NCBI GenBank assembly: GCA_963702105.1
Contig: OY969712.1
Span: 4,617,971-4,681,970 of the forward strand
Origin: an uncultured Gammaproteobacteria bacterium
GTDB taxonomy: Bacteria > Pseudomonadota > Gammaproteobacteria > Steroidobacterales > Rariloculaceae
Length of the DNA stretch: 64,000 nt
Reading direction: 5' to 3'
In this document: positions 1 to 64,000 of the stretch, in pieces
Layout: every line of letters begins with the position of its first letter
How positions within the stretch are numbered: position 1 is the stretch's first letter
Notes under the pieces: generated by a model
Seen by the model: the letters and a program-made list of their open reading frames with translations, nothing else
Told to the model about the DNA's origin: nothing
Databases searched by the model: none
Program-made: the position numbers and the translations under genes

Positions 1-399
1 GGCGCGGCGCAGGCCTGCCTCGCCGAGCTCCTCGACTACACGAGTACGCGCGAACTCTTCGGCAAGCCCCTCTCCAAGACGCAGGCCATCCAACTGCGCC
101 TCGCCGACATGGCCCGCCGCATCGCCGGCGCCCAGCTCATCGCCCTGCGCCTCGGCCGCCTCAAGGACGCGGGCCGCATGGATCCCGCGCAGGTCTCGCT
201 CGCGAAATGGAACAACGTCCGCATGGCGCTCAACGTCGCGCGGGATTGCCGCGACATGCTCGGCGCCGCCGGTATCAGCGCCGAGCACTGCCCGATCCGG
301 CACATGCTGAACCTCGAGAGCGTCATCACGTACGAGGGGACGGAGACGGTCCACGAGCTCGTCGTCGGACGGGCGCTGACGGGGGCGGCTGCGTTTTAG
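1..399 (+). CDS. acyl-CoA dehydrogenase, C-terminal fragment (glutaryl-CoA dehydrogenase-like); 5' end outside window
   Basis: Frame 1 is open from nt 1 and runs into listed ORF 109..399. The C-terminus ..IRHMLNLESVITYEGTETVHELVVGRALTG.. resembles the conserved ACAD/GcdH C-terminal region (by eye, no search). Confidence 0.75.
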   Translation, partial: GAAQACLAELLDYTSTRELFGKPLSKTQAIQLRLADMARRIAGAQLIALRLGRLKDAGRMDPAQVSLAKWNNVRMALNVARDCRDMLGAAGISAEHCPIRHMLNLESVITYEGTETVHELVVGRALTGAAAF

Positions 400-454
400 C
401 GCGCCAGCTTTGCTTTTCCCGAGCCTGCCGCCCCCCGCGGACCTCGGCTCGAGA

Positions 455-901
455 CTACGTATGCATGACGAACCGCGCCCGCCGCTCGCCGAGGTACCAG
501 AGGCCGTCGATCCGCACGAAGCGATCCTCGAACTCGCCGAGCAGCTTGCGCGCCTCGCTCGTGAGCCCGAGCTTCTTGTCGCCCATGCCCGAGGCGTCCG
601 CCGTGTAGAGCAGCACGTAGGTCAGCCCTCGCGCCGTCGTCGCCGTCTCGGCGTGGATCAGTATGTTCGTGCAAAGATGCCGCGTGACGCGCGTGGACGG
701 GCGCGTGAGGTACGAGTCGACGATGGCTTCGCGGCCTTGCAGCGGTTCTCCCGCGGGGCGGTGCAGCACGCCGTCGGGCGCGAAGAGCTCGGCGAACCCC
801 TCGAAGTCCTGCCGGTCGTTCGCCGCGGCGGATTCGAGCACGAGTCGTGTGCAGGCGCGCTCGATGAGCAGCCGGGCTTCGTCCGTGAGCGGTGCATCCA
901 T
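455..901 (-). CDS. SnoaL-like / NTF2-fold protein
   Basis: ORF 455..958. I chose the internal ATG at 901 (MDAPLTDEARLL..). Size (~148 aa) and sequence style fit SnoaL/NTF2-like proteins. Family call by eye only. Confidence 0.5.
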   Translation of the reverse strand: MDAPLTDEARLLIERACTRLVLESAAANDRQDFEGFAELFAPDGVLHRPAGEPLQGREAIVDSYLTRPSTRVTRHLCTNILIHAETATTARGLTYVLLYTADASGMGDKKLGLTSEARKLLGEFEDRFVRIDGLWYLGERRARFVMHT

Positions 902-967
902 GCGGGAAGGATAGCCCACGGACCCCCTCGGTCTCCAGGAGGGACCCAGGCAGGCCACCCGTGCGCG

Positions 968-3127
968 CTAGGGCTGCATGGCGACCTCGATGTCGCCGCG
1001 GAAATCGGTCACGGATACGGCCGCCCGGCCGTGCTCGCGCATGAACTCGAGGTTCACGCTCGCGTCCCCGAGCCTCACGCCCTCGAGGCGCACCCAGTCG
1101 AGATACGGAGGCAACACCGGGTGCTCGATGCAGGCCTTGTGCGCGTGGGCGTCGACCTCAAGGCCTAAGACCGCGTCGAGCAGGCTCAAGGCGGCGACGC
1201 TCGACCAGGCCTGGGGCGCACAGGACTCGGCGTAGTCGGCGGGCCGCTTGGCCGGCCGGCGAGCGAAGCCGCAAAAGAGCTCCGGCATGCGATGCAGCGG
1301 CATGAACAGCGAGGCGTCGAAAAGCCCCGTGAGCAGGCGCACCGCCTCGTCCCGGAAGCCGTAGCGTGCCAGTCCCATGCCGACGAGCGCGGTGTCGTGC
1401 GGCCAGATGGAGCCGTTGTGGTAGGACATTGGGTTGTAGCGCCGCTCGTCGGTGCCCAGCGTCCGGATGCCCCAGCCCGAGTACATGGCCGGGCTCATGA
1501 GCGTTTCGACGAGCCGCGGCGCGAGCTCCTCGGGCACGATCCCGGTCAGCAGCAGCTGGCCCGCGTTCGAGGCCAATACGCGGCAAGGCTGCTTGGCGCC
1601 GTCGAGCGCGAGCGCGAACGTGCCGTGCTCGCCGCTCCAATAGGCGTCGACGAAGCGCTCGCGCAGACGGCCGGCCTCGCGCCGGAGCCTTTCAGCGGCA
1701 GCCGCGTCGCCCCGCACGCCGGCGAGACGCGCCGCCGCGAGCTTGGCCGCGTACACGTAGCCCTGCACCTCGCACAGCGCGATGGGGCCCTCGGCGAGAC
1801 GGCCGTCGGCGTGCGAGATCGCATCCTCGGAATCCTTCCACCCTTGGTTGCGCAGCCCGCCCGCGCTCTCGCGGCGATACTCGACGAAGCCGTCCCCGTC
1901 CACGTCGCCGTCGGCCTCGATCCAACCCAGCGCGGCCTCGACGGCCGGCCAGATCTCCTCGAGCAGACCGCGGTCCTCGGTCCGATCGAAATAGGCCCCG
2001 GCCAACATGACGAACAGCGGCGTCGCGTCGACGCTCCCGTAGTAGGCGCCGAAGGGCACCTCCCCGAGGCGCGCCATTTCGCTCCTCCGAGTCTCGTGCA
2101 GAATCTTGCCCGGCGCGGCGTCGCGCCGCGCGTCGCGCTCGCGCGCCTGGGTCGCGGCGAGAAACCGCAGCACGCCCTTCGCGAGCTCCGGATAGAACCA
2201 CAGGCACTGCAGCGCCGTGATGAGGCCGTCCCGGCCGAAAGCGGTGTTGAACCACGGAATCCCGGCATAGGGATACAGGCCGTGCTCGGTCTGCGTCGTG
2301 AGCAAGTGCAGGTCGCTGACCGAGCGGTTCAGCCATTGATTGAACAGCTCGTTGCTCGTCGCGATGCGCACGGTGTCCGCGAATCTCCGCCGTTGCGCCC
2401 GCCGCGCCGACCGGTAGCTGTCCTTCAGAGACGGCGGCGAGAAGTTCGGCCCGGGCGGCTCGTACTGACGGGCGACGATCCGCATGGTGAGCGTGGCTTT
2501 GCCGCGCGCCTGCAGCTTGAGCTCGTGGAACGAGGCCGTCGGCGTGAGCCGGTCGGGCCGCTGATCGAACCATAGCGTCGTGTCCCGGCGCAACCCGTCG
2601 CGGCCGATATAGCCGAGCCGCACGTAGCGCCGATCGCCCTCGACGGGCAGAATCTCCCCGCGCAGGGGGCGCGATTGGCCGCGCACTTCGAAGATGTCGA
2701 GATAGTCCGCGTCGAACACGTGCTGCAGGACGACGAGCAGCGGCTCCGGGCTGAAGCTGTGAACGGCGATGCGCTCGAACAGCGTCTTGTCCCAGACGAA
2801 GAGATCCCGCGAGAGGTGTATCTGCTCGCGCAACAGCGGCCGCTGATCGCCGACGCCGTACACGTCGGGGTTCGCGAGGTCGATACTGAGCAGCGCGTTG
2901 TCGTGCGTGAGGTTGGCGGCGAGGCGCAGCGGCCTAGCTCCCCCGACTCGCAGCTCGAACTGCGAAAGATGCCGAGTGTCGTTGACGTAGAAGCCGTGAT
3001 CGAGATGGCGGTCCGTGCGGATGTCGCCCCCCGAGTCGGCCACGACGAACGCGTCGTCGCGCTTAAGGACCACGTCGCGCGAGGCCGGCTTCGTCTCGTG
3101 CTTCTGCGGTTGCGGCGCCTCGCTCAT
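968..3127 (-). CDS. amylo-alpha-1,6-glucosidase / glycogen-debranching-enzyme-like protein (GDE_N + alpha/alpha-barrel)
   Basis: 719-aa ORF. Motifs GIPWFNTAFGRDGLITALQ, GWKDSEDAISHADG and YHNGSIWPHDTA are typical of this family. It starts 23 nt after the upstream GT4 stop, same strand. Confidence 0.75.
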   Translation of the reverse strand: MSEAPQPQKHETKPASRDVVLKRDDAFVVADSGGDIRTDRHLDHGFYVNDTRHLSQFELRVGGARPLRLAANLTHDNALLSIDLANPDVYGVGDQRPLLREQIHLSRDLFVWDKTLFERIAVHSFSPEPLLVVLQHVFDADYLDIFEVRGQSRPLRGEILPVEGDRRYVRLGYIGRDGLRRDTTLWFDQRPDRLTPTASFHELKLQARGKATLTMRIVARQYEPPGPNFSPPSLKDSYRSARRAQRRRFADTVRIATSNELFNQWLNRSVSDLHLLTTQTEHGLYPYAGIPWFNTAFGRDGLITALQCLWFYPELAKGVLRFLAATQARERDARRDAAPGKILHETRRSEMARLGEVPFGAYYGSVDATPLFVMLAGAYFDRTEDRGLLEEIWPAVEAALGWIEADGDVDGDGFVEYRRESAGGLRNQGWKDSEDAISHADGRLAEGPIALCEVQGYVYAAKLAAARLAGVRGDAAAAERLRREAGRLRERFVDAYWSGEHGTFALALDGAKQPCRVLASNAGQLLLTGIVPEELAPRLVETLMSPAMYSGWGIRTLGTDERRYNPMSYHNGSIWPHDTALVGMGLARYGFRDEAVRLLTGLFDASLFMPLHRMPELFCGFARRPAKRPADYAESCAPQAWSSVAALSLLDAVLGLEVDAHAHKACIEHPVLPPYLDWVRLEGVRLGDASVNLEFMREHGRAAVSVTDFRGDIEVAMQP

Positions 3128-3149
3128 GATCTTCCGCGACTGCCTCCGC

Positions 3150-4280
3150 TCAGGAGGCGGCCCGCACGCCGCGGTCGAGCATCTCGGAATAGATTTCGAG
3201 ATAGCCGCTCACCATGCGTTCGCTCGAAAACCGCTCGGCAAAGCGCGCGCGGATGACCGAGCGGTCCAGCTCGGCGAGCCGCTCGACGGCCGCCACGGCC
3301 TCGCCGCGGTTCGCGACGACGAAGCCCGTGACGCCGTGCTCGACGATCTCGGGCACGGAGCCGTGACCGTACGCGATCGTCGGCGTGCCGCAGCCCATCG
3401 CTTCGATCATCGTGAGCCCGAAGGGCTCGGGCCAGTCGATGGGCAACAGATTGCCGAGCGCCCCGCCGAGCAGGGCCTGCTTCTCGCGGTCGCCGATCTC
3501 GCCGAGGTATTCGACGTGCGGCTCGGCCAGCATGGGCCTGATCACGGTCTCGAAGTAGTCGACGTCGAGCGGATCGACCTTGGCGGCGATCTTGAGCGCG
3601 ACGCCGGCCTCGCGCGCGATCGCGATCGCCCGATCCGGACGCTTTTCCGGGCAGATCCTGCCGAGGAAGACGAGGTAGCCGTCGTGCCGCGCCGAGTACC
3701 GGAACTCCTCGCTGGGGTAACCGTGATAGACGTTGCCGACCCAATTGAGCCAGGGCAGCGGACGACGTTGCGCCAGCGAGATCGAGATGGCCGGTGCGTC
3801 GATGAACTCGCGCATGAGCGCGGCCGTGTCGGGCAGGTCGAGACGGCCGTGCAGCGTCGTCACGGCGGAGGGCAGCACATGCCGCGCCGCGGAGTAGTGC
3901 AGCATACCGTCGTGAAAGTGGACGATATCGTAACGTCCGGAATCGCGGATGACCTGCTCGATCTGCAGCAAATGATACGGCAGCGGATCCTCGCAGGCCC
4001 GGTCGAGCCGCAGGCTGCGCGGCACGACGGGGCGGAGCCGCGCGCTCGTGACCGAATCGCCCGTGGCATACAGCGTCACCTCGCAGCCGAGCGCCACGAG
4101 CTCCTCCGTGAGCACGGCCACGACGCGTTCCGTGCCGCCGTAGCCCCGAGGCGGAACGCTCTCCATGAGGGGCGGCACCTGCGCGACTCTGAGCCCGGCG
4201 AAGCCACCGCGGCGCGGGGACCGGCGGCCCGTGGATGCGGGGCCTTCGCCGAAAGGGGAACCGTGCTCATGCCGCCGCAT
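3150..4280 (-). CDS. GT4-family (group 1) glycosyltransferase
   Basis: ORF 3150..4511. ATG 4280 chosen because it lies downstream of the nrdB stop (4369). N-terminal ..ESVPPRGYGGTERVV.. and C-terminal ..PEPFGLTMIEAMGCGTPTIA.. are GT4-like. The exact start is uncertain. Confidence 0.75.
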   Translation of the reverse strand: MRRHEHGSPFGEGPASTGRRSPRRGGFAGLRVAQVPPLMESVPPRGYGGTERVVAVLTEELVALGCEVTLYATGDSVTSARLRPVVPRSLRLDRACEDPLPYHLLQIEQVIRDSGRYDIVHFHDGMLHYSAARHVLPSAVTTLHGRLDLPDTAALMREFIDAPAISISLAQRRPLPWLNWVGNVYHGYPSEEFRYSARHDGYLVFLGRICPEKRPDRAIAIAREAGVALKIAAKVDPLDVDYFETVIRPMLAEPHVEYLGEIGDREKQALLGGALGNLLPIDWPEPFGLTMIEAMGCGTPTIAYGHGSVPEIVEHGVTGFVVANRGEAVAAVERLAELDRSVIRARFAERFSSERMVSGYLEIYSEMLDRGVRAAS

Positions 4281-4368
4281 ACCGAACTCCTTTTCGGCCC
4301 TACGCCCACAGCGCAGGTCCCGCTGCAACTCGCGTGCCACGGGCGGCGGCGCGTGCCGCGGCGAAGGC

Positions 4369-5427
4369 TCAGCTGCTTGCGATGAGCTCCATTTGGCCGC
4401 GCCGAGCAATGCGCGCGTCGAAAACGCCCCATGCGCCGGCCTCGCCGTGCCATTCGCCGCCGGTCGCGGCTTTGGCATATTCCGTGGCGCGCGTTTCGAA
4501 AAAGTTGGCATGCTCGACGCCGTTTAGGATCTCGGTGAGCCAGGGCAGCGGGTGCTCGCGCAGGCCGTAGAGCTCGGGAAGTCCGAGCTGGCGCAGGCGC
4601 CAGTCGGCCACATAGCGGATGTAGCGTTTGACCTCTTCTGCCGCGAGGCCCTCGATCGGCCCCATCTCGAACGCGAGATCGATGAAGCGGTCCTCGAGCG
4701 CGACCACCGTGCGCGCGCAGTCCACGATGTCGTCGCGCACGGCGGCCGTGAGCGCGCCGGTCTCGCCCGCGAACGCGTGAAACAGACGGATCACTCCGTC
4801 CGCGTGCAGCGTCTCGTCGCGCACGGACCACGAGACGATCTGGCCCATGCCGCGCATCTTGTTGTGCCGCGGGAAGTTCAGCAGGATCGCGAAGCTCGCG
4901 AAGAGCTGGAGGCCCTCGGTGAAGCCGCCGAACATCGCGAGCGTGCGCAGAATATCGGCCTCGCTGTCCACGCCGAAGCGCTGCATGTAGTCGTGCTTGT
5001 CGCGCATCGCGGCATAGTCCATGAACGCCGCGAACTCGGAGTCCGGCATGCCGAGCGTCTCGAGCAGCAGAGCGTAGGCCACGATGTGCACGGTCTCCAT
5101 GTTCGCGAAGGCCGCGAGCATCATTTTGATCTCGGTGGGCCGGAACACCCGCGCGTAACGCTCGAGGTAGTTGTCCTGCACCTCGACGTCGGATTGCGTA
5201 AAGAATCGAAATACCTGCGTCAGCAGATTGCGCTCAGCGTCGCTGAGCCGCATCGCCCAGTCTTTGCAGTCCTCGCCGAGCGGCACCTCCTCGGGCAGCC
5301 AGTGAATCTGCTGCTGGCGCCGCCAGAAATCGATGGCCCACGGGTAGCGGAACGGCTTGTAGCTCGTGCTCGGTATCATGAGACCCGGGCGGCGCAGAAG
5401 CTCGAGCTGAGGGTCGAGGGCGGGCAT
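4369..5427 (-). CDS. nrdB: class I ribonucleotide reductase, beta (R2) subunit
   Basis: 352 aa. Ferritin-like di-iron motifs FTQSDVEV and ANMETVHIVAY (Glu..His...Tyr spacing of the radical tyrosine). AGGAG Shine-Dalgarno upstream of the ATG. Confidence 0.9.
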   Translation of the reverse strand: MPALDPQLELLRRPGLMIPSTSYKPFRYPWAIDFWRRQQQIHWLPEEVPLGEDCKDWAMRLSDAERNLLTQVFRFFTQSDVEVQDNYLERYARVFRPTEIKMMLAAFANMETVHIVAYALLLETLGMPDSEFAAFMDYAAMRDKHDYMQRFGVDSEADILRTLAMFGGFTEGLQLFASFAILLNFPRHNKMRGMGQIVSWSVRDETLHADGVIRLFHAFAGETGALTAAVRDDIVDCARTVVALEDRFIDLAFEMGPIEGLAAEEVKRYIRYVADWRLRQLGLPELYGLREHPLPWLTEILNGVEHANFFETRATEYAKAATGGEWHGEAGAWGVFDARIARRGQMELIASS

Positions 5428-5559
5428 GGCAACTCCTACCGGCGAAAAGGGGTCAGAGCCCTTTTCGGAGGATAAAGGGCTTTGATCCGGGCTTTGCTCC
5501 GGGCGGTGTCACGGGCCCAGACACGAGTTTTGTTCCGGGCTGCGACCGCTTCTTCCGCT

Positions 5560-7440
5560 TCATTGGCAGGCCAGGCATTCGTCGTACTTCGTCACGTCGG
5601 CCTTGAGCGGGCGCTCGGGCCAGCGGCGCGTGTTGTCGCCCTCGACGCCCGCGAAGCCCGCGCGCTGCACGGACTTCGAGCGGCAGTAATAGAGGCTCTT
5701 GATGCCCCGCTCCCAGGCCGTCCAGTGCAGCATGAGCAGGTCCCACTTGTGCAGGTCGCTGTGCAGGAACAGGTTCAGGGATTGTCCCTGACAGATCGAG
5801 GGCGCGCGGTCGGCCGCGAGCTCGATGATCCAGCGCTGGTCGATCTCGAAGGCCGTGCGGAATACGGCCTTCTCGTGCTCGTCGAGGACGTCGAGGTGCT
5901 GCACCGAGCCTTCGTGCTCGAGGATCGAGCGCCAGGTCTCGGCCGTATCGAGCCCCTTGGCGGCGAGGCGCGCTGCGAGCGCCGGGTTTTTGACCGTAAA
6001 CGAGCCCGAGAGCGTCTTGTGCGTATAGATGTTGGCCGGGATCGGCTCGATGCACGCGCTCGTGCCGCCGCAGATGATGCTGATGCTCGCCGTCGGCGCG
6101 ATGGCGAGCTTGCTGCTGAAGCGCTCGGCGACGCCGCAGTCCGCCGCGTCGGGGCACGGACCGCGCTCGGCCGCGAGCCTCCGCGAGGCAGCGTCGGCTT
6201 CCGCACGCAGATGGCCGAACATCGCCAAATTCCAGCTCTTCGCGAGCGCGCTCTCGAACGCGATGCCGCGCGCCTGCAGGAACGAGTGAAAACCCATGGC
6301 GCCGAGCCCCACGCTGCGCTCCCGCCAGGCCGAGTAGCGCGCCTGCTCCATGCCGGCCGGCGCGCGTTCGATGAAGTCGTCGAGCACGTTGTCGAGGAAC
6401 CGCATGAGGTCCTCGACGAAGGCGGGCTCGCCCCTCCATTCGTCCCACTTCTCGAGGTTGACGGAGGACAGGCAGCAGACGGCCGTACGCGGCTCGCCCA
6501 GATGATCGCGGCCCGTCGGCAGCAGGATCTCACTGCAGAGGTTCGACTGCCGAACGGCGAGGCCGAGCTCGCGCTGATGCGGTGCGAGCGCGCGGTTCGC
6601 GGCGTCCACGAAAAGCAGGTACGGCTCGCCGGTCTGCAGGCGCGTCTCGAGGATCTTCTGCCACAGCAGCCGCGCCGAGACGGACTTCAGGGGCCGCCCG
6701 GTCGCCGGGCTGCGCAGCGTGAAGGCGCGATCGTCGCGCACGCATTCCATGAACTCGTCGGTCACGCAGACGCCGTGGTGCAGATTCAGGCTCTTGCGGT
6801 TGAAGTCCCCCGAGGGCTTGCGGATCTCGACGAACTCCTCGATCTCGGGATGGTGCACGTCGAGGTAGACGGCGGCCGAGCCGCGGCGCAGCGAACCCTG
6901 GGAGATCGCGAGCGTCAGCGAATCCATGACGCGCACGAACGGAATGATTCCCGAGGTCTGCCCGTTGGCCTTGACGGTCTCGCCGATCGAGCGCACGGCG
7001 CCCCAGTAAGTGCCGATGCCGCCGCCATTCGACGCGAGCCAGACGTTCTCGGTCCAGGTGCCGACGATCGCGTCGAGGCTGTCCTCGACCGCGTTGAGAA
7101 AGCACGAGATCGGCAGGCCCCTTTCCGTGCCGCCGTTGCTGAGCACGGGCGTCGCAGGCATGAACCACAGCTTCGACATATAGTCGTAAAGCCGCTGCGC
7201 ATGGGCCGTATCGTCGGCATAGGCGCGGGCGACCCGCGCGAACAGATCCTGGAATGACTCGCCCGGCAGCAGGTAGCGGTCCTCGAGCGTCGCCCGCCCG
7301 AAAGCGGTCAGCAGCGCGTCGCGTTCGTGATCCGTCGTTACCGCGCCCACGGTGCGCCTCCGGGGCCGGCCGCTCTGCACGCTCGTCAGCGAATGCCGGG
7401 CGGCCGTTCGCGATCTCGTCGTTGCCGTGGACTCGGTCAT
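5560..7440 (-). CDS. nrdA: class I ribonucleotide reductase, alpha (R1) subunit
   Basis: ORF 5560..7533. ATG 7440 is preceded by AAGAGG. Active-site SNLCSEI, C-terminal redox pair ..CLACQ. Followed by nrdB on the same strand. Confidence 0.85.
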   Translation of the reverse strand: MTESTATTRSRTAARHSLTSVQSGRPRRRTVGAVTTDHERDALLTAFGRATLEDRYLLPGESFQDLFARVARAYADDTAHAQRLYDYMSKLWFMPATPVLSNGGTERGLPISCFLNAVEDSLDAIVGTWTENVWLASNGGGIGTYWGAVRSIGETVKANGQTSGIIPFVRVMDSLTLAISQGSLRRGSAAVYLDVHHPEIEEFVEIRKPSGDFNRKSLNLHHGVCVTDEFMECVRDDRAFTLRSPATGRPLKSVSARLLWQKILETRLQTGEPYLLFVDAANRALAPHQRELGLAVRQSNLCSEILLPTGRDHLGEPRTAVCCLSSVNLEKWDEWRGEPAFVEDLMRFLDNVLDDFIERAPAGMEQARYSAWRERSVGLGAMGFHSFLQARGIAFESALAKSWNLAMFGHLRAEADAASRRLAAERGPCPDAADCGVAERFSSKLAIAPTASISIICGGTSACIEPIPANIYTHKTLSGSFTVKNPALAARLAAKGLDTAETWRSILEHEGSVQHLDVLDEHEKAVFRTAFEIDQRWIIELAADRAPSICQGQSLNLFLHSDLHKWDLLMLHWTAWERGIKSLYYCRSKSVQRAGFAGVEGDNTRRWPERPLKADVTKYDECLACQ

Positions 7441-7496
7441 CTCGTTACCTCTTGAGCGGCCGTCGACGGGCCCGCGGTCGTGCTCGGGGAGCTTGA

Positions 7497-7533
7497 ACAC
7501 AAGATATTGTGTTTCAGAAGGCATGACTGTCAA
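7497..7533 (-). promoter_or_regulatory. nrdAB promoter with NrdR box
   Basis: Minus strand: TTGACA (7533..7528), ~18 nt, then CAATAT. The 16-nt near-palindrome ACACAATATCTTGTGT (7512..7497, 7 of 8 symmetric pairs) fits the NrdR-box consensus acaCwAtATaTwGtgt. It lies 57 nt upstream of the nrdA ATG in an AT-rich island. Confidence 0.6.
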
Positions 7534-7690
7534 TATCTAGTCAAAACGAGGCCGCGGAGCCCGTCCTGGCCGGCCTCGGGTCGCAGCTTGGCGGCGCGCG
7601 CGCGCGCCGAGCGCAGGGACCCGGCGGGCCGCGAACCTCCGGGTCGGCGCGCGCTCGACGGCCCGAGGTCCCCGAGTCTATGGTGAGCGT

Positions 7691-8212
7691 ATGGAAGCCG
7701 TTCGCCTGCGCCCCCTCCGCCTCGAGGACGCCTCGAGCATTTACGCCTCGATCGAGGAGTCGCGCGCCGAAATCGCCCGCTGGATGGACTGGTGCCGGCC
7801 GGGCTACGACCTCGTCGCGACGGAGAAGTGGATCGCGGCCACCGCGCGCGCGAGGCAGGACGGCACGGGCTTCGAGTTCGGCATCTTCGGCCCCCAGGGC
7901 TTCCTCGGGACCATCGGCGTCAATCAGATCAACCCTCACGAGCGCTTCGCGAACGTGGGCTATTGGGTCCGCACGTCGGCGACCGGACGCGGCACGGCGA
8001 CGGCGGCCGTCAAGCTCGTCGCGCAGTGGGCCTTCCTGAGCACCGAGCTGCAGCGGCTCGAGATCGTCGCCGCCGTGGACAACGCCGCGAGCCGGCGGGT
8101 CGCCGAGAAGGCGGGCGCGGCACGCGAGGGCAGGCTGCGCTCGCGGATCTGCGTCTGCGGCAAGTTCTACGACGCTTTCATGTTCTCGATCGTTCGCGGC
8201 GACCGGCTCTGA
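7691..8212 (+). CDS. GNAT N-acetyltransferase (RimJ/RimL-like)
   Basis: 173 aa. ..LRLEDASSIY.., ..NVGYWVRTSATGRGTATAAV.., ..NAASRRVAEKAGAAREG.. are typical of the RimJ/RimL-type GNAT fold. Confidence 0.8.
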   Translation: MEAVRLRPLRLEDASSIYASIEESRAEIARWMDWCRPGYDLVATEKWIAATARARQDGTGFEFGIFGPQGFLGTIGVNQINPHERFANVGYWVRTSATGRGTATAAVKLVAQWAFLSTELQRLEIVAAVDNAASRRVAEKAGAAREGRLRSRICVCGKFYDAFMFSIVRGDRL

Positions 8213-8227
8213 CCTGCCGAGCCGCTG

Positions 8228-8866
8228 CTACGTCGCGGCCCGCGCACGCTTGCCGGCCGCACGCCCCGGCTTCTGCAGCCAGTTGGGCACACGGATCGCG
8301 AGCAGCGCGAGCAGGAAGGCGGCGTACATGACGGGCAGCCGGATGTCCGACTTCACGAGCCAGTAGTAGTGGATCACGCCCGCGGCCGCGCTGACGTAGA
8401 CAAGGCGGTGCAGCGTCTGCCAGCGGCGGTAGCCGAGCCGGCGCACCCAGCCCGCCGTCGAGGTGATCGCGAGCGGCACCATCGCGAGATAGCCGAGCAT
8501 GCCGACGGTGATGTACTTGCGCTTGATGACGTCCGCGATCATCGCGTTCACGTCGAGCTGCTGATCGAGCCCGAGCCACGTCAGCATGTGCAGACAGCCG
8601 TAGAAGAAGGCGAAGAGCCCGAGCATCCTGCGGAAGCGCGTGAGGACGGGACGCTTGAGCATCATACGTAACGGCGTGACGGCCAGCGTGATGAGCAGGA
8701 AGCGCAGCGTCCAGTTGCCCGTGAAGTGCGTGATGTACTCGATCGGGTTCGCCGTGAGATCCCGTGCAACGAAGGCCTGCCACGCGAGGAACAGGAACGG
8801 CACGAGAGCAAGGGCGAAGACGACGACCTTCGCCCAGGGGTTCGTGAGGACGCGGTTGATATTCAA
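8228..8866 (-). CDS. msrQ: protein-methionine-sulfoxide reductase heme-binding membrane subunit
   Basis: C-terminal ~212 aa of ORF 8228..9799 (..NPWAKVVVFALALVPFLFLAWQ..FTGNWTLRFLLITLAVTPL..) is MsrQ/YedZ-like. The probable TTG start (8866..8864) overlaps the msrP stop. Start codon uncertain. Confidence 0.75.
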   Translation of the reverse strand: MNINRVLTNPWAKVVVFALALVPFLFLAWQAFVARDLTANPIEYITHFTGNWTLRFLLITLAVTPLRMMLKRPVLTRFRRMLGLFAFFYGCLHMLTWLGLDQQLDVNAMIADVIKRKYITVGMLGYLAMVPLAITSTAGWVRRLGYRRWQTLHRLVYVSAAAGVIHYYWLVKSDIRLPVMYAAFLLALLAIRVPNWLQKPGRAAGKRARAAT

Positions 8867-9831
8867 TAGTACTTTTTGATCAGGTCCATGCCCTTGTACA
8901 TGTGGGCGACCTGGTCTCCGTAGCCGTTGAAGATCACCGTGTCGATACGCGTGCCGAGGCCCAGGAAGCCGCCGCCGAGACGCTGCTCGTGCTTCTGGCT
9001 CCAGCGCGGGTGATCGCGGTTCGGATTCACGTTGGAATAGAAGCCGTACTCGTTCGGCGCGTACTCGTTCCACGTCGAAGCCGGCTGGCGCTCCGTGAAG
9101 TTGACCTTGACGATGGACTTGATGCTCTTGAAGCCGTACTTCCAGGGCACGTTGATGCGTACGGGCGCACCGTCCTGGTTCGGCAGCGTCTCGCCGTACA
9201 TGCCGAAGGTCAGCATGGTCAGCGGGTGCATGGCCTCGTCGAGCCGCAGGCCCTCCACATACGGGAACGGAATGCCGGCCTGCCGCGGCGAGAGCATGAC
9301 CTTCGGATCGTAGTAAGTCTCGAAGGCCACGAACTTGGCCTTGCCGAGCGGCTCGACCTGCTTGAGCAGCTCGCTGAGCGAGAAGCCGATCCAGGGCACG
9401 ACGATCGACCACGCCTCGACGCAGCGGTGGCGGTAGATGCGCTCCTCGAGCGGCGCGAGCTTCATGACGTCGTCGAGGCTCAGCGTCTTCGGCTTCTGCA
9501 CGTCGCCGCCGATCGCGATCTTCCAGTCCGGATCGGGATGCCAGGCCGGCGCGTTGCGCGACGGATCCTCCTTGCCCGTGCCGAACTCGTAGTAATTGTT
9601 GTAGGTCGTGACCGACTTCTCGGGCGTCAGCATGTCCTGCAGCAGCTCGTGATACTTGCCGGACTTGTCGACGTTGGAGAGCTTTCCCGGGCTCCAGGCC
9701 GAAGCCGCGGCCGGCAGGGCCATGGCGCCGATGAGCCCCGCGCCGGCGCCGAGCAGCTTGCGCCGGTTCAGGTAGACGTCTCTTGGAGTCACGTCGCAAT
9801 ACCTGAGATCTGCGGGCTTACGAATCGACAT
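8863..9831 (-). CDS. msrP: protein-methionine-sulfoxide reductase molybdopterin catalytic subunit
   Basis: Last 322 aa of ORF 8863..11766 (MSIRKPADL..RRKLLGAGAGL Tat signal ..YRHRCVEAWS..VPWKYGFKSIKS..). ATG 9831 is preceded by GGAGGGGAGAG. The rest of that 967-aa ORF is antisense to an MFS gene and is discarded. Confidence 0.9.
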   Translation of the reverse strand: MSIRKPADLRYCDVTPRDVYLNRRKLLGAGAGLIGAMALPAAASAWSPGKLSNVDKSGKYHELLQDMLTPEKSVTTYNNYYEFGTGKEDPSRNAPAWHPDPDWKIAIGGDVQKPKTLSLDDVMKLAPLEERIYRHRCVEAWSIVVPWIGFSLSELLKQVEPLGKAKFVAFETYYDPKVMLSPRQAGIPFPYVEGLRLDEAMHPLTMLTFGMYGETLPNQDGAPVRINVPWKYGFKSIKSIVKVNFTERQPASTWNEYAPNEYGFYSNVNPNRDHPRWSQKHEQRLGGGFLGLGTRIDTVIFNGYGDQVAHMYKGMDLIKKYY

Positions 9832-10320
9832 AGCTCTCTCCCCTCCAATCGTGGTTTCGCCGTGCCCGGCGGAACCCGTCCTTACGCGCCGCAGCGCGCT
9901 GCCCGGAAACCCCGAGCTCATGCGGCCGATAGCCGCGGGTTCGCTCGTTACCGGGCTGCGCCCGGACCGCCGCCAAAGTCTCCTACCTTGGCGGAAAACC
10001 GCCGGACAGTCCAGACCGAGCGTTACTCGGCGGGCCTTCCGTCTGCGCCCCGGGGCATGGAATTTGCAGCCGCAGCCGGCGCGAAACGACGCGTCGGGAC
10101 GGGCCGCCTCGGGAGCCCGCGGCATGACATCGGGCCGGGAGGCGCAATGGTTCCACTTCGCCGCACACCGCGGAACGGACCCCGGCGGCCGAGGCGCGCG
10201 CGCGGCGGCCCGCAACGGCCTCGCTCGGTAGGTGGGACCGCGCAGGCGGCGCATCGTTCCTGGGCCATCGTCTCGCGCCGCACGCGCAGGCGGCCCTGAC
10301 GGGCAGCGGCGAGACGCGCC

Positions 10321-11787
10321 ATGGCGAAGCGCCCGCTCGAAGGCAGCTACGTCTCGACGCTCGGCGTCGCGCTGTTTGCGCTCGTGCCGTATATCCTCGT
10401 CGTCAGCGGCGCGAACCTGTACCGCGCCGGAGTCATCCGGGACCTCGGCGCGACGCACGGCGCCCTGTCGGTCATCGGCGGCATCTCGACGGCCGGCTAC
10501 GCGTTCGGCGCGCTCCTCGCGGGCGACCTCAACAGCCGCATCCCGCAACGCCGGCTGTTCTTCGCCTGCGAAAGTCTCTTCATCGTCGGCTGGATGCTCT
10601 GTGCCGTCGCGGGCGGCACCGTGACGTACGGCGCGGGGCGCGTCCTGGCGGGATTCGCGACCGGAACCCTGCTCGTGACGGCCATACCGCCCGTCGTCCA
10701 GCGCTTTCCGCCTTCGCGCATGCCGCTCACGGCGGCGTTCATCAACGTCGGGTTCTTCGGTGCGATCGCGGGCGGCCCGCTGCTCGGCGGCGCCGTCGGC
10801 GCCTTCGACGCATGGCGCTGGATGTATGCCGGCTTCGCCGCAGTCGGCGTATTCACGGTCGCGATCGCGTTTCTCGCGCTGCCGACGACGCCGCCGCCGA
10901 ACCCGGATCTGAAGGTGGATTACTGGGGAATCGGGCTCGGGCTCGCGGCGGCGGCGCTGCCGTTCTTCGCGAGCGGCGAGCTTGCCGCGCACGGCTTCGG
11001 CACGGCCGTGGTCACGGCCCCGCTCGCCGTCGGCGTGGTCGCGTTCCTTGTCATGCTGCTCGTCGAGTACCACCGTCGGGAGCCGCTCGCGCCCGTCAAG
11101 AAGATGTGGAGCACGATCCCCGTCGTCGGGACGCTCGTCGCGATGATCGGCGGCGGCGCGTTCGTGACCTTCGTGATCCTCGCGGTCGAGTACCTGCTGG
11201 CCGTCATGCAGCGCGGCCCGCTGCCGACGGGGCTCTCGTTCTGGCCGCAGCTGCTCGGCGCCTTGATCACGGCCGGCCTGCTCGGCGTTCTGTTTCGGAC
11301 GCGCTTTCTGCCCCTGCTCGCGTTCGGCGGACAACTCGTGCTGCTCGGCGGCGGCGCCCTGCTCATGTTCTACCAGGGCGGCTCGAGGGCTCAGCTCCTG
11401 GCCGCGGTCGGCCTGCTCGGCCTCGGCGCCGGGGCGACCGTCAGCCCGGGGCTCTTCCTCGCCGGCATGTCGCTGCCGACCCTGCTGCTCGGGCGGCTCT
11501 TCGCGCTCATCGAGCTCGTGCGCTCCGTCGCGGATTTCATCCTCGCGCCCGTCATGGTCAAGATCGCGAAGGTCACGTCGGCGGGCTCGGGGCTGACCTC
11601 GCCCGGCGTACACCGCGCCATCTTGATCACGCTGCTGATTACGCTCGCCGGCCTGGCGATCTCCCTCGCGATCTACGCCGCCGGCCGCACGGGCCTGCCG
11701 AAACCCGACCTCGAGGCATGGATCAAGCGCAAGCAGACGGCCCTGAAGTCGCCGCCGCTCGGCCAAGGACTGCGCGGCCGCGTCTAG
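10321..11787 (+). CDS. MFS transporter
   Basis: 488 aa, polytopic and hydrophobic throughout, with MFS-style loop motifs. No substrate inference possible. Confidence 0.8.
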   Translation: MAKRPLEGSYVSTLGVALFALVPYILVVSGANLYRAGVIRDLGATHGALSVIGGISTAGYAFGALLAGDLNSRIPQRRLFFACESLFIVGWMLCAVAGGTVTYGAGRVLAGFATGTLLVTAIPPVVQRFPPSRMPLTAAFINVGFFGAIAGGPLLGGAVGAFDAWRWMYAGFAAVGVFTVAIAFLALPTTPPPNPDLKVDYWGIGLGLAAAALPFFASGELAAHGFGTAVVTAPLAVGVVAFLVMLLVEYHRREPLAPVKKMWSTIPVVGTLVAMIGGGAFVTFVILAVEYLLAVMQRGPLPTGLSFWPQLLGALITAGLLGVLFRTRFLPLLAFGGQLVLLGGGALLMFYQGGSRAQLLAAVGLLGLGAGATVSPGLFLAGMSLPTLLLGRLFALIELVRSVADFILAPVMVKIAKVTSAGSGLTSPGVHRAILITLLITLAGLAISLAIYAAGRTGLPKPDLEAWIKRKQTALKSPPLGQGLRGRV

Positions 11788-12416
11788 TGCGCCGGAGCGG
11801 TCGGGCGCTCAGCCAGCTGCGCCCGCTCCTCGGGCGTCAACACGCGCGCTACGGCGAGCGGCCTCCCCGAAGCCGGGTCGAAGAACGCCGACTTGCGCTG
11901 CTCGCCGCGCAGCATCCGGCCGAGGAGCGTCGCGGCGAGGCGCAGGACCATGCCGAGCGTGAATCTTTCGGTGGCCGGCTCCGGCAGCGTGCCGCGGGCG
12001 AACTTGCCGAAAACGCGCCACTGCACCGGGCCGAGCGCGGCGTCGCGGCCGGTGCCGGGGACGCTCGAATCCACGAACGAAAGGATCAGGCCGACGAACG
12101 GGATCCGCCCCGTCGGCATCGTATTCGCGATCGGTGTATTGCAGCAGGCGGCGTACCAGCGGAACGGGCCGCGCGGCGTGACGCGCACGCTCGCGAGCCG
12201 CTCGACGCCTTGGGTGATCTCGACGAGGGCCGGCGAGGTCTGGTAGATGTCGGTGCCGCCGTGCTCGTCGAGGAGCTCTGCCGGACGGCCGAGGAAGGCC
12301 GCGAACGCCTGGCAGTCGTCGCAGTAACAGACGACGCGTTTTCCGGCGGCGGGCGAGGCGTGTAAGGCGCCGCGCACGGCTCCGCAACGACACGAAAGCG
12401 GCAGATCGGTTGACAT
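11784..12416 (-). CDS. Cys-rich GFA/DUF6151-like zinc-binding protein
   Basis: 210 aa. CRCGAVRG..VCYCDDCQAFA..RWYAACCNTP cysteine pattern. 4-nt convergent overlap with the MFS gene end. Confidence 0.5.
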   Translation of the reverse strand: MSTDLPLSCRCGAVRGALHASPAAGKRVVCYCDDCQAFAAFLGRPAELLDEHGGTDIYQTSPALVEITQGVERLASVRVTPRGPFRWYAACCNTPIANTMPTGRIPFVGLILSFVDSSVPGTGRDAALGPVQWRVFGKFARGTLPEPATERFTLGMVLRLAATLLGRMLRGEQRKSAFFDPASGRPLAVARVLTPEERAQLAERPTAPAH

Positions 12417-12700
12417 TCTGGCAGCCTCGCCGCCTGTGCGGCGGCCTAGCGTAGCATTAGCCGCCTCGCGAAACGACTTGCAGGCGCCGGCTTCCGACCT
12501 GTCCTCCGGCGGCCGCAGAGGGACAATGCGAAGCGAGCCCGTGCCGAAACGCTTCCTGGCTCAGCTCGCCTAGCCGTTTCGCGGCGCGCGCCGCGCGCCC
12601 CCCCCTTTACCCCAGCCGCAGCCGGAGTAATCTTGGCCTTGCGAGGCGGACCGCCCGGCCGGCCGGCAGCGGTCGCGGCGCATTACTTACGAATTAAGCG

Positions 12701-12988
12701 ATGAACATGTACGGCAACAACATTTGGGTTCTCATTCCCATCGTCGCGATCGTCTGCGGGTTCCTGACCCAGTGGATGCGGATCAAGCACGGTTACCCGC
12801 TGCGGGATCGCGGTGCCCGGCGCCGGTATTCGGCCGATCTCGAGTCCGAGGTCGACGGGCTCACGAAGAAGATCGCGTCGCACGAGGCGACGATCGCGAA
12901 GCTCGAGGAGCGCGTGCGTGTGCTCGAGCGCATCGCGACGGACGCCTCGGCGCGACTCGGCGAGGAAATCGAGCGGCTCAGAGCCTAG
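12701..12988 (+). CDS. small single-TM coiled-coil protein (PspB-like architecture)
   Basis: 95 aa. N-terminal TM helix (NIWVLIPIVAIVCGFLTQWM), then a basic stretch and a heptad-like ..IAKLEERVRVLERI... Its AT-richer upstream region ends in ..AATTAAGCGATG. Architecture resembles PspB; homology not verified. Confidence 0.5.
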   Translation: MNMYGNNIWVLIPIVAIVCGFLTQWMRIKHGYPLRDRGARRRYSADLESEVDGLTKKIASHEATIAKLEERVRVLERIATDASARLGEEIERLRA

Positions 12989-13028
12989 GGGCACAGCCTC
13001 GAGGCGTGAGCGTTGCGCTGGGCGAGGC

Positions 13029-13808
13029 GTGAGAACGGTCACCGCAACCCGCTATGTGACGCCGCTGCGCGAGGGCGGCTCGCTGCCGGCCATCGTCGAG
13101 GCCGACGACGAAGGGCTCTATGTGCTCAAGTTCCGCGGTGCCGGTCAGGGGCCGAAAGTGCTCGTGGCCGAGCTCGTCGCCGGCGAGATCGCGCGCGCCG
13201 CCGGCCTGCCCGTGCCCGAGATCGTCTTCGTTGAGCTCGATCCCGACCTCGCGCGCACGGAGCCGGACCCTGAGATCCAGGACCTCATCAAGGCCAGTGC
13301 GGGGCTGAATCTCGCGCTCGACTATCTGCCTGGCTCCGTCACTTTCGACCCCGTGGCGACTACGCCCGACCCGGAGTTCGCCTCGGCCGTCGTGTGGTTC
13401 GACGCCTATGTCACGAACGTGGACCGCACGGCCCGCAACACCAACATCCTCGAGTGGCATCGGCGGCTCTGGCTCATCGATCACGGCGCAGCGCTGTATT
13501 TTCACCATGGCTGGGACGAGAACTTCGCCGCGCACAGCCGCACGCCGTTCGCGCGCGTCAAGGATCACGTGCTGCTCGAATTCGCGGCGGAGCTGGCCGA
13601 GGCCGACCGGCTCATGCGCACGCGTGTGACGCCGGCCGTCATCGAGAACGCCGTCAAGCTCATCCCGGCGGGCTGGCTCGCGGAGGACTCGCCCGTGGGC
13701 GGCCGCGACCGGCAGCGGCGAGTCTACGCCGAGTACCTCACGGCGCGGCTCGAGGCGAGGCAGGTCTTTGTCGAGGAGGCGATCCGTGCGCGATCACTGC
13801 ACGTATGA
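13029..13808 (+). CDS. HipA-like (HipA_2 / PI3-4-kinase-fold) putative Ser/Thr kinase
   Basis: In ORF 12813..13808. GTG 13029 is preceded by GGGCGAGG. ..RYVTPLREGGSLPAIVEADDEGLYVLKFRGAGQG.., catalytic-loop-like NVDRTARNTN and LIDHG motifs. The upstream part of the ORF is low-complexity Arg/Ser and was rejected. Confidence 0.7.
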   Translation: MRTVTATRYVTPLREGGSLPAIVEADDEGLYVLKFRGAGQGPKVLVAELVAGEIARAAGLPVPEIVFVELDPDLARTEPDPEIQDLIKASAGLNLALDYLPGSVTFDPVATTPDPEFASAVVWFDAYVTNVDRTARNTNILEWHRRLWLIDHGAALYFHHGWDENFAAHSRTPFARVKDHVLLEFAAELAEADRLMRTRVTPAVIENAVKLIPAGWLAEDSPVGGRDRQRRVYAEYLTARLEARQVFVEEAIRARSLHV

Positions 13809-14703
13809 CTACGCCGTCGTGCGCGTCGTGCCGAAGGTGGACCGCGGGGAGTTCGTCAACGTCGGGGTGATCCTGTCGTGCCCGGCGCTGGACTTTCTCG
13901 AAGCGCGAATCGACCTCGACGAGGCGCGGCTGCTCGGGCTGGATCCGACCGTCGACGTCGAGGCCGTGCGCATGCACCTCGAGTCGATTCCGGTGGTCTG
14001 TCGCGGCGGACGCCGCGCCGGCCCGCTCGGCAGGCTCACGCAGCGCGAGCGCTTCCACTGGCTCGTCGCGCCGCGCAGCACGATGGTCCAGACCTCGGCC
14101 GTGCATGCCGGGCGGTGCCAGGACCCCGAGGCCGCGCTGCAGCATCTGCTGCGCAGGATGGTCAGCGCGCCTGGCGCGCTCGAAGAGAGGACACCCCGTA
14201 TGCTGATTCGTGAGGAGACGCCCGAGGACCGCGAAACGGTGGACGCCCTCATCGCGTCCGAGTTCGACACCGGCGCCGAGGCCGACTTCGTCGGGGCGCT
14301 GCGAGCGGGTCCACGGCCCGTCGTCTCGCTCGTGGCCGAGGAAGGCCGCGCCGTCGTCGGGCACGTCCTGCTCGCCCCCGCGCCGCTCGCGGGCGCGGCC
14401 GGCCCCGAGCTCATGGGGCTCGGCTGCCTGGCCGTGCTGCCCGAGCATCAGGGCCGCGGCATCGGCAGCGCGCTGCTTTCGGCCGCCCTCGACCGCTGCC
14501 GGGCGCTCGGCTTCGACGGCGTGGTCGCCCTCGGGCACGCGCGCTTCTATGCACGGTTCGGCTTCGGGCCGGCCGCGCGCTTCGGCCTACGCTTCCGCCA
14601 CTCGGTGCCGGAGGAGGCGTTCCTCGCGATCGAGCTCGTGCCCGGCGCGCTCGAGGGGCGCGGAGGCACCGTCGAGTATCTCTCGGCGCTGAGAAAGAAG
14701 TAG
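13768..14703 (+). CDS. DUF3037 domain fused in frame to a YhbS-like GNAT acetyltransferase
   Basis: 311-aa ORF without an internal stop. Residues ~10-132 (YDYAVVRVVPKVDRGEFVNVGVIL..) are DUF3037-like. Residues 145-311 (MLIREETPEDRETVDALI..LPEHQGRGIGSALL..ARFYARFGF) are GNAT. The start (ATG 13768 or GTG 13786) overlaps the kinase 3' end. The internal ATG 14200 has its own GAGAGGA Shine-Dalgarno. Confidence 0.65.
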   Translation: MSRRRSVRDHCTYDYAVVRVVPKVDRGEFVNVGVILSCPALDFLEARIDLDEARLLGLDPTVDVEAVRMHLESIPVVCRGGRRAGPLGRLTQRERFHWLVAPRSTMVQTSAVHAGRCQDPEAALQHLLRRMVSAPGALEERTPRMLIREETPEDRETVDALIASEFDTGAEADFVGALRAGPRPVVSLVAEEGRAVVGHVLLAPAPLAGAAGPELMGLGCLAVLPEHQGRGIGSALLSAALDRCRALGFDGVVALGHARFYARFGFGPAARFGLRFRHSVPEEAFLAIELVPGALEGRGGTVEYLSALRKK

Positions 14704-14723
14704 CGTTAAAAGAAGTAGCGTTA
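14694..14723. repeat. perfect 15-bp tandem duplication (AAAGAAGTAGCGTTA x2) spanning two convergent stop codons
   Basis: Units 14694..14708 and 14709..14723 are identical. Unit 1 holds TAG 14701..14703 (+ gene). Unit 2 holds TAA 14723..14721 (- gene). Confidence 0.9.
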
Positions 14724-15236
14724 CAACAGCAGCTGCCAATAACCCACGTCCACCCAGCGGCCCAGCTTGAAGCCCGCCTCGCGAAAGCGGCCGACCTCCT
14801 GGAAGCCGAACCGCTCGTGCAGCGCGATGCTGGCAGGGTTCGGCAGCGCAATGCAGCCGACGGCGGCATGCAGCCGCAGGCGTCGGAGCTCATCGATGAG
14901 CGGCCGATAGAGCGCCCCGCCGATTCCGCGTCCCCTCGATTCAGGGTGCAGGTAGACGGTCGTCTCGGCCGTAAAGCGGTACGAGGCACGCGCCTTCCAG
15001 AGACCGGCGTAGGCGAAGCCCACGACCGAGCCGCCGCTTTCCGCTACGAGCCAGGGGAAGCGCTCGAGCGTCTCCGCGATGCGCCGGCCCATTTCCTCGA
15101 CCGTCACGGGCGTCTCTTCGAACGACACCACCGTGCCGCGCACGTAATAGTCGTAGATTCCGCAAATCTGTTCGGCGTCCGTCCCTCGAACGGGGCGAAC
15201 GAAGACGCCTTCGGGGTCGGCCGCGGCGATCATCAC
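14721..15236 (-). CDS. GNAT acetyltransferase, phosphinothricin/MnaT-type
   Basis: 171 aa. ..IYDYYVRGTVVSFEETPVTVEEM.., ..RGRGIGGALYRPLI.., ..ASIALHERFGFQEVG.. are typical of PAT-family GNATs. Confidence 0.75.
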   Translation of the reverse strand: MMIAAADPEGVFVRPVRGTDAEQICGIYDYYVRGTVVSFEETPVTVEEMGRRIAETLERFPWLVAESGGSVVGFAYAGLWKARASYRFTAETTVYLHPESRGRGIGGALYRPLIDELRRLRLHAAVGCIALPNPASIALHERFGFQEVGRFREAGFKLGRWVDVGYWQLLL

Positions 15237-15555
15237 GACGAGGCCGAAGAGAGAGTCAGCACCCGCACGATCGTGTTCTCCCGCTGCACGGTCCCGACAG
15301 GGGGCCTGCCCGTCAGGGCCTGCGCCGTCCGCGCTATCTTAGAGGCTTCCAGCCGCGTTGCCGAGACGAAGCGGAAAACCGATCGCGGCGCTGGCCGAGA
15401 ACTGGCGCCGCGTGGCGCGGGGCGCCCTCCCGTATGCAGGCGTGACCCAGCACACAGAACGGCCGAGGGGCCGCGCGTATTGTCCTTTGGGTTGAGCGGC
15501 TCGGCGTTTCGCGGTAAGAAGGCCCGCGATGCGCCTTGATCACAGCGGGGGCAAC

Positions 15556-16101
15556 ATGTTCGAAATCGGCAAGAAAGGCAGCGACAAGCGGGAGGATTCC
15601 ATGGCACGCGACGAACACACTTCCACGACTTCGACCTTCGCGGACTCGGTGAAGCGCAACGCGCCATCGCGGGAGGCGGCCGTGATCGGCCCGTCGATCC
15701 GGATTGACGGCGATCTGCGCGGCGAAGAGGACCTGCGCATCGAGGGCGAGGTCAAGGGCACGGTGCAGCTCAAGAACAATTCACTTCGCATAGGCAGCGA
15801 GGGCCGCGTGCGCGCGACGGTCTACGCTCACTCGATCGACGTGGAAGGCCTCGTCGAGGGCGACCTTTTCGGCCTCGAGCGCGTCACGATCCACAAGAGT
15901 GCCCGGGTGCAGGGCAACATCACGTCGCCGCGCGTGAGTCTCGAGGACGGGGCCCAATTCAAGGGTTCGATCGAGATGGACAAGCAGGCCGTGGAGGCCG
16001 CGCTCGGCAAGGGCCGCGGCGGTAACGTCTCGCCCCTGGGCGGCTCGAAGGACGGCTCGGCGGGTTCGCGCCCGAACGCGGAAGCCGGCTCCACGGGCTG
16101 A
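15556..16101 (+). CDS. bactofilin (polymer-forming cytoskeletal protein)
   Basis: ORF 15529..16101; ATG 15556 (MFEIGKKG). Repeated beta-helix pattern ..IRIDGDLRGEEDLRIEGEVKGTV..VYAHSIDVEGLVEGDL..ITSPRVSLEDGAQFKGSIEM.. with disordered tails. Confidence 0.8.
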   Translation: MFEIGKKGSDKREDSMARDEHTSTTSTFADSVKRNAPSREAAVIGPSIRIDGDLRGEEDLRIEGEVKGTVQLKNNSLRIGSEGRVRATVYAHSIDVEGLVEGDLFGLERVTIHKSARVQGNITSPRVSLEDGAQFKGSIEMDKQAVEAALGKGRGGNVSPLGGSKDGSAGSRPNAEAGSTG

Positions 16102-16102
16102 C

Positions 16103-16132
16103 CCTTTGCCGCCGTGTTTGCGGCGGCAAAGG
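16103..16132 (+). terminator. GC-rich hairpin directly after the bactofilin stop
   Basis: CCTTTGCCGCCG / CGGCGGCAAAGG 12-bp stem with a 6-nt loop, starting 2 nt after TGA 16099..16101. No clear U-tract. Confidence 0.55.
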
Positions 16133-16190
16133 TTGCGCGAAAGCTCCGGGCGGGCCCTGCGTCCGGAGCTTTTTCGGCTATGCTCCGTGC

Positions 16191-16541
16191 GTGGACATCT
16201 ATCACATCTGGTGCAATCTCAAGTCCGGCATCCGTGATACCGAGTTCGCGGCCCAGCTCGCCGCGTTTCTCGGGCGTCTCGAACGCGAGGGGCGCATCCA
16301 GGGCTATCGGATCACGCGCTGCAAGCTCGGGCTGCGTCCGCCCGCGCTGCGCGAGTTTCACATCACCGTCGAGTTCGACGACCTCGCACAGATGCAGAAG
16401 GCATTCGACGCGGCCTCCGCTCGCGCGGACCCGATCGAAAGCCTGCATTCCGCCGTAAACTCGAAGGTGCAGGACGCGTTCTTTGCGCTGTACCGCGACT
16501 TCCCGGACGCGAACAGGGTCGAGGGGCAAGAGCGCTTCTAG
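16191..16541 (+). CDS. small conserved hypothetical protein (DUF6614-like)
   Basis: 116 aa. MDIYHIWCNLK..RCKLGLRPPALREFHI..LHSAVNSKV..FALYRDFPD recalls the DUF6614 family from memory. Confidence 0.45.
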   Translation: MDIYHIWCNLKSGIRDTEFAAQLAAFLGRLEREGRIQGYRITRCKLGLRPPALREFHITVEFDDLAQMQKAFDAASARADPIESLHSAVNSKVQDAFFALYRDFPDANRVEGQERF

Positions 16542-16560
16542 TGCGCCGCAGGGGCCTGTC

Positions 16561-16630
16561 GAAATCCGCGCCGGCTCGGACCGCGGCGCCTCAGAGAAAT
16601 CCGCGCCGGCTCGGACCGCGGCGCCTCAGA
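16561..16630. repeat. perfect 35-bp tandem duplication spanning the ftsH stop codon
   Basis: GAAATCCGCGCCGGCTCGGACCGCGGCGCCTCAGA at 16561..16595 and again at 16596..16630. Copy 2 contains the ftsH stop (16626..16628). Each unit contains a GCGCCG..CGGCGC hairpin. Confidence 0.9.
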
Positions 16631-18821
16631 GCGTTCCACCCGCGGCGCGGCGGACGTGCTCCTCCAGCGAGGGCGCCGCGTGCAGTCCCGTGACCGCGAG
16701 GATCTCGTGCTCGTCGAGCGTCTCGCGCTCGAGCAGGGCGGCGACGAGCGCATCGAGCGCGTCGCGGTGCGCCTCGAGCAGACGGCAGGCCTCGGTGTGG
16801 CTCTCGGAGATAATGCGGTGCACCTCGGCGTCGATGACGCGCGCCGTGGCCTCGCTGAACGGCTTGTCGCCCCCGTAACCACCTCGCGCGCCGAGGTAGG
16901 AATTCTGCTGCGGGGCGAGCTGCACGAGCCCGAGCTTCTCGCTCATGCCCCAGCGCGTGACCATGTTGCGGGCCAGCTCCGTGGCCTGGGAAATGTCGTT
17001 CTCGGCCCCCGTCGTGCGCGTGCCGTAGATGATCTCCTCGGCGGCCCGGCCGCCCAGCATGCCGACGATGCGTGCGCGCAGGTAAGCCTCGGGGTAGTTA
17101 TAGCGGTCGCTGTCCGGGCGTTGATACGTCACGCCGAGCGCCTGCCCGCGCGGCACGATCGTGACCCGATGCACGGGGTCGGCGCCCGGCACGAGCAGGC
17201 CGAGGATCGCATGGCCGCTCTCGTGGTAGGCGATGCGCGCGCGGTCTTCCTCCGAGAGCAGTAAGGGCCGCTCCGGACCGAGCACGATCTTCTCGAGCGC
17301 ATCGAGGAAGTCGCGCTGGTGCACGGCGCTCTCGTTGCGCCGCGCCGCGAGCAGCGCCGACTCGTTGACGAGATTGCGGATGTCTGCGCCCGAGAAGCCG
17401 GGCATCGACGCTGCGAGCTCGGCGAGGTTAACGTCGTCCGCGAGCGGCGTGTGCCGCGTATGGATCCTCAGGATCTCCTCGCGGCCCTTCTTGTCGGGCA
17501 GGTTCACGACGACGCGCCGGTCGAACCTTCCGGGCCGGAGCAGCGCGCGGTCGAGCACGTCGGGCTGATTCGTGGCCGCAAGCACGATAATGCCCTCGCG
17601 GCCCGAGAACCCGTCCATCTCCGTGAGGATCTGATTGAGCGTCTGCTCCTGCTCGCTCGACGCGCCGCCGGTCAAGATGCCGGCCCGCGCACGCCCGATC
17701 GCGTCGAGCTCGTCGATGAAGATGATGGCCCGCCCGCTGTCGCGCGCCTGCTTGAAGAGATCCCGCACGCGCGCGGCGCCGACGCCGACGATCATTTCGA
17801 CGAACTCGGCTGCGCTCATGGAGAAGAACGGCACGCCTGCCTCGCCCGCGACGGCGCGCGCGAGCAGCGTCTTGCCCGTGCCCGGAGCGCCGATGAGCAG
17901 CACGCCTTTCGGCGCCGACCCGCCGAGACGCGTGTACTTCTCGGGCGACTTCAGGAAATCGACGATCTCGACGAGCTCATTCTCGACTTCGTCTATGCCG
18001 GCAACGTCGTCGAACGTCACGCGCGTATCGCGCTCCACGTCGTAGCGCTTGGCCTTGCTGCGGCCGATGCCCATGAGCCCGCCGCCGCCGAGACCGCCGC
18101 CCTTGCCGGCGCGCCGGAACATCCAGACGTAGAACGCGATGATCAGGATGGCCGGGCCGAAGCCGAAGATCAGGAGACTCCAGCCGGAGCTTTGGTTCAT
18201 GGGCTGCGCGCTGATCTGCACGTTGTGGTCGAGGAGCAGCGCTTCCAAGTCCGGCCCGACGAAGCTCGGGATCGTCGTCTTGAACGTGAGCCCGGTGCGG
18301 GGCTGCGCACTTTTGCCGAAGGCGGCGGCGGCAGGCGCCTGCGGCGCGGCCGACCGCTGCGTTGCGGGGGCGTTGGCGTTGGCGCCACCGTTGGCGTTGC
18401 GGTTGGCGCCGCCGTCGGCAGGGGTGTTGGCGCCGCCGTTGGCCTTGGCAGCGGCATTGGGCGCGGCACCGGCGCTGCCGCCGGCGCTCGCGGCCGGCCG
18501 CGGCAGCGGGTAAGTGACGGGCTGGATGAACCGGCCCTCGATGTTCTGGCCTTCGTTGTAGATCGAGGCGACGTTGTTCGCCGTCACCTGCGCCCGGAAG
18601 ACCGTGTAGGGCACGGTCAGCGCGGCGTTGTGGCCGGGGAAGAGCCAACGCACGAGCAGGAAATTTACGAAGAGGATGAGCAGGAACCACAGCCACGTAT
18701 TACGCGGCGGCATGCCGGGCTTACCCGCGCCGCCGGAGGTTCTGCCCGAGTTGCCGGGCGCGGACGGGCGGTCGCCGCCTGCCCGCCGATCCGGCGAGTT
18801 CTGGTCTTTTCTCGATATCAT
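16626..18821 (-). CDS. ftsH: ATP-dependent zinc metalloprotease FtsH
   Basis: ORF 16626..18896; ATG 18821 (MISRKDQ..) preferred. Walker A GAPGTGKT, second region of homology, HESGHA zinc site. Unusually long low-complexity periplasmic loop. Confidence 0.9.
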
Positions 18822-18894
18822 CCGTGGTTCTTTTCTCGGACCCAACGGCCCTGACCGCAGTCGCGTGATTAGAACAGGCAAGAATCGTACCGGC

Positions 18895-19350
18895 ATGGTC
18901 CGGCCGCCCGGCCGGCGGCAAGCGGATAAATTGGGCGGGTGTGAGGTTCATCCGCGAGCACTGACGCGCGGGAAACTGACGGCCGGGACGAAGACCTTCG
19001 CACTTTTGTGCTTGCCGCCTCTGGCCGCCGCGATGCTCGCGGGCTGCGCCGCGACCGACCGTACCGTCTCGGCGGCGTGGTTCGCTTGTGAGGCGAGCGC
19101 GGAATGCACTTTGGTGAGGGACCGCGATTGCGACTTCGTGCCCATCAACGCGCAGCACGCGAAAGCGTTTCTGGCTGCGACGCTGCCGCGTCGGCGGCGG
19201 CGCAGAAAGCACTGCTCGCCGAGCTCCGTCGCCGACGACTACCTGCCGATCTGCGAGGCTGCGCGGTGCTCCGCGCAGCCCATCCGAGCGCGGCCGGATC
19301 CGGATTCGAACCCGCTCGCCGCCGCGCTGCGCGCGGGCGCACCGGATTAG
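18895..19350 (+). CDS. putative Cys-rich lipoprotein (hypothetical)
   Basis: Tail of ORF 18628..19350. ..FALLCLPPLAAAMLAGC.. looks like a lipobox signal peptide. The start codon is uncertain, and I recognised no homology. Confidence 0.3.
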   Translation: MVRPPGRRQADKLGGCEVHPRALTRGKLTAGTKTFALLCLPPLAAAMLAGCAATDRTVSAAWFACEASAECTLVRDRDCDFVPINAQHAKAFLAATLPRRRRRRKHCSPSSVADDYLPICEAARCSAQPIRARPDPDSNPLAAALRAGAPD

Positions 19351-20561
19351 GGCGCCGGGCCGGTGTAGACGGCGCGCGGCCGGATCAAGGCGCGCTCGCG
19401 CATCTGCTCGCGCGCGTGGGCGGCCCAGCCGATGCTGCGGCCGACCGCGAACAGCCCGATTCCGGCATAGGGCGGCAGCGCGAGGACCTTCGCGAGCACG
19501 GCCAGCGCGTAGTCCACGTTCGGATGAACGCCGACCGCCTCCTTGACGTAGGCCGGGACGCTGCGCGTCAGCAGCGTCTCGCCGAGCCGGGTTTCGATGG
19601 CTTCGAGCAGCATCGCGGCGCGCGGGTCGCCGTCTCGATAGATCGCGTGGCCGAAGCCGGCCAAGCGCTCGCCGGCCTCGGCCTGCTCGCGAATGCGCGC
19701 CATGGCGTCGCCCCGCGTCAGGCGCTCGAGCTGCCGGGCCGCGCGCGTCGTGGCGCCGCCGTGCAGCGGACCTTTGAGCGCCGCCAGGGCGGCGACCGTT
19801 CCTTCGTATAGGTTTGCGCCCGTCGAGACGGCGCAACGCAGTGTGAACGTCGAGGCGTTGAGCTCATGGTCGGCCATGAGAACCAGCGCGATTCGGACCA
19901 GGTCCCGGCCCTCCGGGCCGAGCGCCCATGCTTCGGCCAGCTGCGCATGGATGGGAGCCGGCGAAATCGGCCCGGCACCCACGATGGCGGCCAGCAGGCG
20001 GGTGATACGCGCGGCTGCGAGCGCGAGCCCGTGGTCTGTCTTGTTGAACGCCGCATCGTCACTGGCGCCCGCGAGCGCGAGCGCAGCCATGGATGTGTCG
20101 ATCGGATGCGCGCTCGGGGCGGCCGCGGCGACGGCGCGCACGAGGTCGGCGGCCTGCGGCAGGTTCTCCGGGGCAAACGCGTCGTAGTCCGCGGTCTGCC
20201 ACAGCAGGCCGGCCGCCGTCTCGAGCGTCGCGTGGCGCGCGAGCTCCGTCGCCTCGACGCCCCGGTAATACAGCCGCCCGTCGGCGATGAGCGAGAGCCC
20301 CGAGGTCAGCACGGGCTGCCCGAGCAGGCCCGGGTAGCGGGCGGGCCTCTCGCCGCCCGCCGGCGGCGCGCGCCGCTCGCGCAGCGCCCTCACGTCCTCG
20401 GCCCGGTAGCGTTTCGCGCGCTCGCCCGGAATGGGCTCGGAGCGCACGAGGCCGCGGCTCACATACGCATAGAGCGTCGCAGGCGAGACGCCGAGCTCGG
20501 CCGCGGCCTCGCGGGCGGAAAGATAGGGCGTCGCCTCGGGCACCGGAGTCGCGGATTTCAT
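19347..20561 (-). CDS. HTH (MerR/excisionase-type) domain fused to a citrate synthase-like domain
   Basis: ATG 20561 (MKSATP..). N-terminal ..YLSAREAAAELGVSPATLYAYVSRGLV..RYRAEDVRAL... Then GPLHGGA, GFGHAIYRDGDPRA and HPNVDYA (citrate synthase His/His/Asp positions retained). Confidence 0.75.
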   Translation of the reverse strand: MKSATPVPEATPYLSAREAAAELGVSPATLYAYVSRGLVRSEPIPGERAKRYRAEDVRALRERRAPPAGGERPARYPGLLGQPVLTSGLSLIADGRLYYRGVEATELARHATLETAAGLLWQTADYDAFAPENLPQAADLVRAVAAAAPSAHPIDTSMAALALAGASDDAAFNKTDHGLALAAARITRLLAAIVGAGPISPAPIHAQLAEAWALGPEGRDLVRIALVLMADHELNASTFTLRCAVSTGANLYEGTVAALAALKGPLHGGATTRAARQLERLTRGDAMARIREQAEAGERLAGFGHAIYRDGDPRAAMLLEAIETRLGETLLTRSVPAYVKEAVGVHPNVDYALAVLAKVLALPPYAGIGLFAVGRSIGWAAHAREQMRERALIRPRAVYTGPAP

Positions 20562-20573
20562 ATTGACTAGCTT

Positions 20574-20587
20574 AATCAAGATTGATT
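20574..20587. promoter_or_regulatory. AT-rich inverted repeat AATCAA-GA-TTGATT in the divergent citrate-synthase spacer (candidate operator)
   Basis: Perfect 6-bp arms centred in the 83-bp spacer 20562..20644, the most AT-rich stretch locally. Flanked by TTGACT (20563..20568). Confidence 0.4.
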
Positions 20588-20644
20588 GGACATGGAACCG
20601 GCCTCAGACTGTCGGCCCCGGAGACGAGATTCGGAGGGAAGCAG

Positions 20645-21745
20645 ATGAGCAAGGACAATGATCGGGTCGTCGCGGCCGGCCTCGAGGGCGTCGCGGCGGC
20701 GGAGACCGCGCTCAGCGACGTAGACGGCGCCGCCGGCCGGCTCATTCTGTGCGGCGAGGACCTTGCGACGTTCGCGGCTCGACACGATTTCGAAAGTGCG
20801 GCAGCCGCGTTCTGGGGCGCGGCGGAAGCCCGCGCGCCGGTTTCGGCCGACGCCGTTCGCACCGCGCTCGGCGAGGCTCGGGAGGCGGCGTTCGCACGCT
20901 TCGAGACGCTGGCCGCCGCGGCCCGCGGACTCACGCTTTCGGAAGGCCTGCGCCTCGGCCTCGCCGCGCTGCACGCCGGCGGCTCCGAAGCGCGCTTCGC
21001 CGTGACGGGCGCCGTCCCCGTGCTCGTCGCGAACCTCGCGAGGCTTACGCAGGGCTTGCCTCCCGTCGCCCCGCGCCGCACCTCGGGGCACGTCGCCGAC
21101 TTCCTGCGGATGCTGGGCGACGCGGAGCCGGATGCGGCCTCGGTCGAGGCGCTAACGAGCTATCTGCTCACGGTCATGGACCACGGCATGAACGCTTCGA
21201 CCTTCACGGCGCGCGTCATTGCCTCGACGCGCGCCGATCTCATCTCGGCCGCCGTCGGCGCCTACGCCGCGCTGACGGGGCCGCTGCACGGCGGTGCGCC
21301 CGAACCCGTGCTCGAAATGCTCGACGCGATCGGGCGACCCGAGCGCGCAAGCGCGTGGATCGAAGCGGCGCTCACGCGCGGCGAGCGCATCATGGGTTTC
21401 GGCCACCGCGTCTACCGCGTCAGGGACCCGCGCGCGGACGTGCTCAAGGGCGTTCTCGAGAAGCTCGGCGATGCCGACGGCCGGCTCGCGCTCGGCCGCG
21501 CCGTCGAGGCGGCCGCGCTGGAAGCGCTGCGGCGGCACAAGCCGGAGCGCAAGCTCGAGACGAACGTCGAGTTCTACACGGCCATGCTGCTCGACGCGCT
21601 CGGCATGCCGCGCGCCGCCTTCACGCCGATCTTCGCGATGGGCCGCGTCGTCGGCTGGCTCGCCCATGCGATGGAGCAGCAGCGAACCGGAAGGTTGATC
21701 CGCCCGGCATCGGTCTACACGGGGGCGCGTCCGCTCGCGGCGTGA
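20645..21745 (+). CDS. citrate synthase / 2-methylcitrate synthase family protein
   Basis: ATG 20645 preceded by GGAGGG. GPLHGGAPE, GFGHRVYRVRDPRA. NVEFYTA carries Glu where citrate synthases normally have the catalytic Asp. Confidence 0.8.
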   Translation: MSKDNDRVVAAGLEGVAAAETALSDVDGAAGRLILCGEDLATFAARHDFESAAAAFWGAAEARAPVSADAVRTALGEAREAAFARFETLAAAARGLTLSEGLRLGLAALHAGGSEARFAVTGAVPVLVANLARLTQGLPPVAPRRTSGHVADFLRMLGDAEPDAASVEALTSYLLTVMDHGMNASTFTARVIASTRADLISAAVGAYAALTGPLHGGAPEPVLEMLDAIGRPERASAWIEAALTRGERIMGFGHRVYRVRDPRADVLKGVLEKLGDADGRLALGRAVEAAALEALRRHKPERKLETNVEFYTAMLLDALGMPRAAFTPIFAMGRVVGWLAHAMEQQRTGRLIRPASVYTGARPLAA

Positions 21746-21783
21746 GGCGGGCGCTGATTGCGGAATCTCCCTATTCAATCGGC

Positions 21784-21816
21784 GGCTTCGCGGCCCGAAA
21801 ATAGGGCCGCGAAGCC
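21784..21816 (+). terminator. perfect 13-bp-stem hairpin between citrate synthase and GST genes
   Basis: GGCTTCGCGGCCC-GAAAATA-GGGCCGCGAAGCC. It lies 39 nt after the citrate synthase stop and ends 1 nt before the GST ATG (21818). Could be a terminator or a translational occluder. Confidence 0.45.
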
Positions 21817-21817
21817 G

Positions 21818-22645
21818 ATGGCCACGAACAACCGCATCACGCTTTACGATCTACAGCTCGCCTCCGGCTGCACGATAAGCCCTTTCGTCTGGGCGACGAA
21901 ATACGCGCTCGCTCACAAGGGCTTCGATGTGGACACCGTGCCCGGAGGCTTTACTGGGATTTTCGAGCGCACGGGCGGCCGCTCCGAGCGGCTGCCCGTG
22001 ATCGTAGACGACGGCGAATGGGTGCTCGACAGCTGGCGGATCGCCGAATACCTCGACGAGAAGTACCCGGAGCGGCCGACGCTGATCGGCGATCCCTGCG
22101 TGGCGGTGCTGACAAAGTTCCTCGAGGGCTGGCTCTGGCGCACGGCCGTCTCGCCCTGGTTCCGCTGCTTCATCGTGGACTACCGGGATCTCTCGCTGCC
22201 CGAGGATCACGACTACGTCATGCGCTCGCGCGAGAACATGCTCGGCGCGAGGCTCGAGGAGGTGCAGGCCGGCCGCGAAGACCGGCTCCCGCTCGTGCCG
22301 CCCGCGCTCGAACCGTTCCGGCAACTGCTTCGGGAGAACGCGTGGCTCGGCGGCGCCAAGCCCAACTACGCCGACTACCGGGCGCTCGGGCAGTTTCTCT
22401 GGGCCGCGTCCGTCGCGACGACGCCGCCTCTTCCGGAGGACGACCCGCTGCGCGACTGGCTCGACCGCGGCTTCGACCTGTACGGAGGTCTCGGTCGCCA
22501 CCCCGGCATGCACACGCTGTTCGGGTTGAAGCGCCGGGCCGGGGACCCTGCACCCTTCAGCAAGGCGGCACCCGCAGGCGGGCTCGCGAGCCGCAATACG
22601 GGGCCGAGGTCGACGCGTGCCGAGACGCAGCGGATAAGCCAGTGA
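21818..22645 (+). CDS. glutathione S-transferase family protein
   Basis: ORF 21758..22645; ATG 21818 (MATNNRITLYDL..). N-terminal thioredoxin-like ..SPFVWATKYALAHKG.. and ..LPVIVDDGEWVLDSWRIAEYL... Confidence 0.7.
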   Translation: MATNNRITLYDLQLASGCTISPFVWATKYALAHKGFDVDTVPGGFTGIFERTGGRSERLPVIVDDGEWVLDSWRIAEYLDEKYPERPTLIGDPCVAVLTKFLEGWLWRTAVSPWFRCFIVDYRDLSLPEDHDYVMRSRENMLGARLEEVQAGREDRLPLVPPALEPFRQLLRENAWLGGAKPNYADYRALGQFLWAASVATTPPLPEDDPLRDWLDRGFDLYGGLGRHPGMHTLFGLKRRAGDPAPFSKAAPAGGLASRNTGPRSTRAETQRISQ

Positions 22646-22670
22646 CAGACCGTAAGCCAGTGACGGACCG
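22635..22670. repeat. 18-bp tandem duplication (17/18 identical) spanning the GST stop codon
   Basis: TAAGCCAGTGACAGACCG (22635..22652) and TAAGCCAGTGACGGACCG (22653..22670). TGA 22643..22645 is in copy 1, and an in-frame TGA recurs in copy 2. A partial GTAAGCCA copy sits at 22703..22710, touching the next ATG. Confidence 0.85.
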
Positions 22671-22709
22671 CGTTTTGTTCTACTCCGTGGAATCGCTATC
22701 CTGTAAGCC

Positions 22710-23894
22710 ATGCTGAACCATCCACTCATCTCCTGCGACGATCATCTCGACCTGAACACGCTGCCCGCGGACCTGTGGACGAGCCGCCTGCCGAGCTCGA
22801 TGCGGGGCCGCGCGCCCCACGTCGAGGAGCGCGACGGCCGCGCGTTCTGGATCTGCGAGGGCGAGAATTGGGGCGCATGGTGGGGCGCGGGCTCGGGCCC
22901 CAAGGGCCCGAAGCCCGTATTTACCGCGCTCGACCGCGGCGGCATCAGCGACTTCAGCGAGCGGCGCCCGGGCGTGCCCGAGCTGCGGCTCGAGGACATG
23001 GACCGCGACGGCGTGCACGCGCAGGTCATCTTCGGCCCCGTCACCTCGATCAAGAGCGGCGACACGGCGTTTCGGGACGCGTGCTACCGGGTCTACAACG
23101 AGTGGCTCGAGGAGTACTGCGCGGTCGCACCCGACCGGTTCCTGGGCGTGCCGATGCTGCCGCCCACGCCCGAGTCCGCGCTCGAAGAGATGCGCCGGCT
23201 CGCCGACAAAGGCGCGTTCAAGCAGGCCAACCTGCAGATCGCCGTCACGGACCCGCCCATTCGCGATCCGCGCTGGGAGCCGCTGCTCGAGCTCATGGAG
23301 AGCACCGGCACGGTCCTCGCCTTCCACGTCACCGTCTTCGCAAAGTCGCTGCTCGCGTTCGATCCGCTCAAGGGCAGCCCCGGCGCGACGTTCCTGCACG
23401 CCAAGAGCTTCGTCGAGCAGTTCCTCGATCCGTTCGTGGATCTGTTCGCCTACGGTATTCTCGAGCGGCATCCCGGGCTCAAGTTCGTCATGGCCGAATC
23501 CGGCGCGGGCTGGCTGCCCTGGCTCGTCGAGGAGCTCGACTACCGCCATTGGCGGCTTTGGGAGGCCGAGGAGTACTGGCGCGACAAGGGCGGCATTCCG
23601 CTCGCGCACAAGCCCTCGGAGCTCTTCAAGCGGCAGATCTACACGACGTTCCAGCAGAGCCCCGTCACGATGCGGCTGCTCGAGTTCTATGGCGACAACC
23701 TGCTGTGGGCGTCGGATTACCCGCATCCGGACAGCATCTGGCCGAACTCGCGCCGCACGATCCAAGAGACGATGGGGCATTTGCCGGTCGAGACGGTCCG
23801 CAAGATCACGTACGAGAATGCGGCGAAGCTCTACGGCCTCGACGCGGGGGGCGCCGGGCGGCGGGCGGGCGCGCAGGCGCGGACGGGGGCATAG
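22710..23894 (+). CDS. amidohydrolase-2 (ACMSD-like) family metal-dependent hydrolase/decarboxylase
   Basis: 394 aa. ..ISCDDHLDL.. N-terminal metal motif and ..LLWASDYPHPDS.. C-terminal motif. Confidence 0.75.
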   Translation: MLNHPLISCDDHLDLNTLPADLWTSRLPSSMRGRAPHVEERDGRAFWICEGENWGAWWGAGSGPKGPKPVFTALDRGGISDFSERRPGVPELRLEDMDRDGVHAQVIFGPVTSIKSGDTAFRDACYRVYNEWLEEYCAVAPDRFLGVPMLPPTPESALEEMRRLADKGAFKQANLQIAVTDPPIRDPRWEPLLELMESTGTVLAFHVTVFAKSLLAFDPLKGSPGATFLHAKSFVEQFLDPFVDLFAYGILERHPGLKFVMAESGAGWLPWLVEELDYRHWRLWEAEEYWRDKGGIPLAHKPSELFKRQIYTTFQQSPVTMRLLEFYGDNLLWASDYPHPDSIWPNSRRTIQETMGHLPVETVRKITYENAAKLYGLDAGGAGRRAGAQARTGA

Positions 23895-23943
23895 TCCTCC
23901 GTCGGCGCGCGGGCTCGGGCGTACCTCCTCGCGCCCACCTCTT

Positions 23944-24660
23944 ATGAAGCGCGTCTTTCTCGCGGGCGCCAGCGGCGTCATCGGGCGCAGGCTCCTACCC
24001 CTGCTGGCGGCTGATGGATGGGTCGTGTTCGGCACGACTCGGTCGGCGGCCAACGCGGACGATCTCCGCGCCTTGGGCGCGACGCCCGTCGTCGTCGACG
24101 TTTTCGATGCGCCCGCGCTCGAACGCGCCTTGGCCGACGCGCGCCCGCAAGTCGTCGTCCATCAACTTACCGATCTGCCGGACGGCCTGGACCCTGCGCG
24201 AATCGCCGAGGCGCTCCCGCGCAACGCCCGCATCCGCGACCTCGGCACGCGCAATCTCGTCGCCGCCGCCGTCGCTGCCGGAGCGCGGCGGCTCGTCGCG
24301 CAGAGCATCGCGTTCGCGTACGCACCGGGCGAGAAGCCCTATCGCGAGGACGCGCCGCTCAACGTCCAGGCGGCGGGGACCGCCGGGATCACGGCGCGCG
24401 GGGTCGAGAGCCTGGAGCGGCAAGTGCTCGAGGCGCCGCTCGAAGCCATCGTGCTTCGGTACGGGCGGCTGTACGGGCCGGGGACGGGCGTCGCTCGGCC
24501 GCCCGAAGGCGGCCCGCTGCACGTCGATGCGGCGGCCCATGCAGCGCTGCTCGCGATGACTCGCGGGTCGCGGGGCGTTTACAACGTGGCCGAGGAGGAC
24601 GGCACGGTGGCGAGCGAGAAGGCGCGGGCGGAGCTCGGGTGGCGGTCCATCGAGTCATGA
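23944..24660 (+). CDS. NAD(P)-dependent oxidoreductase (epimerase/dehydratase-type SDR)
   Basis: ATG 23944 within ORF 23689..24660. MKRVFLAGASGVIGRRLL Rossmann motif. Confidence 0.7.
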   Translation: MKRVFLAGASGVIGRRLLPLLAADGWVVFGTTRSAANADDLRALGATPVVVDVFDAPALERALADARPQVVVHQLTDLPDGLDPARIAEALPRNARIRDLGTRNLVAAAVAAGARRLVAQSIAFAYAPGEKPYREDAPLNVQAAGTAGITARGVESLERQVLEAPLEAIVLRYGRLYGPGTGVARPPEGGPLHVDAAAHAALLAMTRGSRGVYNVAEEDGTVASEKARAELGWRSIES

Positions 24661-24684
24661 CCTGCGGGCCGCGGGCCGAAAGCG

Positions 24685-25743
24685 TCACGGCTTCCGGGGC
24701 GCGAGCGGGCGCGGCGCCGGCGGGGCCGCCGCGGGGCGGAACGGCGCGGGCCGGAGCGCGAAGTAGATTGGGGTCGGCGAGAGCCGGCCATCCTGGCCGT
24801 GGAAACGGACTCTTCCCGGCCATGCCGATGCGAGCTCGGTCCTGAGCCTCCGCGCGGTTTCGCTCCATGCCCTGCGATCCGCCCGCGAGTAGAAGCCGAT
24901 TGAGACGCCGCCGCCCGTCGAGGCGGCCCTGTAGCCTTGGTCGGCCCAGCGCACCTCATTGACCTCGATGTTCAGCACGTCCCGTCGGCAGAGGCTCAGG
25001 TACAGCAGCCGGCCATCCTGGCGGTCCGCGCTGTTGCCGCGAAAGAAATAGCCGTTGCGACGGCCGAAATCTGCGAAGAAGTGCACGAGCCGGGGCCACT
25101 CCTCGTGCCCGAGGTCGAGGTCCATGATGAGCCTTACTGGGCCGAAGCTCGCGGAGCCATGACAGGAAGTATCCTGCTTGGTCGTCGGCACCGAGAGCAC
25201 GCGCGCCGTCGCAAGGAGTGCGAGCGTGAACGCGAGGCCCGGCCGCAGCGCGTCCGACCCGCGGCGGGCGCCGCAGGGACCGGGTGGATCGCCGGCCCGC
25301 CGGGGCGCGCCGCCGACCCCATGCAGCACGAGACGGAATGCACCCGCGCCCGCGGCCCCGAGTATCCCGAGCTGAATCAGCGTCCGCAGATGTTCGAGCC
25401 AGCCGGCGGCCGTCGGGATGCCGGAGACGACGGTCGCGACACCGCCCGATGCCTTGTCGACGCCGATCGCCAGATCGGACAGCACGATGACGAGCGTGAT
25501 CGGCATCGCGCCCACGAAAAAACCGCCGGCGAGGCTCCACCAGAAGGACTCGCGGCGCGCCGCCCTTAGACCGAGATAAGCCGGGAGGCCCAGAAAAACC
25601 GCGTGGGCCAAGGCCACCGCGAAGACCCAGGATACGAGCCGCGGCCCGACCGCGAGGGCGAACAGACCCGCCACGGCGAGCGCCGCGCCGAGCAGCGCGC
25701 TCGCATAGCGGGCAAACACGATCGCGTCGTTGAGCGGCTGCAT
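24685..25743 (-). CDS. hypothetical polytopic membrane protein with C-terminal soluble domain
   Basis: 352 aa. About 6 hydrophobic helices in the first ~190 aa, then a soluble ~150-aa domain. No family recognised. Confidence 0.5.
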   Translation of the reverse strand: MQPLNDAIVFARYASALLGAALAVAGLFALAVGPRLVSWVFAVALAHAVFLGLPAYLGLRAARRESFWWSLAGGFFVGAMPITLVIVLSDLAIGVDKASGGVATVVSGIPTAAGWLEHLRTLIQLGILGAAGAGAFRLVLHGVGGAPRRAGDPPGPCGARRGSDALRPGLAFTLALLATARVLSVPTTKQDTSCHGSASFGPVRLIMDLDLGHEEWPRLVHFFADFGRRNGYFFRGNSADRQDGRLLYLSLCRRDVLNIEVNEVRWADQGYRAASTGGGVSIGFYSRADRRAWSETARRLRTELASAWPGRVRFHGQDGRLSPTPIYFALRPAPFRPAAAPPAPRPLAPRKP

Positions 25744-25933
25744 CAGGTCCGGCTCCTCGAAGGGTCGCTCGCGGACATCTTCTCACGTCGCTCCGTCCCG
25801 ATCACTTAGCGGTCCGAGCCCGCGCCGGACGGTCGCCGCAGCGCGATCCGCAGAGGGGATGCCTGCGGCTACCGCGCGAGCGCCGCCTGTGGCATACAGT
25901 ACGGCCCGAATTCGCGCGGCCGAGAACGACCCG

Positions 25934-27484
25934 ATGACTGCAGAGACGACTTCACAGGCGACTTCAGAGATGACTTCAGAGATGACTTTAGAGACGAGCG
26001 AAATGGCCGCGTCGGAGGGCTCGGCCGGCTCTGCGGCGCCCGGTGCGGAGCGGACGCGCCGTCGCAACCGCCTCGTCATCAATCTCCTGCTGGTCTCTGC
26101 CTTCGTCGTGATTCTCAACGAGACCATCATGAACGTGGCGCTGCCGCGGCTCATGACGAGCCTGCACGCCTCGGCGACGGCCGTGCAGTGGCTCACGACG
26201 GCGTTCTTGCTCACGACAGCGGTCGTGATTCCGGTCACCGGCTTCCTGCTCCAGCGCCTGCGCACGCGGCCGATTTTCATCGCCGCGATGTCGTTGTTCA
26301 GTCTCGGAACCCTTTTGGCGGCCCTTTCGCCGGGGCTGGTCCCGCTCGTCTTCGCGCGCATCGTCCAGGCTTCCGGCACCGCGATCATGATGCCGCTGCT
26401 CATGACGACGGTCATGACGCTCGTGCCGCCGGAATCGCGCGGCAAGACCATGGGGAACATCATGATAGTGATCTCCGTCGCACCCGCGCTCGGCCCCACC
26501 ATATCGGGTCTGGTGCTGAACTTTCTTCCTTGGCGCTGGCTCTTCATCCTCGTGCTGCCGATCGCGCTCGGGGCGCTCGCCCTCGGCGCGCGCCGCATCG
26601 AGAACGTCACGACGCAGCGCTACGCGCCGCTGGACCTCGTCTCCGTCGTTCTCTCGGCCTTCGCCTTCGGCGGGGCCGTCTACGGCATCAGCGCGATCGG
26701 CGCCGCGGGTGCCGGTGCCGCGCCGGCCAGCGTGCCGCTCGGCATCGGCGCCTCGGCCATGCTCGCGTTCGTGCTGCGCCAGATCGGGCTGCAGAAGCGC
26801 GACGGCGCACTGCTCGATCTGCGGACGTTCAGCTCGCGCAACTTCACGGTCTCCGTGCTGCTCATGTCGATCATGATGATGTCGCTGTTCGGCACCGTGA
26901 TTCTGCTGCCCATCTACCTGCAGAACGTGCGCGGCCTTACGACGCTGCAGACCGGGCTCCTTCTGTTGCCCGGCGGGCTGCTCATGGGCCTGCTCGGGCC
27001 CTACGTCGGGCGGCTCTACGACCGCCTCGGGCCGACGCCGCTGCTCGTGCCCGGCGTCGCCGTCGCGAGCCTAGTGCTTTGGGCCATGACGCTGCTCGGC
27101 ACCTCCACCTCGATCGGCGCGATTCTTGCCGGCCACATCGTGATCAGCATCGGCTTCGCTTTCATGTTCACGCCGCTCTTTACCGTGAGCCTGTCGTCCG
27201 TGCGCCCCGAGCTCTACTCGCACGGCAGCGCCGTGCTCGGGTCGATTCAGCAGGTCGCGGCTGCGGCGGGCGTCGCGCTGTTCGTCACGCTGATGTCGGC
27301 GCGGGCGGCGAAGCTCGGCGCGGGCGGGCTCGCGTCCGTCGAAGCGCTCGCGGGCGGGGTCCGGGCGGCGTTTCTGTGCGGCGCGGTGCTGTCGCTGTTC
27401 GCGGTCGCGTGCGCGTTTTTCGTGCGCGGGCCCGGCGCGGGCGTCGCGAGCGCGGGGCCCGAGGGCGCGGGCACCGACAGGTAG
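25934..27484 (+). CDS. MFS transporter, DHA2 (EmrB/QacA, 14-TMS) type
   Basis: ATG 25934 in ORF 25730..27484. ..LLLVSAFVVILNETIMNVALPRL.. and overall 14-TMS layout. Confidence 0.8.
   Translation: MTAETTSQATSEMTSEMTLETSEMAASEGSAGSAAPGAERTRRRNRLVINLLLVSAFVVILNETIMNVALPRLMTSLHASATAVQWLTTAFLLTTAVVIPVTGFLLQRLRTRPIFIAAMSLFSLGTLLAALSPGLVPLVFARIVQASGTAIMMPLLMTTVMTLVPPESRGKTMGNIMIVISVAPALGPTISGLVLNFLPWRWLFILVLPIALGALALGARRIENVTTQRYAPLDLVSVVLSAFAFGGAVYGISAIGAAGAGAAPASVPLGIGASAMLAFVLRQIGLQKRDGALLDLRTFSSRNFTVSVLLMSIMMMSLFGTVILLPIYLQNVRGLTTLQTGLLLLPGGLLMGLLGPYVGRLYDRLGPTPLLVPGVAVASLVLWAMTLLGTSTSIGAILAGHIVISIGFAFMFTPLFTVSLSSVRPELYSHGSAVLGSIQQVAAAAGVALFVTLMSARAAKLGAGGLASVEALAGGVRAAFLCGAVLSLFAVACAFFVRGPGAGVASAGPEGAGTDR
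25949..25996 (+). repeat. in-frame 12-nt tandem repeat (x4, degenerate) at the MFS N-terminus
   Basis: Encodes TSQA-TSEM-TSEM-TLET. The two central units (GACTTCAGAGAT register) are identical. Confidence 0.8.
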
Positions 27485-27547
27485 CGGACGGATGATTTGC
27501 GTGTGCCGGGATGCGGTCTCGGCAGCGAGATCGTCCGCGCTCGGGCG

Positions 27548-27583
27548 TTGAATTGCGGGCGGGAACTGGATATAATTCCAGTT
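27548..27583 (+). promoter_or_regulatory. near-consensus sigma70-type promoter (TTGAAT-17-TATAAT) embedded in an inverted repeat
   Basis: TTGAAT 27548..27553, 17-nt spacer, TATAAT 27571..27576. AACTGGA (27564..27570) and TCCAGTT (27577..27583) flank the -10 as a 7-bp inverted repeat. GGGAGAAG Shine-Dalgarno plus ATG follow at 27613. Confidence 0.5.
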
Positions 27584-27612
27584 ACAGAAAGGACGCGAAT
27601 CGGGAGAAGTCC

Positions 27613-28413
27613 ATGCTTCCGCAAGACCCTCCCGAAAGGGTCTCGACGAACCCGGCGGGCGCCCGGCCGCCGCGGCCCCAGAGCCCGAAACCTCACCCCG
27701 CAGCGCTCGCGAGTGCCGCAGCGTCGAGCAGCTCGACGCCACCTTCTGCCGCCTCACGCGCAACCTGCACGCCGAGACGTATCAACTGCTGCTCGTGATC
27801 CGCGAGCTCGACGATTGCTTCGGCTGGGCCAAGTGGAGCTTTCGCAACTGCGCCGAGTGGGTCGCCTGGCGCGGGCAGATGTCGCTCTCGGCCGCCAGGG
27901 AGAAGCTGCGCACGGCGCACGCCCTGCGTGAGCTGCCGCGGATCTCGGCGGCCTTCGCGGCCGGGCGGCTCTCGTACTCCAAGGCCCGGGCGCTGACGCG
28001 CGTCGCGCGGCCGGAGGACGAGGACCTGCTGCTCGCCTATACGCTCGATGCGACCGCGGCGCAGGTCGAGGAGCGCTGCCGGCAGATCCGCAACGTCGCG
28101 CCGGCGTCGGCCGAAGAAGCTGACTTCGCTGTGCACGTACCATCATCGGCTCGTGCACGAGGGCGGTTTCAGCGTCAGGGAGCGGGCGGACGGGCGGCTG
28201 GAGTTCCTGCGGCCCGACGGGCGCGTGATCCCGAGGTCGGGGTATCGGCTCGAGGACATGGTCGATGACGAGGCTGAGGCCGGGCCCGAGCGCGACGACC
28301 CCTCCGCGGAGGGGTCGGGCGGAACCGAAAACGAACCGCCCACGGGTGTGCGCGAGCCGCCGGGCGAATACCGGGTCGCCGGTCGGTCCCGGGGCGAGTT
28401 CCGCATGACTTGA
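27613..28413 (+). pseudogene. decayed DUF222 / HNH endonuclease gene (frameshifted, internally deleted)
   Basis: The ATG 27613 frame stops at 27798. The DUF222 core (..EQLDATFCRLTRNLHAETYQLLLVIRELDDCFGWAKWSFRNCAEWVAWRG..SYSKARALTRVA..) is in another frame. The HNH tail (..LTSLCTYHHRLVHEGGF..) is in a third frame (ORF 28048..28413). The central part with the first half of the HNH motif is absent. Confidence 0.65.
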
Positions 28414-28478
28414 TGTCGATTCCGAGACCGCGGAAACGACTATGGGTTGACCCGAAAATCAACCCCGAGGAGATCGCC

Positions 28479-28925
28479 ATGCCGAGCAATACGGTTCGAC
28501 TACACCGAGTCCTGCGCGCCAAGCCCGAAAGGGTTTACCGGGCCTTTCTGGATCCGGACGCTCTCGCTCGGTGGCTTCCGCCCAATGGATTCACGTGCAA
28601 GGTCGATCATCTCGACGCCGTCGTCGGCGGCACGTACCGCATGTCGTTCCGAAACTTCGGCACCGGCAACGGCCACTCCTTCGGGGGCAGCTACCTGGAG
28701 CTGGTTCCGGGCGAGCGCATACGTTACACCGACAAGTTCGATGCGCCGGGACTGCCGGGCGACATGCAGACGACCGTCACGCTGCGGCCCGTGGTCTGCG
28801 GCACCGAGCTCAACGTGGTTCAGGAGGGCCTTCCCGAAGCCATCCCCGTCGAGCTGTGTTATCTCGGCTGGCAGGAATCGCTGGACTTCCTGGCGCGGAT
28901 CGTGGAGCCCGAAATCCCGGACTGA
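28479..28925 (+). CDS. SRPBCC-family protein (AHSA1/START-like)
   Basis: ATG 28479 preceded by GAGGAG. ..RVLRAKPERVYRAFLDPDALARWLPP..GGTYRMSF..SFGGSYLELVPGERIRYT... Confidence 0.75.
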   Translation: MPSNTVRLHRVLRAKPERVYRAFLDPDALARWLPPNGFTCKVDHLDAVVGGTYRMSFRNFGTGNGHSFGGSYLELVPGERIRYTDKFDAPGLPGDMQTTVTLRPVVCGTELNVVQEGLPEAIPVELCYLGWQESLDFLARIVEPEIPD

Positions 28926-29054
28926 CGCCTCAGCGCGAACACGCGTTCCAGGCTCGGGATCATCGCGGCTGCGAATAAGTAACGACAGAATTCGCATAAC
29001 GGGCCGGCCGGCGCCGGAGTAGCCTTCTTCCGAGCGTAGTCCGGAGGAGACACC

Positions 29055-29708
29055 ATGGCTGCCGTCACCGACCAGTGCCTGAAGAACAACGAACGATACG
29101 CCAAGGGCGAGAAGCTTCACGATGCCTCGCATCCCGGGAAGCAGAAGATACAGCCGGCCAAGCGCCTCGCGGTCGTCGCATGCATGGACGCGCGCATCAA
29201 CGTCGAGGACTTGCTGGGGCTCAAGACAGGCGACGCCCACGTCATCCGCAACGCGGGCGGCGTCATCGACGAGGATGCCATCCGCTGCCTGATCATTTCG
29301 CATCATCTTCTCGACACCAACGAGATCATGCTGATCCACCATACTCGCTGCGGCATGCTCGCCTTCACCGATGATCTGCTCAAGGCGGGCCTCGAGGGCG
29401 ATGCCTCCGCAGAAAAAATGCTAGGGCAGGCCACGGGACGAAAGTTCACGAGCTGCAAGTCGGCTTCGGCGATGCCGAGCGCGTTCCATGCTTTCCGAGG
29501 CGGCCCGCAGCCGCTCGACGCGCACGACGACAAGGCAATAGAACGGCTGCACTGGGACGTGCGGCGCGGCATCTCCGCGATCCTCAACCATCCTTGGCTG
29601 CCCACGAGCGGACCGGATGCGATTTCCGTGCGCGGCTTCGTTTACGACGTGGATACCGGCAAGCTCGAGGAGGTCGCTTATCCCGGGCCGATGGGATCGA
29701 TCGGGTAA
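29055..29708 (+). CDS. beta-class carbonic anhydrase
   Basis: 217 aa. Zinc ligands in ..VVACMDARI.. and ..HHTRCGM... GGAGGAG Shine-Dalgarno upstream. Confidence 0.8.
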
Positions 29709-29734
29709 CGAGCGGGTCGCGCCGACGCCGGATC

Positions 29735-29761
29735 GAGGCCGCGGAGCCGCCCCGCGGCCTC
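29735..29761. terminator. 10-bp-stem hairpin between convergent genes
   Basis: GAGGCCGCGG-AGCCGCC-CCGCGGCCTC between the carbonic anhydrase stop (29708) and the permease stop (29772). Confidence 0.5.
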
Positions 29762-29771
29762 GCAGTCCGCC

Positions 29772-32216
29772 TTATTCGTAACGCAACGCCGCGATCGAGT
29801 CGATACGGGTGGCGCGACGTGCCGGAAGGTAGCTCGCGACGCAAGCGACGGCGAAGAGCGCAGCCGCAACCGCCGCAAGCGTCAGCGGGTCGGCCGGCTG
29901 CACGCCGTAGAGCATTTTCGCGAGCAGACGCGTGAGCGCGAGCGCTGCCAGCACGCCGCCGGCCGTACCCACGGCCGTCAACGCCAAGCCTTCGCGCATG
30001 ACGAGCCGCAGCAAGTCTGCGCGGCTGGCCCCGAGCGCTGCGCGCACCCCCAGCTCCTGAGTTCGTCGACCGACTGCATAGGACATGACGCCGTAGATGC
30101 CGATCGCGGCAAGCACGAGCGCGCTGGAGGCGAACGCGATGAGCAGCAGCATAATGAAGCGCCTTTCGGCCAGCGAGCTTGCGATGATCTGCGTCATGGT
30201 CCGGACGTTGTAGACCGGCTGGTCTTCCGTCGGCCCGGCAACCGCGGCGCGCAGCGCGGGCACGACGGCCGAGGGACCGGCCGACGTGCGTAAGAGCAAG
30301 TGCAATCCGGCAGTCGCCTCCGGCAGGAACCGGTCCGGTATCTGCGCGACCGGAAAGTACATCTCGTCGCGTATCTTCGCCGTCGAGTCCGAATCTAGCC
30401 CCCAATGCTTGACGTGTCCCACCACGCCGACGATTCGGAATGCCGAGTCGGGACCGATCTGCATGTCAATGTGGTGGCCGAGGGCGTCCTGGTTGGGAAA
30501 CAAGTGCTTCGCCATGACCTCGTCGATAACCACGACCGGATCCGAAGCCGTCGTATCCCGTTCCGTGAAGAAGCGCCCTTTGATGAGGGGAATGCCGAGG
30601 ACCTTCAAGTAGTCGGGCGAGGTGATGAACCACAGCGCGGAGTACGGGCGATTCGACGCCGCGGACTGTGCCTCGCCCTCGTCCGTTCCAAAGCTCACGG
30701 CGTTGAACTCGCCGCTCAGAGGAACGAGCCCCGTGAGCGCCGTCGAGCTCACTCCGGGCAGGGCGCGAACACGTGCCATCGTCTGCTCGAAAGCCATGCG
30801 GATGCGGGAGGAATTCCCCACCACGGTCGGCGACAGGGCGATTTGCGACGTCAGCACATGGGACGTATCGAAACCGGTGTCGACGCGCCACAGCCGCCAG
30901 ATGCTTTGGATCATCAACCCGGCTCCGGCGAGCAGCACCACCGCGAGGCCGATCTGCACGGCGACGAAACTTCCCTCCGTGCGTCGCCGGCCTCGGCCGC
31001 TCGTCCGGGCACCCTCCTTCAGAGGCTCCTGCAGATTCGAATTCGACGCCTGGAAGGCGGGCGCCAGACCGAAAAGAACGCCCGTCAGAACCGAGACCCC
31101 CAGCGTGAAGAGCAGGACATGGACGTCCATGACTACGTGCTGCGTGCGAGGGAGGCTGTCCGGAATGGCGGCCAGCACGAGCCGGGTGCCCCAATACGCC
31201 AACAACCCTCCGACCACGCCCCCAGTCACGCCGAGCACAAGACTCTCGGTCAGCAGCTGGCGCACGATCCGCCCGCGCCCCGCGCCGAGTGCGGTCCGAA
31301 CGGCAAGCTCGCGCCGGCGGGTCGTCGCGCGCGCAAGCAGCAGGTTCGCCACGTTCGCGCAGGCGACGATGAGCACGAAACCCACGGCGCCCAGAAGCAG
31401 GAGCAGCGTGGAACGGATATCGCGCACCATGTCATTGTGCAGGGGCACCACGGAGGCGCCGCGGCCGGCGTTGGACTTCGGATACTCTTTCGCGAGCGCG
31501 CTTGCGATCCTGCTCATGTCCGCATGGGCCGCGGCCACCGTGACTCCGGGCTTGAGCCGTGCGACGGCCCGCAGACCGGGGTGGCTGTCCCGCTCCGGCA
31601 GCTCCGCAGCACCCCATTGTGCGAGCGGAATATAGAGATCCGCCTGGTCGCGGAAGCGAAAGCTCGAAGGCAAGACTCCGATGACCGTGTAGACCCGGCC
31701 GTTCAATGTGACGCTCTTGCCGAGCACGGCTCGGTCGGCTTGAAACCGGCCCTTCCACAGACCGTAGCCGAGGATTACGACGCCGCCGGCGCCGCGCCGA
31801 TCCTCTTCCGGAGAGAAGCTGCGGCCGAGGAGCGGCTTCACGCCGAGGACCGGGAAGAATCCCGCGGATACGTATTCGCCCGAAAGGTGCACGGGCCGAC
31901 CGGATCCCGTGAAGTTGAAGTCATTGTTGCGGAACGCCGCAATGCCCCTGAAGGAGCGATTCTCCCGGCGCCAGTCGAGAAAGTTCGGATATGCGATCGC
32001 GCCCTGATCGAAGCCCGAGGCACGCTCGTAAACCGCGACGAGACGGTCCGGCTCGGGATAGGGAATGGGCTGCAGCAAAACGCCGTTGACCACGCTGAAG
32101 ATCGCCGTGTCCGCGCCTATTCCGAGGGCGAGTGCGCCGACTGCGACGAGGGCGAAGCCCGGAGCGCGGGCGAACCAGCGCAGACTGAAGCGCAGATCGT
32201 CGAACAATGCCGCCAT
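29772..32216 (-). CDS. ADOP-type duplicated FtsX/MacB-like ABC transporter permease
   Basis: ATG 32216 (MAALFDDLRFSLRWFARAPGFALVAV..). ~814 aa with two FtsX-like halves. No adjacent ATPase gene. Confidence 0.8.
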   Translation of the reverse strand: MAALFDDLRFSLRWFARAPGFALVAVGALALGIGADTAIFSVVNGVLLQPIPYPEPDRLVAVYERASGFDQGAIAYPNFLDWRRENRSFRGIAAFRNNDFNFTGSGRPVHLSGEYVSAGFFPVLGVKPLLGRSFSPEEDRRGAGGVVILGYGLWKGRFQADRAVLGKSVTLNGRVYTVIGVLPSSFRFRDQADLYIPLAQWGAAELPERDSHPGLRAVARLKPGVTVAAAHADMSRIASALAKEYPKSNAGRGASVVPLHNDMVRDIRSTLLLLLGAVGFVLIVACANVANLLLARATTRRRELAVRTALGAGRGRIVRQLLTESLVLGVTGGVVGGLLAYWGTRLVLAAIPDSLPRTQHVVMDVHVLLFTLGVSVLTGVLFGLAPAFQASNSNLQEPLKEGARTSGRGRRRTEGSFVAVQIGLAVVLLAGAGLMIQSIWRLWRVDTGFDTSHVLTSQIALSPTVVGNSSRIRMAFEQTMARVRALPGVSSTALTGLVPLSGEFNAVSFGTDEGEAQSAASNRPYSALWFITSPDYLKVLGIPLIKGRFFTERDTTASDPVVVIDEVMAKHLFPNQDALGHHIDMQIGPDSAFRIVGVVGHVKHWGLDSDSTAKIRDEMYFPVAQIPDRFLPEATAGLHLLLRTSAGPSAVVPALRAAVAGPTEDQPVYNVRTMTQIIASSLAERRFIMLLLIAFASSALVLAAIGIYGVMSYAVGRRTQELGVRAALGASRADLLRLVMREGLALTAVGTAGGVLAALALTRLLAKMLYGVQPADPLTLAAVAAALFAVACVASYLPARRATRIDSIAALRYE

Positions 32217-32386
32217 GGCGCCGTTCCTCGATGAGAATAGACATCGACAGCGGCGCAAATGGCGTGCCAACGACGCGCCGCCGTTAACGTCTTGTATCTG
32301 CGGCAGATCGAGGCGTTCCATGCGATCTCGGCGCAGACGCGCGTCCCGCGATCGGACAGCCGGTCCCGGATTTGCGACCCGGGCGC

Positions 32387-32412
32387 GCCGCTTCAGAATC
32401 GTTCGAAGCGGC
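32387..32412 (-). terminator. hairpin abutting the histidine kinase stop
   Basis: GCCGCTTC..GAAGCGGC 8-bp stem immediately 3' (on the minus strand) of TAG 32415..32413. A second CCCGG..CCGGG hairpin follows. Confidence 0.45.
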
Positions 32413-34512
32413 CTAACGCTCGCTTTCCGTTCCGGGCAGCCACACGCGGAACTCCGCCCCGGGCCGCATGTTCCTGACCTCGACGTGCCCCGACATGGCG
32501 CCCGCGAGCTCGCGCACGAGGGCGAGCCCGATACCCGTGCCGGCCGTCTCGCGTGTGAGCTCGCCGGGCGGCCGGTAGAACAGCTCGAAGATCTTCCTGA
32601 GCTGTCCTTTCGGAATGCCCGGGCCGAAGTCCCTGACCGTGAACAGCAGGCCCCCGCGCTCCCGACGGCAGGCGATCTCGACGGTCTTGCGCTGCGCGCC
32701 GGCCGAGAACTTCAGTGCGTTGTCGGCGAGGTTGATAAAGATCTGTGCGAAGCAGTCCGCGTCCACGAGCACGGCGGCCTCGACGCCCGCGTCGTTGCGA
32801 AGCTCGAGCGCGAAGCCGGCCCGCTCGGCCTGAGTCGCGATCTTCGCCCTTATCCCCTCGAGGAGCTCGGCGACGCCGACGCGTTTCAGATCGAGCCGCT
32901 GCGAGCGGCGCGTGAGCCTGGCCAGCTGCAGCACGTTCTCGATGAGGCGCGACAACCGCTCGCTCTCGGAGTGAATGTACTCGTAGTACATCTGCTTCTT
33001 CGCATCCTCGGCCCAGCCGGCCTTCAGCATCTCTCCGTACATGCGGATGGATGTGAGCGGCGTCTTGAGCTCGTGGCTCACGGCGGAGACGAAATCCTGC
33101 TGCTGGCGCGCGAGGCGCAGCTGCCCTGCCGCGAATCGATACATGAGCACGAAGCCGCTGCCGAGCACGGCGGCGAGCACGACGCCCGTCCACCCGAGCA
33201 GCGCGCCGGCCGCACCGAGCGGCAGCGCGCCGGCCGTCATCACGAGCTCGAGCGCGCCGAAGGGCGGCGACATGCGCGCGCGATACAACAGCGTGCCGCG
33301 GTCACGGCTCCTGCCAGCCTCGCCAGCCGCGCCGAGCAGCGTGCCGGCGAACGTCACGCGGAGCGCGGCCGTTCGAGCCAGAGAGCTCGCCGCGACCTCG
33401 CTCTCGACGGCGTCGCGCAGGAAGCGTTCGCGATCGACGACTGCGCCCTGGACATAACGCTGTCGATCCCGCCAGGCGTTGCGGAACATGACGAGCTGCC
33501 CCGAATCGAGCAGACCGACCTCGAACGGATCGAGCTCGCTCTCGAAGGTCCGCACCCGGAACTCGGCGGCGTTGCTGCCGCTGCCGCTGTCGGCACTCTC
33601 GGGGGCCGCTTCCGTTTGTCCGCTTCGCCGGGCGGCGGCCGCGGCCGACCCCGCCGACCTTGCCTCGTCCTTCGCAATCGGTAAGGCCTCGTCGCGTAAG
33701 GAAGCCGCCTTCGGCAGCGGCCCGACCCTCTGAGCCGGCGCGCGCGCCGAAGCCCGATTCCCCGCAGCCGCGCTAAGCCGATCGAACGCCGCGCCGGGGC
33801 CGACGGCGGAATCGCGGCTCGACCCGGCAACATTCTTGTCCGACGAGGCATTCGGAAGTGCGCTGGCGGCGCTTGCGGAGACCTCCGCGGCACGCGCGCG
33901 CACCGAAGAAGACGGCAGATCCGACCGAAGCGCTGGAGCCGGTTCGGCCGACGCAGCCGGCCCATCCGAACCCGCCGACGGCACGGACGCTACGGACCCA
34001 ACCGCCGCAACCGGCGGACGTTGGACGAGGTGGTTGTCGACGAGCACGGTTCGAATCTTCGCTTCGACCGCAAGCCGGGCGTTGCGCTCCGCTTCCGTGA
34101 TCCCGAAGCGGGACCCGTCCATGTCGGGCCCAGGCAGCAGCGGCGTCGTGAGCCGCCCGGCCGAGTCCACTTGGAAGTAGCCGATCACGCCCGGCAGGGC
34201 GCTCGCAACGGGGAAGGCAGCAAGTGCGGAGGGCCGCACGCCGTTTACGCCGCCGGACCTGTCCACGATCAGGAAGGAATAGTCGGCGAAAGTACGCGCC
34301 TCCTCGGCCGCAACGGCCGCGCGCAGCCGGCCGTCTATGCGCCCAGCGAGGGTCTCTGCCGCGAGCTCCGCGCGGTGCAGCGCTTCCCAGCGCAGTTGCC
34401 GATAGGCCTCGGCAAACAGCACCCCGGCCGGCACCGCGAGCACGAGAAAGAACAGCGCGAAGAGCCACCGGAGACGGCGCTCGTCGAGGCGTCGGCGAAG
34501 CCATGCCCGCAT
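32413..34512 (-). CDS. sensor histidine kinase with large periplasmic domain
   Basis: ATG 34512, 4 nt after the response regulator stop. Two TM segments bracket ~390 aa that include an Ala/Ser-rich stretch. H-box SHELKTPLTSI, N-box NLADNALKF, G-box GTGIGLALV. Confidence 0.8.
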   Translation of the reverse strand: MRAWLRRRLDERRLRWLFALFFLVLAVPAGVLFAEAYRQLRWEALHRAELAAETLAGRIDGRLRAAVAAEEARTFADYSFLIVDRSGGVNGVRPSALAAFPVASALPGVIGYFQVDSAGRLTTPLLPGPDMDGSRFGITEAERNARLAVEAKIRTVLVDNHLVQRPPVAAVGSVASVPSAGSDGPAASAEPAPALRSDLPSSSVRARAAEVSASAASALPNASSDKNVAGSSRDSAVGPGAAFDRLSAAAGNRASARAPAQRVGPLPKAASLRDEALPIAKDEARSAGSAAAAARRSGQTEAAPESADSGSGSNAAEFRVRTFESELDPFEVGLLDSGQLVMFRNAWRDRQRYVQGAVVDRERFLRDAVESEVAASSLARTAALRVTFAGTLLGAAGEAGRSRDRGTLLYRARMSPPFGALELVMTAGALPLGAAGALLGWTGVVLAAVLGSGFVLMYRFAAGQLRLARQQQDFVSAVSHELKTPLTSIRMYGEMLKAGWAEDAKKQMYYEYIHSESERLSRLIENVLQLARLTRRSQRLDLKRVGVAELLEGIRAKIATQAERAGFALELRNDAGVEAAVLVDADCFAQIFINLADNALKFSAGAQRKTVEIACRRERGGLLFTVRDFGPGIPKGQLRKIFELFYRPPGELTRETAGTGIGLALVRELAGAMSGHVEVRNMRPGAEFRVWLPGTESER

Positions 34513-34516
34513 CGTC

Positions 34517-35222
34517 TCAAGGCTCTGCGAGCAGCCGGTACCCGGCCCCGCGAACAGTGACGAGATGGCGCGGTTCGGAAGCATCTGCCTCGACCTTGCG
34601 CCGCAGCTTTGCGATATGAATGTCTACCGTGCGCGTCTCGAGGTCGGCGTTACGGTCGTAGCCCCATACGCGCGTGAGGAGCTCCGTGCGCGATACGGGG
34701 CGATGCGCGTTCGCGTGCAGATACTGCAGGATTTCGATCTCGCGGCGCGTGAACGCCGTGGTCTCGCTGCCGCGCCGGCCCGCGAGGTTCTGCGTATCGA
34801 TCTCGAACGTCGTCGCCGAGCCTGATTACGGCCGCGGCAGCGGCGCCCGTGCGCGAGCGGCGCAGCACGGCCTTGATTCGCGCGACGAGTTGCGCGATCG
34901 AGAACGGCTTCGCGACGTAGTCGTCCGCCCCGAGCGCGAGGCCGCTGACGATATCCGCGTCCGTCGTCTTCGCAGTAAGCAGAATGATGGGCTGCTCGCG
35001 GTCGACCCTGCGCACTTCGTCGCAGATCGAAAACCCGTCGCGGCCGGGCAGCATGACGTCGAGCAGCAGAAGATCGTACTGGCCGCTCAGCGCGCGCGAC
35101 AGGCCCTCGCGCCCGTCGGAAACGGCGTCGACGCGGTAGCCGTGATACACGAGCACGTCTGCGAGCCCGTCGCGGATCGCCGCTTCGTCCTCGACCACGA
35201 GTATGCGTGCCTTGTTCTCCAT
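34517..35222 (-). pseudogene. OmpR/PhoB-family response regulator interrupted by a 1-nt frameshift (~34808..34802)
   Basis: The receiver domain is intact from ATG 35222 (..ILVVEDE..LLLLDVMLPG..LLTAK..YVAKPF..). The winged-helix part (..TAFTRREIEILQYLHANAHRPVSRTELLTRVWGYDRNADLETRTVDIHIAKLRRKVE..RGAGYRLLAEP) reads only in the +1 frame and ends at TGA 34519..34517. The listed ORF 34650..35255 ends in nonsense. Confidence 0.7.
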
Positions 35223-35388
35223 GCGCTCGATGTTGCCGGACACGGGAATGGACACTAGCAGGTCGCGCCGATCCGGAGTGTAAACAGTTTGTAAATCGCC
35301 GGCGAAAGATTTTGCACGATCGCGTCTGATGTCTTCCGTGCGCCGCGTCTAGTCTGCCTGCGGTTCCACTGACCAGGAGGCGAACGAC

Positions 35389-35929
35389 GTGGCACTCATA
35401 CACCGAATTTCCCGGCTCCTGACGGCGGACGTACACGCCGTCCTCGATCGCATCGAAGAGCCCGCGGCGCTGCTGCGCCAGGCCCTGCGCGAGATGGAAG
35501 AGGAGCTCGTGCACGGCGAGCGCCGTATCAAGCGCATCGAGCACGACCGCGCGGGCGCGGCCGGCCGCCGCGCGAAGCTCGAGGGCACGGTACGCGACCT
35601 CGACGCGAAGCTCGAACGTCTGCTTCGAGGGCGGGGACGACGCGGTCGCCCGCAAGCTGATTCGCCGCAAGCTCGAAGCGCAGCGCCTCGGCGAGCATCT
35701 TGAGGAGCGGCTCGGCTCGCTCGATGCGGCGCTCGCGGCCGCGCGTGCGGTGCTGGCAGAGCAGCGGGAGCGCTACAACGTCCTGCGCCAGAAGGCCGAG
35801 CTCCTGAGCGAAGCACCCGACGCAGACGGCGGCCGCGGCGACGATTGCGGCGGCGCGGCCTTCACCGTCGGCGACGACGAGGTCGAGGTCGCGTTGCTGG
35901 CGGAGCGCGGGCGGAGGGTACGGCAGTGA
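35389..35929 (+). pseudogene. PspA/IM30-family protein interrupted by a 1-nt frameshift (~35620..35629)
   Basis: The N-terminus MALIHRISRLLTADVHAVLDRIEEPAALLRQALREMEEEL.. aligns with PspA. The continuation ..EGGDDAVARKLIRRKLEAQRLGEHLEERLGSLDAAL..RYNVLRQKAELL.. is in the +1 frame and ends at TGA 35927..35929. The listed ORF stops at 35703 in nonsense. Confidence 0.65.
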
Positions 35930-36528
35930 CCCGCGGCGGGCATCCCTCGCTCGCGGACGGCATCGGGGCCGCCGTGTTCTTGAGCGCGACCGGGGCGGCG
36001 CTGCTTGCGGGGCTTCTGCTCTTCGCGAGTGCCGCGGCGGGTCTCCGGCTTACGGTTGCCGCGGTCGGCTTCGCGTACCTGCTCTACCTGCTTGCGCGAA
36101 GCGGCGAACGCACGGGCCGCTTGACGACCGTCGCGCTGTGGGCCATCGCGAGCATCGTGCTGTGGCTCATGGGCCCGGCGCTGCCGGCCTACGTCGCGGC
36201 CCACATCGCCGTGCTTTGGCTCGTTCGCGCGCTCTACTTCCACTCGAGTCTGCTCACCGCGATCGCCGATCTGGGCGTGGCTTTGCTCGGCGCCGTCTTC
36301 GCGGCCTGGGCGGCGCTGCGCTCGGGCAGCGCGTTGCTCGCGTTCTGGTGTTTCTTCCTCGTCCAAGCGTTCTCGGCCCTCATACCGCCGGCCCTCCGCA
36401 GCGCGGCGACGCGCGCCGAAGGCCCGGAACTGCACGGTGAGGACGGTACGCGGTACGACCCCACGACCTTCGAGCGCGCGCACCGCGCCGCGGAGGCTGC
36501 GCTGCGGCGCCTGGCCGTGCACCGCTGA
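35925..36528 (+). CDS. hypothetical 4-5 TM membrane protein downstream of the PspA-like gene
   Basis: Within ORF 35845..36528. GTG 35925 overlaps the PspA-frame stop (GTGA). Hydrophobic helices ..AAVFLSATGAALLAGLLLF.., ..VAAVGFAYLLYLL.., ..LWAIASIVLWLMG.., ..LLAFWCFFLVQAF... Confidence 0.5.
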
Positions 36529-36595
36529 CCTTGGTTTGGCCCTACGCAAAATCTACGCACGAACTTTACATTACCCACTGGAGGAGCTTCCGAAG

Positions 36596-37801
36596 ATGAC
36601 CGCAAAGACCGTTGGCCTCGTGCTTCTGGCCGCGACCGCCTCTGCCGTCGCGCTCTATCCGACCCAGCGCGGCCGCGCCGCGACCGGTTCCGTCCTCCCG
36701 CCGATTCCGGCCCAGCAGCAAACACGACCGGCCCATCATGCCAAGGTGGACGCCGTGTTCGTCCTCGACACGACGGGCAGCATGAGCGGACTCATCGAAG
36801 CGGCGAAGCAGAAGATTTGGTCCATCGCCTCGACGATGGCGCAGGCGCGGCCCGCGCCCGAGATTCGGATCGGCCTCGTAGCTTACCGCGACCGCGGCGA
36901 CGACTACGTGACACGCGTCGTCGATCTGAGCCCGGACCTCGATTCGATGTACGCACAGCTCATGTCTTTCACTGCCGGGGGCGGCGGCGACACGCCCGAG
37001 AGCGTAAACCGCGCGCTCGACGACGCCGTGAACCGCATTTCATGGAGCGCCGATTCCTCGAGCTACAAAGTCGTCTTCCTCGTCGGCGATGCGCCGCCGC
37101 ACATGGACTATCAGGACGATCGCAAGTATCCCGACTCGCTGCGCGAGGCGGCCGCGAAGGGCATCGTCGTGAACACGATTCAGTGCGGGGACATGGCGGC
37201 GACGATGGCACCCTGGCAGCAGATCGCCTCCCTCGGCGGCGGACGTTACTTCCGTGTCGAGCAGTCCGGCAGCGCGGTAGTCATCGGCACGCCCTACGAT
37301 GCGGAGCTCGCGGATCTTTCCGCGCAGCTCGACGCGACGCGCCTGTACTACGGGGCGCCCGCCGTGCGCCGCGCCCTCGAGTCGAAGGCCGAGGCGACGG
37401 CCGCACTGCGAGCCGCCGCGACGACGGCCGCGCAGGCGCGCCGCGGCGTCTTCAACTCCTCCGCGGCCGGCAGCGCCAACCTCACGGCCGGTCACGACCT
37501 CGTGGCCAACGTCGCGAGCGGACGCGCAGACATTGCCGCCGTACCGCCGTCCGAGCTGCCGAAGGCGCTCGCCGCCCTGCCGGCCGACAAGCGGCGGCAG
37601 CACGTCGAAGAAGCGGCCGCGCGGCGCAAGGAGATTCAGCGGCAGATCGCGGAGCTCGGCAAGAAGCGGGACGCCTACATCGCGAAGAAGCTCGACGAGC
37701 GCGGCGGCGCGGCCGGCTCCCTGGATCAGAAGATCTACGAGGCCGTGAAAGATCAGGCGGCATCCAAAGGGCTCGTGTACTCCGGCGGGCCGAAGTTCTG
37801 A
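36596..37801 (+). CDS. secreted von Willebrand factor type A (VWA) domain protein
   Basis: ATG 36596 preceded by GGAGGAG. Signal peptide MTAKTVGLVLLAATASAVA. MIDAS-like VFVLDTTGSMSG..GGGDTPES..FLVGDAPPH. C-terminal Ala-rich coiled region. Confidence 0.75.
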   Translation: MTAKTVGLVLLAATASAVALYPTQRGRAATGSVLPPIPAQQQTRPAHHAKVDAVFVLDTTGSMSGLIEAAKQKIWSIASTMAQARPAPEIRIGLVAYRDRGDDYVTRVVDLSPDLDSMYAQLMSFTAGGGGDTPESVNRALDDAVNRISWSADSSSYKVVFLVGDAPPHMDYQDDRKYPDSLREAAAKGIVVNTIQCGDMAATMAPWQQIASLGGGRYFRVEQSGSAVVIGTPYDAELADLSAQLDATRLYYGAPAVRRALESKAEATAALRAAATTAAQARRGVFNSSAAGSANLTAGHDLVANVASGRADIAAVPPSELPKALAALPADKRRQHVEEAAARRKEIQRQIAELGKKRDAYIAKKLDERGGAAGSLDQKIYEAVKDQAASKGLVYSGGPKF

Positions 37802-37908
37802 AGCGGCGACGCGTCCGCGAGCGCGACGGTCGAAGCCGGCGGCCGTGTCATATATCATCGGGAGCGGCCAGAGTTTCGAGTAGCCGAACCTCGAGGAGAG
37901 AAGAAGAA

Positions 37909-38544
37909 ATGCACGCCCGATTGCCCGTTTTGCTGCTGCTGATGCTGCCGGGTCTCGCCCCCGCGCAGACCACGCTGCCGCCCGACATCGATCCCGTCAC
38001 GCTGTCCCGTCTACCGCCCGTCACACCTCAGGATCTCGACGAGGAAGGCCGGCGGCTCCTCGCCAAGCGCCCGAACTTCAAGCCCGCCCCCGGGCCCACG
38101 CACGTGACGATTTACAGCCCCGACGAGCGCAGCATCGGTATTCCGATGGGCAACGGCAGCTTTGTCGGCGCGCGCAATTTTCAGCTTGCGACGCTCATCG
38201 TCGCGCGCGAGATCGATCAGCAGTTCGAATGGACCTACCACGAACCCGCGGCGCGGCAGGTAGGCCTGGAGCAGAAGGTCATCGATGTCGTCAAGTACGA
38301 CAGGGACGTCGCGGGGCTCTCGCCCGCAGACGCCACCTTCATCCGGTTCGGCCGAGAGCTGCTGCGGAAGCACGGCGTCAGCAGCGAGCTTTGGGCGGAG
38401 ATGGTCAAGCAGTTCGGCAAGCAGGGCACTGTCACGCTCATGACTATCATGGGCGACTATCTGAAAGTAGGGATCATGCTGAATGCCGTGGATCAGCACC
38501 TGCCGGCCGGACGGGAACCGCTGCTGCCGAAACTCGAGAAGTAG
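37909..38544 (+). CDS. carboxymuconolactone decarboxylase (AhpD-like) family protein with signal peptide
   Basis: ATG 37909 preceded by GAGGAGAG. MHARLPVLLLLMLPGLAPAQT signal. ..ATLIVAREIDQQFEWTYHEPAARQVGL.. is CMD-like. Confidence 0.6.
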   Translation: MHARLPVLLLLMLPGLAPAQTTLPPDIDPVTLSRLPPVTPQDLDEEGRRLLAKRPNFKPAPGPTHVTIYSPDERSIGIPMGNGSFVGARNFQLATLIVAREIDQQFEWTYHEPAARQVGLEQKVIDVVKYDRDVAGLSPADATFIRFGRELLRKHGVSSELWAEMVKQFGKQGTVTLMTIMGDYLKVGIMLNAVDQHLPAGREPLLPKLEK

Positions 38545-38550
38545 CCTGCG

Positions 38551-38578
38551 CCGCCGGCTCGTTGCGCCGGCGGTTTCC
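38551..38578 (+). terminator. hairpin plus short T-run after the CMD gene
   Basis: CCGCCGGC-TCGTTGC-GCCGGCGG followed by TTTCC, 7 nt after TAG 38542..38544. Confidence 0.55.
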
Positions 38579-38612
38579 GCACCACGCGTCCCGTTCATAG
38601 CGCCGGTCGTCG

Positions 38613-38676
38613 GAATGTACGTACATTCTCCCGACCGGCACGCGGCGGTCTCCTCCGGGACGTAGTAGATCTACGT
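38613..38676. promoter_or_regulatory. two TACGTA-centred palindromes upstream of ccoN (candidate operator sites)
   Basis: Perfect 16-bp palindrome GAATGTACGTACATTC (38613..38628) and ACGTAG-TAGAT-CTACGT (38660..38676, containing the palindromic GTAGATCTAC). They lie 65-128 nt upstream of the ccoN ATG in an AT-richer patch. Confidence 0.35.
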
Positions 38677-38740
38677 ATCAACCTCCCGCGCCTCGATCCG
38701 GATACTTCCGCCGGGGACTCACCCTCGGGGAAGGCAAGCA

Positions 38741-40189
38741 ATGCAAGCACCGGCTCACTACGACGACACGGTAGTGCGTCGCTTTGCCATCATGACGCTC
38801 GTCTGGGGCATCGTCGGCATGGCCGTCGGCGCCCTCATCGCGGCGCAATTGATCTGGCCGGATCTCAACTTCGGGCAGCCCTGGCTCGGCTATGGACGGC
38901 TGCGGCCGCTGCACACCAACGCCGTCATCTTCGCGTTCGGCGGCTGCGCACTGTTTGCGACCTCCTATTACGTCGTCCAGCGCACCTCCCACGTGCGGCT
39001 GTTCGCACCGAGGCTCGCGCACTTCACGTTTTGGGGGTGGCAGGCCGTCATCGTGCTCGCGGCGATCACGCTGCCGCTCGGCATTACCCAGTCGAAGGAA
39101 TACGCCGAGCTCGAATGGCCCATCGACCTGCTCATTGCAGTGGTCTGGATCGCCTACGCCGTCGTGTTCTTCGGCACGCTGGCCAAGCGCCGCGTCAAGC
39201 ACATCTACGTCGCGAACTGGTTCTTCGCGGCCTACATCATCACGATCGCGCTGCTGCACATCGTCAACGGCCTCGCCGTGCCGGTCTCGCTCACGAAAAG
39301 CTACCCGATCTATTCGGGCACCGTGGACGCCATGGTGCAGTGGTGGTACGGCCACAACGCGGTGGGCTTTTTCCTCACGGCCGGCTTCCTCGGGATCATG
39401 TACTACTTCGTGCCCAAGCAGGCGGATCGGCCGATCTACTCCTACCGCCTCTCGATCGTGCACTTCTGGGCCCTGATCTCGATCTATATGTGGGCCGGCC
39501 CGCACCATCTGCACTATACGACGCTCCCCGACTGGGCGCAGTCGCTCGGCATGGTCTTCTCGCTCATGCTGCTCGCGCCGTCCTGGGGCGGCATGATCAA
39601 CGGCATCATGACCCTCTCGGGCGCCTGGCATAAGCTGAGGACCGATCCCATCCTCAAGTTCCTAATCGTCTCGCTGTCCTTCTACGGCATGTCGACGTTC
39701 GAGGGACCCATGATGTCGATCAAGACCGTGAATGCGCTTTCGCATTACACGGACTGGACGATCGGCCACGTGCACTCCGGCGCGCTCGGCTGGGTGGCCA
39801 TGATCTCGATCGGCGCGCTCTATCACCTGATCCCGCGCGTCTTCGGGCGCTCCGGCATGTACAGCACGCGCCTCATCGACACGCACTTCTGGATCATGAC
39901 GGTCGGCATCGTGCTCTACATCGTCGCGATGTGGATCTCGGGTCTCATGCAGGGCCTCATGTGGCGCGCCGTGAACGACGACGGCACCTTGACCTACAGC
40001 TTCGTCGAGAGCCTCAAGGCGACGTACCCGTTCTACGCGGTGCGACTCGCGGGGGGTCTGCTCGTGCTCTCGGGCATGTTCGTCATGGCCTACAACGTCT
40101 GGATGACGCTGACTCGCGGCACCGCGGTCGAGCCGCAGCCCATGCCGCTGCCACAGATCGAAATCGAACCCGAGGCCGAGCCCGCTTAG
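38741..40189 (+). CDS. ccoN: cbb3-type cytochrome c oxidase subunit I
   Basis: 482 aa, polytopic. Heme-copper oxidase signatures (..[20 protein letters not shown].., ..[12 protein letters not shown]..). Confidence 0.95.
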
Positions 40190-40199
40190 GAACGAAGAC

Positions 40200-40808
40200 A
40201 TGAAACACGAAGTCATCGAACGCACGGTCGGCCTCCTCGGCGTGCTCATCGCGGTGGTCGTCAGCCTCGGCGGCCTCGCCGAGATCGTCCCGCTCATGGC
40301 CTCGGCGCCGGCCACCGAGCCCGCCCCCGGCGTCGTGCCCTATCCGGCGCTGCAGCTCGCCGGCCGGGACATTTACGTACGCGAGGGCTGCTACAACTGC
40401 CACTCGCAGATGGTACGGCCCTTCCGGGCGGAAACCGAACGCTACGGCCACTACTCTTTGGCTGGGGAGTCCGTCTACGACCGGCCGTTCCAGTTCGGCT
40501 CGAAGCGCACGGGCCCCGATCTCGCGCGCGTCGGCGGCCGCTACTCGGACGAATGGCACCGCGCGCACCTTACGAACCCGCGCGACGTCGTGCCGGAGTC
40601 GAACATGCCTGCCTACGGCTGGCTCGCCAACCGGCTCGTGGACCCGGCGCTCACGACGCGCAAGCTCAAGGTACTGCGCTGGCTCGGCGATCCGTACACG
40701 GACGAGGACATCGCCAAGGCCGCCGACGCGGTCAAGGGGAAGACCGAGCTCGACGCGCTGATCGCCTACCTGCAGGGGCTCGGCAAGGCCGTCGGCCGCC
40801 GGAGGTAA
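40200..40808 (+). CDS. ccoO: cbb3-type cytochrome c oxidase subunit II (monoheme)
   Basis: 202 aa; CYNCHS heme-c site. 10 nt after ccoN. Confidence 0.95.
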
Positions 40809-40812
40809 CGAG

Positions 40813-40998
40813 ATGGACATCAATTCGTTTCGCGGCCTCGTCACGGCCGTGCTGCTCGTGCTGTTCGTCGCGCTCATGATCTGGGTGTTCGCTGGCCGCA
40901 GCCGGGGCGCCTTCGACGAGGCCGCTCGGCTGCCGTTCGACGACGAGGAAGACGGGCCCGGCCGCTCGACGACCGGCCGCCGTCCGGGAGAGAAGTGA
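40813..40998 (+). CDS. ccoQ: cbb3-type oxidase small subunit CcoQ
   Basis: 61 aa with a single TM (LVTAVLLVLFVALMIWVF). Canonical position between ccoO and ccoP. Confidence 0.8.
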   Translation: MDINSFRGLVTAVLLVLFVALMIWVFAGRSRGAFDEAARLPFDDEEDGPGRSTTGRRPGEK

Positions 40999-40999
40999 G

Positions 41000-41881
41000 A
41001 TGTCCCTCGGTTGGAGTCTTTTCATCCTCGCGCTCGTCGTCCTCAATGTCGGCGGTTGTGCCTGGCTCATCCGCTGGTCCAGCAAGCTTTCGGCCGGCGA
41101 AGGCGAGACGACGGGCCACGTCTGGGACCACGACCTCGAGGAAGGCAACAACCCTCTGCCGCGCTGGTGGCTCGGGCTGTTCTGGATCACGATCGCGTTC
41201 GCCATCGGCTATCTCGTCTTTTTTCCGAGCACCGGGCGTTTGCAGGGCCTGCTCGGCTGGAGCGAGACGGGCCAATACGAGCGCGAGATGAAGCAGGCCG
41301 AAGAGACTTACGGCAAGATCTTCGCGGCGTTCGCGAAGACGCCGATCGAGCAGCTCGCGAAGGACGCGCCGGCGCTTGCCGCCGGACGCAATCTGTTCGT
41401 CAACAACTGCGCGGCCTGCCACGGCTCCGACGCGCGGGGCGCGCGCGGCTTCCCGAACCTCACGGACCCGGAATGGCTCTACGGCGGAACGCCGCAGGCG
41501 ATCCAGACGACGATCTTGAACGGCCGCATCGGCGTCATGCCGTCTTTCGGCGCAACGCTCGACCAGGACACGCGCGAGCTGCTGGCCGACTACGTCACGC
41601 ATCTCGCGGGCCGCGAAGTGCCGGCCGCGCGCGTCGCGGCCGGCGCTCCGAAGTTCTTGACCTTCTGCGCCGCGTGCCATGGCCCCACCGGGCAGGGCAA
41701 CCAGGTGCTCGGCGCGCCGGCGCTCGCGAACGAGTACTGGCTGCACGGCTCGAGCCGCAGCGTGATCCTCGACGTGATCACGAAGGGCCGCACGAACCGG
41801 ATGCCGGCGCAGGGTCCTTGGCTCGGCGAGGACCGCGTCCACGTGCTCGCGGCCTACGTTTACAGCCTTTCGCACAAATAG
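41000..41881 (+). CDS. ccoP: cbb3-type cytochrome c oxidase subunit III (diheme)
   Basis: 293 aa. N-terminal TM and two CAACHG heme-c motifs. Confidence 0.95.
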   Translation: MSLGWSLFILALVVLNVGGCAWLIRWSSKLSAGEGETTGHVWDHDLEEGNNPLPRWWLGLFWITIAFAIGYLVFFPSTGRLQGLLGWSETGQYEREMKQAEETYGKIFAAFAKTPIEQLAKDAPALAAGRNLFVNNCAACHGSDARGARGFPNLTDPEWLYGGTPQAIQTTILNGRIGVMPSFGATLDQDTRELLADYVTHLAGREVPAARVAAGAPKFLTFCAACHGPTGQGNQVLGAPALANEYWLHGSSRSVILDVITKGRTNRMPAQGPWLGEDRVHVLAAYVYSLSHK

Positions 41882-41893
41882 GAGCGGCGAGCC

Positions 41894-42184
41894 GTGGCGA
41901 GCGAGTGGCCCGAATCGCGCGAAGTGCGCAACCTCGATCGCCGGCGCCGCGACATCGCGGTGATCGGCTGGTGCTCGTTTCTCGCGGCGGCGATCGGCTC
42001 GGTCGCCATGTTCGCCTGGCTCGATCCGGCCGCGGTCTTGAGCGTTGCCGAACCGCCGCTCGAGGTCGCGCGCCCGACGGGCTATGCGATCGGCTTCTTC
42101 TTTCTCTGGGCCGTCGCAGCCTCCGCCGCCGCGCTGACCGTATTTCTGATTCGCACGCGGCGCGGCCACCCGGCCGTCGATTGA
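41894..42184 (+). CDS. small two-TM hypothetical membrane protein inside the cco cluster
   Basis: 96 aa with an alternative (GTG) start. Two hydrophobic helices (IAVIGWCSFLAAAIGSVAMFAWL; YAIGFFFLWAVAASAAALTVFLI). No family recognised. Confidence 0.45.
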   Translation: MASEWPESREVRNLDRRRRDIAVIGWCSFLAAAIGSVAMFAWLDPAAVLSVAEPPLEVARPTGYAIGFFFLWAVAASAAALTVFLIRTRRGHPAVD

Positions 42185-42212
42185 AAGCTACGGCTCCGAA
42201 GGCTTTTCGAAC

Positions 42213-43583
42213 ATGAGCTCCTCCGCCCCTCAGTCCCTCTACGCAGGCCGCGAGAAGATCTATCCGCGCGAGATGGACGGCCGCTTCGCGCGGGCGCGCA
42301 AAGCGGCCATGGTTCTGCTCCTCGGCGCCTTCTACGGTACGGCCTGGCTCAGCTGGAACGGCCGCCAGGCGCTGCTGTTCGACCTGCCCGCCCGCAAGTT
42401 CTACGTCTTCGGCCTCACGCTGTGGCCGCAGGACTTCTTCTTCCTCGCGTGGCTCATGATCATCGCCGCACTGTCGCTGTTCTTCGTCACGGCGCTTGCC
42501 GGGCGGCTCTGGTGCGGCTACGCCTGCCCGCAGACCGTCTGGACGGAGATCTTCCTGCTGATGGAACGGCTCGCGGAAGGTCCGGGACCTGCGCGGCGTA
42601 AGCTCGACGCACGCCCATGGAGCGCGGAGAAGGCGCTGCGCAAGTCGGCCAAGCAGGCGCTGTGGATAGGGTTCTCGCTCTGGACCGGCTTCACGTTCGT
42701 CGGCTACTTCACGCCCATTCGAGCGCTCGCCGCCGAGGTCGAGACGCTTTCGCTCGGCGGCTGGGAGACGTTCTGGATCCTGTTCTACGGCTTTGCGACC
42801 TACGGCAATGCCGGCTTCATGCGCGAGCAGGTTTGCCGCTACATGTGCCCCTACGCGCGCTTCCAGAGCGCGATGTTCGATCGCGACACGCTGATCATTT
42901 CCTACGACGCCGCGCGCGGCGAGCCGCGCGGCTCGCGCCCGCGCGGGAGCGCATCGGGCGCCGCGGGTCTCGGCGACTGCGTGAACTGCCGCATCTGCGT
43001 GCAGGTGTGCCCCACGGGCATCGACATCCGCGAGGGACTGCAATACGAGTGCATCGCCTGTGCGGCCTGCGTCGACGCCTGCGACGGCGTCATGGACAAG
43101 ATGGGCTATGCGCCCGGCCTGATTCGCTACTCGACACAGCAGGCGATAGAGGGCAAGCGCACGCGCGTTCTGCGGCCGCGAGTGCTGATCTACGGCGCGC
43201 TGCTGAGCGTGCTCGTCGCGGGCTTCTTCGCGGCACTGTGGCTGCGCGAGCCGATCGGGCTCGACGTGATCCGGGATCGCAATGCGCTCTACCGTGAGCC
43301 CCGCCCGGGTTACATCGAGAACGTCTACACATTGAAGGTGCTCAACAAGGACGCCGCGCCGCACAGCTACGCCGTGGCCGTGAAAGGCCTGCCGGACCTC
43401 GAGGTCGAGACCGAGCCCGCCGAGATCCGCGTCGCCGGCGGCGGGATCCTCAGCGTCGCAGCGCGCGTGCGCATCGAGGACGGCGCCGCGCCCCGCGGCG
43501 GGCACGACATCGTCTTCGAGCTCAGGGCCCGCGACGCTCCGAAGCTCGCGACGCACGAGGAAGCGAGGTTCTTCACGCCATGA
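42213..43583 (+). CDS. ccoG: cytochrome c oxidase accessory protein CcoG/FixG (4Fe-4S ferredoxin membrane protein)
   Basis: 456 aa. CVNCRICVQVCP and CIACAACVDAC clusters, plus TM helices. Confidence 0.9.
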   Translation: MSSSAPQSLYAGREKIYPREMDGRFARARKAAMVLLLGAFYGTAWLSWNGRQALLFDLPARKFYVFGLTLWPQDFFFLAWLMIIAALSLFFVTALAGRLWCGYACPQTVWTEIFLLMERLAEGPGPARRKLDARPWSAEKALRKSAKQALWIGFSLWTGFTFVGYFTPIRALAAEVETLSLGGWETFWILFYGFATYGNAGFMREQVCRYMCPYARFQSAMFDRDTLIISYDAARGEPRGSRPRGSASGAAGLGDCVNCRICVQVCPTGIDIREGLQYECIACAACVDACDGVMDKMGYAPGLIRYSTQQAIEGKRTRVLRPRVLIYGALLSVLVAGFFAALWLREPIGLDVIRDRNALYREPRPGYIENVYTLKVLNKDAAPHSYAVAVKGLPDLEVETEPAEIRVAGGGILSVAARVRIEDGAAPRGGHDIVFELRARDAPKLATHEEARFFTP

Positions 43584-44140
43584 ACGCCTCCACGCGCCAG
43601 GCTCCCTCGCCGTGGTACCGCCACGCCTGGCCCTGGCTGCTCATGTTGCCGCCGGCCGCCTCGGTCGTCGTCGGCACCGTGCTCGCGTATTTCGCGCTGC
43701 ACGTGCCGCTCCCGCTCAGCGTGGCCGACTACGCCGACATCGAGGCGACGACGGCCCGCGAATTCTCCGCCGACGCGGCGGCCACGGCGCTCGGGCTCGG
43801 CGCGCGCGTCGTGCTGAGGGCCGGAATCGACGGCGCGGCCCGCATCGACGTCGAGATCACGAGCCGCGCCGACATGCCGCTCGCCGACGATCCGCGCCTC
43901 GACGATCTCGTGCTCTCGTTCGAGCATCCCGCCGACCCTGCACGCGACCGGCGCGTGCCGCTGCATCGCGACGGCCTGCACTATACGGGCCGTGTCGAGC
44001 TCGCCGCCGCGGCTTACTCCCTCGAGCTCGCGCCCGAAGCTCGGGCATGGCGTCTGGCCGGCGCGCTCGACTGGCGGCCGTCGGAGCGCGATCGCGAAAC
44101 CGAGCTCACGAGCCAGAGGCCCGGAGCCGGCACGCCGTGA
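43580..44140 (+). CDS. ccoH: FixH/CcoH family protein
   Basis: 186 aa. The start overlaps the ccoG stop (ATGA). ..PWYRHAWPWLLMLPPAASVVVG.. N-terminal TM is typical of FixH. Confidence 0.8.
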   Translation: MNASTRQAPSPWYRHAWPWLLMLPPAASVVVGTVLAYFALHVPLPLSVADYADIEATTAREFSADAAATALGLGARVVLRAGIDGAARIDVEITSRADMPLADDPRLDDLVLSFEHPADPARDRRVPLHRDGLHYTGRVELAAAAYSLELAPEARAWRLAGALDWRPSERDRETELTSQRPGAGTP

Positions 44141-46713
44141 CGAGGTGCTTTCACTGCGGCGAACCCGTGCCCGCAGGCGCGGACTTCGCCGTCACGATCG
44201 CGGGCGAGCGGCGCGCCATGTGCTGCCCCGGCTGTGCCGCAGTGGCCGAGGCCATCGAACGCAACGGCCTCGCGCGGTTCTACGCCTATCGAGAGGCGCC
44301 GAGCCGCCGCCCCGAGCGCGATGCGGCGCAGGACGACTATCGTGTCTACGACCGCCCTGCTCTGCGCGAGCGGCTCACGGCCGACGCGGGCGAAGGGCAG
44401 CGCGAGCTGCGCTGCACGGTCGGCGGCCTGACCTGTGCGGCCTGCGCTTGGCTCCTCGGCACCGGACTGCGGCGGCTCGAAGGTGTCGTGGACGCGGGCG
44501 TCAATCCGCTCTGCGCCGAGGCCTGGGTCCGCTTCGACGCGGCCAAGATCGAGCCGAGCCGCGTGCTCGCCGAAATCGCCGAGCTCGGGTTCGATCCGCG
44601 GCCTCGCGCGCTCGGCGGGCCGTCCGCGAGCGCGCGCCACCGCGAGCGCGACGCCGCCGAGCGGCGCGCCGCGCTCAAGCGCCTCGCCGTCGCGGGCTTC
44701 GGCGCGGCCCAGGTCATGACGTTCGGCGCGGCGCTCTATCTCGGCGCGGCCAAGCACATGAGCGCGACGTTCGAGTCGTTCTTCGAGCTCGTGAGCCTGC
44801 TCGTCGCGACCCCCGTCGTGCTCTACGCGGGCGCGCCGATCTTCGCGGCGGCGTGGGGGGAGCTTCGCCGCGGCAGGCTCGGCATGGACGTGCCCGTCGC
44901 GCTCGCCGTCGGCGGCGCGCTCGCCGCAAGCCTGTTCAACGCGCTGCGCGGACGCGGCACGGTTTATTTCGATTCTGCAACGATGTTTGTATTCTTCCTG
45001 ACCCTGGGGCGCTTCCTCGAAGCGCGCGCGCGGCACGAGGCCGGCTCGGTGTTCGACGCCCTCGCGGACCTGCTGCCCCTTGCCGCGCTGCGCCGTCGCG
45101 AGGGGCGCCTCGAAGCAGTAGGCACGCTGGAGCTCGAGCGCGGCGACCGGGTCGTCGTGAGCCCCGGCGAGGCGCTGCCCGCGGACGGCGTACTCATGAG
45201 CGCTGCCGAGCTCGACGAAGCGATCCTGAGCGGGGAGTCTCGCCCGCAGCAGCGCCGGCCCGGCGAAGCGGCGCTCGCGGGCAGCCTCAACGCGGGCAGC
45301 GCGCCCGTCGAGATCGAGGTCACGGGGCTTGGCGCGGAGACGTATGTCGGGCGCATCGGCGGCATGCTGGCCCAGGCCACGACCGCGCGGCCCGAGTTCG
45401 TGCGCACGGCCGATCGCGTCGCGGCCTGGTTCGTCGCGGCCGTGCTTGCGGCGACGGCCGTCGTGACCGGGATCTGGTGGCACGTGCAGCCCGGGCGCGC
45501 GTTCGACGTCGCCCTCGCCATGCTCGTCGCGACCTGCCCGTGCGCGTTGTCCCTCGCGACGCCGGCCGCGTTCTCCGTCGCACTCGCCGCGCTCGCACGC
45601 CGCGGGCTGCTGCTGCGCTCGACCCGCGCGCTCGAGCGCATCGGCGACGTAAACTGCTGGGTGTTCGACAAGACCGGCACGCTGACCGAAGGCGCGCTCG
45701 CGATCGCCCGCGTCGACACCTTTGGCGACCTTGCCGCGAACGCCTGCCTCGAGGCGGCCGCGGCGCTCGACGCCGGCGTCGAGCACCCGCTCGCGCGCGC
45801 GTTCGCCTCGGCCCGTGCTTCCGCGCGCGCCCCTGAGCCCGGGGAGGCGCCGGCTGGCCCCTTCGCGCTCGCCGAGGACGTGCGCTTCACGCCCGGGCAA
45901 GGCGTCGCGGGTAATTTCGCGGGCCGCCGCCTGCGCCTCGGCTCGCGCCGGTTCGTGCTCGGCTCCGAGCCGCCGGGCACGGACCGCGCGGCCGGGCCGC
46001 GGCTGCGGCCTCTGCCGCCCGCGGCGCAGGCCTCCGCGTCCGCGCCCGCGGCCGGCGAGTCGGCCGTCGCGGTCTATCTCGGCGACGAGCGCGGCGCGCT
46101 CGCGCGCTTCACGCTCGAAGACGCTCTGCGCCCGAGCGCGGCGCCCGCCGTGGCGGCGTTGCGGCGCGAAGGCCAGGCCGTCTCGATCGTGAGCGGCGAC
46201 GACGCGCGGACCGTGGCCGCGACGGCCGCCGCGCTCGGCGGCCTCGACTGGCACGCGGCGCAGACGCCCGACCGCAAACTCGCTTTCGTCGAGGACCGGC
46301 AGCGCCGGGGACATGTCGTCGCGGCCGTCGGCGACGGCATCAACGACGTGCCGCTGCTCGCGCGCGCGGACCTCTCGATCGCCGTCGTCGAAGGCAGCCG
46401 ACTCGCGCAGGCGAGCGCCGACGTCGTGTTCACGGGCACGGACCTCACGCTGCTGCCGCTCCTCGTCGAGGCCGGCCGCTCGACGCGCGCCGTCATCCGG
46501 CAGAACCTCACGTGGGCCGTGCTGTACAACTCGCTCGCACTGCCCGCCGCCGCGCTGGGCCTGCTCGCCCCGTGGGCCGCCGCGCTCGGCATGTCCGTGA
46601 GCTCGCTCGTCGTCGTCATGAACGCGCTGCGCCTGCGCCGTCTGCTCGGCGCCCGCCCTGCAGCGCCCAAGCGAACCGAGAGCAGCCTGCGTCTGCACGA
46701 GGCGACGGCATGA
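44137..46713 (+). CDS. ccoI: copper-translocating P-type ATPase CcoI/FixI
   Basis: GTG 44137 overlaps the ccoH stop (GTGA). CFHCGEPV..CCPGCAAV N-terminal metal sites, TCPCAL, FDKTGTLT, GDGINDVP. The upstream 175 codons of ORF 43612..46713 overlap ccoH and were rejected. Confidence 0.9.
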   Translation: MTRCFHCGEPVPAGADFAVTIAGERRAMCCPGCAAVAEAIERNGLARFYAYREAPSRRPERDAAQDDYRVYDRPALRERLTADAGEGQRELRCTVGGLTCAACAWLLGTGLRRLEGVVDAGVNPLCAEAWVRFDAAKIEPSRVLAEIAELGFDPRPRALGGPSASARHRERDAAERRAALKRLAVAGFGAAQVMTFGAALYLGAAKHMSATFESFFELVSLLVATPVVLYAGAPIFAAAWGELRRGRLGMDVPVALAVGGALAASLFNALRGRGTVYFDSATMFVFFLTLGRFLEARARHEAGSVFDALADLLPLAALRRREGRLEAVGTLELERGDRVVVSPGEALPADGVLMSAAELDEAILSGESRPQQRRPGEAALAGSLNAGSAPVEIEVTGLGAETYVGRIGGMLAQATTARPEFVRTADRVAAWFVAAVLAATAVVTGIWWHVQPGRAFDVALAMLVATCPCALSLATPAAFSVALAALARRGLLLRSTRALERIGDVNCWVFDKTGTLTEGALAIARVDTFGDLAANACLEAAAALDAGVEHPLARAFASARASARAPEPGEAPAGPFALAEDVRFTPGQGVAGNFAGRRLRLGSRRFVLGSEPPGTDRAAGPRLRPLPPAAQASASAPAAGESAVAVYLGDERGALARFTLEDALRPSAAPAVAALRREGQAVSIVSGDDARTVAATAAALGGLDWHAAQTPDRKLAFVEDRQRRGHVVAAVGDGINDVPLLARADLSIAVVEGSRLAQASADVVFTGTDLTLLPLLVEAGRSTRAVIRQNLTWAVLYNSLALPAAALGLLAPWAAALGMSVSSLVVVMNALRLRRLLGARPAAPKRTESSLRLHEATA

Positions 46714-46865
46714 ACATCCTCTTCGTGCTCGTACCGCTCGGCGTCATGGGCATGGCCATCGCGATCTGGGCGTTCTTCTGGGCCGTGCGCAGCGGTCAGT
46801 TCGACGACCTCGACACCCCTCCGCTCGATATCCTGCTGGACGATACAGAACATGACCCACGTTGA
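46710..46865 (+). CDS. ccoS: cbb3 oxidase maturation protein CcoS/FixS
   Basis: 51 aa (MNILFVLVPLGVMGMAIAIWAFFWAVRSGQFDDLD..). ATG overlaps the ccoI stop (ATGA). Confidence 0.85.
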   Translation: MNILFVLVPLGVMGMAIAIWAFFWAVRSGQFDDLDTPPLDILLDDTEHDPR

Positions 46866-47616
46866 CGCCGCTCTGCTCGCCGCGGCGTGGGTCGCCGGCT
46901 TCGCGGGCAGCGGCCACTGCCTCGGCATGTGCGGCGGCATCGCGGCGAGCGTGAGCCTCGGCGGGCGGCGCACGCGCGGCGCCGCCGCCGCGCTGTTCGC
47001 GGCGACGCATGCGGGCCGCATCTTCTCCTACGCGGTCGCGGGCGCCGCCGTCGGCCTGGCCGGTGCCGCGGCCGCGGCGCCCTTCGGCGGCCACGGTCTC
47101 TCAGCGCTGCGCCTCGCGGGCGCCGTGCTGGTCACCGCGGTCGGGCTGCAGCTGCTGCTCGGGCGGCGGCTGCTCGCGCCCGTCGAACGCCTCGGCGCGC
47201 GGCTCTGGACGCTCGCGGCGCGGCCGCTGCGCGGCCTGGTGCCGCCGCGCGGACCCGGGCGGGCATTTGCGCTCGGCGCGCTTTGGGGCTGGCTGCCCTG
47301 CGGGCTCGTCTACGCCGAGCTCACGGTCGCGGCCGTCGCGGGCGGCGCCTTGCAAGGCGCCGCCGTGATGTCGGCCTTCGGCCTCGGCACCGTTCTCGGC
47401 TTCTCCGCGCTCGGCATGCTGCTGCAGGCACTGCGGCCGAGGCGCCTGCCGCGGCAGCTAGGGGGTGCATTGCTGTTGCTGCTCGGGCTCTGGATCGCGC
47501 TGCCGCTCGGCGGCCACTCGATGCACGCGGTGCACGCGGTGCAGGCGATGCATACGCCGCAGACGCTGCCCGCGCAGGCCGACGGAAAGATACCCGAGCA
47601 TAGTCATCAGCATTGA
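46852..47616 (+). CDS. TauE/SafE-like (COG2836-type, HCxxMCG motif) membrane protein with His-rich tail
   Basis: 254 aa. ..GSGHCLGMCGGIA.., ..LWGWLPCGLVY... C-terminal HSMHAVHAVQAMH..EHSHQH. This family commonly trails ccoS. Confidence 0.7.
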   Translation: MTHVDAALLAAAWVAGFAGSGHCLGMCGGIAASVSLGGRRTRGAAAALFAATHAGRIFSYAVAGAAVGLAGAAAAAPFGGHGLSALRLAGAVLVTAVGLQLLLGRRLLAPVERLGARLWTLAARPLRGLVPPRGPGRAFALGALWGWLPCGLVYAELTVAAVAGGALQGAAVMSAFGLGTVLGFSALGMLLQALRPRRLPRQLGGALLLLLGLWIALPLGGHSMHAVHAVQAMHTPQTLPAQADGKIPEHSHQH

Positions 47617-47694
47617 CGAGCGGCCGCGAATCCGAACCGCCCGCGCGGACGAATTCAATGGTGCGGTAACGTTCGCGTTCGCCGGGAGCCCTCA

Positions 47695-48708
47695 GTGTTC
47701 GAAGACTTCGCGCGCGTTTGGACCCCAGTCGCCTTCGCGGACCGGTTGCGCAGCGGCCGGCTCCTGCCGGTCGTCGTCGCCGGCACGCCGCTCGTGCTGT
47801 TCCGCGGTCCGGACGGAGCGCCGCGCGCCTTCGTCGACCGCTGCCCGCATCGCGGCGCGGCGCTCTCCTTGGGCCGCCTCGTCGAAGGCTGCCTCGAATG
47901 CCCTTTCCACGGCTGGCGCTTCGCGCCCGACGGCTCGAACGTGCGTGTTCCGTGGAACCCCGACGCCAGGACCGCCCGGCTCGGCGCGGACGTCGTGGCG
48001 GTCCGCGAGCTCGGCGGCTGGATATGGCTTTTCACGGCCGCGAACGAGGCGCCGCCCGCTGAGCCCTTGGTCGAGGAATATTTCCTGAACCCGAACGTCC
48101 GAGTATCGGGCACCGAGGTCTTGTGGCACGCACACTGGACGCGCGCCATGGAGAACATGCTGGACTGGCCCCATCTCGCGTTCGTACACCGCAGGACCAT
48201 CGGGCGCGAACTCGCTGCGCTCGCGGCGAAGCGGCTCGAGATCGTGCGCGACGAGCAGCCCTGGGGCGTTCGCTCGCACGCCCGCATCGACGGCGAGGAC
48301 CAGCCGGGCCGGCTCGACTACCGTTGGCCAAACCAGATGAACCTGCACATCCGGTTACGCGGCCGCAAGGTCCTGCTGGCCGTCGCGTGCGTGCCGGTCG
48401 ATCGGGCCCGCACGCGCATGCTGCTCACGATCGCGCGGCCGTTCCTGAAATCGCCGCTGCTCGATTGGGCGTTCGACTACTCGAACCGGCGCATCGCCAA
48501 GGAGGATCAGGCGATCGTCGAGTCCTCCTCGCCGCAGGAGATTCCGGAGGCGGGCGACGAGCAGTCGGTGCGCACCGACGCGCTGACGCTGCGCTTCCGC
48601 AAGGACTACTACACCCGCCTCAAGGGATCCGCGGCCGGCCGAGGCGGATCCCGGACGCCGCCGGGCCGAGGTCCTCAGGAGGAAGCCCTCCGCGAGGCCA
48701 CTCCCTGA
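47695..48708 (+). CDS. Rieske [2Fe-2S] non-heme iron oxygenase (alpha-subunit-like, PaO-type)
   Basis: GTG start. CPHRGAALS..CPFHGWRF Rieske box. ENMLDWPHLAFVH iron motif. Confidence 0.75.
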   Translation: MFEDFARVWTPVAFADRLRSGRLLPVVVAGTPLVLFRGPDGAPRAFVDRCPHRGAALSLGRLVEGCLECPFHGWRFAPDGSNVRVPWNPDARTARLGADVVAVRELGGWIWLFTAANEAPPAEPLVEEYFLNPNVRVSGTEVLWHAHWTRAMENMLDWPHLAFVHRRTIGRELAALAAKRLEIVRDEQPWGVRSHARIDGEDQPGRLDYRWPNQMNLHIRLRGRKVLLAVACVPVDRARTRMLLTIARPFLKSPLLDWAFDYSNRRIAKEDQAIVESSSPQEIPEAGDEQSVRTDALTLRFRKDYYTRLKGSAAGRGGSRTPPGRGPQEEALREATP

Positions 48709-48848
48709 GGACGCAACGACCGGCTTGCCCCGCGGTACCGACGAGGGACTTTTCGGCCGGCGATCGTCTAACCCCGACGCCCATTCGACGCGCGATGCAG
48801 GCATCATTGCGCCGGCTGCGATCGTGCCGTTGATCCGAGCGAGTCCTC

Positions 48849-50345
48849 ATGAGCCAAGAGCCCCGCGAAAAACCCGAGCAACACTCCCTGGACCCGGACG
48901 ACTGGAACTCGTGGCGCAGACAGGGGCATCGGATGCTCGACGACATGTTCGACTACCTGGAATCGCTTCGTCACCGGCCCGTGTGGCGACCGATACCGGC
49001 GGCGGTGCGGGAACGGTTCGCAGCGCCCTTGCCTCGTGAACCCGCCGAGCTGGACGAGGTCCATGAGGCGTTCATGGAATCGATCATGCCCTACGCCGTG
49101 GGCAACGCCCACCCGGGCTTCATGGGCTGGGTGCATGGCGGCGGGACGGCGGTGGGAATGTTGGCGGAGATGCTGGCCGCCGGGCTGAATGCCAACGTCG
49201 GCGGCCGGGATCAGATACCCGTCGCCGTGGAGCGGCAGGTCACGGCCTGGGTGCGCACGCTGGTCGGCTTTCCCGAGGCTGCCGACGGGCTGTTCGTGAC
49301 GGGATCGTCGATCGCGAATTTCATGGCGGTGTTGGTGGCCCGGAACTTTGCCCTTGGCGATCGCGCGCGGGAGGACGGCGTCGTCGCCGAGGGCGCTCCA
49401 TTGACGGCATACGCCTCGTCCTCCGCTCACGGCTGCATCGCGCGGGCCATGGACATGGCGGGACTCGGCACGAAGCGTTTGCGAACGGTGCCCGTCGACG
49501 CGGCCTACCGCGTCAACTTGAAGTCGCTTCGCGCGGCCATCGAGGCGGACCGTGACGCCGGTCTGCAACCGTTTCTCGTCGTGGCGACGGCCGGCACCGT
49601 CGATGTCGGTGCGATCGACGATCTTGAGGCGCTGGCCGACATCGCGGACGAGCAGCGGCTGTGGCTGCACGTGGACGGGGCGTTGGGGGCCTTGGGCAAG
49701 CTCTCCCCCCGCATCGCACCTCGGCTCGCGGGCTTGGAGCGGGCATCGTCCTTGGCATTCGATTTTCACAAGTGGGGTCAGGTGCCCTATGACGCGGGTT
49801 TCCTGCTGGTCCGCGACGGCCGCCGGCTGCAGTCGACGTTCCAGAGCCGAGCCGCGTACCTGCAACGCTACGAACGCGGCCTCGCCGCCGGCCCCGTTTG
49901 GCCCTGCGACTTGGGACCGGATCTCTCGAGAGGGTTCCGCGCGCTCAAGACCTGGTTCACGCTTCAGGTATACGGGGCGGACAGGCTCGGCAGAACGATT
50001 GCCCACAGCTGTGATCTCGCCCAGGAGCTGGCGCGAAGGATCATGGCGGAGCCGGAGCTCGAGCTCATGGCCCCCGTCGGTCTCAATATCGTCTGCTTTC
50101 GCTATCGATGCCTGAATGCTGACGCAGTGAACGCCGCGATCGCGGCGGATGTCCAGGAGTCCGGCATTTCGGCGCCGTCCACGATTGAGCTCGAGCACGG
50201 TCTCGCGATTCGCGCGGCGCTCGTGAATCATCGCACGCGGCGGGCGGACGTCGACGCCCTGGTCGACGCCGTCTTGGCCTTCGGCCGAATCCGCGCGGGC
50301 AGCGGGTGCGGAACCTGCGCCGGGCCGCGAACCGCCTCGAAGTAG
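48849..50345 (+). CDS. group II pyridoxal-phosphate-dependent amino acid decarboxylase
   Basis: 498 aa. ..HPGFMGWVHGGG.., ..LHVDGALGA.., PLP-lysine context DFHKWG. Confidence 0.8.
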   Translation: MSQEPREKPEQHSLDPDDWNSWRRQGHRMLDDMFDYLESLRHRPVWRPIPAAVRERFAAPLPREPAELDEVHEAFMESIMPYAVGNAHPGFMGWVHGGGTAVGMLAEMLAAGLNANVGGRDQIPVAVERQVTAWVRTLVGFPEAADGLFVTGSSIANFMAVLVARNFALGDRAREDGVVAEGAPLTAYASSSAHGCIARAMDMAGLGTKRLRTVPVDAAYRVNLKSLRAAIEADRDAGLQPFLVVATAGTVDVGAIDDLEALADIADEQRLWLHVDGALGALGKLSPRIAPRLAGLERASSLAFDFHKWGQVPYDAGFLLVRDGRRLQSTFQSRAAYLQRYERGLAAGPVWPCDLGPDLSRGFRALKTWFTLQVYGADRLGRTIAHSCDLAQELARRIMAEPELELMAPVGLNIVCFRYRCLNADAVNAAIAADVQESGISAPSTIELEHGLAIRAALVNHRTRRADVDALVDAVLAFGRIRAGSGCGTCAGPRTASK

Positions 50346-50416
50346 CGTGCCCTCCCCCGGCTCCCTTGCAACGTCCCGGCCCAAGCTGTCTTGCTCGAGA
50401 TAAGGATGTGTACGCC

Positions 50417-51658
50417 GTGAATGAACGGACCCCGCCGCAAAACGAAGGTGCCGGGGAATTCCTCGGGCTGGCCCGCCTCATGACCATGACCTATCACGGC
50501 GTGGATATGACGCCCATCGGTGAGCGGCTGCTCGCGCGAGCCGATGCCGGAGACGACGCGAACGCGATGATGGACCTTTCGATCCTGCTGCAACTGCGCG
50601 GCGACCCCCGGACGGCCCTGGCCGTTCAGGCGCAGGCCTTGCGCATGCAGCAGGTCTACACGCTGCCGGCCGCCACGCGGCAGCCCGGCATCCGTCTGCT
50701 GGCGCTCAAAGCCCCCGGCGAGATCATGTGGAATACGCCGTTGGAGATGCTCGTCGAGAACAGCGACATCCAGCTCGAGACCCTCTATGTAGGCGCGGGA
50801 CTGCCGCTCCCCGAGGCCTTGCCGGAGCATGATGTGATGATGGTGGCCATCGCCCAGTGCCGCGAGAACCGCCCGTTGCTGGAGATTCTGCAGGACGTGG
50901 CCGCGGACTGGCCCCGGCCGGTGATCAACCCGCCCCAATCGATCCTGCAGTTGACGCGGGACAACGCGAGCCGGCTGCTGGCGCATATTCCCGGCGTGCT
51001 CGTGCCGCGCGCCGTTCGGGCCGACCGTCCGGCCCTCGAGCATATGTGCGAGCGGCGGCTCGCCATGGCCGAGCTGTTGGAAGACGGAGACTACCCCGTA
51101 ATCATCCGGCCCGTGGACTCTCACGCCGGCCAGAACCTCGAGCGGCTCGGATCGCCGGAAGACCTGAAAGAGTACATGGGTTCAAACAGCGCCGCGGAAT
51201 TTTACGTGTCCCCCTTCGTGGACTATCGCGGCGCGGACGGCCTTTTCCGCAAATGCCGCGTCGCGATGATAGACGGCCGGCCCTACGCCAGCCACCTGGC
51301 GATTTCCGACCACTGGATGATCCACTATCTGAACGCAGGCATGGCTCGAGATGCGCAAAAGCGCGAGGAAGAAGCCGCCTTCATGGCCGGATTCGAGAGC
51401 GGTTTCGCGGTCCGCCACGAAGCGGCCCTCGAAGCCATCCACGACCGGCTCGCCCTCGATTACTTCGCGATCGACTGCGCCGAGACTGCGGATGGCCGGC
51501 TGCTCGTGTTCGAGGCGGACAGCGCGATGGTGGTGCACGTCATGGACCCCATAGAAGACTTTCCTTACAAGCACGAACACATGCCGAAGGTGTTCCGGGC
51601 GTTCCGCAGGTTGCTGGAGCAGCGCCGAAACGGCGAAGGTCGGAGCCCCGCTCGATGA
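50417..51658 (+). CDS. ATP-grasp fold ligase (RimK/glutathione synthetase-like) with helical N-terminal domain
   Basis: In ORF 50306..51658. GTG 50417 lies 9 nt after AAGGA. ..YPVIIRPVDSHAGQNL..FVDYRGADGLFRKCRVAMIDGRPYASHLA..LDYFAIDCAETADGRLLVFEADSAM.. matches the ATP-grasp core pattern. Confidence 0.6.
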   Translation: MNERTPPQNEGAGEFLGLARLMTMTYHGVDMTPIGERLLARADAGDDANAMMDLSILLQLRGDPRTALAVQAQALRMQQVYTLPAATRQPGIRLLALKAPGEIMWNTPLEMLVENSDIQLETLYVGAGLPLPEALPEHDVMMVAIAQCRENRPLLEILQDVAADWPRPVINPPQSILQLTRDNASRLLAHIPGVLVPRAVRADRPALEHMCERRLAMAELLEDGDYPVIIRPVDSHAGQNLERLGSPEDLKEYMGSNSAAEFYVSPFVDYRGADGLFRKCRVAMIDGRPYASHLAISDHWMIHYLNAGMARDAQKREEEAAFMAGFESGFAVRHEAALEAIHDRLALDYFAIDCAETADGRLLVFEADSAMVVHVMDPIEDFPYKHEHMPKVFRAFRRLLEQRRNGEGRSPAR

Positions 51659-51715
51659 TCCGCGTCGCCGCGGACGGGCACACTTCGCAGGCCGCTGCGC
51701 GCCTCCTGCCGCACG

Positions 51716-52504
51716 TCAGCCGCCGTGCCGGAAGTCCGGATACAGCAGCATGCCGCCGTCGATCGGGATCGTGATGCCCGTGATGTAGCCCGCGAGATCG
51801 CTGCACAGAAAGGCGATCGCATGGCCGATCTCGTCCGGCTCGCCGATGCGTCCCATGGGTATCTTCGCGTCCAGATCCTCGAGCCCTCTCGGGTCTTCCC
51901 AGACTTTGGCATTGATCGGCGTCTTGATGGCGCCCGGCGCCACGGCGAGCACGCGGATCCCGAGGCCGGCGACTTCCTGCGCCAACGTCTTGCTGAACAT
52001 GCTGAGCCCGGCTTTCGAGCTCGTATAGGCGCTGTAGCCGGCCCAAGGAATGAACTCGTGCACGGAGGTCGTATTGACGATGACGCCGCGACCCTGCTTG
52101 CTCATCAGCTCGACGGCGCGACGGGCGCAGTAGTATGGCCCGACGAGGTCGATCTCGACGACGTTGCGCCACTGATCGATCTCGCTTTCGGCGCAAAGAG
52201 CGCGGCGGCCGTCCGTGCCCGCGTTGTTGACGAGGATGTCGAGGCCGCCGAGCTGCTCCGAGAATTGCCGAAACGTATCGCCGACCTCGTCCGGGTCGGA
52301 GACGTTGTCCATGCGCAGCACGCTGACCTGGCCGCCGACCGTTTTTGCCGCCTCCGCGACCTTATCGGCCGCATCCGGCTTGTACCGGTACGTGATCGCA
52401 ACCCGAGCCCCGGCCTGCGCGAGAGACTTGGCCGTCGCGGCGCCGAGGCCGGAGTCGCCGCCCGTTATCAGAGCGTTGCGGCCCGTCAGATCGATTGGAA
52501 TCAT
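51716..52504 (-). CDS. SDR-family oxidoreductase (glucose 1-dehydrogenase-like)
   Basis: 262 aa from ATG 52504 (AGGAGG Shine-Dalgarno). The ATG overlaps the upstream stop (ATGA). TGGDSGLG, NNAG, YSAYTSSK motifs. Confidence 0.85.
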   Translation of the reverse strand: MIPIDLTGRNALITGGDSGLGAATAKSLAQAGARVAITYRYKPDAADKVAEAAKTVGGQVSVLRMDNVSDPDEVGDTFRQFSEQLGGLDILVNNAGTDGRRALCAESEIDQWRNVVEIDLVGPYYCARRAVELMSKQGRGVIVNTTSVHEFIPWAGYSAYTSSKAGLSMFSKTLAQEVAGLGIRVLAVAPGAIKTPINAKVWEDPRGLEDLDAKIPMGRIGEPDEIGHAIAFLCSDLAGYITGITIPIDGGMLLYPDFRHGG

Positions 52505-54846
52505 GTTGCACCTCCTGCCTCGTCCGAAAGCAGCACTTCGTAGTCCCGACCTTCCCAGCGATTCTCGCCGAGCCAATAGAACGTGAACTGAACCTGCGTG
52601 CCGGCGGCCAAGGCCGCGGTTGGGAGCTCGGCCGCGAAAACTCCGAGCCCGGTATCCAAGGTCTCGGCCTCGGCAACCTCGTGCCAGCCGTCTCTGCCCC
52701 AGTGGACGCGCGCCGGCGACAGCAGCGCAATCGTGAGATCCGCGCCCGCGCGCAGCCGACGCGGACGGCAGCGCGGGCCCCACAGGTTGAAGCTCGCATC
52801 CGGCCGCGCGCCGCGGTAGCGGTTCCACGTCGCCGTGGGACGGTCCACGGGGTACCCGCGCGCCCGGCTGTAGCACAGTTTGATGAACTCGCTATGCGCC
52901 CAGACGAGCGGCATGGCGGAGCCGCTCGGCTTGCCCGGCTCCAAATGCCGCTCGGGGATCGGCGCGCTATCCCAGACCTGCTCGGGCAGCAGCCCGCCGG
53001 GGCCCGTCATGGCCGCCATGGCCTCGAGGAACGGCAGCGCGTCCGCACCCGCCGCGAGGGCGTAGTGGCCGCGCTCGCCGGTCAGCAAGGGCCAGCCGCG
53101 TCCCGAGCCCGTGCCGTCGAAGCCGCTGCCGTCCTCGTGCTCGCCGTAACCGTCGCCGTTGTAGCGATGCCAGACCGGGCCGGCCGGCGTGTCGGTTCGC
53201 AGCAGGGCGTCGATCACTTTGAGAGTGTTCAGGATGCACGGGTCGTCCGGACGGCGCAGGCCGTACCGGACGAGCTGCAGAAAGTCCGTCGCGACCTGCT
53301 CCTCGGCGGGCAGATTCGGATCGATGGCGCGGTTCTTGATCATGACTCGCTCGGCCATCGCACCCTCGTGCACGAGCGCATCGGTCGGCGCCGTGCGCAC
53401 GTAGTAGCCGCCGACGTCCAACCTGCGCGCCAGCGCCGAGCCTTCGACATAGGCCCAGTCCTCTATATGGCAGTTCCAGCTGTCGGCCAGGCGCAGGGCG
53501 AACTCCCGGCCGGGATCGTCGAGAAAAGCGCTGCCTTCGACGAGCGCCGCGATCGCGACGGCGAGCGTGAAGGTGTTGATGCCCGCATCCTCCTCCCACC
53601 GGTCTTGACCGGTGGCAGGGCCTTCGCGCGCAATGAACCGCAGCGCTCGAAGGACCATGTCTTTGACGGGAATGCCGTCGAGGGCACCGCGTTGCTTGAG
53701 CGCGGCGGCCAGGAGCACCGGGAAGGCCGTCTCGTCGAGCTGGATGCCCTGCCAGAACGGCGTGCCTCCGAGCCACTGATTCTGCAGCCAGTGGCCGTTC
53801 TCCTGCTGCGTGGCGATCAAGTAACGCAGCACGTCGCGGGCGTCCTCGACCGCATCCATGGCGAGCAGCGCCCCGGCCGTCTCGAGCAGATCGCGCGTCC
53901 AGACGAGATGGTAGCCGCCGCGGCTCTGGCTTTCGTCGCCCCATGGAATGGAGAGGCTCGCGACGGTCGCGCCGCAGAAGGTTCGGTCCTGATGCACCTT
54001 GAGCACCGTCGCCGACAGCTCGAGCAGCTCCCGGAGCGGCGCAGGCAAGGCCGGGAACTCGCGCTCCGCGAGCCACTGGTCCCAGGCGCGGCTCTGCGCT
54101 TCCCAGACGGAGCCGAAGTTCTGCATGATTCCCGAGACGGCCAACGTGGCGGCCGCGATTCTGCTGGTTCCGAAACCGAGGGCGAGCGTCCCCTCGGGCG
54201 GCAGCTCCCCCGTCATCGTCACGGCCCCGGGCCCTGCGCTGTCGTACTCCCACGTCATTCGCCCATGGCGCGCGAAGTCCTGCCAGCCGTCGCTCTCCTC
54301 GAGACAGCCGACCGAGCACCGTCGCCAGCCGTCGGCGCCCTGGCTGTCGACGGCGACGACGGCGACCCCGAACGGACCCTGTTCGCCCCACAGGACGGGC
54401 CGGCCATCGTGTTTCTCTGCAAACGCTCGATTGGCAGCGGCATCCTCGCCGAGCCGCAGCGCAATCAATGCATACGGGCGCAAATCGGCCTCGCCCGAAA
54501 GCTCGTACGACAGCAGGAGGACGTCGCGGTGCTGCGACGGGCAAATCCGCAGCGTGAACGTGAATCTCGGATGCCGATGAACGATCCGCACTGCGGGCAC
54601 GCCCGGCTTGGCCAATGTCACTTCGTAATTCCGGTTGCGCCGCAGCTCGACCCAGAAGCCCTTGTCGTCGGCGACGATGAATCCGAGGTCTTTGATCTGG
54701 GGGATGTCGATGCGCGGATAATAGAGTTCCGTAACGATGCCTTCGGCGACCGTGAACCAAAGGCGCGAGGAGCCGAGGCTCGTGCCGACCATGTCTTTGG
54801 CCGCAGTGGCCCAGGTCGGGTGAGGATCAGACGTTGGTGCTTGCAT
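52501..54846 (-). CDS. GH15 glucoamylase-family glycoside hydrolase (bacterial type, extended C-terminus)
   Basis: 781 aa. ..YYPRIDIPQIKDL.., ..GGYHLVWTRDL.., ..DRWEEDAGINTFT.., ..LPEQVWD... Confidence 0.85.
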   Translation of the reverse strand: MQAPTSDPHPTWATAAKDMVGTSLGSSRLWFTVAEGIVTELYYPRIDIPQIKDLGFIVADDKGFWVELRRNRNYEVTLAKPGVPAVRIVHRHPRFTFTLRICPSQHRDVLLLSYELSGEADLRPYALIALRLGEDAAANRAFAEKHDGRPVLWGEQGPFGVAVVAVDSQGADGWRRCSVGCLEESDGWQDFARHGRMTWEYDSAGPGAVTMTGELPPEGTLALGFGTSRIAAATLAVSGIMQNFGSVWEAQSRAWDQWLAEREFPALPAPLRELLELSATVLKVHQDRTFCGATVASLSIPWGDESQSRGGYHLVWTRDLLETAGALLAMDAVEDARDVLRYLIATQQENGHWLQNQWLGGTPFWQGIQLDETAFPVLLAAALKQRGALDGIPVKDMVLRALRFIAREGPATGQDRWEEDAGINTFTLAVAIAALVEGSAFLDDPGREFALRLADSWNCHIEDWAYVEGSALARRLDVGGYYVRTAPTDALVHEGAMAERVMIKNRAIDPNLPAEEQVATDFLQLVRYGLRRPDDPCILNTLKVIDALLRTDTPAGPVWHRYNGDGYGEHEDGSGFDGTGSGRGWPLLTGERGHYALAAGADALPFLEAMAAMTGPGGLLPEQVWDSAPIPERHLEPGKPSGSAMPLVWAHSEFIKLCYSRARGYPVDRPTATWNRYRGARPDASFNLWGPRCRPRRLRAGADLTIALLSPARVHWGRDGWHEVAEAETLDTGLGVFAAELPTAALAAGTQVQFTFYWLGENRWEGRDYEVLLSDEAGGAT

Positions 54847-55675
54847 CGTGCCTCGGGTTCCTGCCGTGAAAAACGCCGTATCGATCGTGCGCGAAGTGAT
54901 AGACCTTCGCCACCTCGATTTCCCATGGGAAGCGCGGAATGAGCCGGACGGCGGCGACGCCGAGCAGAGCGCCCGCCAGAGGACCGAGCCAATACACCCA
55001 CCACGCGGACCACTCGCCGGCGATCAGCGCCGGGCCGAAGCTGCGTGCCGGATTCGTGCTCGTGCCCGAGACGGGCGCCTCGAGGAAGACCATGAGCGCG
55101 TAGAGCACGGGGAAAAGCGCCGGCGTGAAGTTCCGCAGGCGGGGACGCTGCAGAAAATAGAACAGCCCGATGATGAGCAGCGAGGTCGTCACGGCCTCCC
55201 CGAGCACGGCGGCGGCCTCGCCGTAGTTTGCGCCGGGCAGCGTCGCGCCGAAAGCGACGCTGCGTCCCATGCCGCCCCATGCGAGCAGGGGGACGCAGCC
55301 CAGAGCGGCGCCGAGCAGCTGCGCGACGGTGTAGCCGAGGCCGTGGCGCGGCCGCAGCTTGCCCATGAGCACGAATCCCAGCGTTACGACGGGGTTCAAA
55401 TGAGCACCGCTCTCCTTGCCGAGCGGCGACAACGCGATCAGAGCGCCGGTCGTCCCGAACAGGAAACCGGTGATCAAGCGACGGAGCCCGGGCGGCGGCA
55501 GCGCGCTGACGACCGCGCTGCCGCGGCCGAAATCCGCGATGACGAAGGACAAGCCTACCCCTAGCAGCAGGGCCGTGCCGGCCAACTCCGCACCGTACAC
55601 GAGCCATGGGAACGGGGGATCCTCGGCTTCCGCATCAGCCACCTCGCACTCGACCCCGACAGCGTCCCGAACCAT
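54827..55675 (-). CDS. MIP/aquaporin-family channel
   Basis: ATG 55675 in ORF 54827..55831. HLNPVVT and TNPARS (NPA-type) motifs. The 3' end overlaps the GH15 start by 20 nt. Confidence 0.8.
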
Positions 55676-55910
55676 GACGTGCTCGCCACCCGATCTACTA
55701 CGCTCGCGCGGCCGGCCCGCCACGGGCAGAAGGTCGTGCGTCTCCGTATTGTCGCCCCGGCGGGGCGCGCGTGCGACTGCTCGACGCCGGCAAGCCGGCG
55801 GCCTCACCCGATGCAACTTATCGAGCCTCACGCCCTCGAAAAGTCAGAGACCCGTGGACCTGGCAGCCCGGGCGGCGGGCTATTCGTCCAACGTTGTGGA
55901 GGACTGTTCC

Positions 55911-56567
55911 ATGAGCTCGAGCAGTGATGCCGCCGTCGATCGGCTTGGGGCACACAGTTCGGAGCGACGGCGCTTCCTGACGGCCGCGGCCACCGTCGCG
56001 GGTGTCGTCGGCGTCGCCGCCGCTGCGGTGCCGTTCGTCGAGTCGTTCGAGCCCAGCGCTCGGTCCTTCGCCGAGAGCGCGCCCGTAGACATCGACGTCA
56101 GCAAGCTCGCAGAAGGGCAGATGGTCAGCTTCCTTTGGCGGCACAAACCCGTCTGGGTAGTGCGCCGGACGCAGAAGCAGCTCACCGAGCTACCCAAGCT
56201 CAACGGCATGCTCAAGGATCCGTTATCCAAGTCGGCCCAACAGCCCCCGGGGCTGGCGCACTGGAATCCCGTGCAGCGCTCGATCAAGCCCGAGTACTTC
56301 GTGGTCGTCGGCATCTGCACGCACCTCGGCTGCGTGCCGGACTACCATCCGAATGCAGGTGTGGCCGGGCTCGGACCGGACTGGCCCGGCGGGTTCCTGT
56401 GCCCGTGCCACGGCTCGCGCTACGACCTCGCGGGCCGCGTCATGGACGGTTCACCGGCGCCCCTCAACCTGCCCGTGCCGCCGCACTTTTACATGAGCGC
56501 CGGCGTCATCCGCACGGGCGTGCTCGAAGACGGCGGCGACAAAAATTGGTCGCCGCAGACCTGGTGA
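55911..56567 (+). CDS. petA: ubiquinol-cytochrome c reductase Rieske iron-sulfur subunit homologue (stand-alone)
   Basis: ATG 55911 preceded by GGAGGA. Tat-type [13 protein letters not shown] anchor. [15 protein letters not shown] Rieske box. No petB/petC follow. Confidence 0.8.
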
Positions 56568-56663
56568 GCCGGAGCGCGAACGTGCCCCGCGATCTCCGGT
56601 CGGCCGCAACGAGGCTGTCAACCTGATGGCCCTTCGGCCGTTCTATCCTTGGAGGTGGCTCAT

Positions 56664-57131
56664 ATGAAAACACTTGGGTTGGCTCTCTTCGGAATGCTCG
56701 CCATGGCCGCTCTCCCGGCCCAGGCACACCGCGGCTTCCATGGGCATTCGTTCGTGGGGATCGGGATCGGCTTCGGCGGCGTGCCCGCCTACGCGCCATA
56801 CTCCTGGTACGGACCCTACTCCTGGTACGGGCCCTGGTCGTATCCATACGCTGAACCGTACGGGTGGTACGGCTACACGCCCTTTCCACGCAATCCGGAG
56901 GCGCGGAGCACCAAGAACGAAACGGCGCCGGAAAAGCTGTTCGTCTATCCGGCCGCCGGGCAGACCGCCGCGCAGACGGAGCAGGATCGCAAGGCGTGCG
57001 GCGATTGGGCGACGGGACAGACAGGATTCGACCCGACGAATGCGACCAAGCGGGCGAAGGCACAGCACCTCGGCGATTACGACCGCGCGTTCATCGCGTG
57101 CATGGAAGGGCGAAAGTACACCGTGAAGTGA
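56664..57131 (+). CDS. secreted aromatic/Gly-rich hypothetical protein
   Basis: ATG 56664 preceded by GGAGG. Signal MKTLGLALFGMLAMAALPAQA. PYSWYG repeats. C-terminal ..CGDWA..YDRAFIACMEGRKYTV. Confidence 0.55.
   Translation: MKTLGLALFGMLAMAALPAQAHRGFHGHSFVGIGIGFGGVPAYAPYSWYGPYSWYGPWSYPYAEPYGWYGYTPFPRNPEARSTKNETAPEKLFVYPAAGQTAAQTEQDRKACGDWATGQTGFDPTNATKRAKAQHLGDYDRAFIACMEGRKYTVK
56796..56831 (+). repeat. in-frame 18-nt tandem repeat (PYSWYG x2)
   Basis: CCATACTCCTGGTACGGA / CCCTACTCCTGGTACGGG, 15-16 of 18 identical. Confidence 0.75.
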
Positions 57132-57398
57132 CGGGCCCGCGAAGCCGCTCCGCCATCGCGCTTCGTCGCGCTGTCGCAGGAGCGGCCTCGGCCGCAGGCC
57201 GGGGCTCGCCGATATGACCCAACCCCCATAGCGGCGTCGCGTCTCTACAGAACAGGCCGCGCGCGGCTGCCCTAGAATTGCCCATAGTCGGTAGAGAAGA
57301 GCCCCGGCCGACTGTTCCCGCTCGCCCGCCCCCGGCGCGGCCGACCGTGCTGTTAGAGCCGAGCGACGCGAGCTGTTCCGCGGGCAAACGGAGGACGC

Positions 57399-58412
57399 AT
57401 GGCGCGCATAGTTCTCGGTCTTTGGACCACGCATGGCCCGCAGCTCAGCACGACGCCGGAGGAGTGGATGCTGCGGGTGCCCGCCGACAAGTCGCGGCGG
57501 CACTGGTACAAGGGCAGGCAGTACTCGTTCGACGAGCTCGTCGCGCTGCGCCGGAACGAGCACCTGGAGCGGCAGATCACGCTCGAGGTGCAGACCGCGC
57601 GTCACGCGGCGTGCCAAGCGGCGATCGACCGGCTCGCCGACATCTGGGCAGAGGTCGAGCCCGACTGCTGCGTGATCTTCGGCAACGACCAGCGCGAGCT
57701 CATGTTGCCGGCGCTGCAGCCCGCCTACACCGTCTACTACGGTGAGACGTTTTGGAACGGCCCGATCCCCGAACGGCGCCTGGCCGGGCTGCCGCGGGGC
57801 ATTCGCGAGGCGGAATGGGCCAACCGGCCGGAGCGGCGCACCGATTATCCGGGCCTTCCGGATCTGGCCGGCCTGCTGTTCGCGGCGGGACAGGAAGAGG
57901 GTTGGGACTTCGCGGCGTCGGAGAGCTGGCCCGAGCACGAGCCCGACCATCACCACGCTGGAACGCCTCACGCGTTCGCGTTCATCCTCCGCCGCGTGAT
58001 GCGCGATCGTCCCATTCCGACCTTACCGATCATCACGAACACGTTCTTCCGGCCGAACCAGCCGCGGCCGTGGCGTTGTTTCGATCTGGGTCGGCTCGTC
58101 CACAAGGTCGTTTCGAGCTGGGACACGGACATGCGGGTCGCGATCGTAGGCTCCGGCGGCATGTCCCATTTCGTCATCAACGAGGAGTTCGACGCGTCCC
58201 TCATCGAAGCGATTGCCGAGCGCGACGAAGCTTTCCTGCGCGCCATAGACCCCCGCCTGCTGCAGGACGGCACCTCCGAGCTCCTCAATTGGATCTCGGC
58301 GGCCGGGTGCCTTTTCGGTACCGACTTGCGGGGCGAGCTCCTGGATTACCTGCCGTGCTATCGCACGGAAGCCGGCAGCGGCACGGCGCAGGGCTTCGTT
58401 ACCTGGAAGTAG
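57399..58412 (+). CDS. class III extradiol ring-cleavage dioxygenase (LigB family)
   Basis: 337 aa. MARIVLGLWTTHGPQL.., ..VIFGNDQRE.., ..GSGGMSHF.. is a LigB-type pattern. Confidence 0.65.
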   Translation: MARIVLGLWTTHGPQLSTTPEEWMLRVPADKSRRHWYKGRQYSFDELVALRRNEHLERQITLEVQTARHAACQAAIDRLADIWAEVEPDCCVIFGNDQRELMLPALQPAYTVYYGETFWNGPIPERRLAGLPRGIREAEWANRPERRTDYPGLPDLAGLLFAAGQEEGWDFAASESWPEHEPDHHHAGTPHAFAFILRRVMRDRPIPTLPIITNTFFRPNQPRPWRCFDLGRLVHKVVSSWDTDMRVAIVGSGGMSHFVINEEFDASLIEAIAERDEAFLRAIDPRLLQDGTSELLNWISAAGCLFGTDLRGELLDYLPCYRTEAGSGTAQGFVTWK

Positions 58413-59412
58413 GGAGCCCGAAAAGAGCCCGCACGTTGTCTTCGAGAATCTTCTGCTTGTCCTCGGCCGACAGCCAGTCGAACTGCCGAATCAGCGGCAC
58501 GATGTCGTCGAAGGTCGAGCCGGTATCCGGATTAACGGCGGAGCCGACGCCCGGGCATTCCGCACCGTAAAGCACGCGGTCGGGGCCGACGGTCTTGATC
58601 AGCAGCTCGAGCGCGTCGGCCGTATAGAGCACGGTATCGTAATAGAGCTTGCGCATGCGGTCCCTGAAACGCTGCCCCCCGCGCCTCGTCGAAGCGGAGT
58701 CGAAGCGGCCGAGCTGATAGGGAATCGCGCCGCCGCCGTGCGACGCGAGGACCTTGAGATTGGGGAAGTCGTCGAGGACGGTCGAGCTCACGAGGCCGTA
58801 CACGGCCGTCGTCTCTTCGTTGATGAAGTGAAGCGTGTAGGGCTCGCGCTCGGGCTCCCTCGAGCCCGTCGCGTGGATGTGTGCCACGACATCGAGGTCG
58901 CACAGCTTCTCGTAAAGCGGATACCAGTAGCGGTCGCCGAGCGGCGGCGCCTTGACCCCGCCGTTCTCGTAAGGGTCCGGGTTCAGCAGGCAACCCTTCA
59001 TGCCGAGCTCATTGACGCAGCGCTCGAGCTCGGGCAGGCAGTCTTCGATAGGCGCTCCGCCGCACTGCGGCAGACCCGCTACGCCGAAGAACTTCTCCGG
59101 CATCAACTGGCAGCTTCGATGGATCAGGTCATTCGTCACGCGCGTCCAGTCGTGCACGATCTTCGCCGGGCGCTCCGAATGCATCATTTGAAACGGCCGC
59201 GGCGAGACGCACTGGATATCGATGCCGCAGGCCTTCATGTGATCGAGATGTCCGGTCGGCGCCATCTCCTTCGCGTTCCAGGCTTCGAGAATGTCCGCAT
59301 CGCTGAGCCGCGGCCCCGCGCTCCCGTGGCTGCCCCGGTGCGAAATCAGGCCCGCCTTGTAGGCCCAGTAGGCTTTGGGGCCGGAAACGTGTGCGTGACA
59401 GTCGATGATCAT
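58399..59412 (-). CDS. amidohydrolase-2 family hydratase, 4-oxalomesaconate hydratase (LigJ)-like
   Basis: 337 aa. MIIDCHAHV.., ..LLNPDPYENGGVKAPPLGDRYWYPLYEKLCDLDV.AHIHATGS.., ..SHGGGAIPYQLGRF.. closely recalls LigJ as I remember it. Confidence 0.6.
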   Translation of the reverse strand: MIIDCHAHVSGPKAYWAYKAGLISHRGSHGSAGPRLSDADILEAWNAKEMAPTGHLDHMKACGIDIQCVSPRPFQMMHSERPAKIVHDWTRVTNDLIHRSCQLMPEKFFGVAGLPQCGGAPIEDCLPELERCVNELGMKGCLLNPDPYENGGVKAPPLGDRYWYPLYEKLCDLDVVAHIHATGSREPEREPYTLHFINEETTAVYGLVSSTVLDDFPNLKVLASHGGGAIPYQLGRFDSASTRRGGQRFRDRMRKLYYDTVLYTADALELLIKTVGPDRVLYGAECPGVGSAVNPDTGSTFDDIVPLIRQFDWLSAEDKQKILEDNVRALFGLPTSR

Positions 59413-59525
59413 CCGTTCGTTCTCCTTCGGCGTAGCCGCAAGCCTTTCGGCGCCTCCGGGCGGCGCGCCCGCTCAGCGGCGCGCATCGGCGCACATGCCG
59501 GGGCGCGGCGGCCGCAGGCCGGCCT

Positions 59526-60365
59526 TCAATGGCCTACCATGTGGTACTGATCGAGATTGTTGTCCTGGCAGAAGTACTCGATGATGTCCTCGTCCGCTTT
59601 CCAGGACTTGGTCCACGTGGCCGTCCAAGGCCGCGTGTAAGCGAGCGGATCGTCGATCGTGACCTGGTACCTCAGCGTATCGTGGTCGGGCCGCGAGATC
59701 CGCTCGATGAGGTGCAGCGCTTCGGTGTGCGGAAAGCCTTCTCTATGCATCCAGAACCGCTCGTTGAACCCCACCGTGTCCACGACGAGCGTGTCGCCCT
59801 CCCAGTGTCCCACCGAGTGGCCGAAGTAACTCGGCGTGAACGTTTCCGGATCCGGATGAGGGCGCCCGTCCATGTAAATGACCCGCCAAGGCCGCGTCGA
59901 CCCTCCCGACAGCAGGAAGATGCGCTTGATCCGCGGCACCTGAATGATCTGCAGCCCGAAAGGCACGGCAAATTGGCGCGGGCCGCCGGGCGGCGCGCAG
60001 CGCACGTGCGGATCGTCCTTTGAGAGCGTCCGCTGCCGGTAATCGTACAGCGCGCGCGCCCAGGGTCTGAACGGGATCTGATCGGGCGGAGGGTAGTCGG
60101 CCCCGCCGACCTGCGGACCCGGACCGCGGTCCCAGAAGCCGAGGCCGTCGGGACCGGGCCCGAGGTTCGGCGTGCCGTCCGGGAGGCGCGGCGTCGAATC
60201 GGCGGCGCCTTGCGTATGCACGGCGTCACGTGCAGGCAGGGTCCGCTGTCTGGTGGACCCATCGGCTCCGCTCTGAGCCGCGGCCGGCAGCACGGTCAGC
60301 GAGAGCGCTCCGAGGACGAACGGGGCGAAGACGCGTCCGAGGCCGCGACGAGCGTTCTTGCGCAT
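59526..60365 (-). CDS. secreted hypothetical protein (279 aa)
   Basis: ATG 60365 in ORF 59526..60839. Signal MRKNARRGLGRVFAPFVLGALSLTVLPAAAQ. Conserved-looking core ..RPWRVIYMDGRPHP..GHSVGHWEGDTLVVDT... No family name recalled. Confidence 0.55.
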   Translation of the reverse strand: MRKNARRGLGRVFAPFVLGALSLTVLPAAAQSGADGSTRQRTLPARDAVHTQGAADSTPRLPDGTPNLGPGPDGLGFWDRGPGPQVGGADYPPPDQIPFRPWARALYDYRQRTLSKDDPHVRCAPPGGPRQFAVPFGLQIIQVPRIKRIFLLSGGSTRPWRVIYMDGRPHPDPETFTPSYFGHSVGHWEGDTLVVDTVGFNERFWMHREGFPHTEALHLIERISRPDHDTLRYQVTIDDPLAYTRPWTATWTKSWKADEDIIEYFCQDNNLDQYHMVGH

Positions 60366-60424
60366 GCTGAAACTCTCCCTTACGGCCGGCGCAGGGTGCG
60401 CACAGTGCCTCAGTGACGCCGCGC

Positions 60425-60871
60425 TCACTCGCTCGGCTTCGGGCGCGGGCCGGGGCCGTCCACCTGGCGCTGCTCGCCGGCCGAGCGCGCGAACAGGCGC
60501 CGCCCCGTGTCGGCCATGACGACCGATTTGGCGTTCAGCGCCAAGCTGCCGTCGCGGGCGCGGATCCCGTCGACGTTCACCACGTCGCCGATGTGCAGCG
60601 TATTCCGCGACCAGCCCTGGCGCGTCAACACCACCGGCGACCCGAGCTCGCAGGCCCAGCTGTCCACCTTGCCCGTGGCCGCGTTCTTGACGTCGACGTA
60701 GAAGTAGGCATGGGGATTCAGCCAATCGATTTTGACCACCACCCCCTTGATCGAGACGGGACGGTCCTTGTCGTACTGAGCGGTAAACGCATGATGCGCA
60801 GAGGCGGGAGCGCCGGCCGTGAGGCAGACGGCGGCCCACAGAGACGCCAAAGCCGGTTTCCAGATGTTCAT
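60425..60871 (-). CDS. secreted DUF6152-like protein
   Basis: 148 aa. Signal ..CLTAGAPASA then HHAFTAQYD..IKGVVVKIDWLNPHAYFYVDV... Confidence 0.55.
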   Translation of the reverse strand: MNIWKPALASLWAAVCLTAGAPASAHHAFTAQYDKDRPVSIKGVVVKIDWLNPHAYFYVDVKNAATGKVDSWACELGSPVVLTRQGWSRNTLHIGDVVNVDGIRARDGSLALNAKSVVMADTGRRLFARSAGEQRQVDGPGPRPKPSE

Positions 60872-61010
60872 GACCTGCCTCGTTTAGAGAAGGCGCGTAG
60901 CCGAATACCCGGAATTTTATGGCACGGCACGGCGGCCTGTTTTGAATTAGCCGGGGGACGCTATGACGAATTCGCCATGGCCCGAGCTCCGCGAGCCGCG
61001 TTCGAGCCGC

Positions 61011-61952
61011 TCAGTCGATGCCGGCCCGCAGCGCCGCAACTAGGTCTTCGGCATACCGCTCGAGCACCGGGTCCGCCTTATGGAGGACGCCGACGGGCGG
61101 CGGGTTCAGCGGTATCGCAACGTCGAGCTGCGCGAGGACGCCGTTCTGGATGTCCCTGCGCAGACTTTCGGAGGGCAGCGTGCACACGAGATTCTCGTTC
61201 TCGAGCAAAATCGCGCGCACTGCGAACATCGACGCGATCTCGAACACGTTGTTGGGCAGGGAAAGGCCTTCCTGATAGAACAGCCCCTCGAGGTAGCTGC
61301 GGAACGGGTTGTTCGGGGGCGGCAGCACCCACGGATAACCCACGAGGTCTTCGAGCTTGATGTCGCTGCGGCCCGCGCACGGGTGGTCGCTGCGCACGAC
61401 GATGATGTCGCCGACGTCGTAGCTTTTGATCGCCTTGATGTCGGCGTGATCCTCGGCGACGCCCAGGCGGGCGATCAACAGGTCGATCTCGCCGAGTGCG
61501 AGGCGACGGTGCAGGTCCTTCGTACGCCCGAAGATGAGCCGGATGATCTGGTCGTCCTCGCGTTGGGCCTTGAAGCGCGTGAGCGCGCTGACCGCGACCG
61601 TATCGAGGTAGGACACGCAGCCGATGACGATGTGGGTGGACCTTTCGGCCGAGATGCGAGAAAGCTCGGCCGCGGTTCGCGCGCATTGATTGACGATCTG
61701 TCTCGCGTGCCGATACAGGATGTCGGCCGCGGGGGTCGGAGTCACGCCGCGGGTGTGACGGGCGAAGAGCTCCGTGTCGAGCACGGCCTCGATCTCGGAA
61801 ATGCTCTTAGAAACCGTGCTGTGGTCGAGCGCGAGGTCGCGGGCGGCCGCCTGTATGTTGCGATGCTCGTAAACCGCGATGTAGGCGACGAGTTGACGCA
61901 TTCGAAAGCGCGTCAGGAGCAGATGCTTGATCTCTTGCTGGCCTCTTTTCAT
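61011..61952 (-). CDS. LysR-family transcriptional regulator
   Basis: 313 aa. N-terminal HTH ..MRQLVAYIAVYEHRNIQAAARDLALDHSTVSKSI.. (an alternative start at 61901 is possible). LysR substrate-binding-type C-terminus. Confidence 0.85.
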   Translation of the reverse strand: MKRGQQEIKHLLLTRFRMRQLVAYIAVYEHRNIQAAARDLALDHSTVSKSISEIEAVLDTELFARHTRGVTPTPAADILYRHARQIVNQCARTAAELSRISAERSTHIVIGCVSYLDTVAVSALTRFKAQREDDQIIRLIFGRTKDLHRRLALGEIDLLIARLGVAEDHADIKAIKSYDVGDIIVVRSDHPCAGRSDIKLEDLVGYPWVLPPPNNPFRSYLEGLFYQEGLSLPNNVFEIASMFAVRAILLENENLVCTLPSESLRRDIQNGVLAQLDVAIPLNPPPVGVLHKADPVLERYAEDLVAALRAGID

Positions 61953-62055
61953 CGGTTACCGTCGATGCGCTGTATGTCGATGTGGCGACATTACCAGAGG
62001 AAGGGTACGCCGATGTACTGAGGCCCGGTTTGCCTACGCGGCGGGCTCGCGGCGG

Positions 62056-62478
62056 TCAGCGCGCGGCGGCGCCTTCGATTTCCTTCGCGATCCGTTCCAG
62101 CTCGGGGATCCGCGCGAGCGGAGGGGGTTCCGGCAAACTGCGCAGGAACGTGTAGATCGCATCCGCCTCGGCGTCGCTCAAGAGCTTGACCGTATAGGGC
62201 GGCATGCGGCGAGGCACGGCCGGATTGCGCAGATAGGTCTTGAAGGCCTCGCGCCCCAGCGGCATCGGTACGAGCCGCGCGCCGCCCGGCATGCCCTCGT
62301 AGCCCGCGCCCGAGTACTGATGGCATTCGTAGCAGCCGAAGCGCACATACGCCGCGCGGCCCCGGCCCGCTTCCGTGTCCGCGCTCGCCTGCGGGCGGCC
62401 GGTCGCGGGCAGGCAGAGCATGAGCACGGCGGCGGCGGCGATCGCGCGGTTTGCGCGCCTGATCGCTTCGCGTCGCAT
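62056..62478 (-). CDS. monoheme c-type cytochrome (secreted)
   Basis: 140 aa with a signal peptide and a CYECH heme-binding site. Starts 19 nt after the upstream ThDP enzyme stop. Confidence 0.75.
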   Translation of the reverse strand: MRREAIRRANRAIAAAAVLMLCLPATGRPQASADTEAGRGRAAYVRFGCYECHQYSGAGYEGMPGGARLVPMPLGREAFKTYLRNPAVPRRMPPYTVKLLSDAEADAIYTFLRSLPEPPPLARIPELERIAKEIEGAAAR

Positions 62479-62497
62479 TAGATCCCCGCCCTCGGCT

Positions 62498-64000
62498 TCA
62501 TCTCGGCTGCGTCACGACGTCGATCAAGGCCGGTTCGCCGCGCTTGACGCGCTCGATGCCGCGCATCAGCGCACCGCGCAGCTCGCCCGGCTCGGTGATC
62601 GGGCCCTCGCCGTAGACTCCGAAGGACTCGGCCATCTTCGCGTAATCGATGTTCGGCTCCGTCAGCGTCGTTCCGATTCGCGCACGGTCCGCGCTGCGGT
62701 TGTGCCAGTTCGCCATGCGCTGCATGAACATGACTTCCTGGTGGTAGGCGCGGTTGTTGTGCATGACCGTGAGCAGGGGGATGCGGTGGTGCGCGGCCGT
62801 CCACAGCACGGCCGGGCCGTAGCAGAGATCGCCGTCGGTCTGCAGATTGACGGACAGCCGCCCGCGTCGGCGGTTCGCGAGCGCCGCGCCGACCGAGGCC
62901 GGCGCGCCGTAGCCCATGCCGCCCGCCCCTTGGGCCCCGATGTAGCGGTAATGCCTGTCCATGTTCCAGAGCTTGCCGGGCCAGCCGCTCAAGAATCCCT
63001 GCGGCGAGACGAGCGACCAGTCCTCCTGCTCGATCAAGGACCACAGCTCGGCGCAGAGCCGCGGCACGCTTATCGGGACGGCATCCCAGCCGGCGCGCGC
63101 CCCCTCGAGCTCGCGCAGCCGGGCGGCGGTATGCACGCGCCCGAGCTGCTCGCCGCGGCGGGCGAGCTCGCGCTTGCGGGCCGCCGAAAGCTGCCGCCGT
63201 ACCTCCTCGATAAGGGCGGGCAGCGAAGCCTGCGCATCGGCCGCGACCACGAGGTCGCCGGCCGCGGGCGGTGGCGAGATCTCGAAGTTGCCCGTCATGA
63301 GCAGCTCGGCCGAGCTGATCGTGAGCTGACGAGGAGCGGCGCCTTCGCGGCCTGCGGTCTCGAGGTTAAGTATGACGTCGGCGGTACCTTCTCCGTCGCC
63401 TGCGAGCGGATGGCGCGACGGAAAGTTCACGCGGTCGCTGCCGCCGTGCACGGGCGCCTGCAGCAGCTCGGCCAACTCGACGAGCAGATCGATGCCGGCC
63501 TGAGAGCGGGCCGCGCGGCCGCAGACGATCTTGGGGTTTTCCGCCGCCACGAGGGTTTTCGCGATCTCGCGCAGCGAGCCGAGGTCGGCGGCGGGCGGCT
63601 CGGGCAACGTAAGGCGCGGAATGCGCGGGGACTTGGCCGGCATCGGCGCCTGCTGCATCTCGAGGTCCGCGACGAGCAGCACGGGCCCCGTCGGCGGAGT
63701 GACGGCGAGCCGGTAGGCCTGCACGGCCGAGGCAGCGAAATCGCCGAGGGAGAGCGGCTGGTGGTCCCACTTCACGAAGTCGCGCACCATGGTCGCCATG
63801 TCGGTGGCCGCATGGGCGCGCACGGCGTCGCGGCCGAGACCTGCCACGATGAGCACGGGCACCCGGTCGCCATAAGCGTTGTAGATCGCCATCGAGGCGT
63901 GCTGGAGCCCGATCGTGCCGTGCACGAATGCTGCCATCGGCCGGCCCTCGATCTTCGCATAGCCGTGCGCCATGGCGACCGAAGACTCTTCGTGGCAGCA
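62498..64000 (-). CDS. thiamine-diphosphate-dependent enzyme (acetolactate synthase large-subunit-like); 5' end outside window
   Basis: The frame stays open to nt 64000 (..CCHEESSVAMAHGYAK..). ThDP-binding ..GAQGAGGMGYGAPASVGAA..LQTDGDLCYG..NN... Confidence 0.8.
   Translation of the reverse strand, partial: CCHEESSVAMAHGYAKIEGRPMAAFVHGTIGLQHASMAIYNAYGDRVPVLIVAGLGRDAVRAHAATDMATMVRDFVKWDHQPLSLGDFAASAVQAYRLAVTPPTGPVLLVADLEMQQAPMPAKSPRIPRLTLPEPPAADLGSLREIAKTLVAAENPKIVCGRAARSQAGIDLLVELAELLQAPVHGGSDRVNFPSRHPLAGDGEGTADVILNLETAGREGAAPRQLTISSAELLMTGNFEISPPPAAGDLVVAADAQASLPALIEEVRRQLSAARKRELARRGEQLGRVHTAARLRELEGARAGWDAVPISVPRLCAELWSLIEQEDWSLVSPQGFLSGWPGKLWNMDRHYRYIGAQGAGGMGYGAPASVGAALANRRRGRLSVNLQTDGDLCYGPAVLWTAAHHRIPLLTVMHNNRAYHQEVMFMQRMANWHNRSADRARIGTTLTEPNIDYAKMAESFGVYGEGPITEPGELRGALMRGIERVKRGEPALIDVVTQPR

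Follow-up and report, generated by a model that had tools for sequence, protein, structure and literature searches.

Three tightly packed plus-strand frames in a 64,000-nucleotide stretch from an uncultured gammaproteobacterium (the window; contig OY969712.1) raise the question of whether a small membrane protein, a HipA-like kinase and a DUF3037 protein fused to an acetyltransferase form one module, as an earlier note on this DNA had suggested. All of the frames described there are present in the window sequence: a 95-aa ORF, the kinase, and a DUF3037 frame that runs into a GNAT domain. The explanation that we consider probable is a chromosomal two-gene kinase/DUF3037 cassette of the PDC-M66/DS-6/HipAD family, in which the GNAT is a secondarily fused neighbour and the membrane peptide is a separate gene.

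The kinase gene (13029..13808, plus strand) begins with GTG and encodes a 259-aa putative toxin of the HipA_2 family of Ser/Thr kinases. The protein matches Pfam HipA_2 (PF20613) at 7e-20, above the gathering score, which bears out its initial classification, as well as PADLOC PDC-M66A (3e-23) and PHROG 3162 (6e-22). Its NVDRTARNTN and LIDHG motifs had been read as catalytic; both are invariant among 24 homologues (N130, D132, N137, N139, D151 and H152) and align with those of a phage HipA. Specifically, the kinase is 28% identical to the 'HipA toxin' of phage PhiR5_1 (E 1e-15), with N-x-D-R-T...N-x-N and L-I-D-H in register. We propose N130-V-D132-R-T-A-R-N137-T-N139 as the catalytic loop and L-I-D151-H-G as the Mg-binding motif. 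By analogy, R14-EGGSLP-20 is the proposed Gly-rich loop and Lys34 (YVLKF) the proposed ATP-binding lysine, in a region where the structural model is of low confidence; R14-E-G-G-S18-L-P and K34 are likewise invariant in the 24 homologues, and the corresponding stretch of phage HipA reads EGSTQP...YVLK. Altogether, 120 of the 259 positions are invariant across these 24 diverse sequences, and the kinase has a dN/dS of 0.10 against a sister metagenome-assembled genome (MAG).

AF2 gave only a poor model of the kinase (pLDDT 61), since none of the available homologues falls below 71% identity. A Foldseek search with this model returned Helicobacter pylori CtkA as the top match (prob 0.99, E 4e-3). 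When solved structures were searched with the kinase by sequence and by profile, no relative of HipA or HipT emerged, and the kinase profile, built from an alignment with an Neff of 1.5, did not match Escherichia coli HipA. The link to HipA therefore rests on the Pfam and PADLOC models, the alignment with phage HipA and the CtkA match.

Downstream, a 305-aa fusion ORF (13786..14703, plus strand) comprises a DUF3037 domain (approximately 13810-14163), a linker (14164-14199), a YhbS-like GNAT (14200-14700) and a stop codon (14701-14703). It matches Pfam DUF3037 (PF11236) at 9e-43 and PADLOC PDC-M66B at 2e-9, the latter covering only positions 3-130 of a 281-position profile. The DUF3037 domain was modelled with confidence (pLDDT 90.7), and a Foldseek search of solved structures, HipS and HipB entries included, gave no match with E < 1. 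Nor did Pfam detect an HTH or HipS-like match in the fusion ORF; a HipS-like or HipB-like partner was rejected on these two results. Among homologues, 27 positions of DUF3037 are invariant and many of them are polar, a pattern as compatible with an enzyme or a ligand binder as with a simple inhibitor.

The DUF3037 start had been placed at either 13768 or 13786, with a kinase overlap of 23-41 nt. Homologue N termini, which align to V-R-D-H, together with a GAGGAGG Shine-Dalgarno sequence (13773-13779), select GTG 13786 over 13768. As the kinase stop lies at 13806-13808, the overlap is 23 nt (13786-13808), and the whole coupling junction spans 13773..13808 on the plus strand. The Shine-Dalgarno sequence sits within the 'EEA' codons of the kinase, which allows the partner to be produced along with any translation of the kinase. 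The junction is conserved across phyla at the nucleotide level, in keeping with the translational coupling that the overlap had suggested: the overlap measures 23 nt in 69 of 77 loci and 11 nt in seven, spread over many phyla; 56 loci have GTG and 18 have ATG as the aligned start codon; and GGAGG or GGAGGA is conserved upstream of it. This comparison shows that linkage of the two genes is obligate and their translation coupled.

The expected synteny also holds. DUF3037 lies directly 3' of the kinase in 77/77 evaluable related loci from many phyla; three further kinase loci without DUF3037 are cut by contig ends and were not counted as evaluable. Adjacency that recurs in every evaluable locus is not due to chance, and the two proteins co-evolve (r = 0.78 between kinase and partner pairwise identities). 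Kinase identity between phyla averages approximately 68%, similar to that within phyla, and spans Cyanobacteria, Acidobacteriota and Gammaproteobacteria; the corresponding value for DUF3037 is approximately 62%. Cassette GC tracks host GC (r = 0.94). Of the genome pairs compared within a family or class, only some 0-7% have flanks in common, and the neighbourhoods differ between genomes and are unrelated to one another, by which the cassette is judged an autonomous module. The inspected neighbourhoods were metabolic and included no defence island, contrary to a location that had been considered, and the surveyed loci revealed no conserved third gene or target gene beside the pair.

Around the window locus itself, a promoter/terminator scan and Rfam returned nothing, and no direct or inverted repeats flank it in the manner of an insertion footprint. 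A direct repeat of 13 nt (12461 and 14774) is no more than chance would produce and falls inside a coding region. The window copy belongs to a short-partner clade, characterized by a 260-aa kinase and a DUF3037 protein of about 134 aa without a C-terminal domain. This clade is very large, occurring in thousands of soil and freshwater bacteria, and by its sequences is unusually conserved for a defence toxin. Its cross-phylum conservation, host-tracking GC, kinase dN/dS of 0.10 and lack of defence islands among the inspected neighbourhoods count as evidence against a defence toxin.

Contrary to what had been assumed, the pair is not uncharacterized. It corresponds to the PADLOC candidate PDC-M66, whose relatives DS-6/HipAD and the Retron-Sda1 operon are validated anti-phage systems. 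Sharing the PDC-M66 models with validated relatives supports, by analogy, the earlier suggestion of a two-component, toxin-antitoxin-like module of abortive-infection type. The annotated HipA and HipD of Escherichia phage PhiR5_1 (PV340545.1) match the same two models, PDC-M66A and PDC-M66B, as well as Pfam HipA_2 and DUF3037, and are likewise encoded kinase first, on one strand and in overlapping ORFs. Brenes & Laub 2025 is reportedly the paper that named HipAD. DS-6 (DefensePredictor), renamed HipAD, is validated as anti-phage; its catalytic mutant loses defence, and AlphaFold3 predicts an A:B interface with an ipTM of 0.76-0.79 (PMC13092281).

The window pair differs from HipAD in several respects. 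HipD is 21% identical to the window DUF3037 (E 6e-8), compared with the 28% noted above for the kinase; the overlap is 4 nt in the phage and 23 nt in the window; and the PhiR5_1 copy lies between cI and kil in the immunity region of a prophage, whereas the window copy has a chromosomal housekeeping context. HipD and DS-6B carry a C-terminal domain of roughly 150 aa (DUF1829, with predicted DNA contact), which the window clade lacks, a GNAT standing in its place in the window. Accordingly, the PDC-M66B profile is covered over 6-271 by HipD and over 3-130 by the window protein, and clade relatives of the partner are 127-157 aa long with no extra domain. The window clade is also far more conserved across phyla. 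The distance of the validated relatives (28% and 21% identity) and their C-terminal domain, missing here, are evidence against the HipAD assignment.

The Retron-Sda1 pair resembles ours as a HipA-like kinase beside a DUF3037 protein, in a cassette inserted beside unrelated genes. In that operon, deletion of the kinase abolishes defence and deletion of DUF3037 is toxic, and the kinase toxin and its DUF3037 neutralizer act independently of neighbouring genes (PMC12548924). The C terminus of the Retron-Sda1 DUF3037 protein resembles a type III-A1 retron DNA-binding protein (PMC12548924), whereas that of the window protein is a host-derived YhbS-like GNAT, and the window locus contains neither a reverse transcriptase nor an ncRNA. 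The kinase further resembles those of HipBA, HipBST, hipIN, hipJS and hipMP (Gerdes et al. 2021, PMC8262856) in being confined to a putative HipA-fold core, at about 260 aa, with catalytic and Mg-binding motifs and a proposed Gly-rich loop, and hipIN, hipJS and hipMP also have a putative antitoxin downstream. By contrast with HipBA and HipBST, the window partner is neither HipB (HTH) nor HipS-like, and the nearest solved fold to the low-confidence kinase model is CtkA.

By analogy with the validated relatives, the kinase would be a toxin that arrests growth and must be active for defence to work, and the DUF3037 protein would bind and neutralize it. Phage infection would then upset the balance between the two, and the infection would be aborted.

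An alternative that we regard as doubtful, although a real possibility, is that the short-partner clade is a constrained cellular signalling or stress pair and not primarily a phage-defence toxin-antitoxin. The kinase would then phosphorylate either DUF3037, for example in its invariant PRST..QTS segment, or a conserved target in the cell, and DUF3037 would serve as sensor, enzyme or partner-switching regulator. The cross-phylum identities of approximately 68% and 62%, GC ameliorated to each host, the low dN/dS and 120/259 invariant positions of the kinase, and the 27 invariant, often polar positions of DUF3037 all favour such a role, as do a partner without a DNA-binding or other C-terminal domain and metabolic neighbourhoods in place of defence islands. 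However, even members of a single family carry the cassette at different loci (about 0-7% of pairs share flanks), as would be expected of an autonomous mobile module more than of a core pathway gene; the pair falls into the same HMM families as validated HipA and HipD; no conserved third or target gene accompanies it; and toxin-antitoxin logic typically involves such strict coupling of toxin then partner. A related proposal, which we think unlikely, makes the clade a functionally distinct HipAD offshoot in which DUF3037 is an enzyme or sensor and the enzyme fusions are selected. The exceptional protein-level constraint would then arise because the target or signal of the pair is a universally conserved component of the cell, and, if this were true, read-through fusions to GNAT, peroxiredoxin, PNPOx and GDSL would couple kinase control to metabolic or redox state.

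With regard to the acetyltransferase, the DUF3037 frame does continue without a stop into a GNAT, as previously described: this half matches Acetyltransf_1/7/9 in Pfam, and a relative carries the name YhbS at JGI. The solved structures closest to this GNAT are 4rs2 (E 8e-21) and 4zbg (E 6e-19), and no TacT, AtaT or ItaT chain appeared at E <= 1 among the solved structures searched with it. A toxin of the TacT/AtaT/ItaT type was rejected on the basis of these YhbS-type relatives and the absence of any toxin GNAT at E <= 1. The GNAT shares with TacT, AtaT and ItaT the fold and an acetyl-CoA binding motif (QGRGIG, intact), and differs from them in being YhbS-type and orthologous to a standalone chromosomal gene without an antitoxin partner.

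That gene is found in a relative (locus L089) that has MsrQ, MsrP, GNAT and bactofilin in the window order, at 75%, 80%, 60% and 82% identity, respectively. There, the kinase, DUF3037 and the peptide are all absent and the GNAT stands alone, its homology beginning exactly at the internal Met of the window protein (ATG 14200). The original GNAT start appears to be retained in the window (14186..14202, plus strand), with a Shine-Dalgarno-like AGAGGA (14186-14191) 8 nt ahead of the ATG; GAGAGGAC plus the ATG is conserved in the sister MAG (locus L001), and internal initiation yielding a free 167-aa GNAT is possible. We read the GNAT as a fused neighbour because the DUF3037 stop is missing while the GNAT still has a Shine-Dalgarno sequence and an ATG of its own. 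The cassette would have inserted immediately 5' of a YhbS-like GNAT gene already resident between msrQP and the bactofilin gene; loss of the DUF3037 stop would then have let the ORF read through a linker of roughly 12 codons into the GNAT.

At the 3' end, a perfect 15-nt tandem duplication, AAAGAAGTAGCGTTA x2 (14694..14723), was found by repeat analysis. Copy 1 contains the fusion stop (TAG 14701-14703), and copy 2 contains the stop of a convergent GNAT gene (TTA 14721-14723, TAA on the minus strand). This duplication is absent at the sister MAG locus.

The fusion was confined to three clusters, at 100%, 79% and 65% identity, in a database of 5.8 billion sequences. Among the best-scoring 120 DUF3037 relatives listed, all are standalone (128-157 aa), and DUF3037 is unfused in the 77 genome loci. 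A metagenome scan with the GNAT half, in which further fused or intermediate forms were sought, recovered none: relatives reached at most 47% identity (49% on one partial segment), and none lay near DUF3037. Likewise, 80 loci with more distant YhbS-like GNATs contained no DUF3037 or kinase. Other DUF3037 fusions join unrelated enzymes, namely peroxiredoxin, pyridoxamine 5'-phosphate oxidase (PNPOx) and GDSL lipase, and the peroxiredoxin fusions visibly retain the enzyme's own Met after the linker. The GNAT had been seen as an extension of the module, a view at odds with both its standalone orthologue in a relative without the cassette and the rarity of the fusion. On this sequence evidence, the GNAT is a passenger, a resident YhbS-type chromosomal gene that was secondarily fused and not an original component.

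Could the fusion nonetheless be adaptive? Against the sister MAG, dN/dS is 0.35 for DUF3037, 0.46 for the linker of about 12 codons, which is poorly conserved, and 0.26 for the GNAT, so that both halves are under purifying selection; one of the three fusion lineages has an in-frame 3-residue linker indel. Given that the frame is kept in three lineages under such selection, the fusion may not be neutral. A tethered GNAT might modify the kinase or its target, or neutralization might depend on acetyl-CoA, making the module metabolically gated. Retention of the frame down to 65% identity, linker indel included, a GNAT dN/dS of 0.26 and an intact QGRGIG speak for this proposal, and the lower identity of the GNAT to its L089 counterpart (60%, versus 75-82% for the flanks) may reflect faster evolution after fusion. 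We nevertheless consider it quite unlikely, because at the orthologous position of a relative that lacks the cassette the GNAT is a separate gene, the window GNAT has preserved a Shine-Dalgarno sequence and an ATG, and the fusion occurs in three clusters only, whereas the 120 best-scoring relatives listed and the 77 loci are unfused and DUF3037 is also joined to unrelated enzymes. In addition, the C-terminal tail of DUF3037 relatives varies naturally, for a total of 127 to about 157 aa, implying that extensions are tolerated. Much less probable is a three-component system of peptide, kinase and fusion, with the peptide as a membrane sensor or effector. The same strand, the 40-nt gap, a gene order kept in the sister MAG, purifying selection on the peptide (dN/dS 0.25) and a scan that found no terminator-like site between the genes would agree with it. 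The peptide, however, is absent at all 77 other cassette loci, the gap widens to 119 nt in the sister MAG, the peptide matches no PADLOC model, and its only homologue found in a plasmid collection belongs to a psp operon that has no kinase in its vicinity.

The peptide gene itself (12701..12988, plus strand; 95 aa), a small membrane and coiled-coil protein whose hydrophobic stretch (IWVLIPIVAIVCGFLTQWM) precedes a heptad-like helix, is real, having a 99-aa orthologue in the sister MAG that is 75% identical with a dN/dS of 0.25. That MAG is the only other genome with an orthologue (loci L001 and L003, with a partial copy on L002); there the order peptide-kinase-fusion is conserved, and the peptide-kinase gap is 119 nt compared with 40 nt in the window. 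Neither L089 nor any of the 77 other cassette loci, which stand for every other genome sampled, has the peptide. The only homologue found in an annotated plasmid collection, 36% identical over its full length, follows directly after pspA-pspB-pspC in Sphingomonas, with no kinase near it. Pfam, NCBIfam and PADLOC families, PspB models included, gave no match above threshold; comparison with Sphingomonas PspB yielded a short helix motif only (E 0.034), and no psp genes adjoin the peptide in the window. The peptide had been offered as a possible module part; its absence at the other cassette loci and the position of its annotated homologue after pspABC indicate otherwise. It is most likely an unrelated neighbour and an independent gene, probably outside the module, and may belong to a PspB-like, psp-associated family of small proteins.

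A supposed three-part mystery module thus becomes a probable member of the recently validated anti-phage family PDC-M66/DS-6/HipAD, to which the GNAT and the peptide would be incidental. The kinase/DUF3037 anti-phage family is already described; the window copy differs from it by its short partner and the conservation of its clade. The GNAT offers a clear example of how a mobile cassette that reads into a resident gene can make a domain 'fusion' and mislead guilt-by-fusion inference. The short-partner clade would provide a natural minimal system for the role of the DUF3037 domain alone, and it poses the question of why a supposed defence toxin should be so constrained.

The three tightly packed plus-strand frames that the earlier note had described from sequence are all present. 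An ORF of 95 aa (12701..12988), the membrane/coiled-coil peptide, precedes a GTG-initiated kinase ORF of 259 aa (13029..13808, stop at 13806–13808), which matches Pfam HipA_2 (PF20613; 7e-20). The next frame is open from 13768 to 14703 and matches DUF3037 (PF11236; 9e-43) over residues 15–132, followed by GNAT families (Acetyltransf_1/7/9), so that the proposed family assignments were borne out by profile search. Two starts had been offered for this frame, with kinase overlaps of 23 or 41 nt. Homologue N termini, which open V/M-x-D-H-C-T-Y-D-Y, and a GAGGAGG placed 6 nt 5' of GTG 13786 select that codon over 13768; given the kinase stop, the overlap is 23 nt, and the longer value falls away. 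Neighbouring genes encode a DUF6151/GFA-like protein (11784–12416, minus strand), a second GNAT of the Acetyltransf_4 type (14721–15236, minus strand), which faces the fusion tail to tail, and a DUF6614 protein (16191–16541, plus strand) whose gene lies between those for bactofilin and FtsH; none of these is defence-related according to Pfam.

The kinase/DUF3037 cassette, previously regarded as an uncharacterised module, belongs to a system whose relatives have been studied experimentally. The PADLOC-DB models PDC-M66A and PDC-M66B match the window kinase (3e-23) and the DUF3037 part of the fusion (2e-9), respectively. Phage Bas51 is held off by a HipA-like kinase and a DUF3037 protein encoded in the Retron-Sda1 operon, with no need for the retron components; defence disappears when the kinase is deleted, loss of the DUF3037 gene is toxic, and the authors equate the pair with PDC-M66 and note its similarity to DS-6 (PMC12548924). 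DS-6, renamed HipAD, combines a HipA-family kinase (DS-6A) with a DUF3037 plus DUF1829 protein (DS-6B); its defence is lost in a catalytic mutant, and AlphaFold3 predicts an A:B interface with an ipTM of 0.76–0.79 (PMC13092281). Escherichia phage PhiR5_1 has a pair annotated as 'HipA toxin' and 'HipD antitoxin', located between its cI and kil genes; the Pfam and PADLOC models that match the window proteins match these two as well. Its HipA is 28% identical to the window kinase (E 1e-15), with NVDRT..N.N and LIDH in register, and its HipD is 21% identical to the window DUF3037 (E 6e-8). HipD and the M66B profile include a C-terminal part of approximately 150 aa, whereas partners in the short-partner clade, in which the kinase is paired with a bare DUF3037 protein and to which the window copy belongs, typically lack it. 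The locus is real but largely explained, as an architectural variant of a known system with a short partner and a GNAT read-through fusion. Family membership, intact catalytic motifs and the autonomy of the cassette are established here. By analogy with the validated relatives, the kinase would be a growth-arresting toxin that DUF3037 binds and neutralises, and phage infection would free the kinase, aborting the infection.

The database holds more than 8,000 relatives of the kinase, the best 120 of which show full-length identities of 71–100%. Scanning one genome per species returned at least 517 loci, and among the best 80, which were examined, a DUF3037 ORF lies directly 3' of the kinase in 77; contig ends truncate the remaining three, and the synteny is thus found at every evaluable locus (77/77). 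The genes overlap by 23 nt in 69 of these 77 loci and by 11 nt in 7, and the aligned DUF3037 start reads GTG at 56 loci and ATG at 18. A GGAGG is embedded in the conserved 'EEA' codons of the kinase in Gammaproteobacteria, Cyanobacteria, Acidobacteriota, Binatia, Rhodothermales and Chloroflexia. Retention of this motif and of the overlap across these groups is strong evidence for the translational coupling that the overlap had suggested. The pair is obligately linked. Most partners consist of little more than the DUF3037 domain (median 134 aa), and their pairwise identities rise and fall with those of the kinases (r = 0.78): the two proteins co-evolve.

The acetyltransferase, by contrast with its earlier reading as an extension of the module, is a passenger. 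DUF3037::GNAT fusions form only 3 protein clusters in a collection of 5.8 billion sequences: the window's own, one from a sister MAG (79% identical) and one from a JGI contig (65% identical). Decisive evidence comes from a related metagenomic contig (L089) whose MsrQ, MsrP, GNAT and bactofilin genes are arranged and oriented just as they are in the window (75%, 80%, 60% and 82% identical, respectively). In L089 the GNAT is standalone, and kinase, DUF3037 and peptide are all absent. Homology to the L089 protein begins exactly at the fusion's internal Met (ATG 14200), which AGAGGA precedes with 8-nt spacing, as it also does in the sister MAG. The fusion thus arose secondarily, through placement of the cassette upstream of a resident GNAT gene and loss of the DUF3037 stop. 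Around more distant YhbS-like GNATs, 80 loci showed no DUF3037 or kinase nearby. The TacT/AtaT/ItaT toxins had been cited earlier as background on GNATs; among solved structures the GNAT half comes closest to 4rs2 (E 8e-21) and 4zbg (E 6e-19), with none of those toxins at E ≤ 1. The frame is intact in 3/3 lineages, even in the one whose linker carries a 3-residue in-frame indel, which argues against pure neutrality of the fusion. The dN/dS values relative to the sister MAG (kinase 0.10, DUF3037 0.35, linker 0.46, GNAT 0.26) indicate purifying selection on all four segments. Between the two convergent GNAT genes, the window contains a perfect 15-nt tandem duplication (AAAGAAGTAGCGTTA twice, 14694–14723) that is absent from the sister MAG; copy 1 holds the TAG stop of the fusion and copy 2 the stop of the minus-strand GNAT (14721..15236).

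The database contains further DUF3037 fusions. In proteins P0004, P0008, P0009, P0053 and P0063, DUF3037 is joined C-terminally to unrelated enzymes, namely peroxiredoxin (three clusters, 66–69% identity), pyridoxamine-phosphate oxidase (PNPOx) and a GDSL lipase. The peroxiredoxins plainly keep their own Met beyond the linker, and these fusions look like read-through of the GNAT kind. P0013 and P0048 also read as fusions at first sight, but both look like artefacts of a deletion or a frameshift; P0013 (288 aa) joins the first ~125 kinase residues, an Arg-rich out-of-frame stretch and a full DUF3037, and is probably a pseudogene without the kinase catalytic core.

The membrane peptide, tentatively counted as part of the module, adjoins the cassette only in the window's lineage, separated from the kinase by 40 nt (window) or 119 nt (sister MAG). 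Its dN/dS of 0.25 marks it as a real gene, and Pfam and NCBIfam searches gave no family above threshold (top match, a weak DivIC at 0.009). The only homologue found in an annotated plasmid collection, 36% identical over the full length of window 12701–12988, is encoded on a Sphingomonas parapaucimobilis megaplasmid (NZ_CP155749.1; 3495–3791 of locus L172), directly after pspF-pspA-pspB-pspC; likeness to PspB is confined to a short helix motif. The peptide is probably an independent, envelope-stress-related small membrane protein, and its setting suggests an unnamed family of Psp-associated small proteins. Upstream of its gene, a segment (CCCCCCCTTTAC(C/G)CC...GCAGCCGGAGTAATCTTG) is near-identical between the window (12590–12640) and the sister MAG (L001, ~5485–5520), and the surrounding intergenic DNA has diverged. 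This segment could be a promoter; a strict sigma-70 scan called none there.

The DUF3037 domain has 27 invariant residues, and its predicted structure (pLDDT 90.7) opens with a sheet of three strands, continues through a helical region and two short strands, and ends in helices. Foldseek found no solved fold relative (all E > 1), which rules out a HipS-like or HipB-like partner; the fold is shared with a few uncharacterised phage proteins (TM-scores 0.5–0.64). The kinase model was poor (pLDDT 61), with H. pylori CtkA accounting for all top PDB matches (prob 0.99).

Across the 80 genome loci (L003–L082, compared with window 13029–14187), mean kinase identity between phyla is 68–71% (about 68%) and that of DUF3037 approximately 62%. 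The kinase values are near those within phyla (69–72% in Acidobacteriota and Gammaproteobacteria, 82% in Cyanobacteria), and 120/259 kinase positions are invariant among 24 diverse sequences. Flanks are rarely common to genome pairs (~41–55% in Microcoleus, ~5% in Pyrinomonadaceae and ~0–2% in gammaproteobacteria). Cassette GC tracks host-flank GC (r = 0.94; from 0.52 in 0.46 hosts to 0.67 in 0.65 hosts), so most copies are not very recent arrivals. The closest unfused relative (L088, 7001–8927; kinase 81% identical) sits in a wholly different context, with CitMHS upstream and a hexapeptide-repeat protein (Pfam Hexapep) 70 nt downstream.

The two genes of the cassette behave as a self-contained unit, in keeping with toxin–antitoxin logic, and characterised relatives of the cassette act in phage defence. 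Strong protein constraint combined with mobility is atypical of a defence toxin, and this feeds the main alternative, that the short-partner pair is a constrained cellular signalling or stress pair rather than a phage-defence toxin–antitoxin. As to the defence islands asked about in the earlier note, the neighbourhoods inspected were metabolic and variable, with no such island among them. For a system otherwise largely accounted for as a variant of PDC-M66, the most interesting point that remains is how extremely conserved the short-partner clade is.

Follow-up and report, generated by a model that had tools for sequence, protein, structure and literature searches.

Gene cluster at the locus

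The window (the whole 64-kb stretch of DNA that was analyzed) contains a cluster of five genes, two of which form a divergent pair, and each of these two is split between reading frames. One is an OmpR-family response regulator gene on the minus strand (34517..35222; ATG at 35222, stop at 34519-34517), and the other is a PspA/IM30-family gene on the plus strand (35389..35929; GTG start at 35389, stop at 35927-35929). Directly downstream of the regulator, with 4 nt between the regulator stop and the kinase start, lies an intact gene for a sensor histidine kinase (32413..34512, minus strand) with HisKA and HATPase_c domains in Pfam searches, which matches 50+ orthologs in a single frame. PspA is followed by the intact gene of a predicted membrane protein (35926..36528, plus strand), whose GTG start overlaps the PspA stop, and by an intact gene for a VWA-domain protein (36596..37801, plus strand; PF25106, PF00092), the third gene of the PspA operon.

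Once its frame is repaired, the predicted regulator has the domain layout of the OmpR family, with an N-terminal receiver domain (PF00072, 98 bits, residues 7-117) and a C-terminal winged-helix Trans_reg_C domain (PF00486, 82.6 bits, residues 154-230), and is 78-81% identical to its orthologs. The frame-repaired PspA scores 53.3 bits against PF04012, above the gathering cut-off of 33.9, with a match to profile positions 4-138 of 220, which assigns the predicted protein to the PspA/IM30 family. Both genes are ordinary members of these families.

The arrangement in which PspA adjoins the kinase and the receiver–winged-helix regulator is kept in 60+ genomes, and the membrane protein and VWA genes are kept beside PspA in relatives. 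This synteny suggests that PspA may be controlled by the neighboring two-component system. PspA operons adjoining two-component systems are a known theme, exemplified by LiaRS-LiaIH, where a PspA/IM30 homolog and a membrane partner similarly adjoin a histidine kinase and a receiver–winged-helix regulator (PMC11237479). The PspA partners in the window are unlike those of LiaRS-LiaIH, being an uncharacterized multi-pass membrane protein and a VWA protein, and a scan of the five cluster proteins gave no match to the LiaI/LiaF or Toastrack Pfam families. The regulators also differ, LiaR belonging to the NarL-type family and the regulator in the window being of the OmpR type.

Position of the reading-frame breaks

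The receiver domain (35222 to ~34808) and the winged-helix domain (~34806 to the stop) of the regulator are encoded in different minus-strand frames, the second in +1 relative to the first. This had been noticed in an earlier note made from the sequence, and is borne out by the translations and by the Pfam matches to PF00072 and PF00486. The break proposed there, ..GDDV|EIDTQNL.., agrees with the ortholog alignment, in which 13 regulator orthologs read (G/A)xD(V/I)(E/A)IDT, in extended form followed by (R/Q)NL. Four of these (L001, L021, L062 and L002) carry GAC GTC GAG ATC GAT ACG, differing from the window only in lacking one T. The lesion, CTCGA[A]CGTC on the plus strand (34802..34811), thus has an extra A:T pair at 34806/34807, and the coding strand reads GAC GT[T] C GAG in place of the ancestral GAC GTC GAG (D-V-E). 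The un-inserted codon is also the one preferred in the codon-usage training set (GTC, 35.0 per 1000 codons; GTT, 3.3 per 1000).

The PspA-like gene is likewise split between frames on the plus strand, as the translations and the match to PF04012 confirm, with residues 1-75 in frame 0 and the sequence from V77 on in the +1 frame. The junction had been placed at CTG CTT CGA G (35620-35629), a position contradicted both by the homolog columns and by the profile score. Placement of the junction with 120 homologs and 15 orthologous loci showed that in the best 120 of 1,743 PspA homologs the columns following L75 are D (95/120), V (107/120), C (100/120) and F (118/120), and that the orthologs read ..(E/Q)L(D)(V/I/L)CF.. 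here. Because these columns match the +1 frame of the window, which already reads NVCFEGGDD upstream of the proposed CTT-CGA-G, the shift must fall between L75 and V77. The junction is therefore L75|D76-V77, CTC GA[A]C GTC (35611-35620, plus strand), 9 nt upstream of CTT-CGA-G, with an extra A at 35615/35616 relative to the ancestral CTC GAC GTC (L-D-V). The letters at 35620..35629 are read in the +1 frame as TGC TTC GAG, encoding the conserved C-F-E. Against the profile of the 120 homologs, the repaired protein with the corrected junction (LDVCF) scores 238.5 bits and that with the former junction (LERLL) 222.2 bits, a penalty of 16 bits. As in the regulator, the un-inserted codon is the preferred one (GAC, 39.5 per 1000 codons; GAA, 10 per 1000).

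Skipping one nucleotide repairs either gene, as had been proposed, and gives full-length proteins on translation. The inverted repeat described for the PspA site, CTCGAA-N7-TTCGAG (35611-35629), is present; with the extra A its arms are 6 bp long, against 5 bp without it. The regulator site is not part of any inverted repeat.

The statement that, apart from an HNH remnant, no other gene in the window is broken also stood up to examination. In a codon-usage scan, a same-strand frame switch with both frames open occurred only at the two lesions and at ordinary gene boundaries, and Pfam scans of ~50 other ORFs agreed, giving single-frame, near full-length matches. The sole other damaged gene is the DUF222/HNH remnant (~27.6-28.4 kb), which has an internal deletion.

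A shared 10-mer on one DNA strand

The two breaks had been described as sharing an NTT-CGA-G context on their respective coding strands, which is incorrect, since the PspA junction lies elsewhere. Both lesions instead carry the identical 10-mer CTCGAACGTC on the plus strand, at 34802 and 35611, and the lesions are 810 bp apart. Removal of one A from this 10-mer gives CTCGACGTC at both sites, restoring D-V-E in the regulator and L-D-V in PspA. The true shared context is stronger than NTT-CGA-G and different from it: when all possible one-base insertions were enumerated, one per gene, the probability of arriving at the same 10-mer by chance was P ~ 1.5 × 10−5. Apparent twin frameshifts of this kind should be located by ortholog alignment before a motif is read into them.

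Given the divergent orientation of the genes, their mRNAs carry reverse-complement sequences at the lesions (GACGUUCGAG in the regulator, CUCGAACGUC in PspA) and so have no ribosomal signal in common. The event on the plus strand, CTCGACGTC to CTCGAACGTC, is identical in both genes, which places its cause at the level of the DNA or of the sequencing reads, and not of translation. The same reasoning applies generally to divergent genes with one lesion on the same DNA strand.

The window holds 8 copies of the ancestral 9-mer (CTCGACGTC/GACGTCGAG), 2 of them affected and 6 clean (at 3561, 5182, 5887, 13954, 35055 and 43847). The copy at 35055, between the two lesions, runs in the opposite direction and lacks the insertion. 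The two that carry it are both plus-oriented, a bias that is not significant (P = 0.11). Two of the clean copies, the plus-oriented one at 5182 and the one with the extended pattern at 5887, sit in ribonucleotide reductase genes (nrdA and nrdB). A longer motif common to both sites, CTCGA(A)CGTCNNCNNCGAG, was considered and dropped: by our own estimate, a shared 4-mer at equal offset has a chance of ~0.2, and the third copy of the motif, at 5887, is unmodified.

Intactness of related loci and age of the lesions

A query with the neighboring kinase yielded 74 related loci. Of the 69 in which the regulator has a full-length match, 67 keep it in a single frame, and PspA is in a single frame in 61 of 63 (the exceptions being L004 and L021). 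The best 120 of 1,743 PspA homologs are all 169-228 aa long and unsplit, with at least 95% query coverage, and the DNA of the orthologs has the un-inserted sequence at both sites. Alignment of orthologous loci, proposed in the earlier note, thus showed that the split is not conserved.

The closest PspA homolog among 5.8 billion proteins is merely 63% identical, which makes a same-species comparison impossible. Exact look-ups for independent assemblies, using the kinase from two starts, the 104-aa truncated PspA product and the VWA protein, had none on record. Patterns spanning each site, in which the extra base was optional, found no near-identical DNA in metagenomes: that for PspA had 0 matches, and that for the regulator had one chance match (L075), with no recognizable resemblance to either the window or the cluster proteins.

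Decay was measured by counting departures at positions where the orthologs are at least 95% conserved. The counts were 1/93 for the repaired regulator, 1/17 for the repaired PspA, 3/107 for the kinase, 0/11 for the membrane protein and 3/97 for the VWA protein, all within the spread of intact orthologs. The repaired proteins and their three neighbors thus keep conserved residues as functional orthologs do, contrary to the suggestion of a decaying stress system. The hallmarks of old pseudogenes, namely extra lesions and lost conserved residues, were absent from the two genes, each of which has one lesion. The absence of decay in the repaired genes implies that the insertions are either very recent or absent from the organism.

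The proposal of programmed +1 frameshifting

Programmed +1 ribosomal frameshifting at NUU-CGA-G, yielding full-length regulator and PspA, would constitute a new bacterial recoding signal common to a regulator and its target, and the evidence leaves it next to no credibility. A +1 shift does restore both genes, and CGA is uncommon here (4.2 per 1000 codons; 32/628 Arg codons in the training set). The supposition that CGA is a rare codon was right to that extent and wrong insofar as CGA is not the rarest Arg codon, AGA being lower (1.1 per 1000). The likeness to CUU-UGA in prfB (RF2) and CUU-AGG in Ty1 lies in the +1 direction and, at the regulator, in an uncommon Arg codon after NUU.

The proposal is refuted by the position of the PspA junction, the reverse-complement mRNAs, the lack of conservation and the presence of the motif in frame elsewhere. 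A slippery P-site followed by a slow codon was not found at either lesion. The regulator junction is GUU-CGA, and Val-tRNA is unable to re-pair on UUC; the PspA junction is CUC-GA[A]-C, read as CUC-GAA-C, 9 nt upstream of CUU-CGA-G, and likewise offers no +1 re-pairing. The two mRNA contexts are reverse complements of each other, not one signal. Some 65 orthologous loci and the best 120 of the 1,743 PspA homologs lack the split. In-frame GTT-CGA-G (15191), ATT-CGA-G (42717) and CTT-CGA-G (53652) occur in three intact genes of the window, inside full-length Pfam matches. The CUU-UGA site of prfB has an upstream Shine-Dalgarno element, whereas no Shine-Dalgarno-like AGGAGG/GGGGG was found within 10 nt upstream of either lesion, and folding of both sites showed no RNA structure beyond that of shuffled sequences (z = +0.31 and −0.17). 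Unlike in prfB and Ty1, the split in the window is thus not conserved, and its two sites share no mRNA motif and have neither a stimulator nor the potential for re-pairing; the PspA site lies elsewhere than the motif, and the motif is decoded normally in other genes. The supposed signal fails every testable defining feature of the prfB/Ty1 type.

Origin of the extra bases

Our preferred explanation, which we hold with somewhat better than even confidence, is that both extra bases were inserted by a context-dependent error in the assembly consensus. An error of this kind, in sequencing or assembly, was among the possibilities raised previously and survives here, with the context being CTCGA[A]CGTC on one strand rather than TTCGAG. 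It would probably have come from long reads that pass through a G+C-rich succession of TCGA/GACGTC/ACGT palindromes. The extra base would then be absent from the DNA of the organism, whose true genome would encode both proteins, the OmpR-type regulator and PspA/IM30, in intact form. Both sites may have failed together because one set of reads, with one strand bias, covers this stretch of 810 bp, and strand-biased error in the local reads would explain the clean distant copies as well as the clean, minus-oriented copy at 35055, between the sites.

The recurrence of the insertion in a defined context, at the same 10-mer on the same strand, fits this explanation, since basecalling and consensus errors are typically specific to a k-mer; for two independent random insertions the coincidence would have the low probability given above. 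The un-inserted ortholog DNA, the lack of decay in the repaired proteins and in the kinase, membrane and VWA proteins, and the preserved spacing between the regulator stop and the kinase start argue in the same direction. Frameshifts within the five-gene cluster of relatives are almost confined to Nanopore-only metagenome assemblies, occurring in 5 of 12 Microflora Danica MAGs (2-6 each) versus 2 of 62 other loci (Fisher P = 9 × 10−4); these MAGs are the nearest relatives of the window. The Microflora Danica MAGs were assembled from Nanopore reads alone, using Flye followed by a single Medaka round (PMC12313526). In published evaluations, residual Nanopore errors fall in homopolymers, heteropolymers, locally G+C-rich stretches, regions of low coverage and near methylated bases, and those near methylation have incomplete penetrance, most methylated sites being called correctly (PMC12392509; PMC11649196). 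The lesions in the window resemble the context-dependent or methylation-associated indel errors of long-read (Nanopore-only) bacterial and MAG assemblies in being single-base length changes that recur at an identical k-mer and give apparently frameshifted genes, in a G+C-rich, palindrome-dense context with incomplete penetrance (2/8 copies); the Nanopore-only relatives show many such breaks in this cluster. They differ in kind from the MAG frameshifts that were traced, which included homopolymer-length changes such as C to CC and A5 to A4 and duplication of a GC dinucleotide, the window instead having +A at the 10-mer. A comparison of two Nanopore MAGs, L003 and L024, which are 97% identical over the regulator gene, for their error spectrum was set aside, because overall they are only 88-94% identical and their real differences are too many to separate from errors.

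Several observations weigh against a consensus error. Of the 8 ancestral 9-mers in the window, 6 are clean, and in 152 kb of related Nanopore MAG sequence the 10-mer is absent and 0 of 27 copies of the 9-mer are inserted (P = 0.047). With all 27 copies intact in those MAGs, a generic platform error at this k-mer is ruled out. Only two errors would have occurred in 64 kb, both within 810 bp (P ~ 0.025 for uniform placement), and both breaks are in functionally linked genes. Genuine insertions, taking all routes together and including a sequence-directed hotspot, we rate at rather less than an even chance. The larger part of that falls to very recent, independent +1 insertions, a doubtful though still plausible reading in which both genes are fresh pseudogenes, the PspA response under two-component control has only just been lost, and the second lesion was neutral because the first had already shut the regulon down. 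The sole internal frame switches in 64 kb do lie in neighboring, divergent genes of one conserved cluster, the other 9-mer copies are clean, including those in the Nanopore relatives, and a real pseudogene, the HNH remnant, exists elsewhere in the window. Two of the clean copies, at 5182 and 5887, sit in ribonucleotide reductase genes, in which an insertion would probably be lethal. In having one lesion per otherwise intact gene, in functionally linked neighbors, the pair resembles ordinary frameshift pseudogenes; an identical 10-mer at both sites is not expected of independent mutations (P ~ 1.5 × 10−5), barring a hotspot with a specificity of 9-10 nt. To our knowledge, no single-base-duplication hotspot of such specificity has been described outside homopolymer runs. 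Furthermore, neither gene nor the rest of the cluster shows any further decay.

Such a hotspot would make CTCGACGTC a strand-specific site of +A insertion, an improbable reading in our judgment; it might involve modification or cleavage of the GACGTC/TCGA palindromes or hairpin-templated synthesis. Two routes can be envisaged. Quasi-palindrome template switching would perfect CTCGA..TCGAG into CTCGAA..TTCGAG, and imprecise repair could follow cleavage at the GACGTC palindrome. Two non-essential neighbors would have been knocked out, and the copies in nrdA and nrdB kept clean by selection, which we think similarly improbable. In keeping with a hotspot, the extra A extends the PspA inverted repeat, as expected of a quasi-palindrome-templated frameshift, the insertion at G^ACGTC (GACGT^C when read from the other strand) falls inside a 6-bp palindrome, and both affected copies are plus-oriented. 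Against it, the regulator site has no inverted repeat, the orientation bias is the non-significant one noted above, and a duplicated base extends a hairpin with a 1-in-4 chance, so that the longer PspA repeat is weak evidence. The 24 intact GACGTC sites, compared with ~22 expected from base composition by our own calculation, indicate no depletion. Quasi-palindrome templating fits PspA only, and its failure at the regulator site leaves the shared 10-mer unexplained. Engineered disruption by restriction-site fill-in (Tth111I, GACNNNGTC; TaqI; AatII) was considered by reasoning only and rejected, as the predicted products do not match the insertion.

On the preferred explanation of a consensus error, as on that of fresh pseudogenes, the finding is an ordinary one. 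In annotation, both genes are best recorded as intact, one an OmpR-type regulator and the other a PspA homolog, or else provisionally flagged as frameshifted. The one insertion recurring at an identical 10-mer is a minor unexplained feature that, given the reads, could help to diagnose a systematic mode of error.

Conservation of the five-gene cluster

The arrangement of the histidine kinase, OmpR-type regulator, PspA, membrane protein and VWA protein genes (32413-38544 in the window) is kept in 60+ gammaproteobacterial genomes, as judged from the window together with L001-L072, which are among the related loci retrieved with the window's kinase as query. These genomes include Woeseiaceae, Sedimenticola, Methylophaga, Dokdonella and Hahella. 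The kinase and regulator genes are divergent from the other three; the PspA is short, at about 175-180 aa, and the membrane protein is of the multi-pass type. In a survey of PSP partners, two-component partners are discussed, but a VWA partner is nowhere mentioned (PMC11237479). Comparison of the window's PspA with its 120 closest homologues showed a single departure from a highly conserved column, L86V (35641-35643), where all 120 homologues contain Leu.

Frameshifts in the window and its relatives

The same 10-mer, CTCGA[A]CGTC on the plus strand, marks both lesions in the window, in the regulator and PspA genes. Its reverse complement, GACGTTCGAG, occurs twice more in the window, within intact genes for ccoN (39694-39703) and a P-type ATPase (44766-44775), and in each case is read in frame as G ACG TTC GAG (T-F-E). 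The word is therefore normal coding sequence in this genome.

Five of the related loci (L003, L004, L021, L063 and L067) belong to Nanopore-only Microflora Danica MAGs, and each contained 2-6 frameshifts in the five-gene cluster (about 5.3 kb each). The frameshifts traced in L067 are length errors in short runs (C to CC, A5 to A4), and L003 carries a GC duplication. Deposited public genes of this clade are often broken, and the cause is technical.

One of these frameshifts lies close to a lesion of the window. The regulator ortholog of L003 (5745-5775; MAG MFD00392.bin.2.65, an independent Nanopore MAG) carries a +2 (GC) insertion relative to the related locus L024, one codon upstream of the position matching the window's regulator lesion; L003 reads GAC GGC G[CG] GTC GAA ATC, whereas L024 reads GAC GGC GTC GAG ATC. 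Given 18 frameshift events in the Microflora Danica loci, we estimated the chance of such nearness to either window site as roughly 0.1, and the insertion was therefore treated as a coincidence.

Other genes in the window

The remnant of a DUF222/HNH-endonuclease-type gene (27600-28410) contains a DUF222-like N-terminal part (27795-28110) and, joined to it in a different frame, the HNH end of the C terminus (..CTYHHRLVHEGG..). The portion of the gene between them appears to have been deleted. The remnant has no connection with the lesion 10-mer and represents a genuine pseudogene.

Two divergent citrate-synthase-family genes are present at 19347-20543 (-) and 20645-21745 (+). In the protein encoded by the former, the citrate synthase domain is fused to a DNA-binding domain of the HTH_17/MerR type at the N terminus. 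At 13056-14703, a HipA_2-like kinase gene and a DUF3037-GNAT acetyltransferase fusion gene overlap by 23 nt, and may constitute a toxin-antitoxin-like or defense pair.
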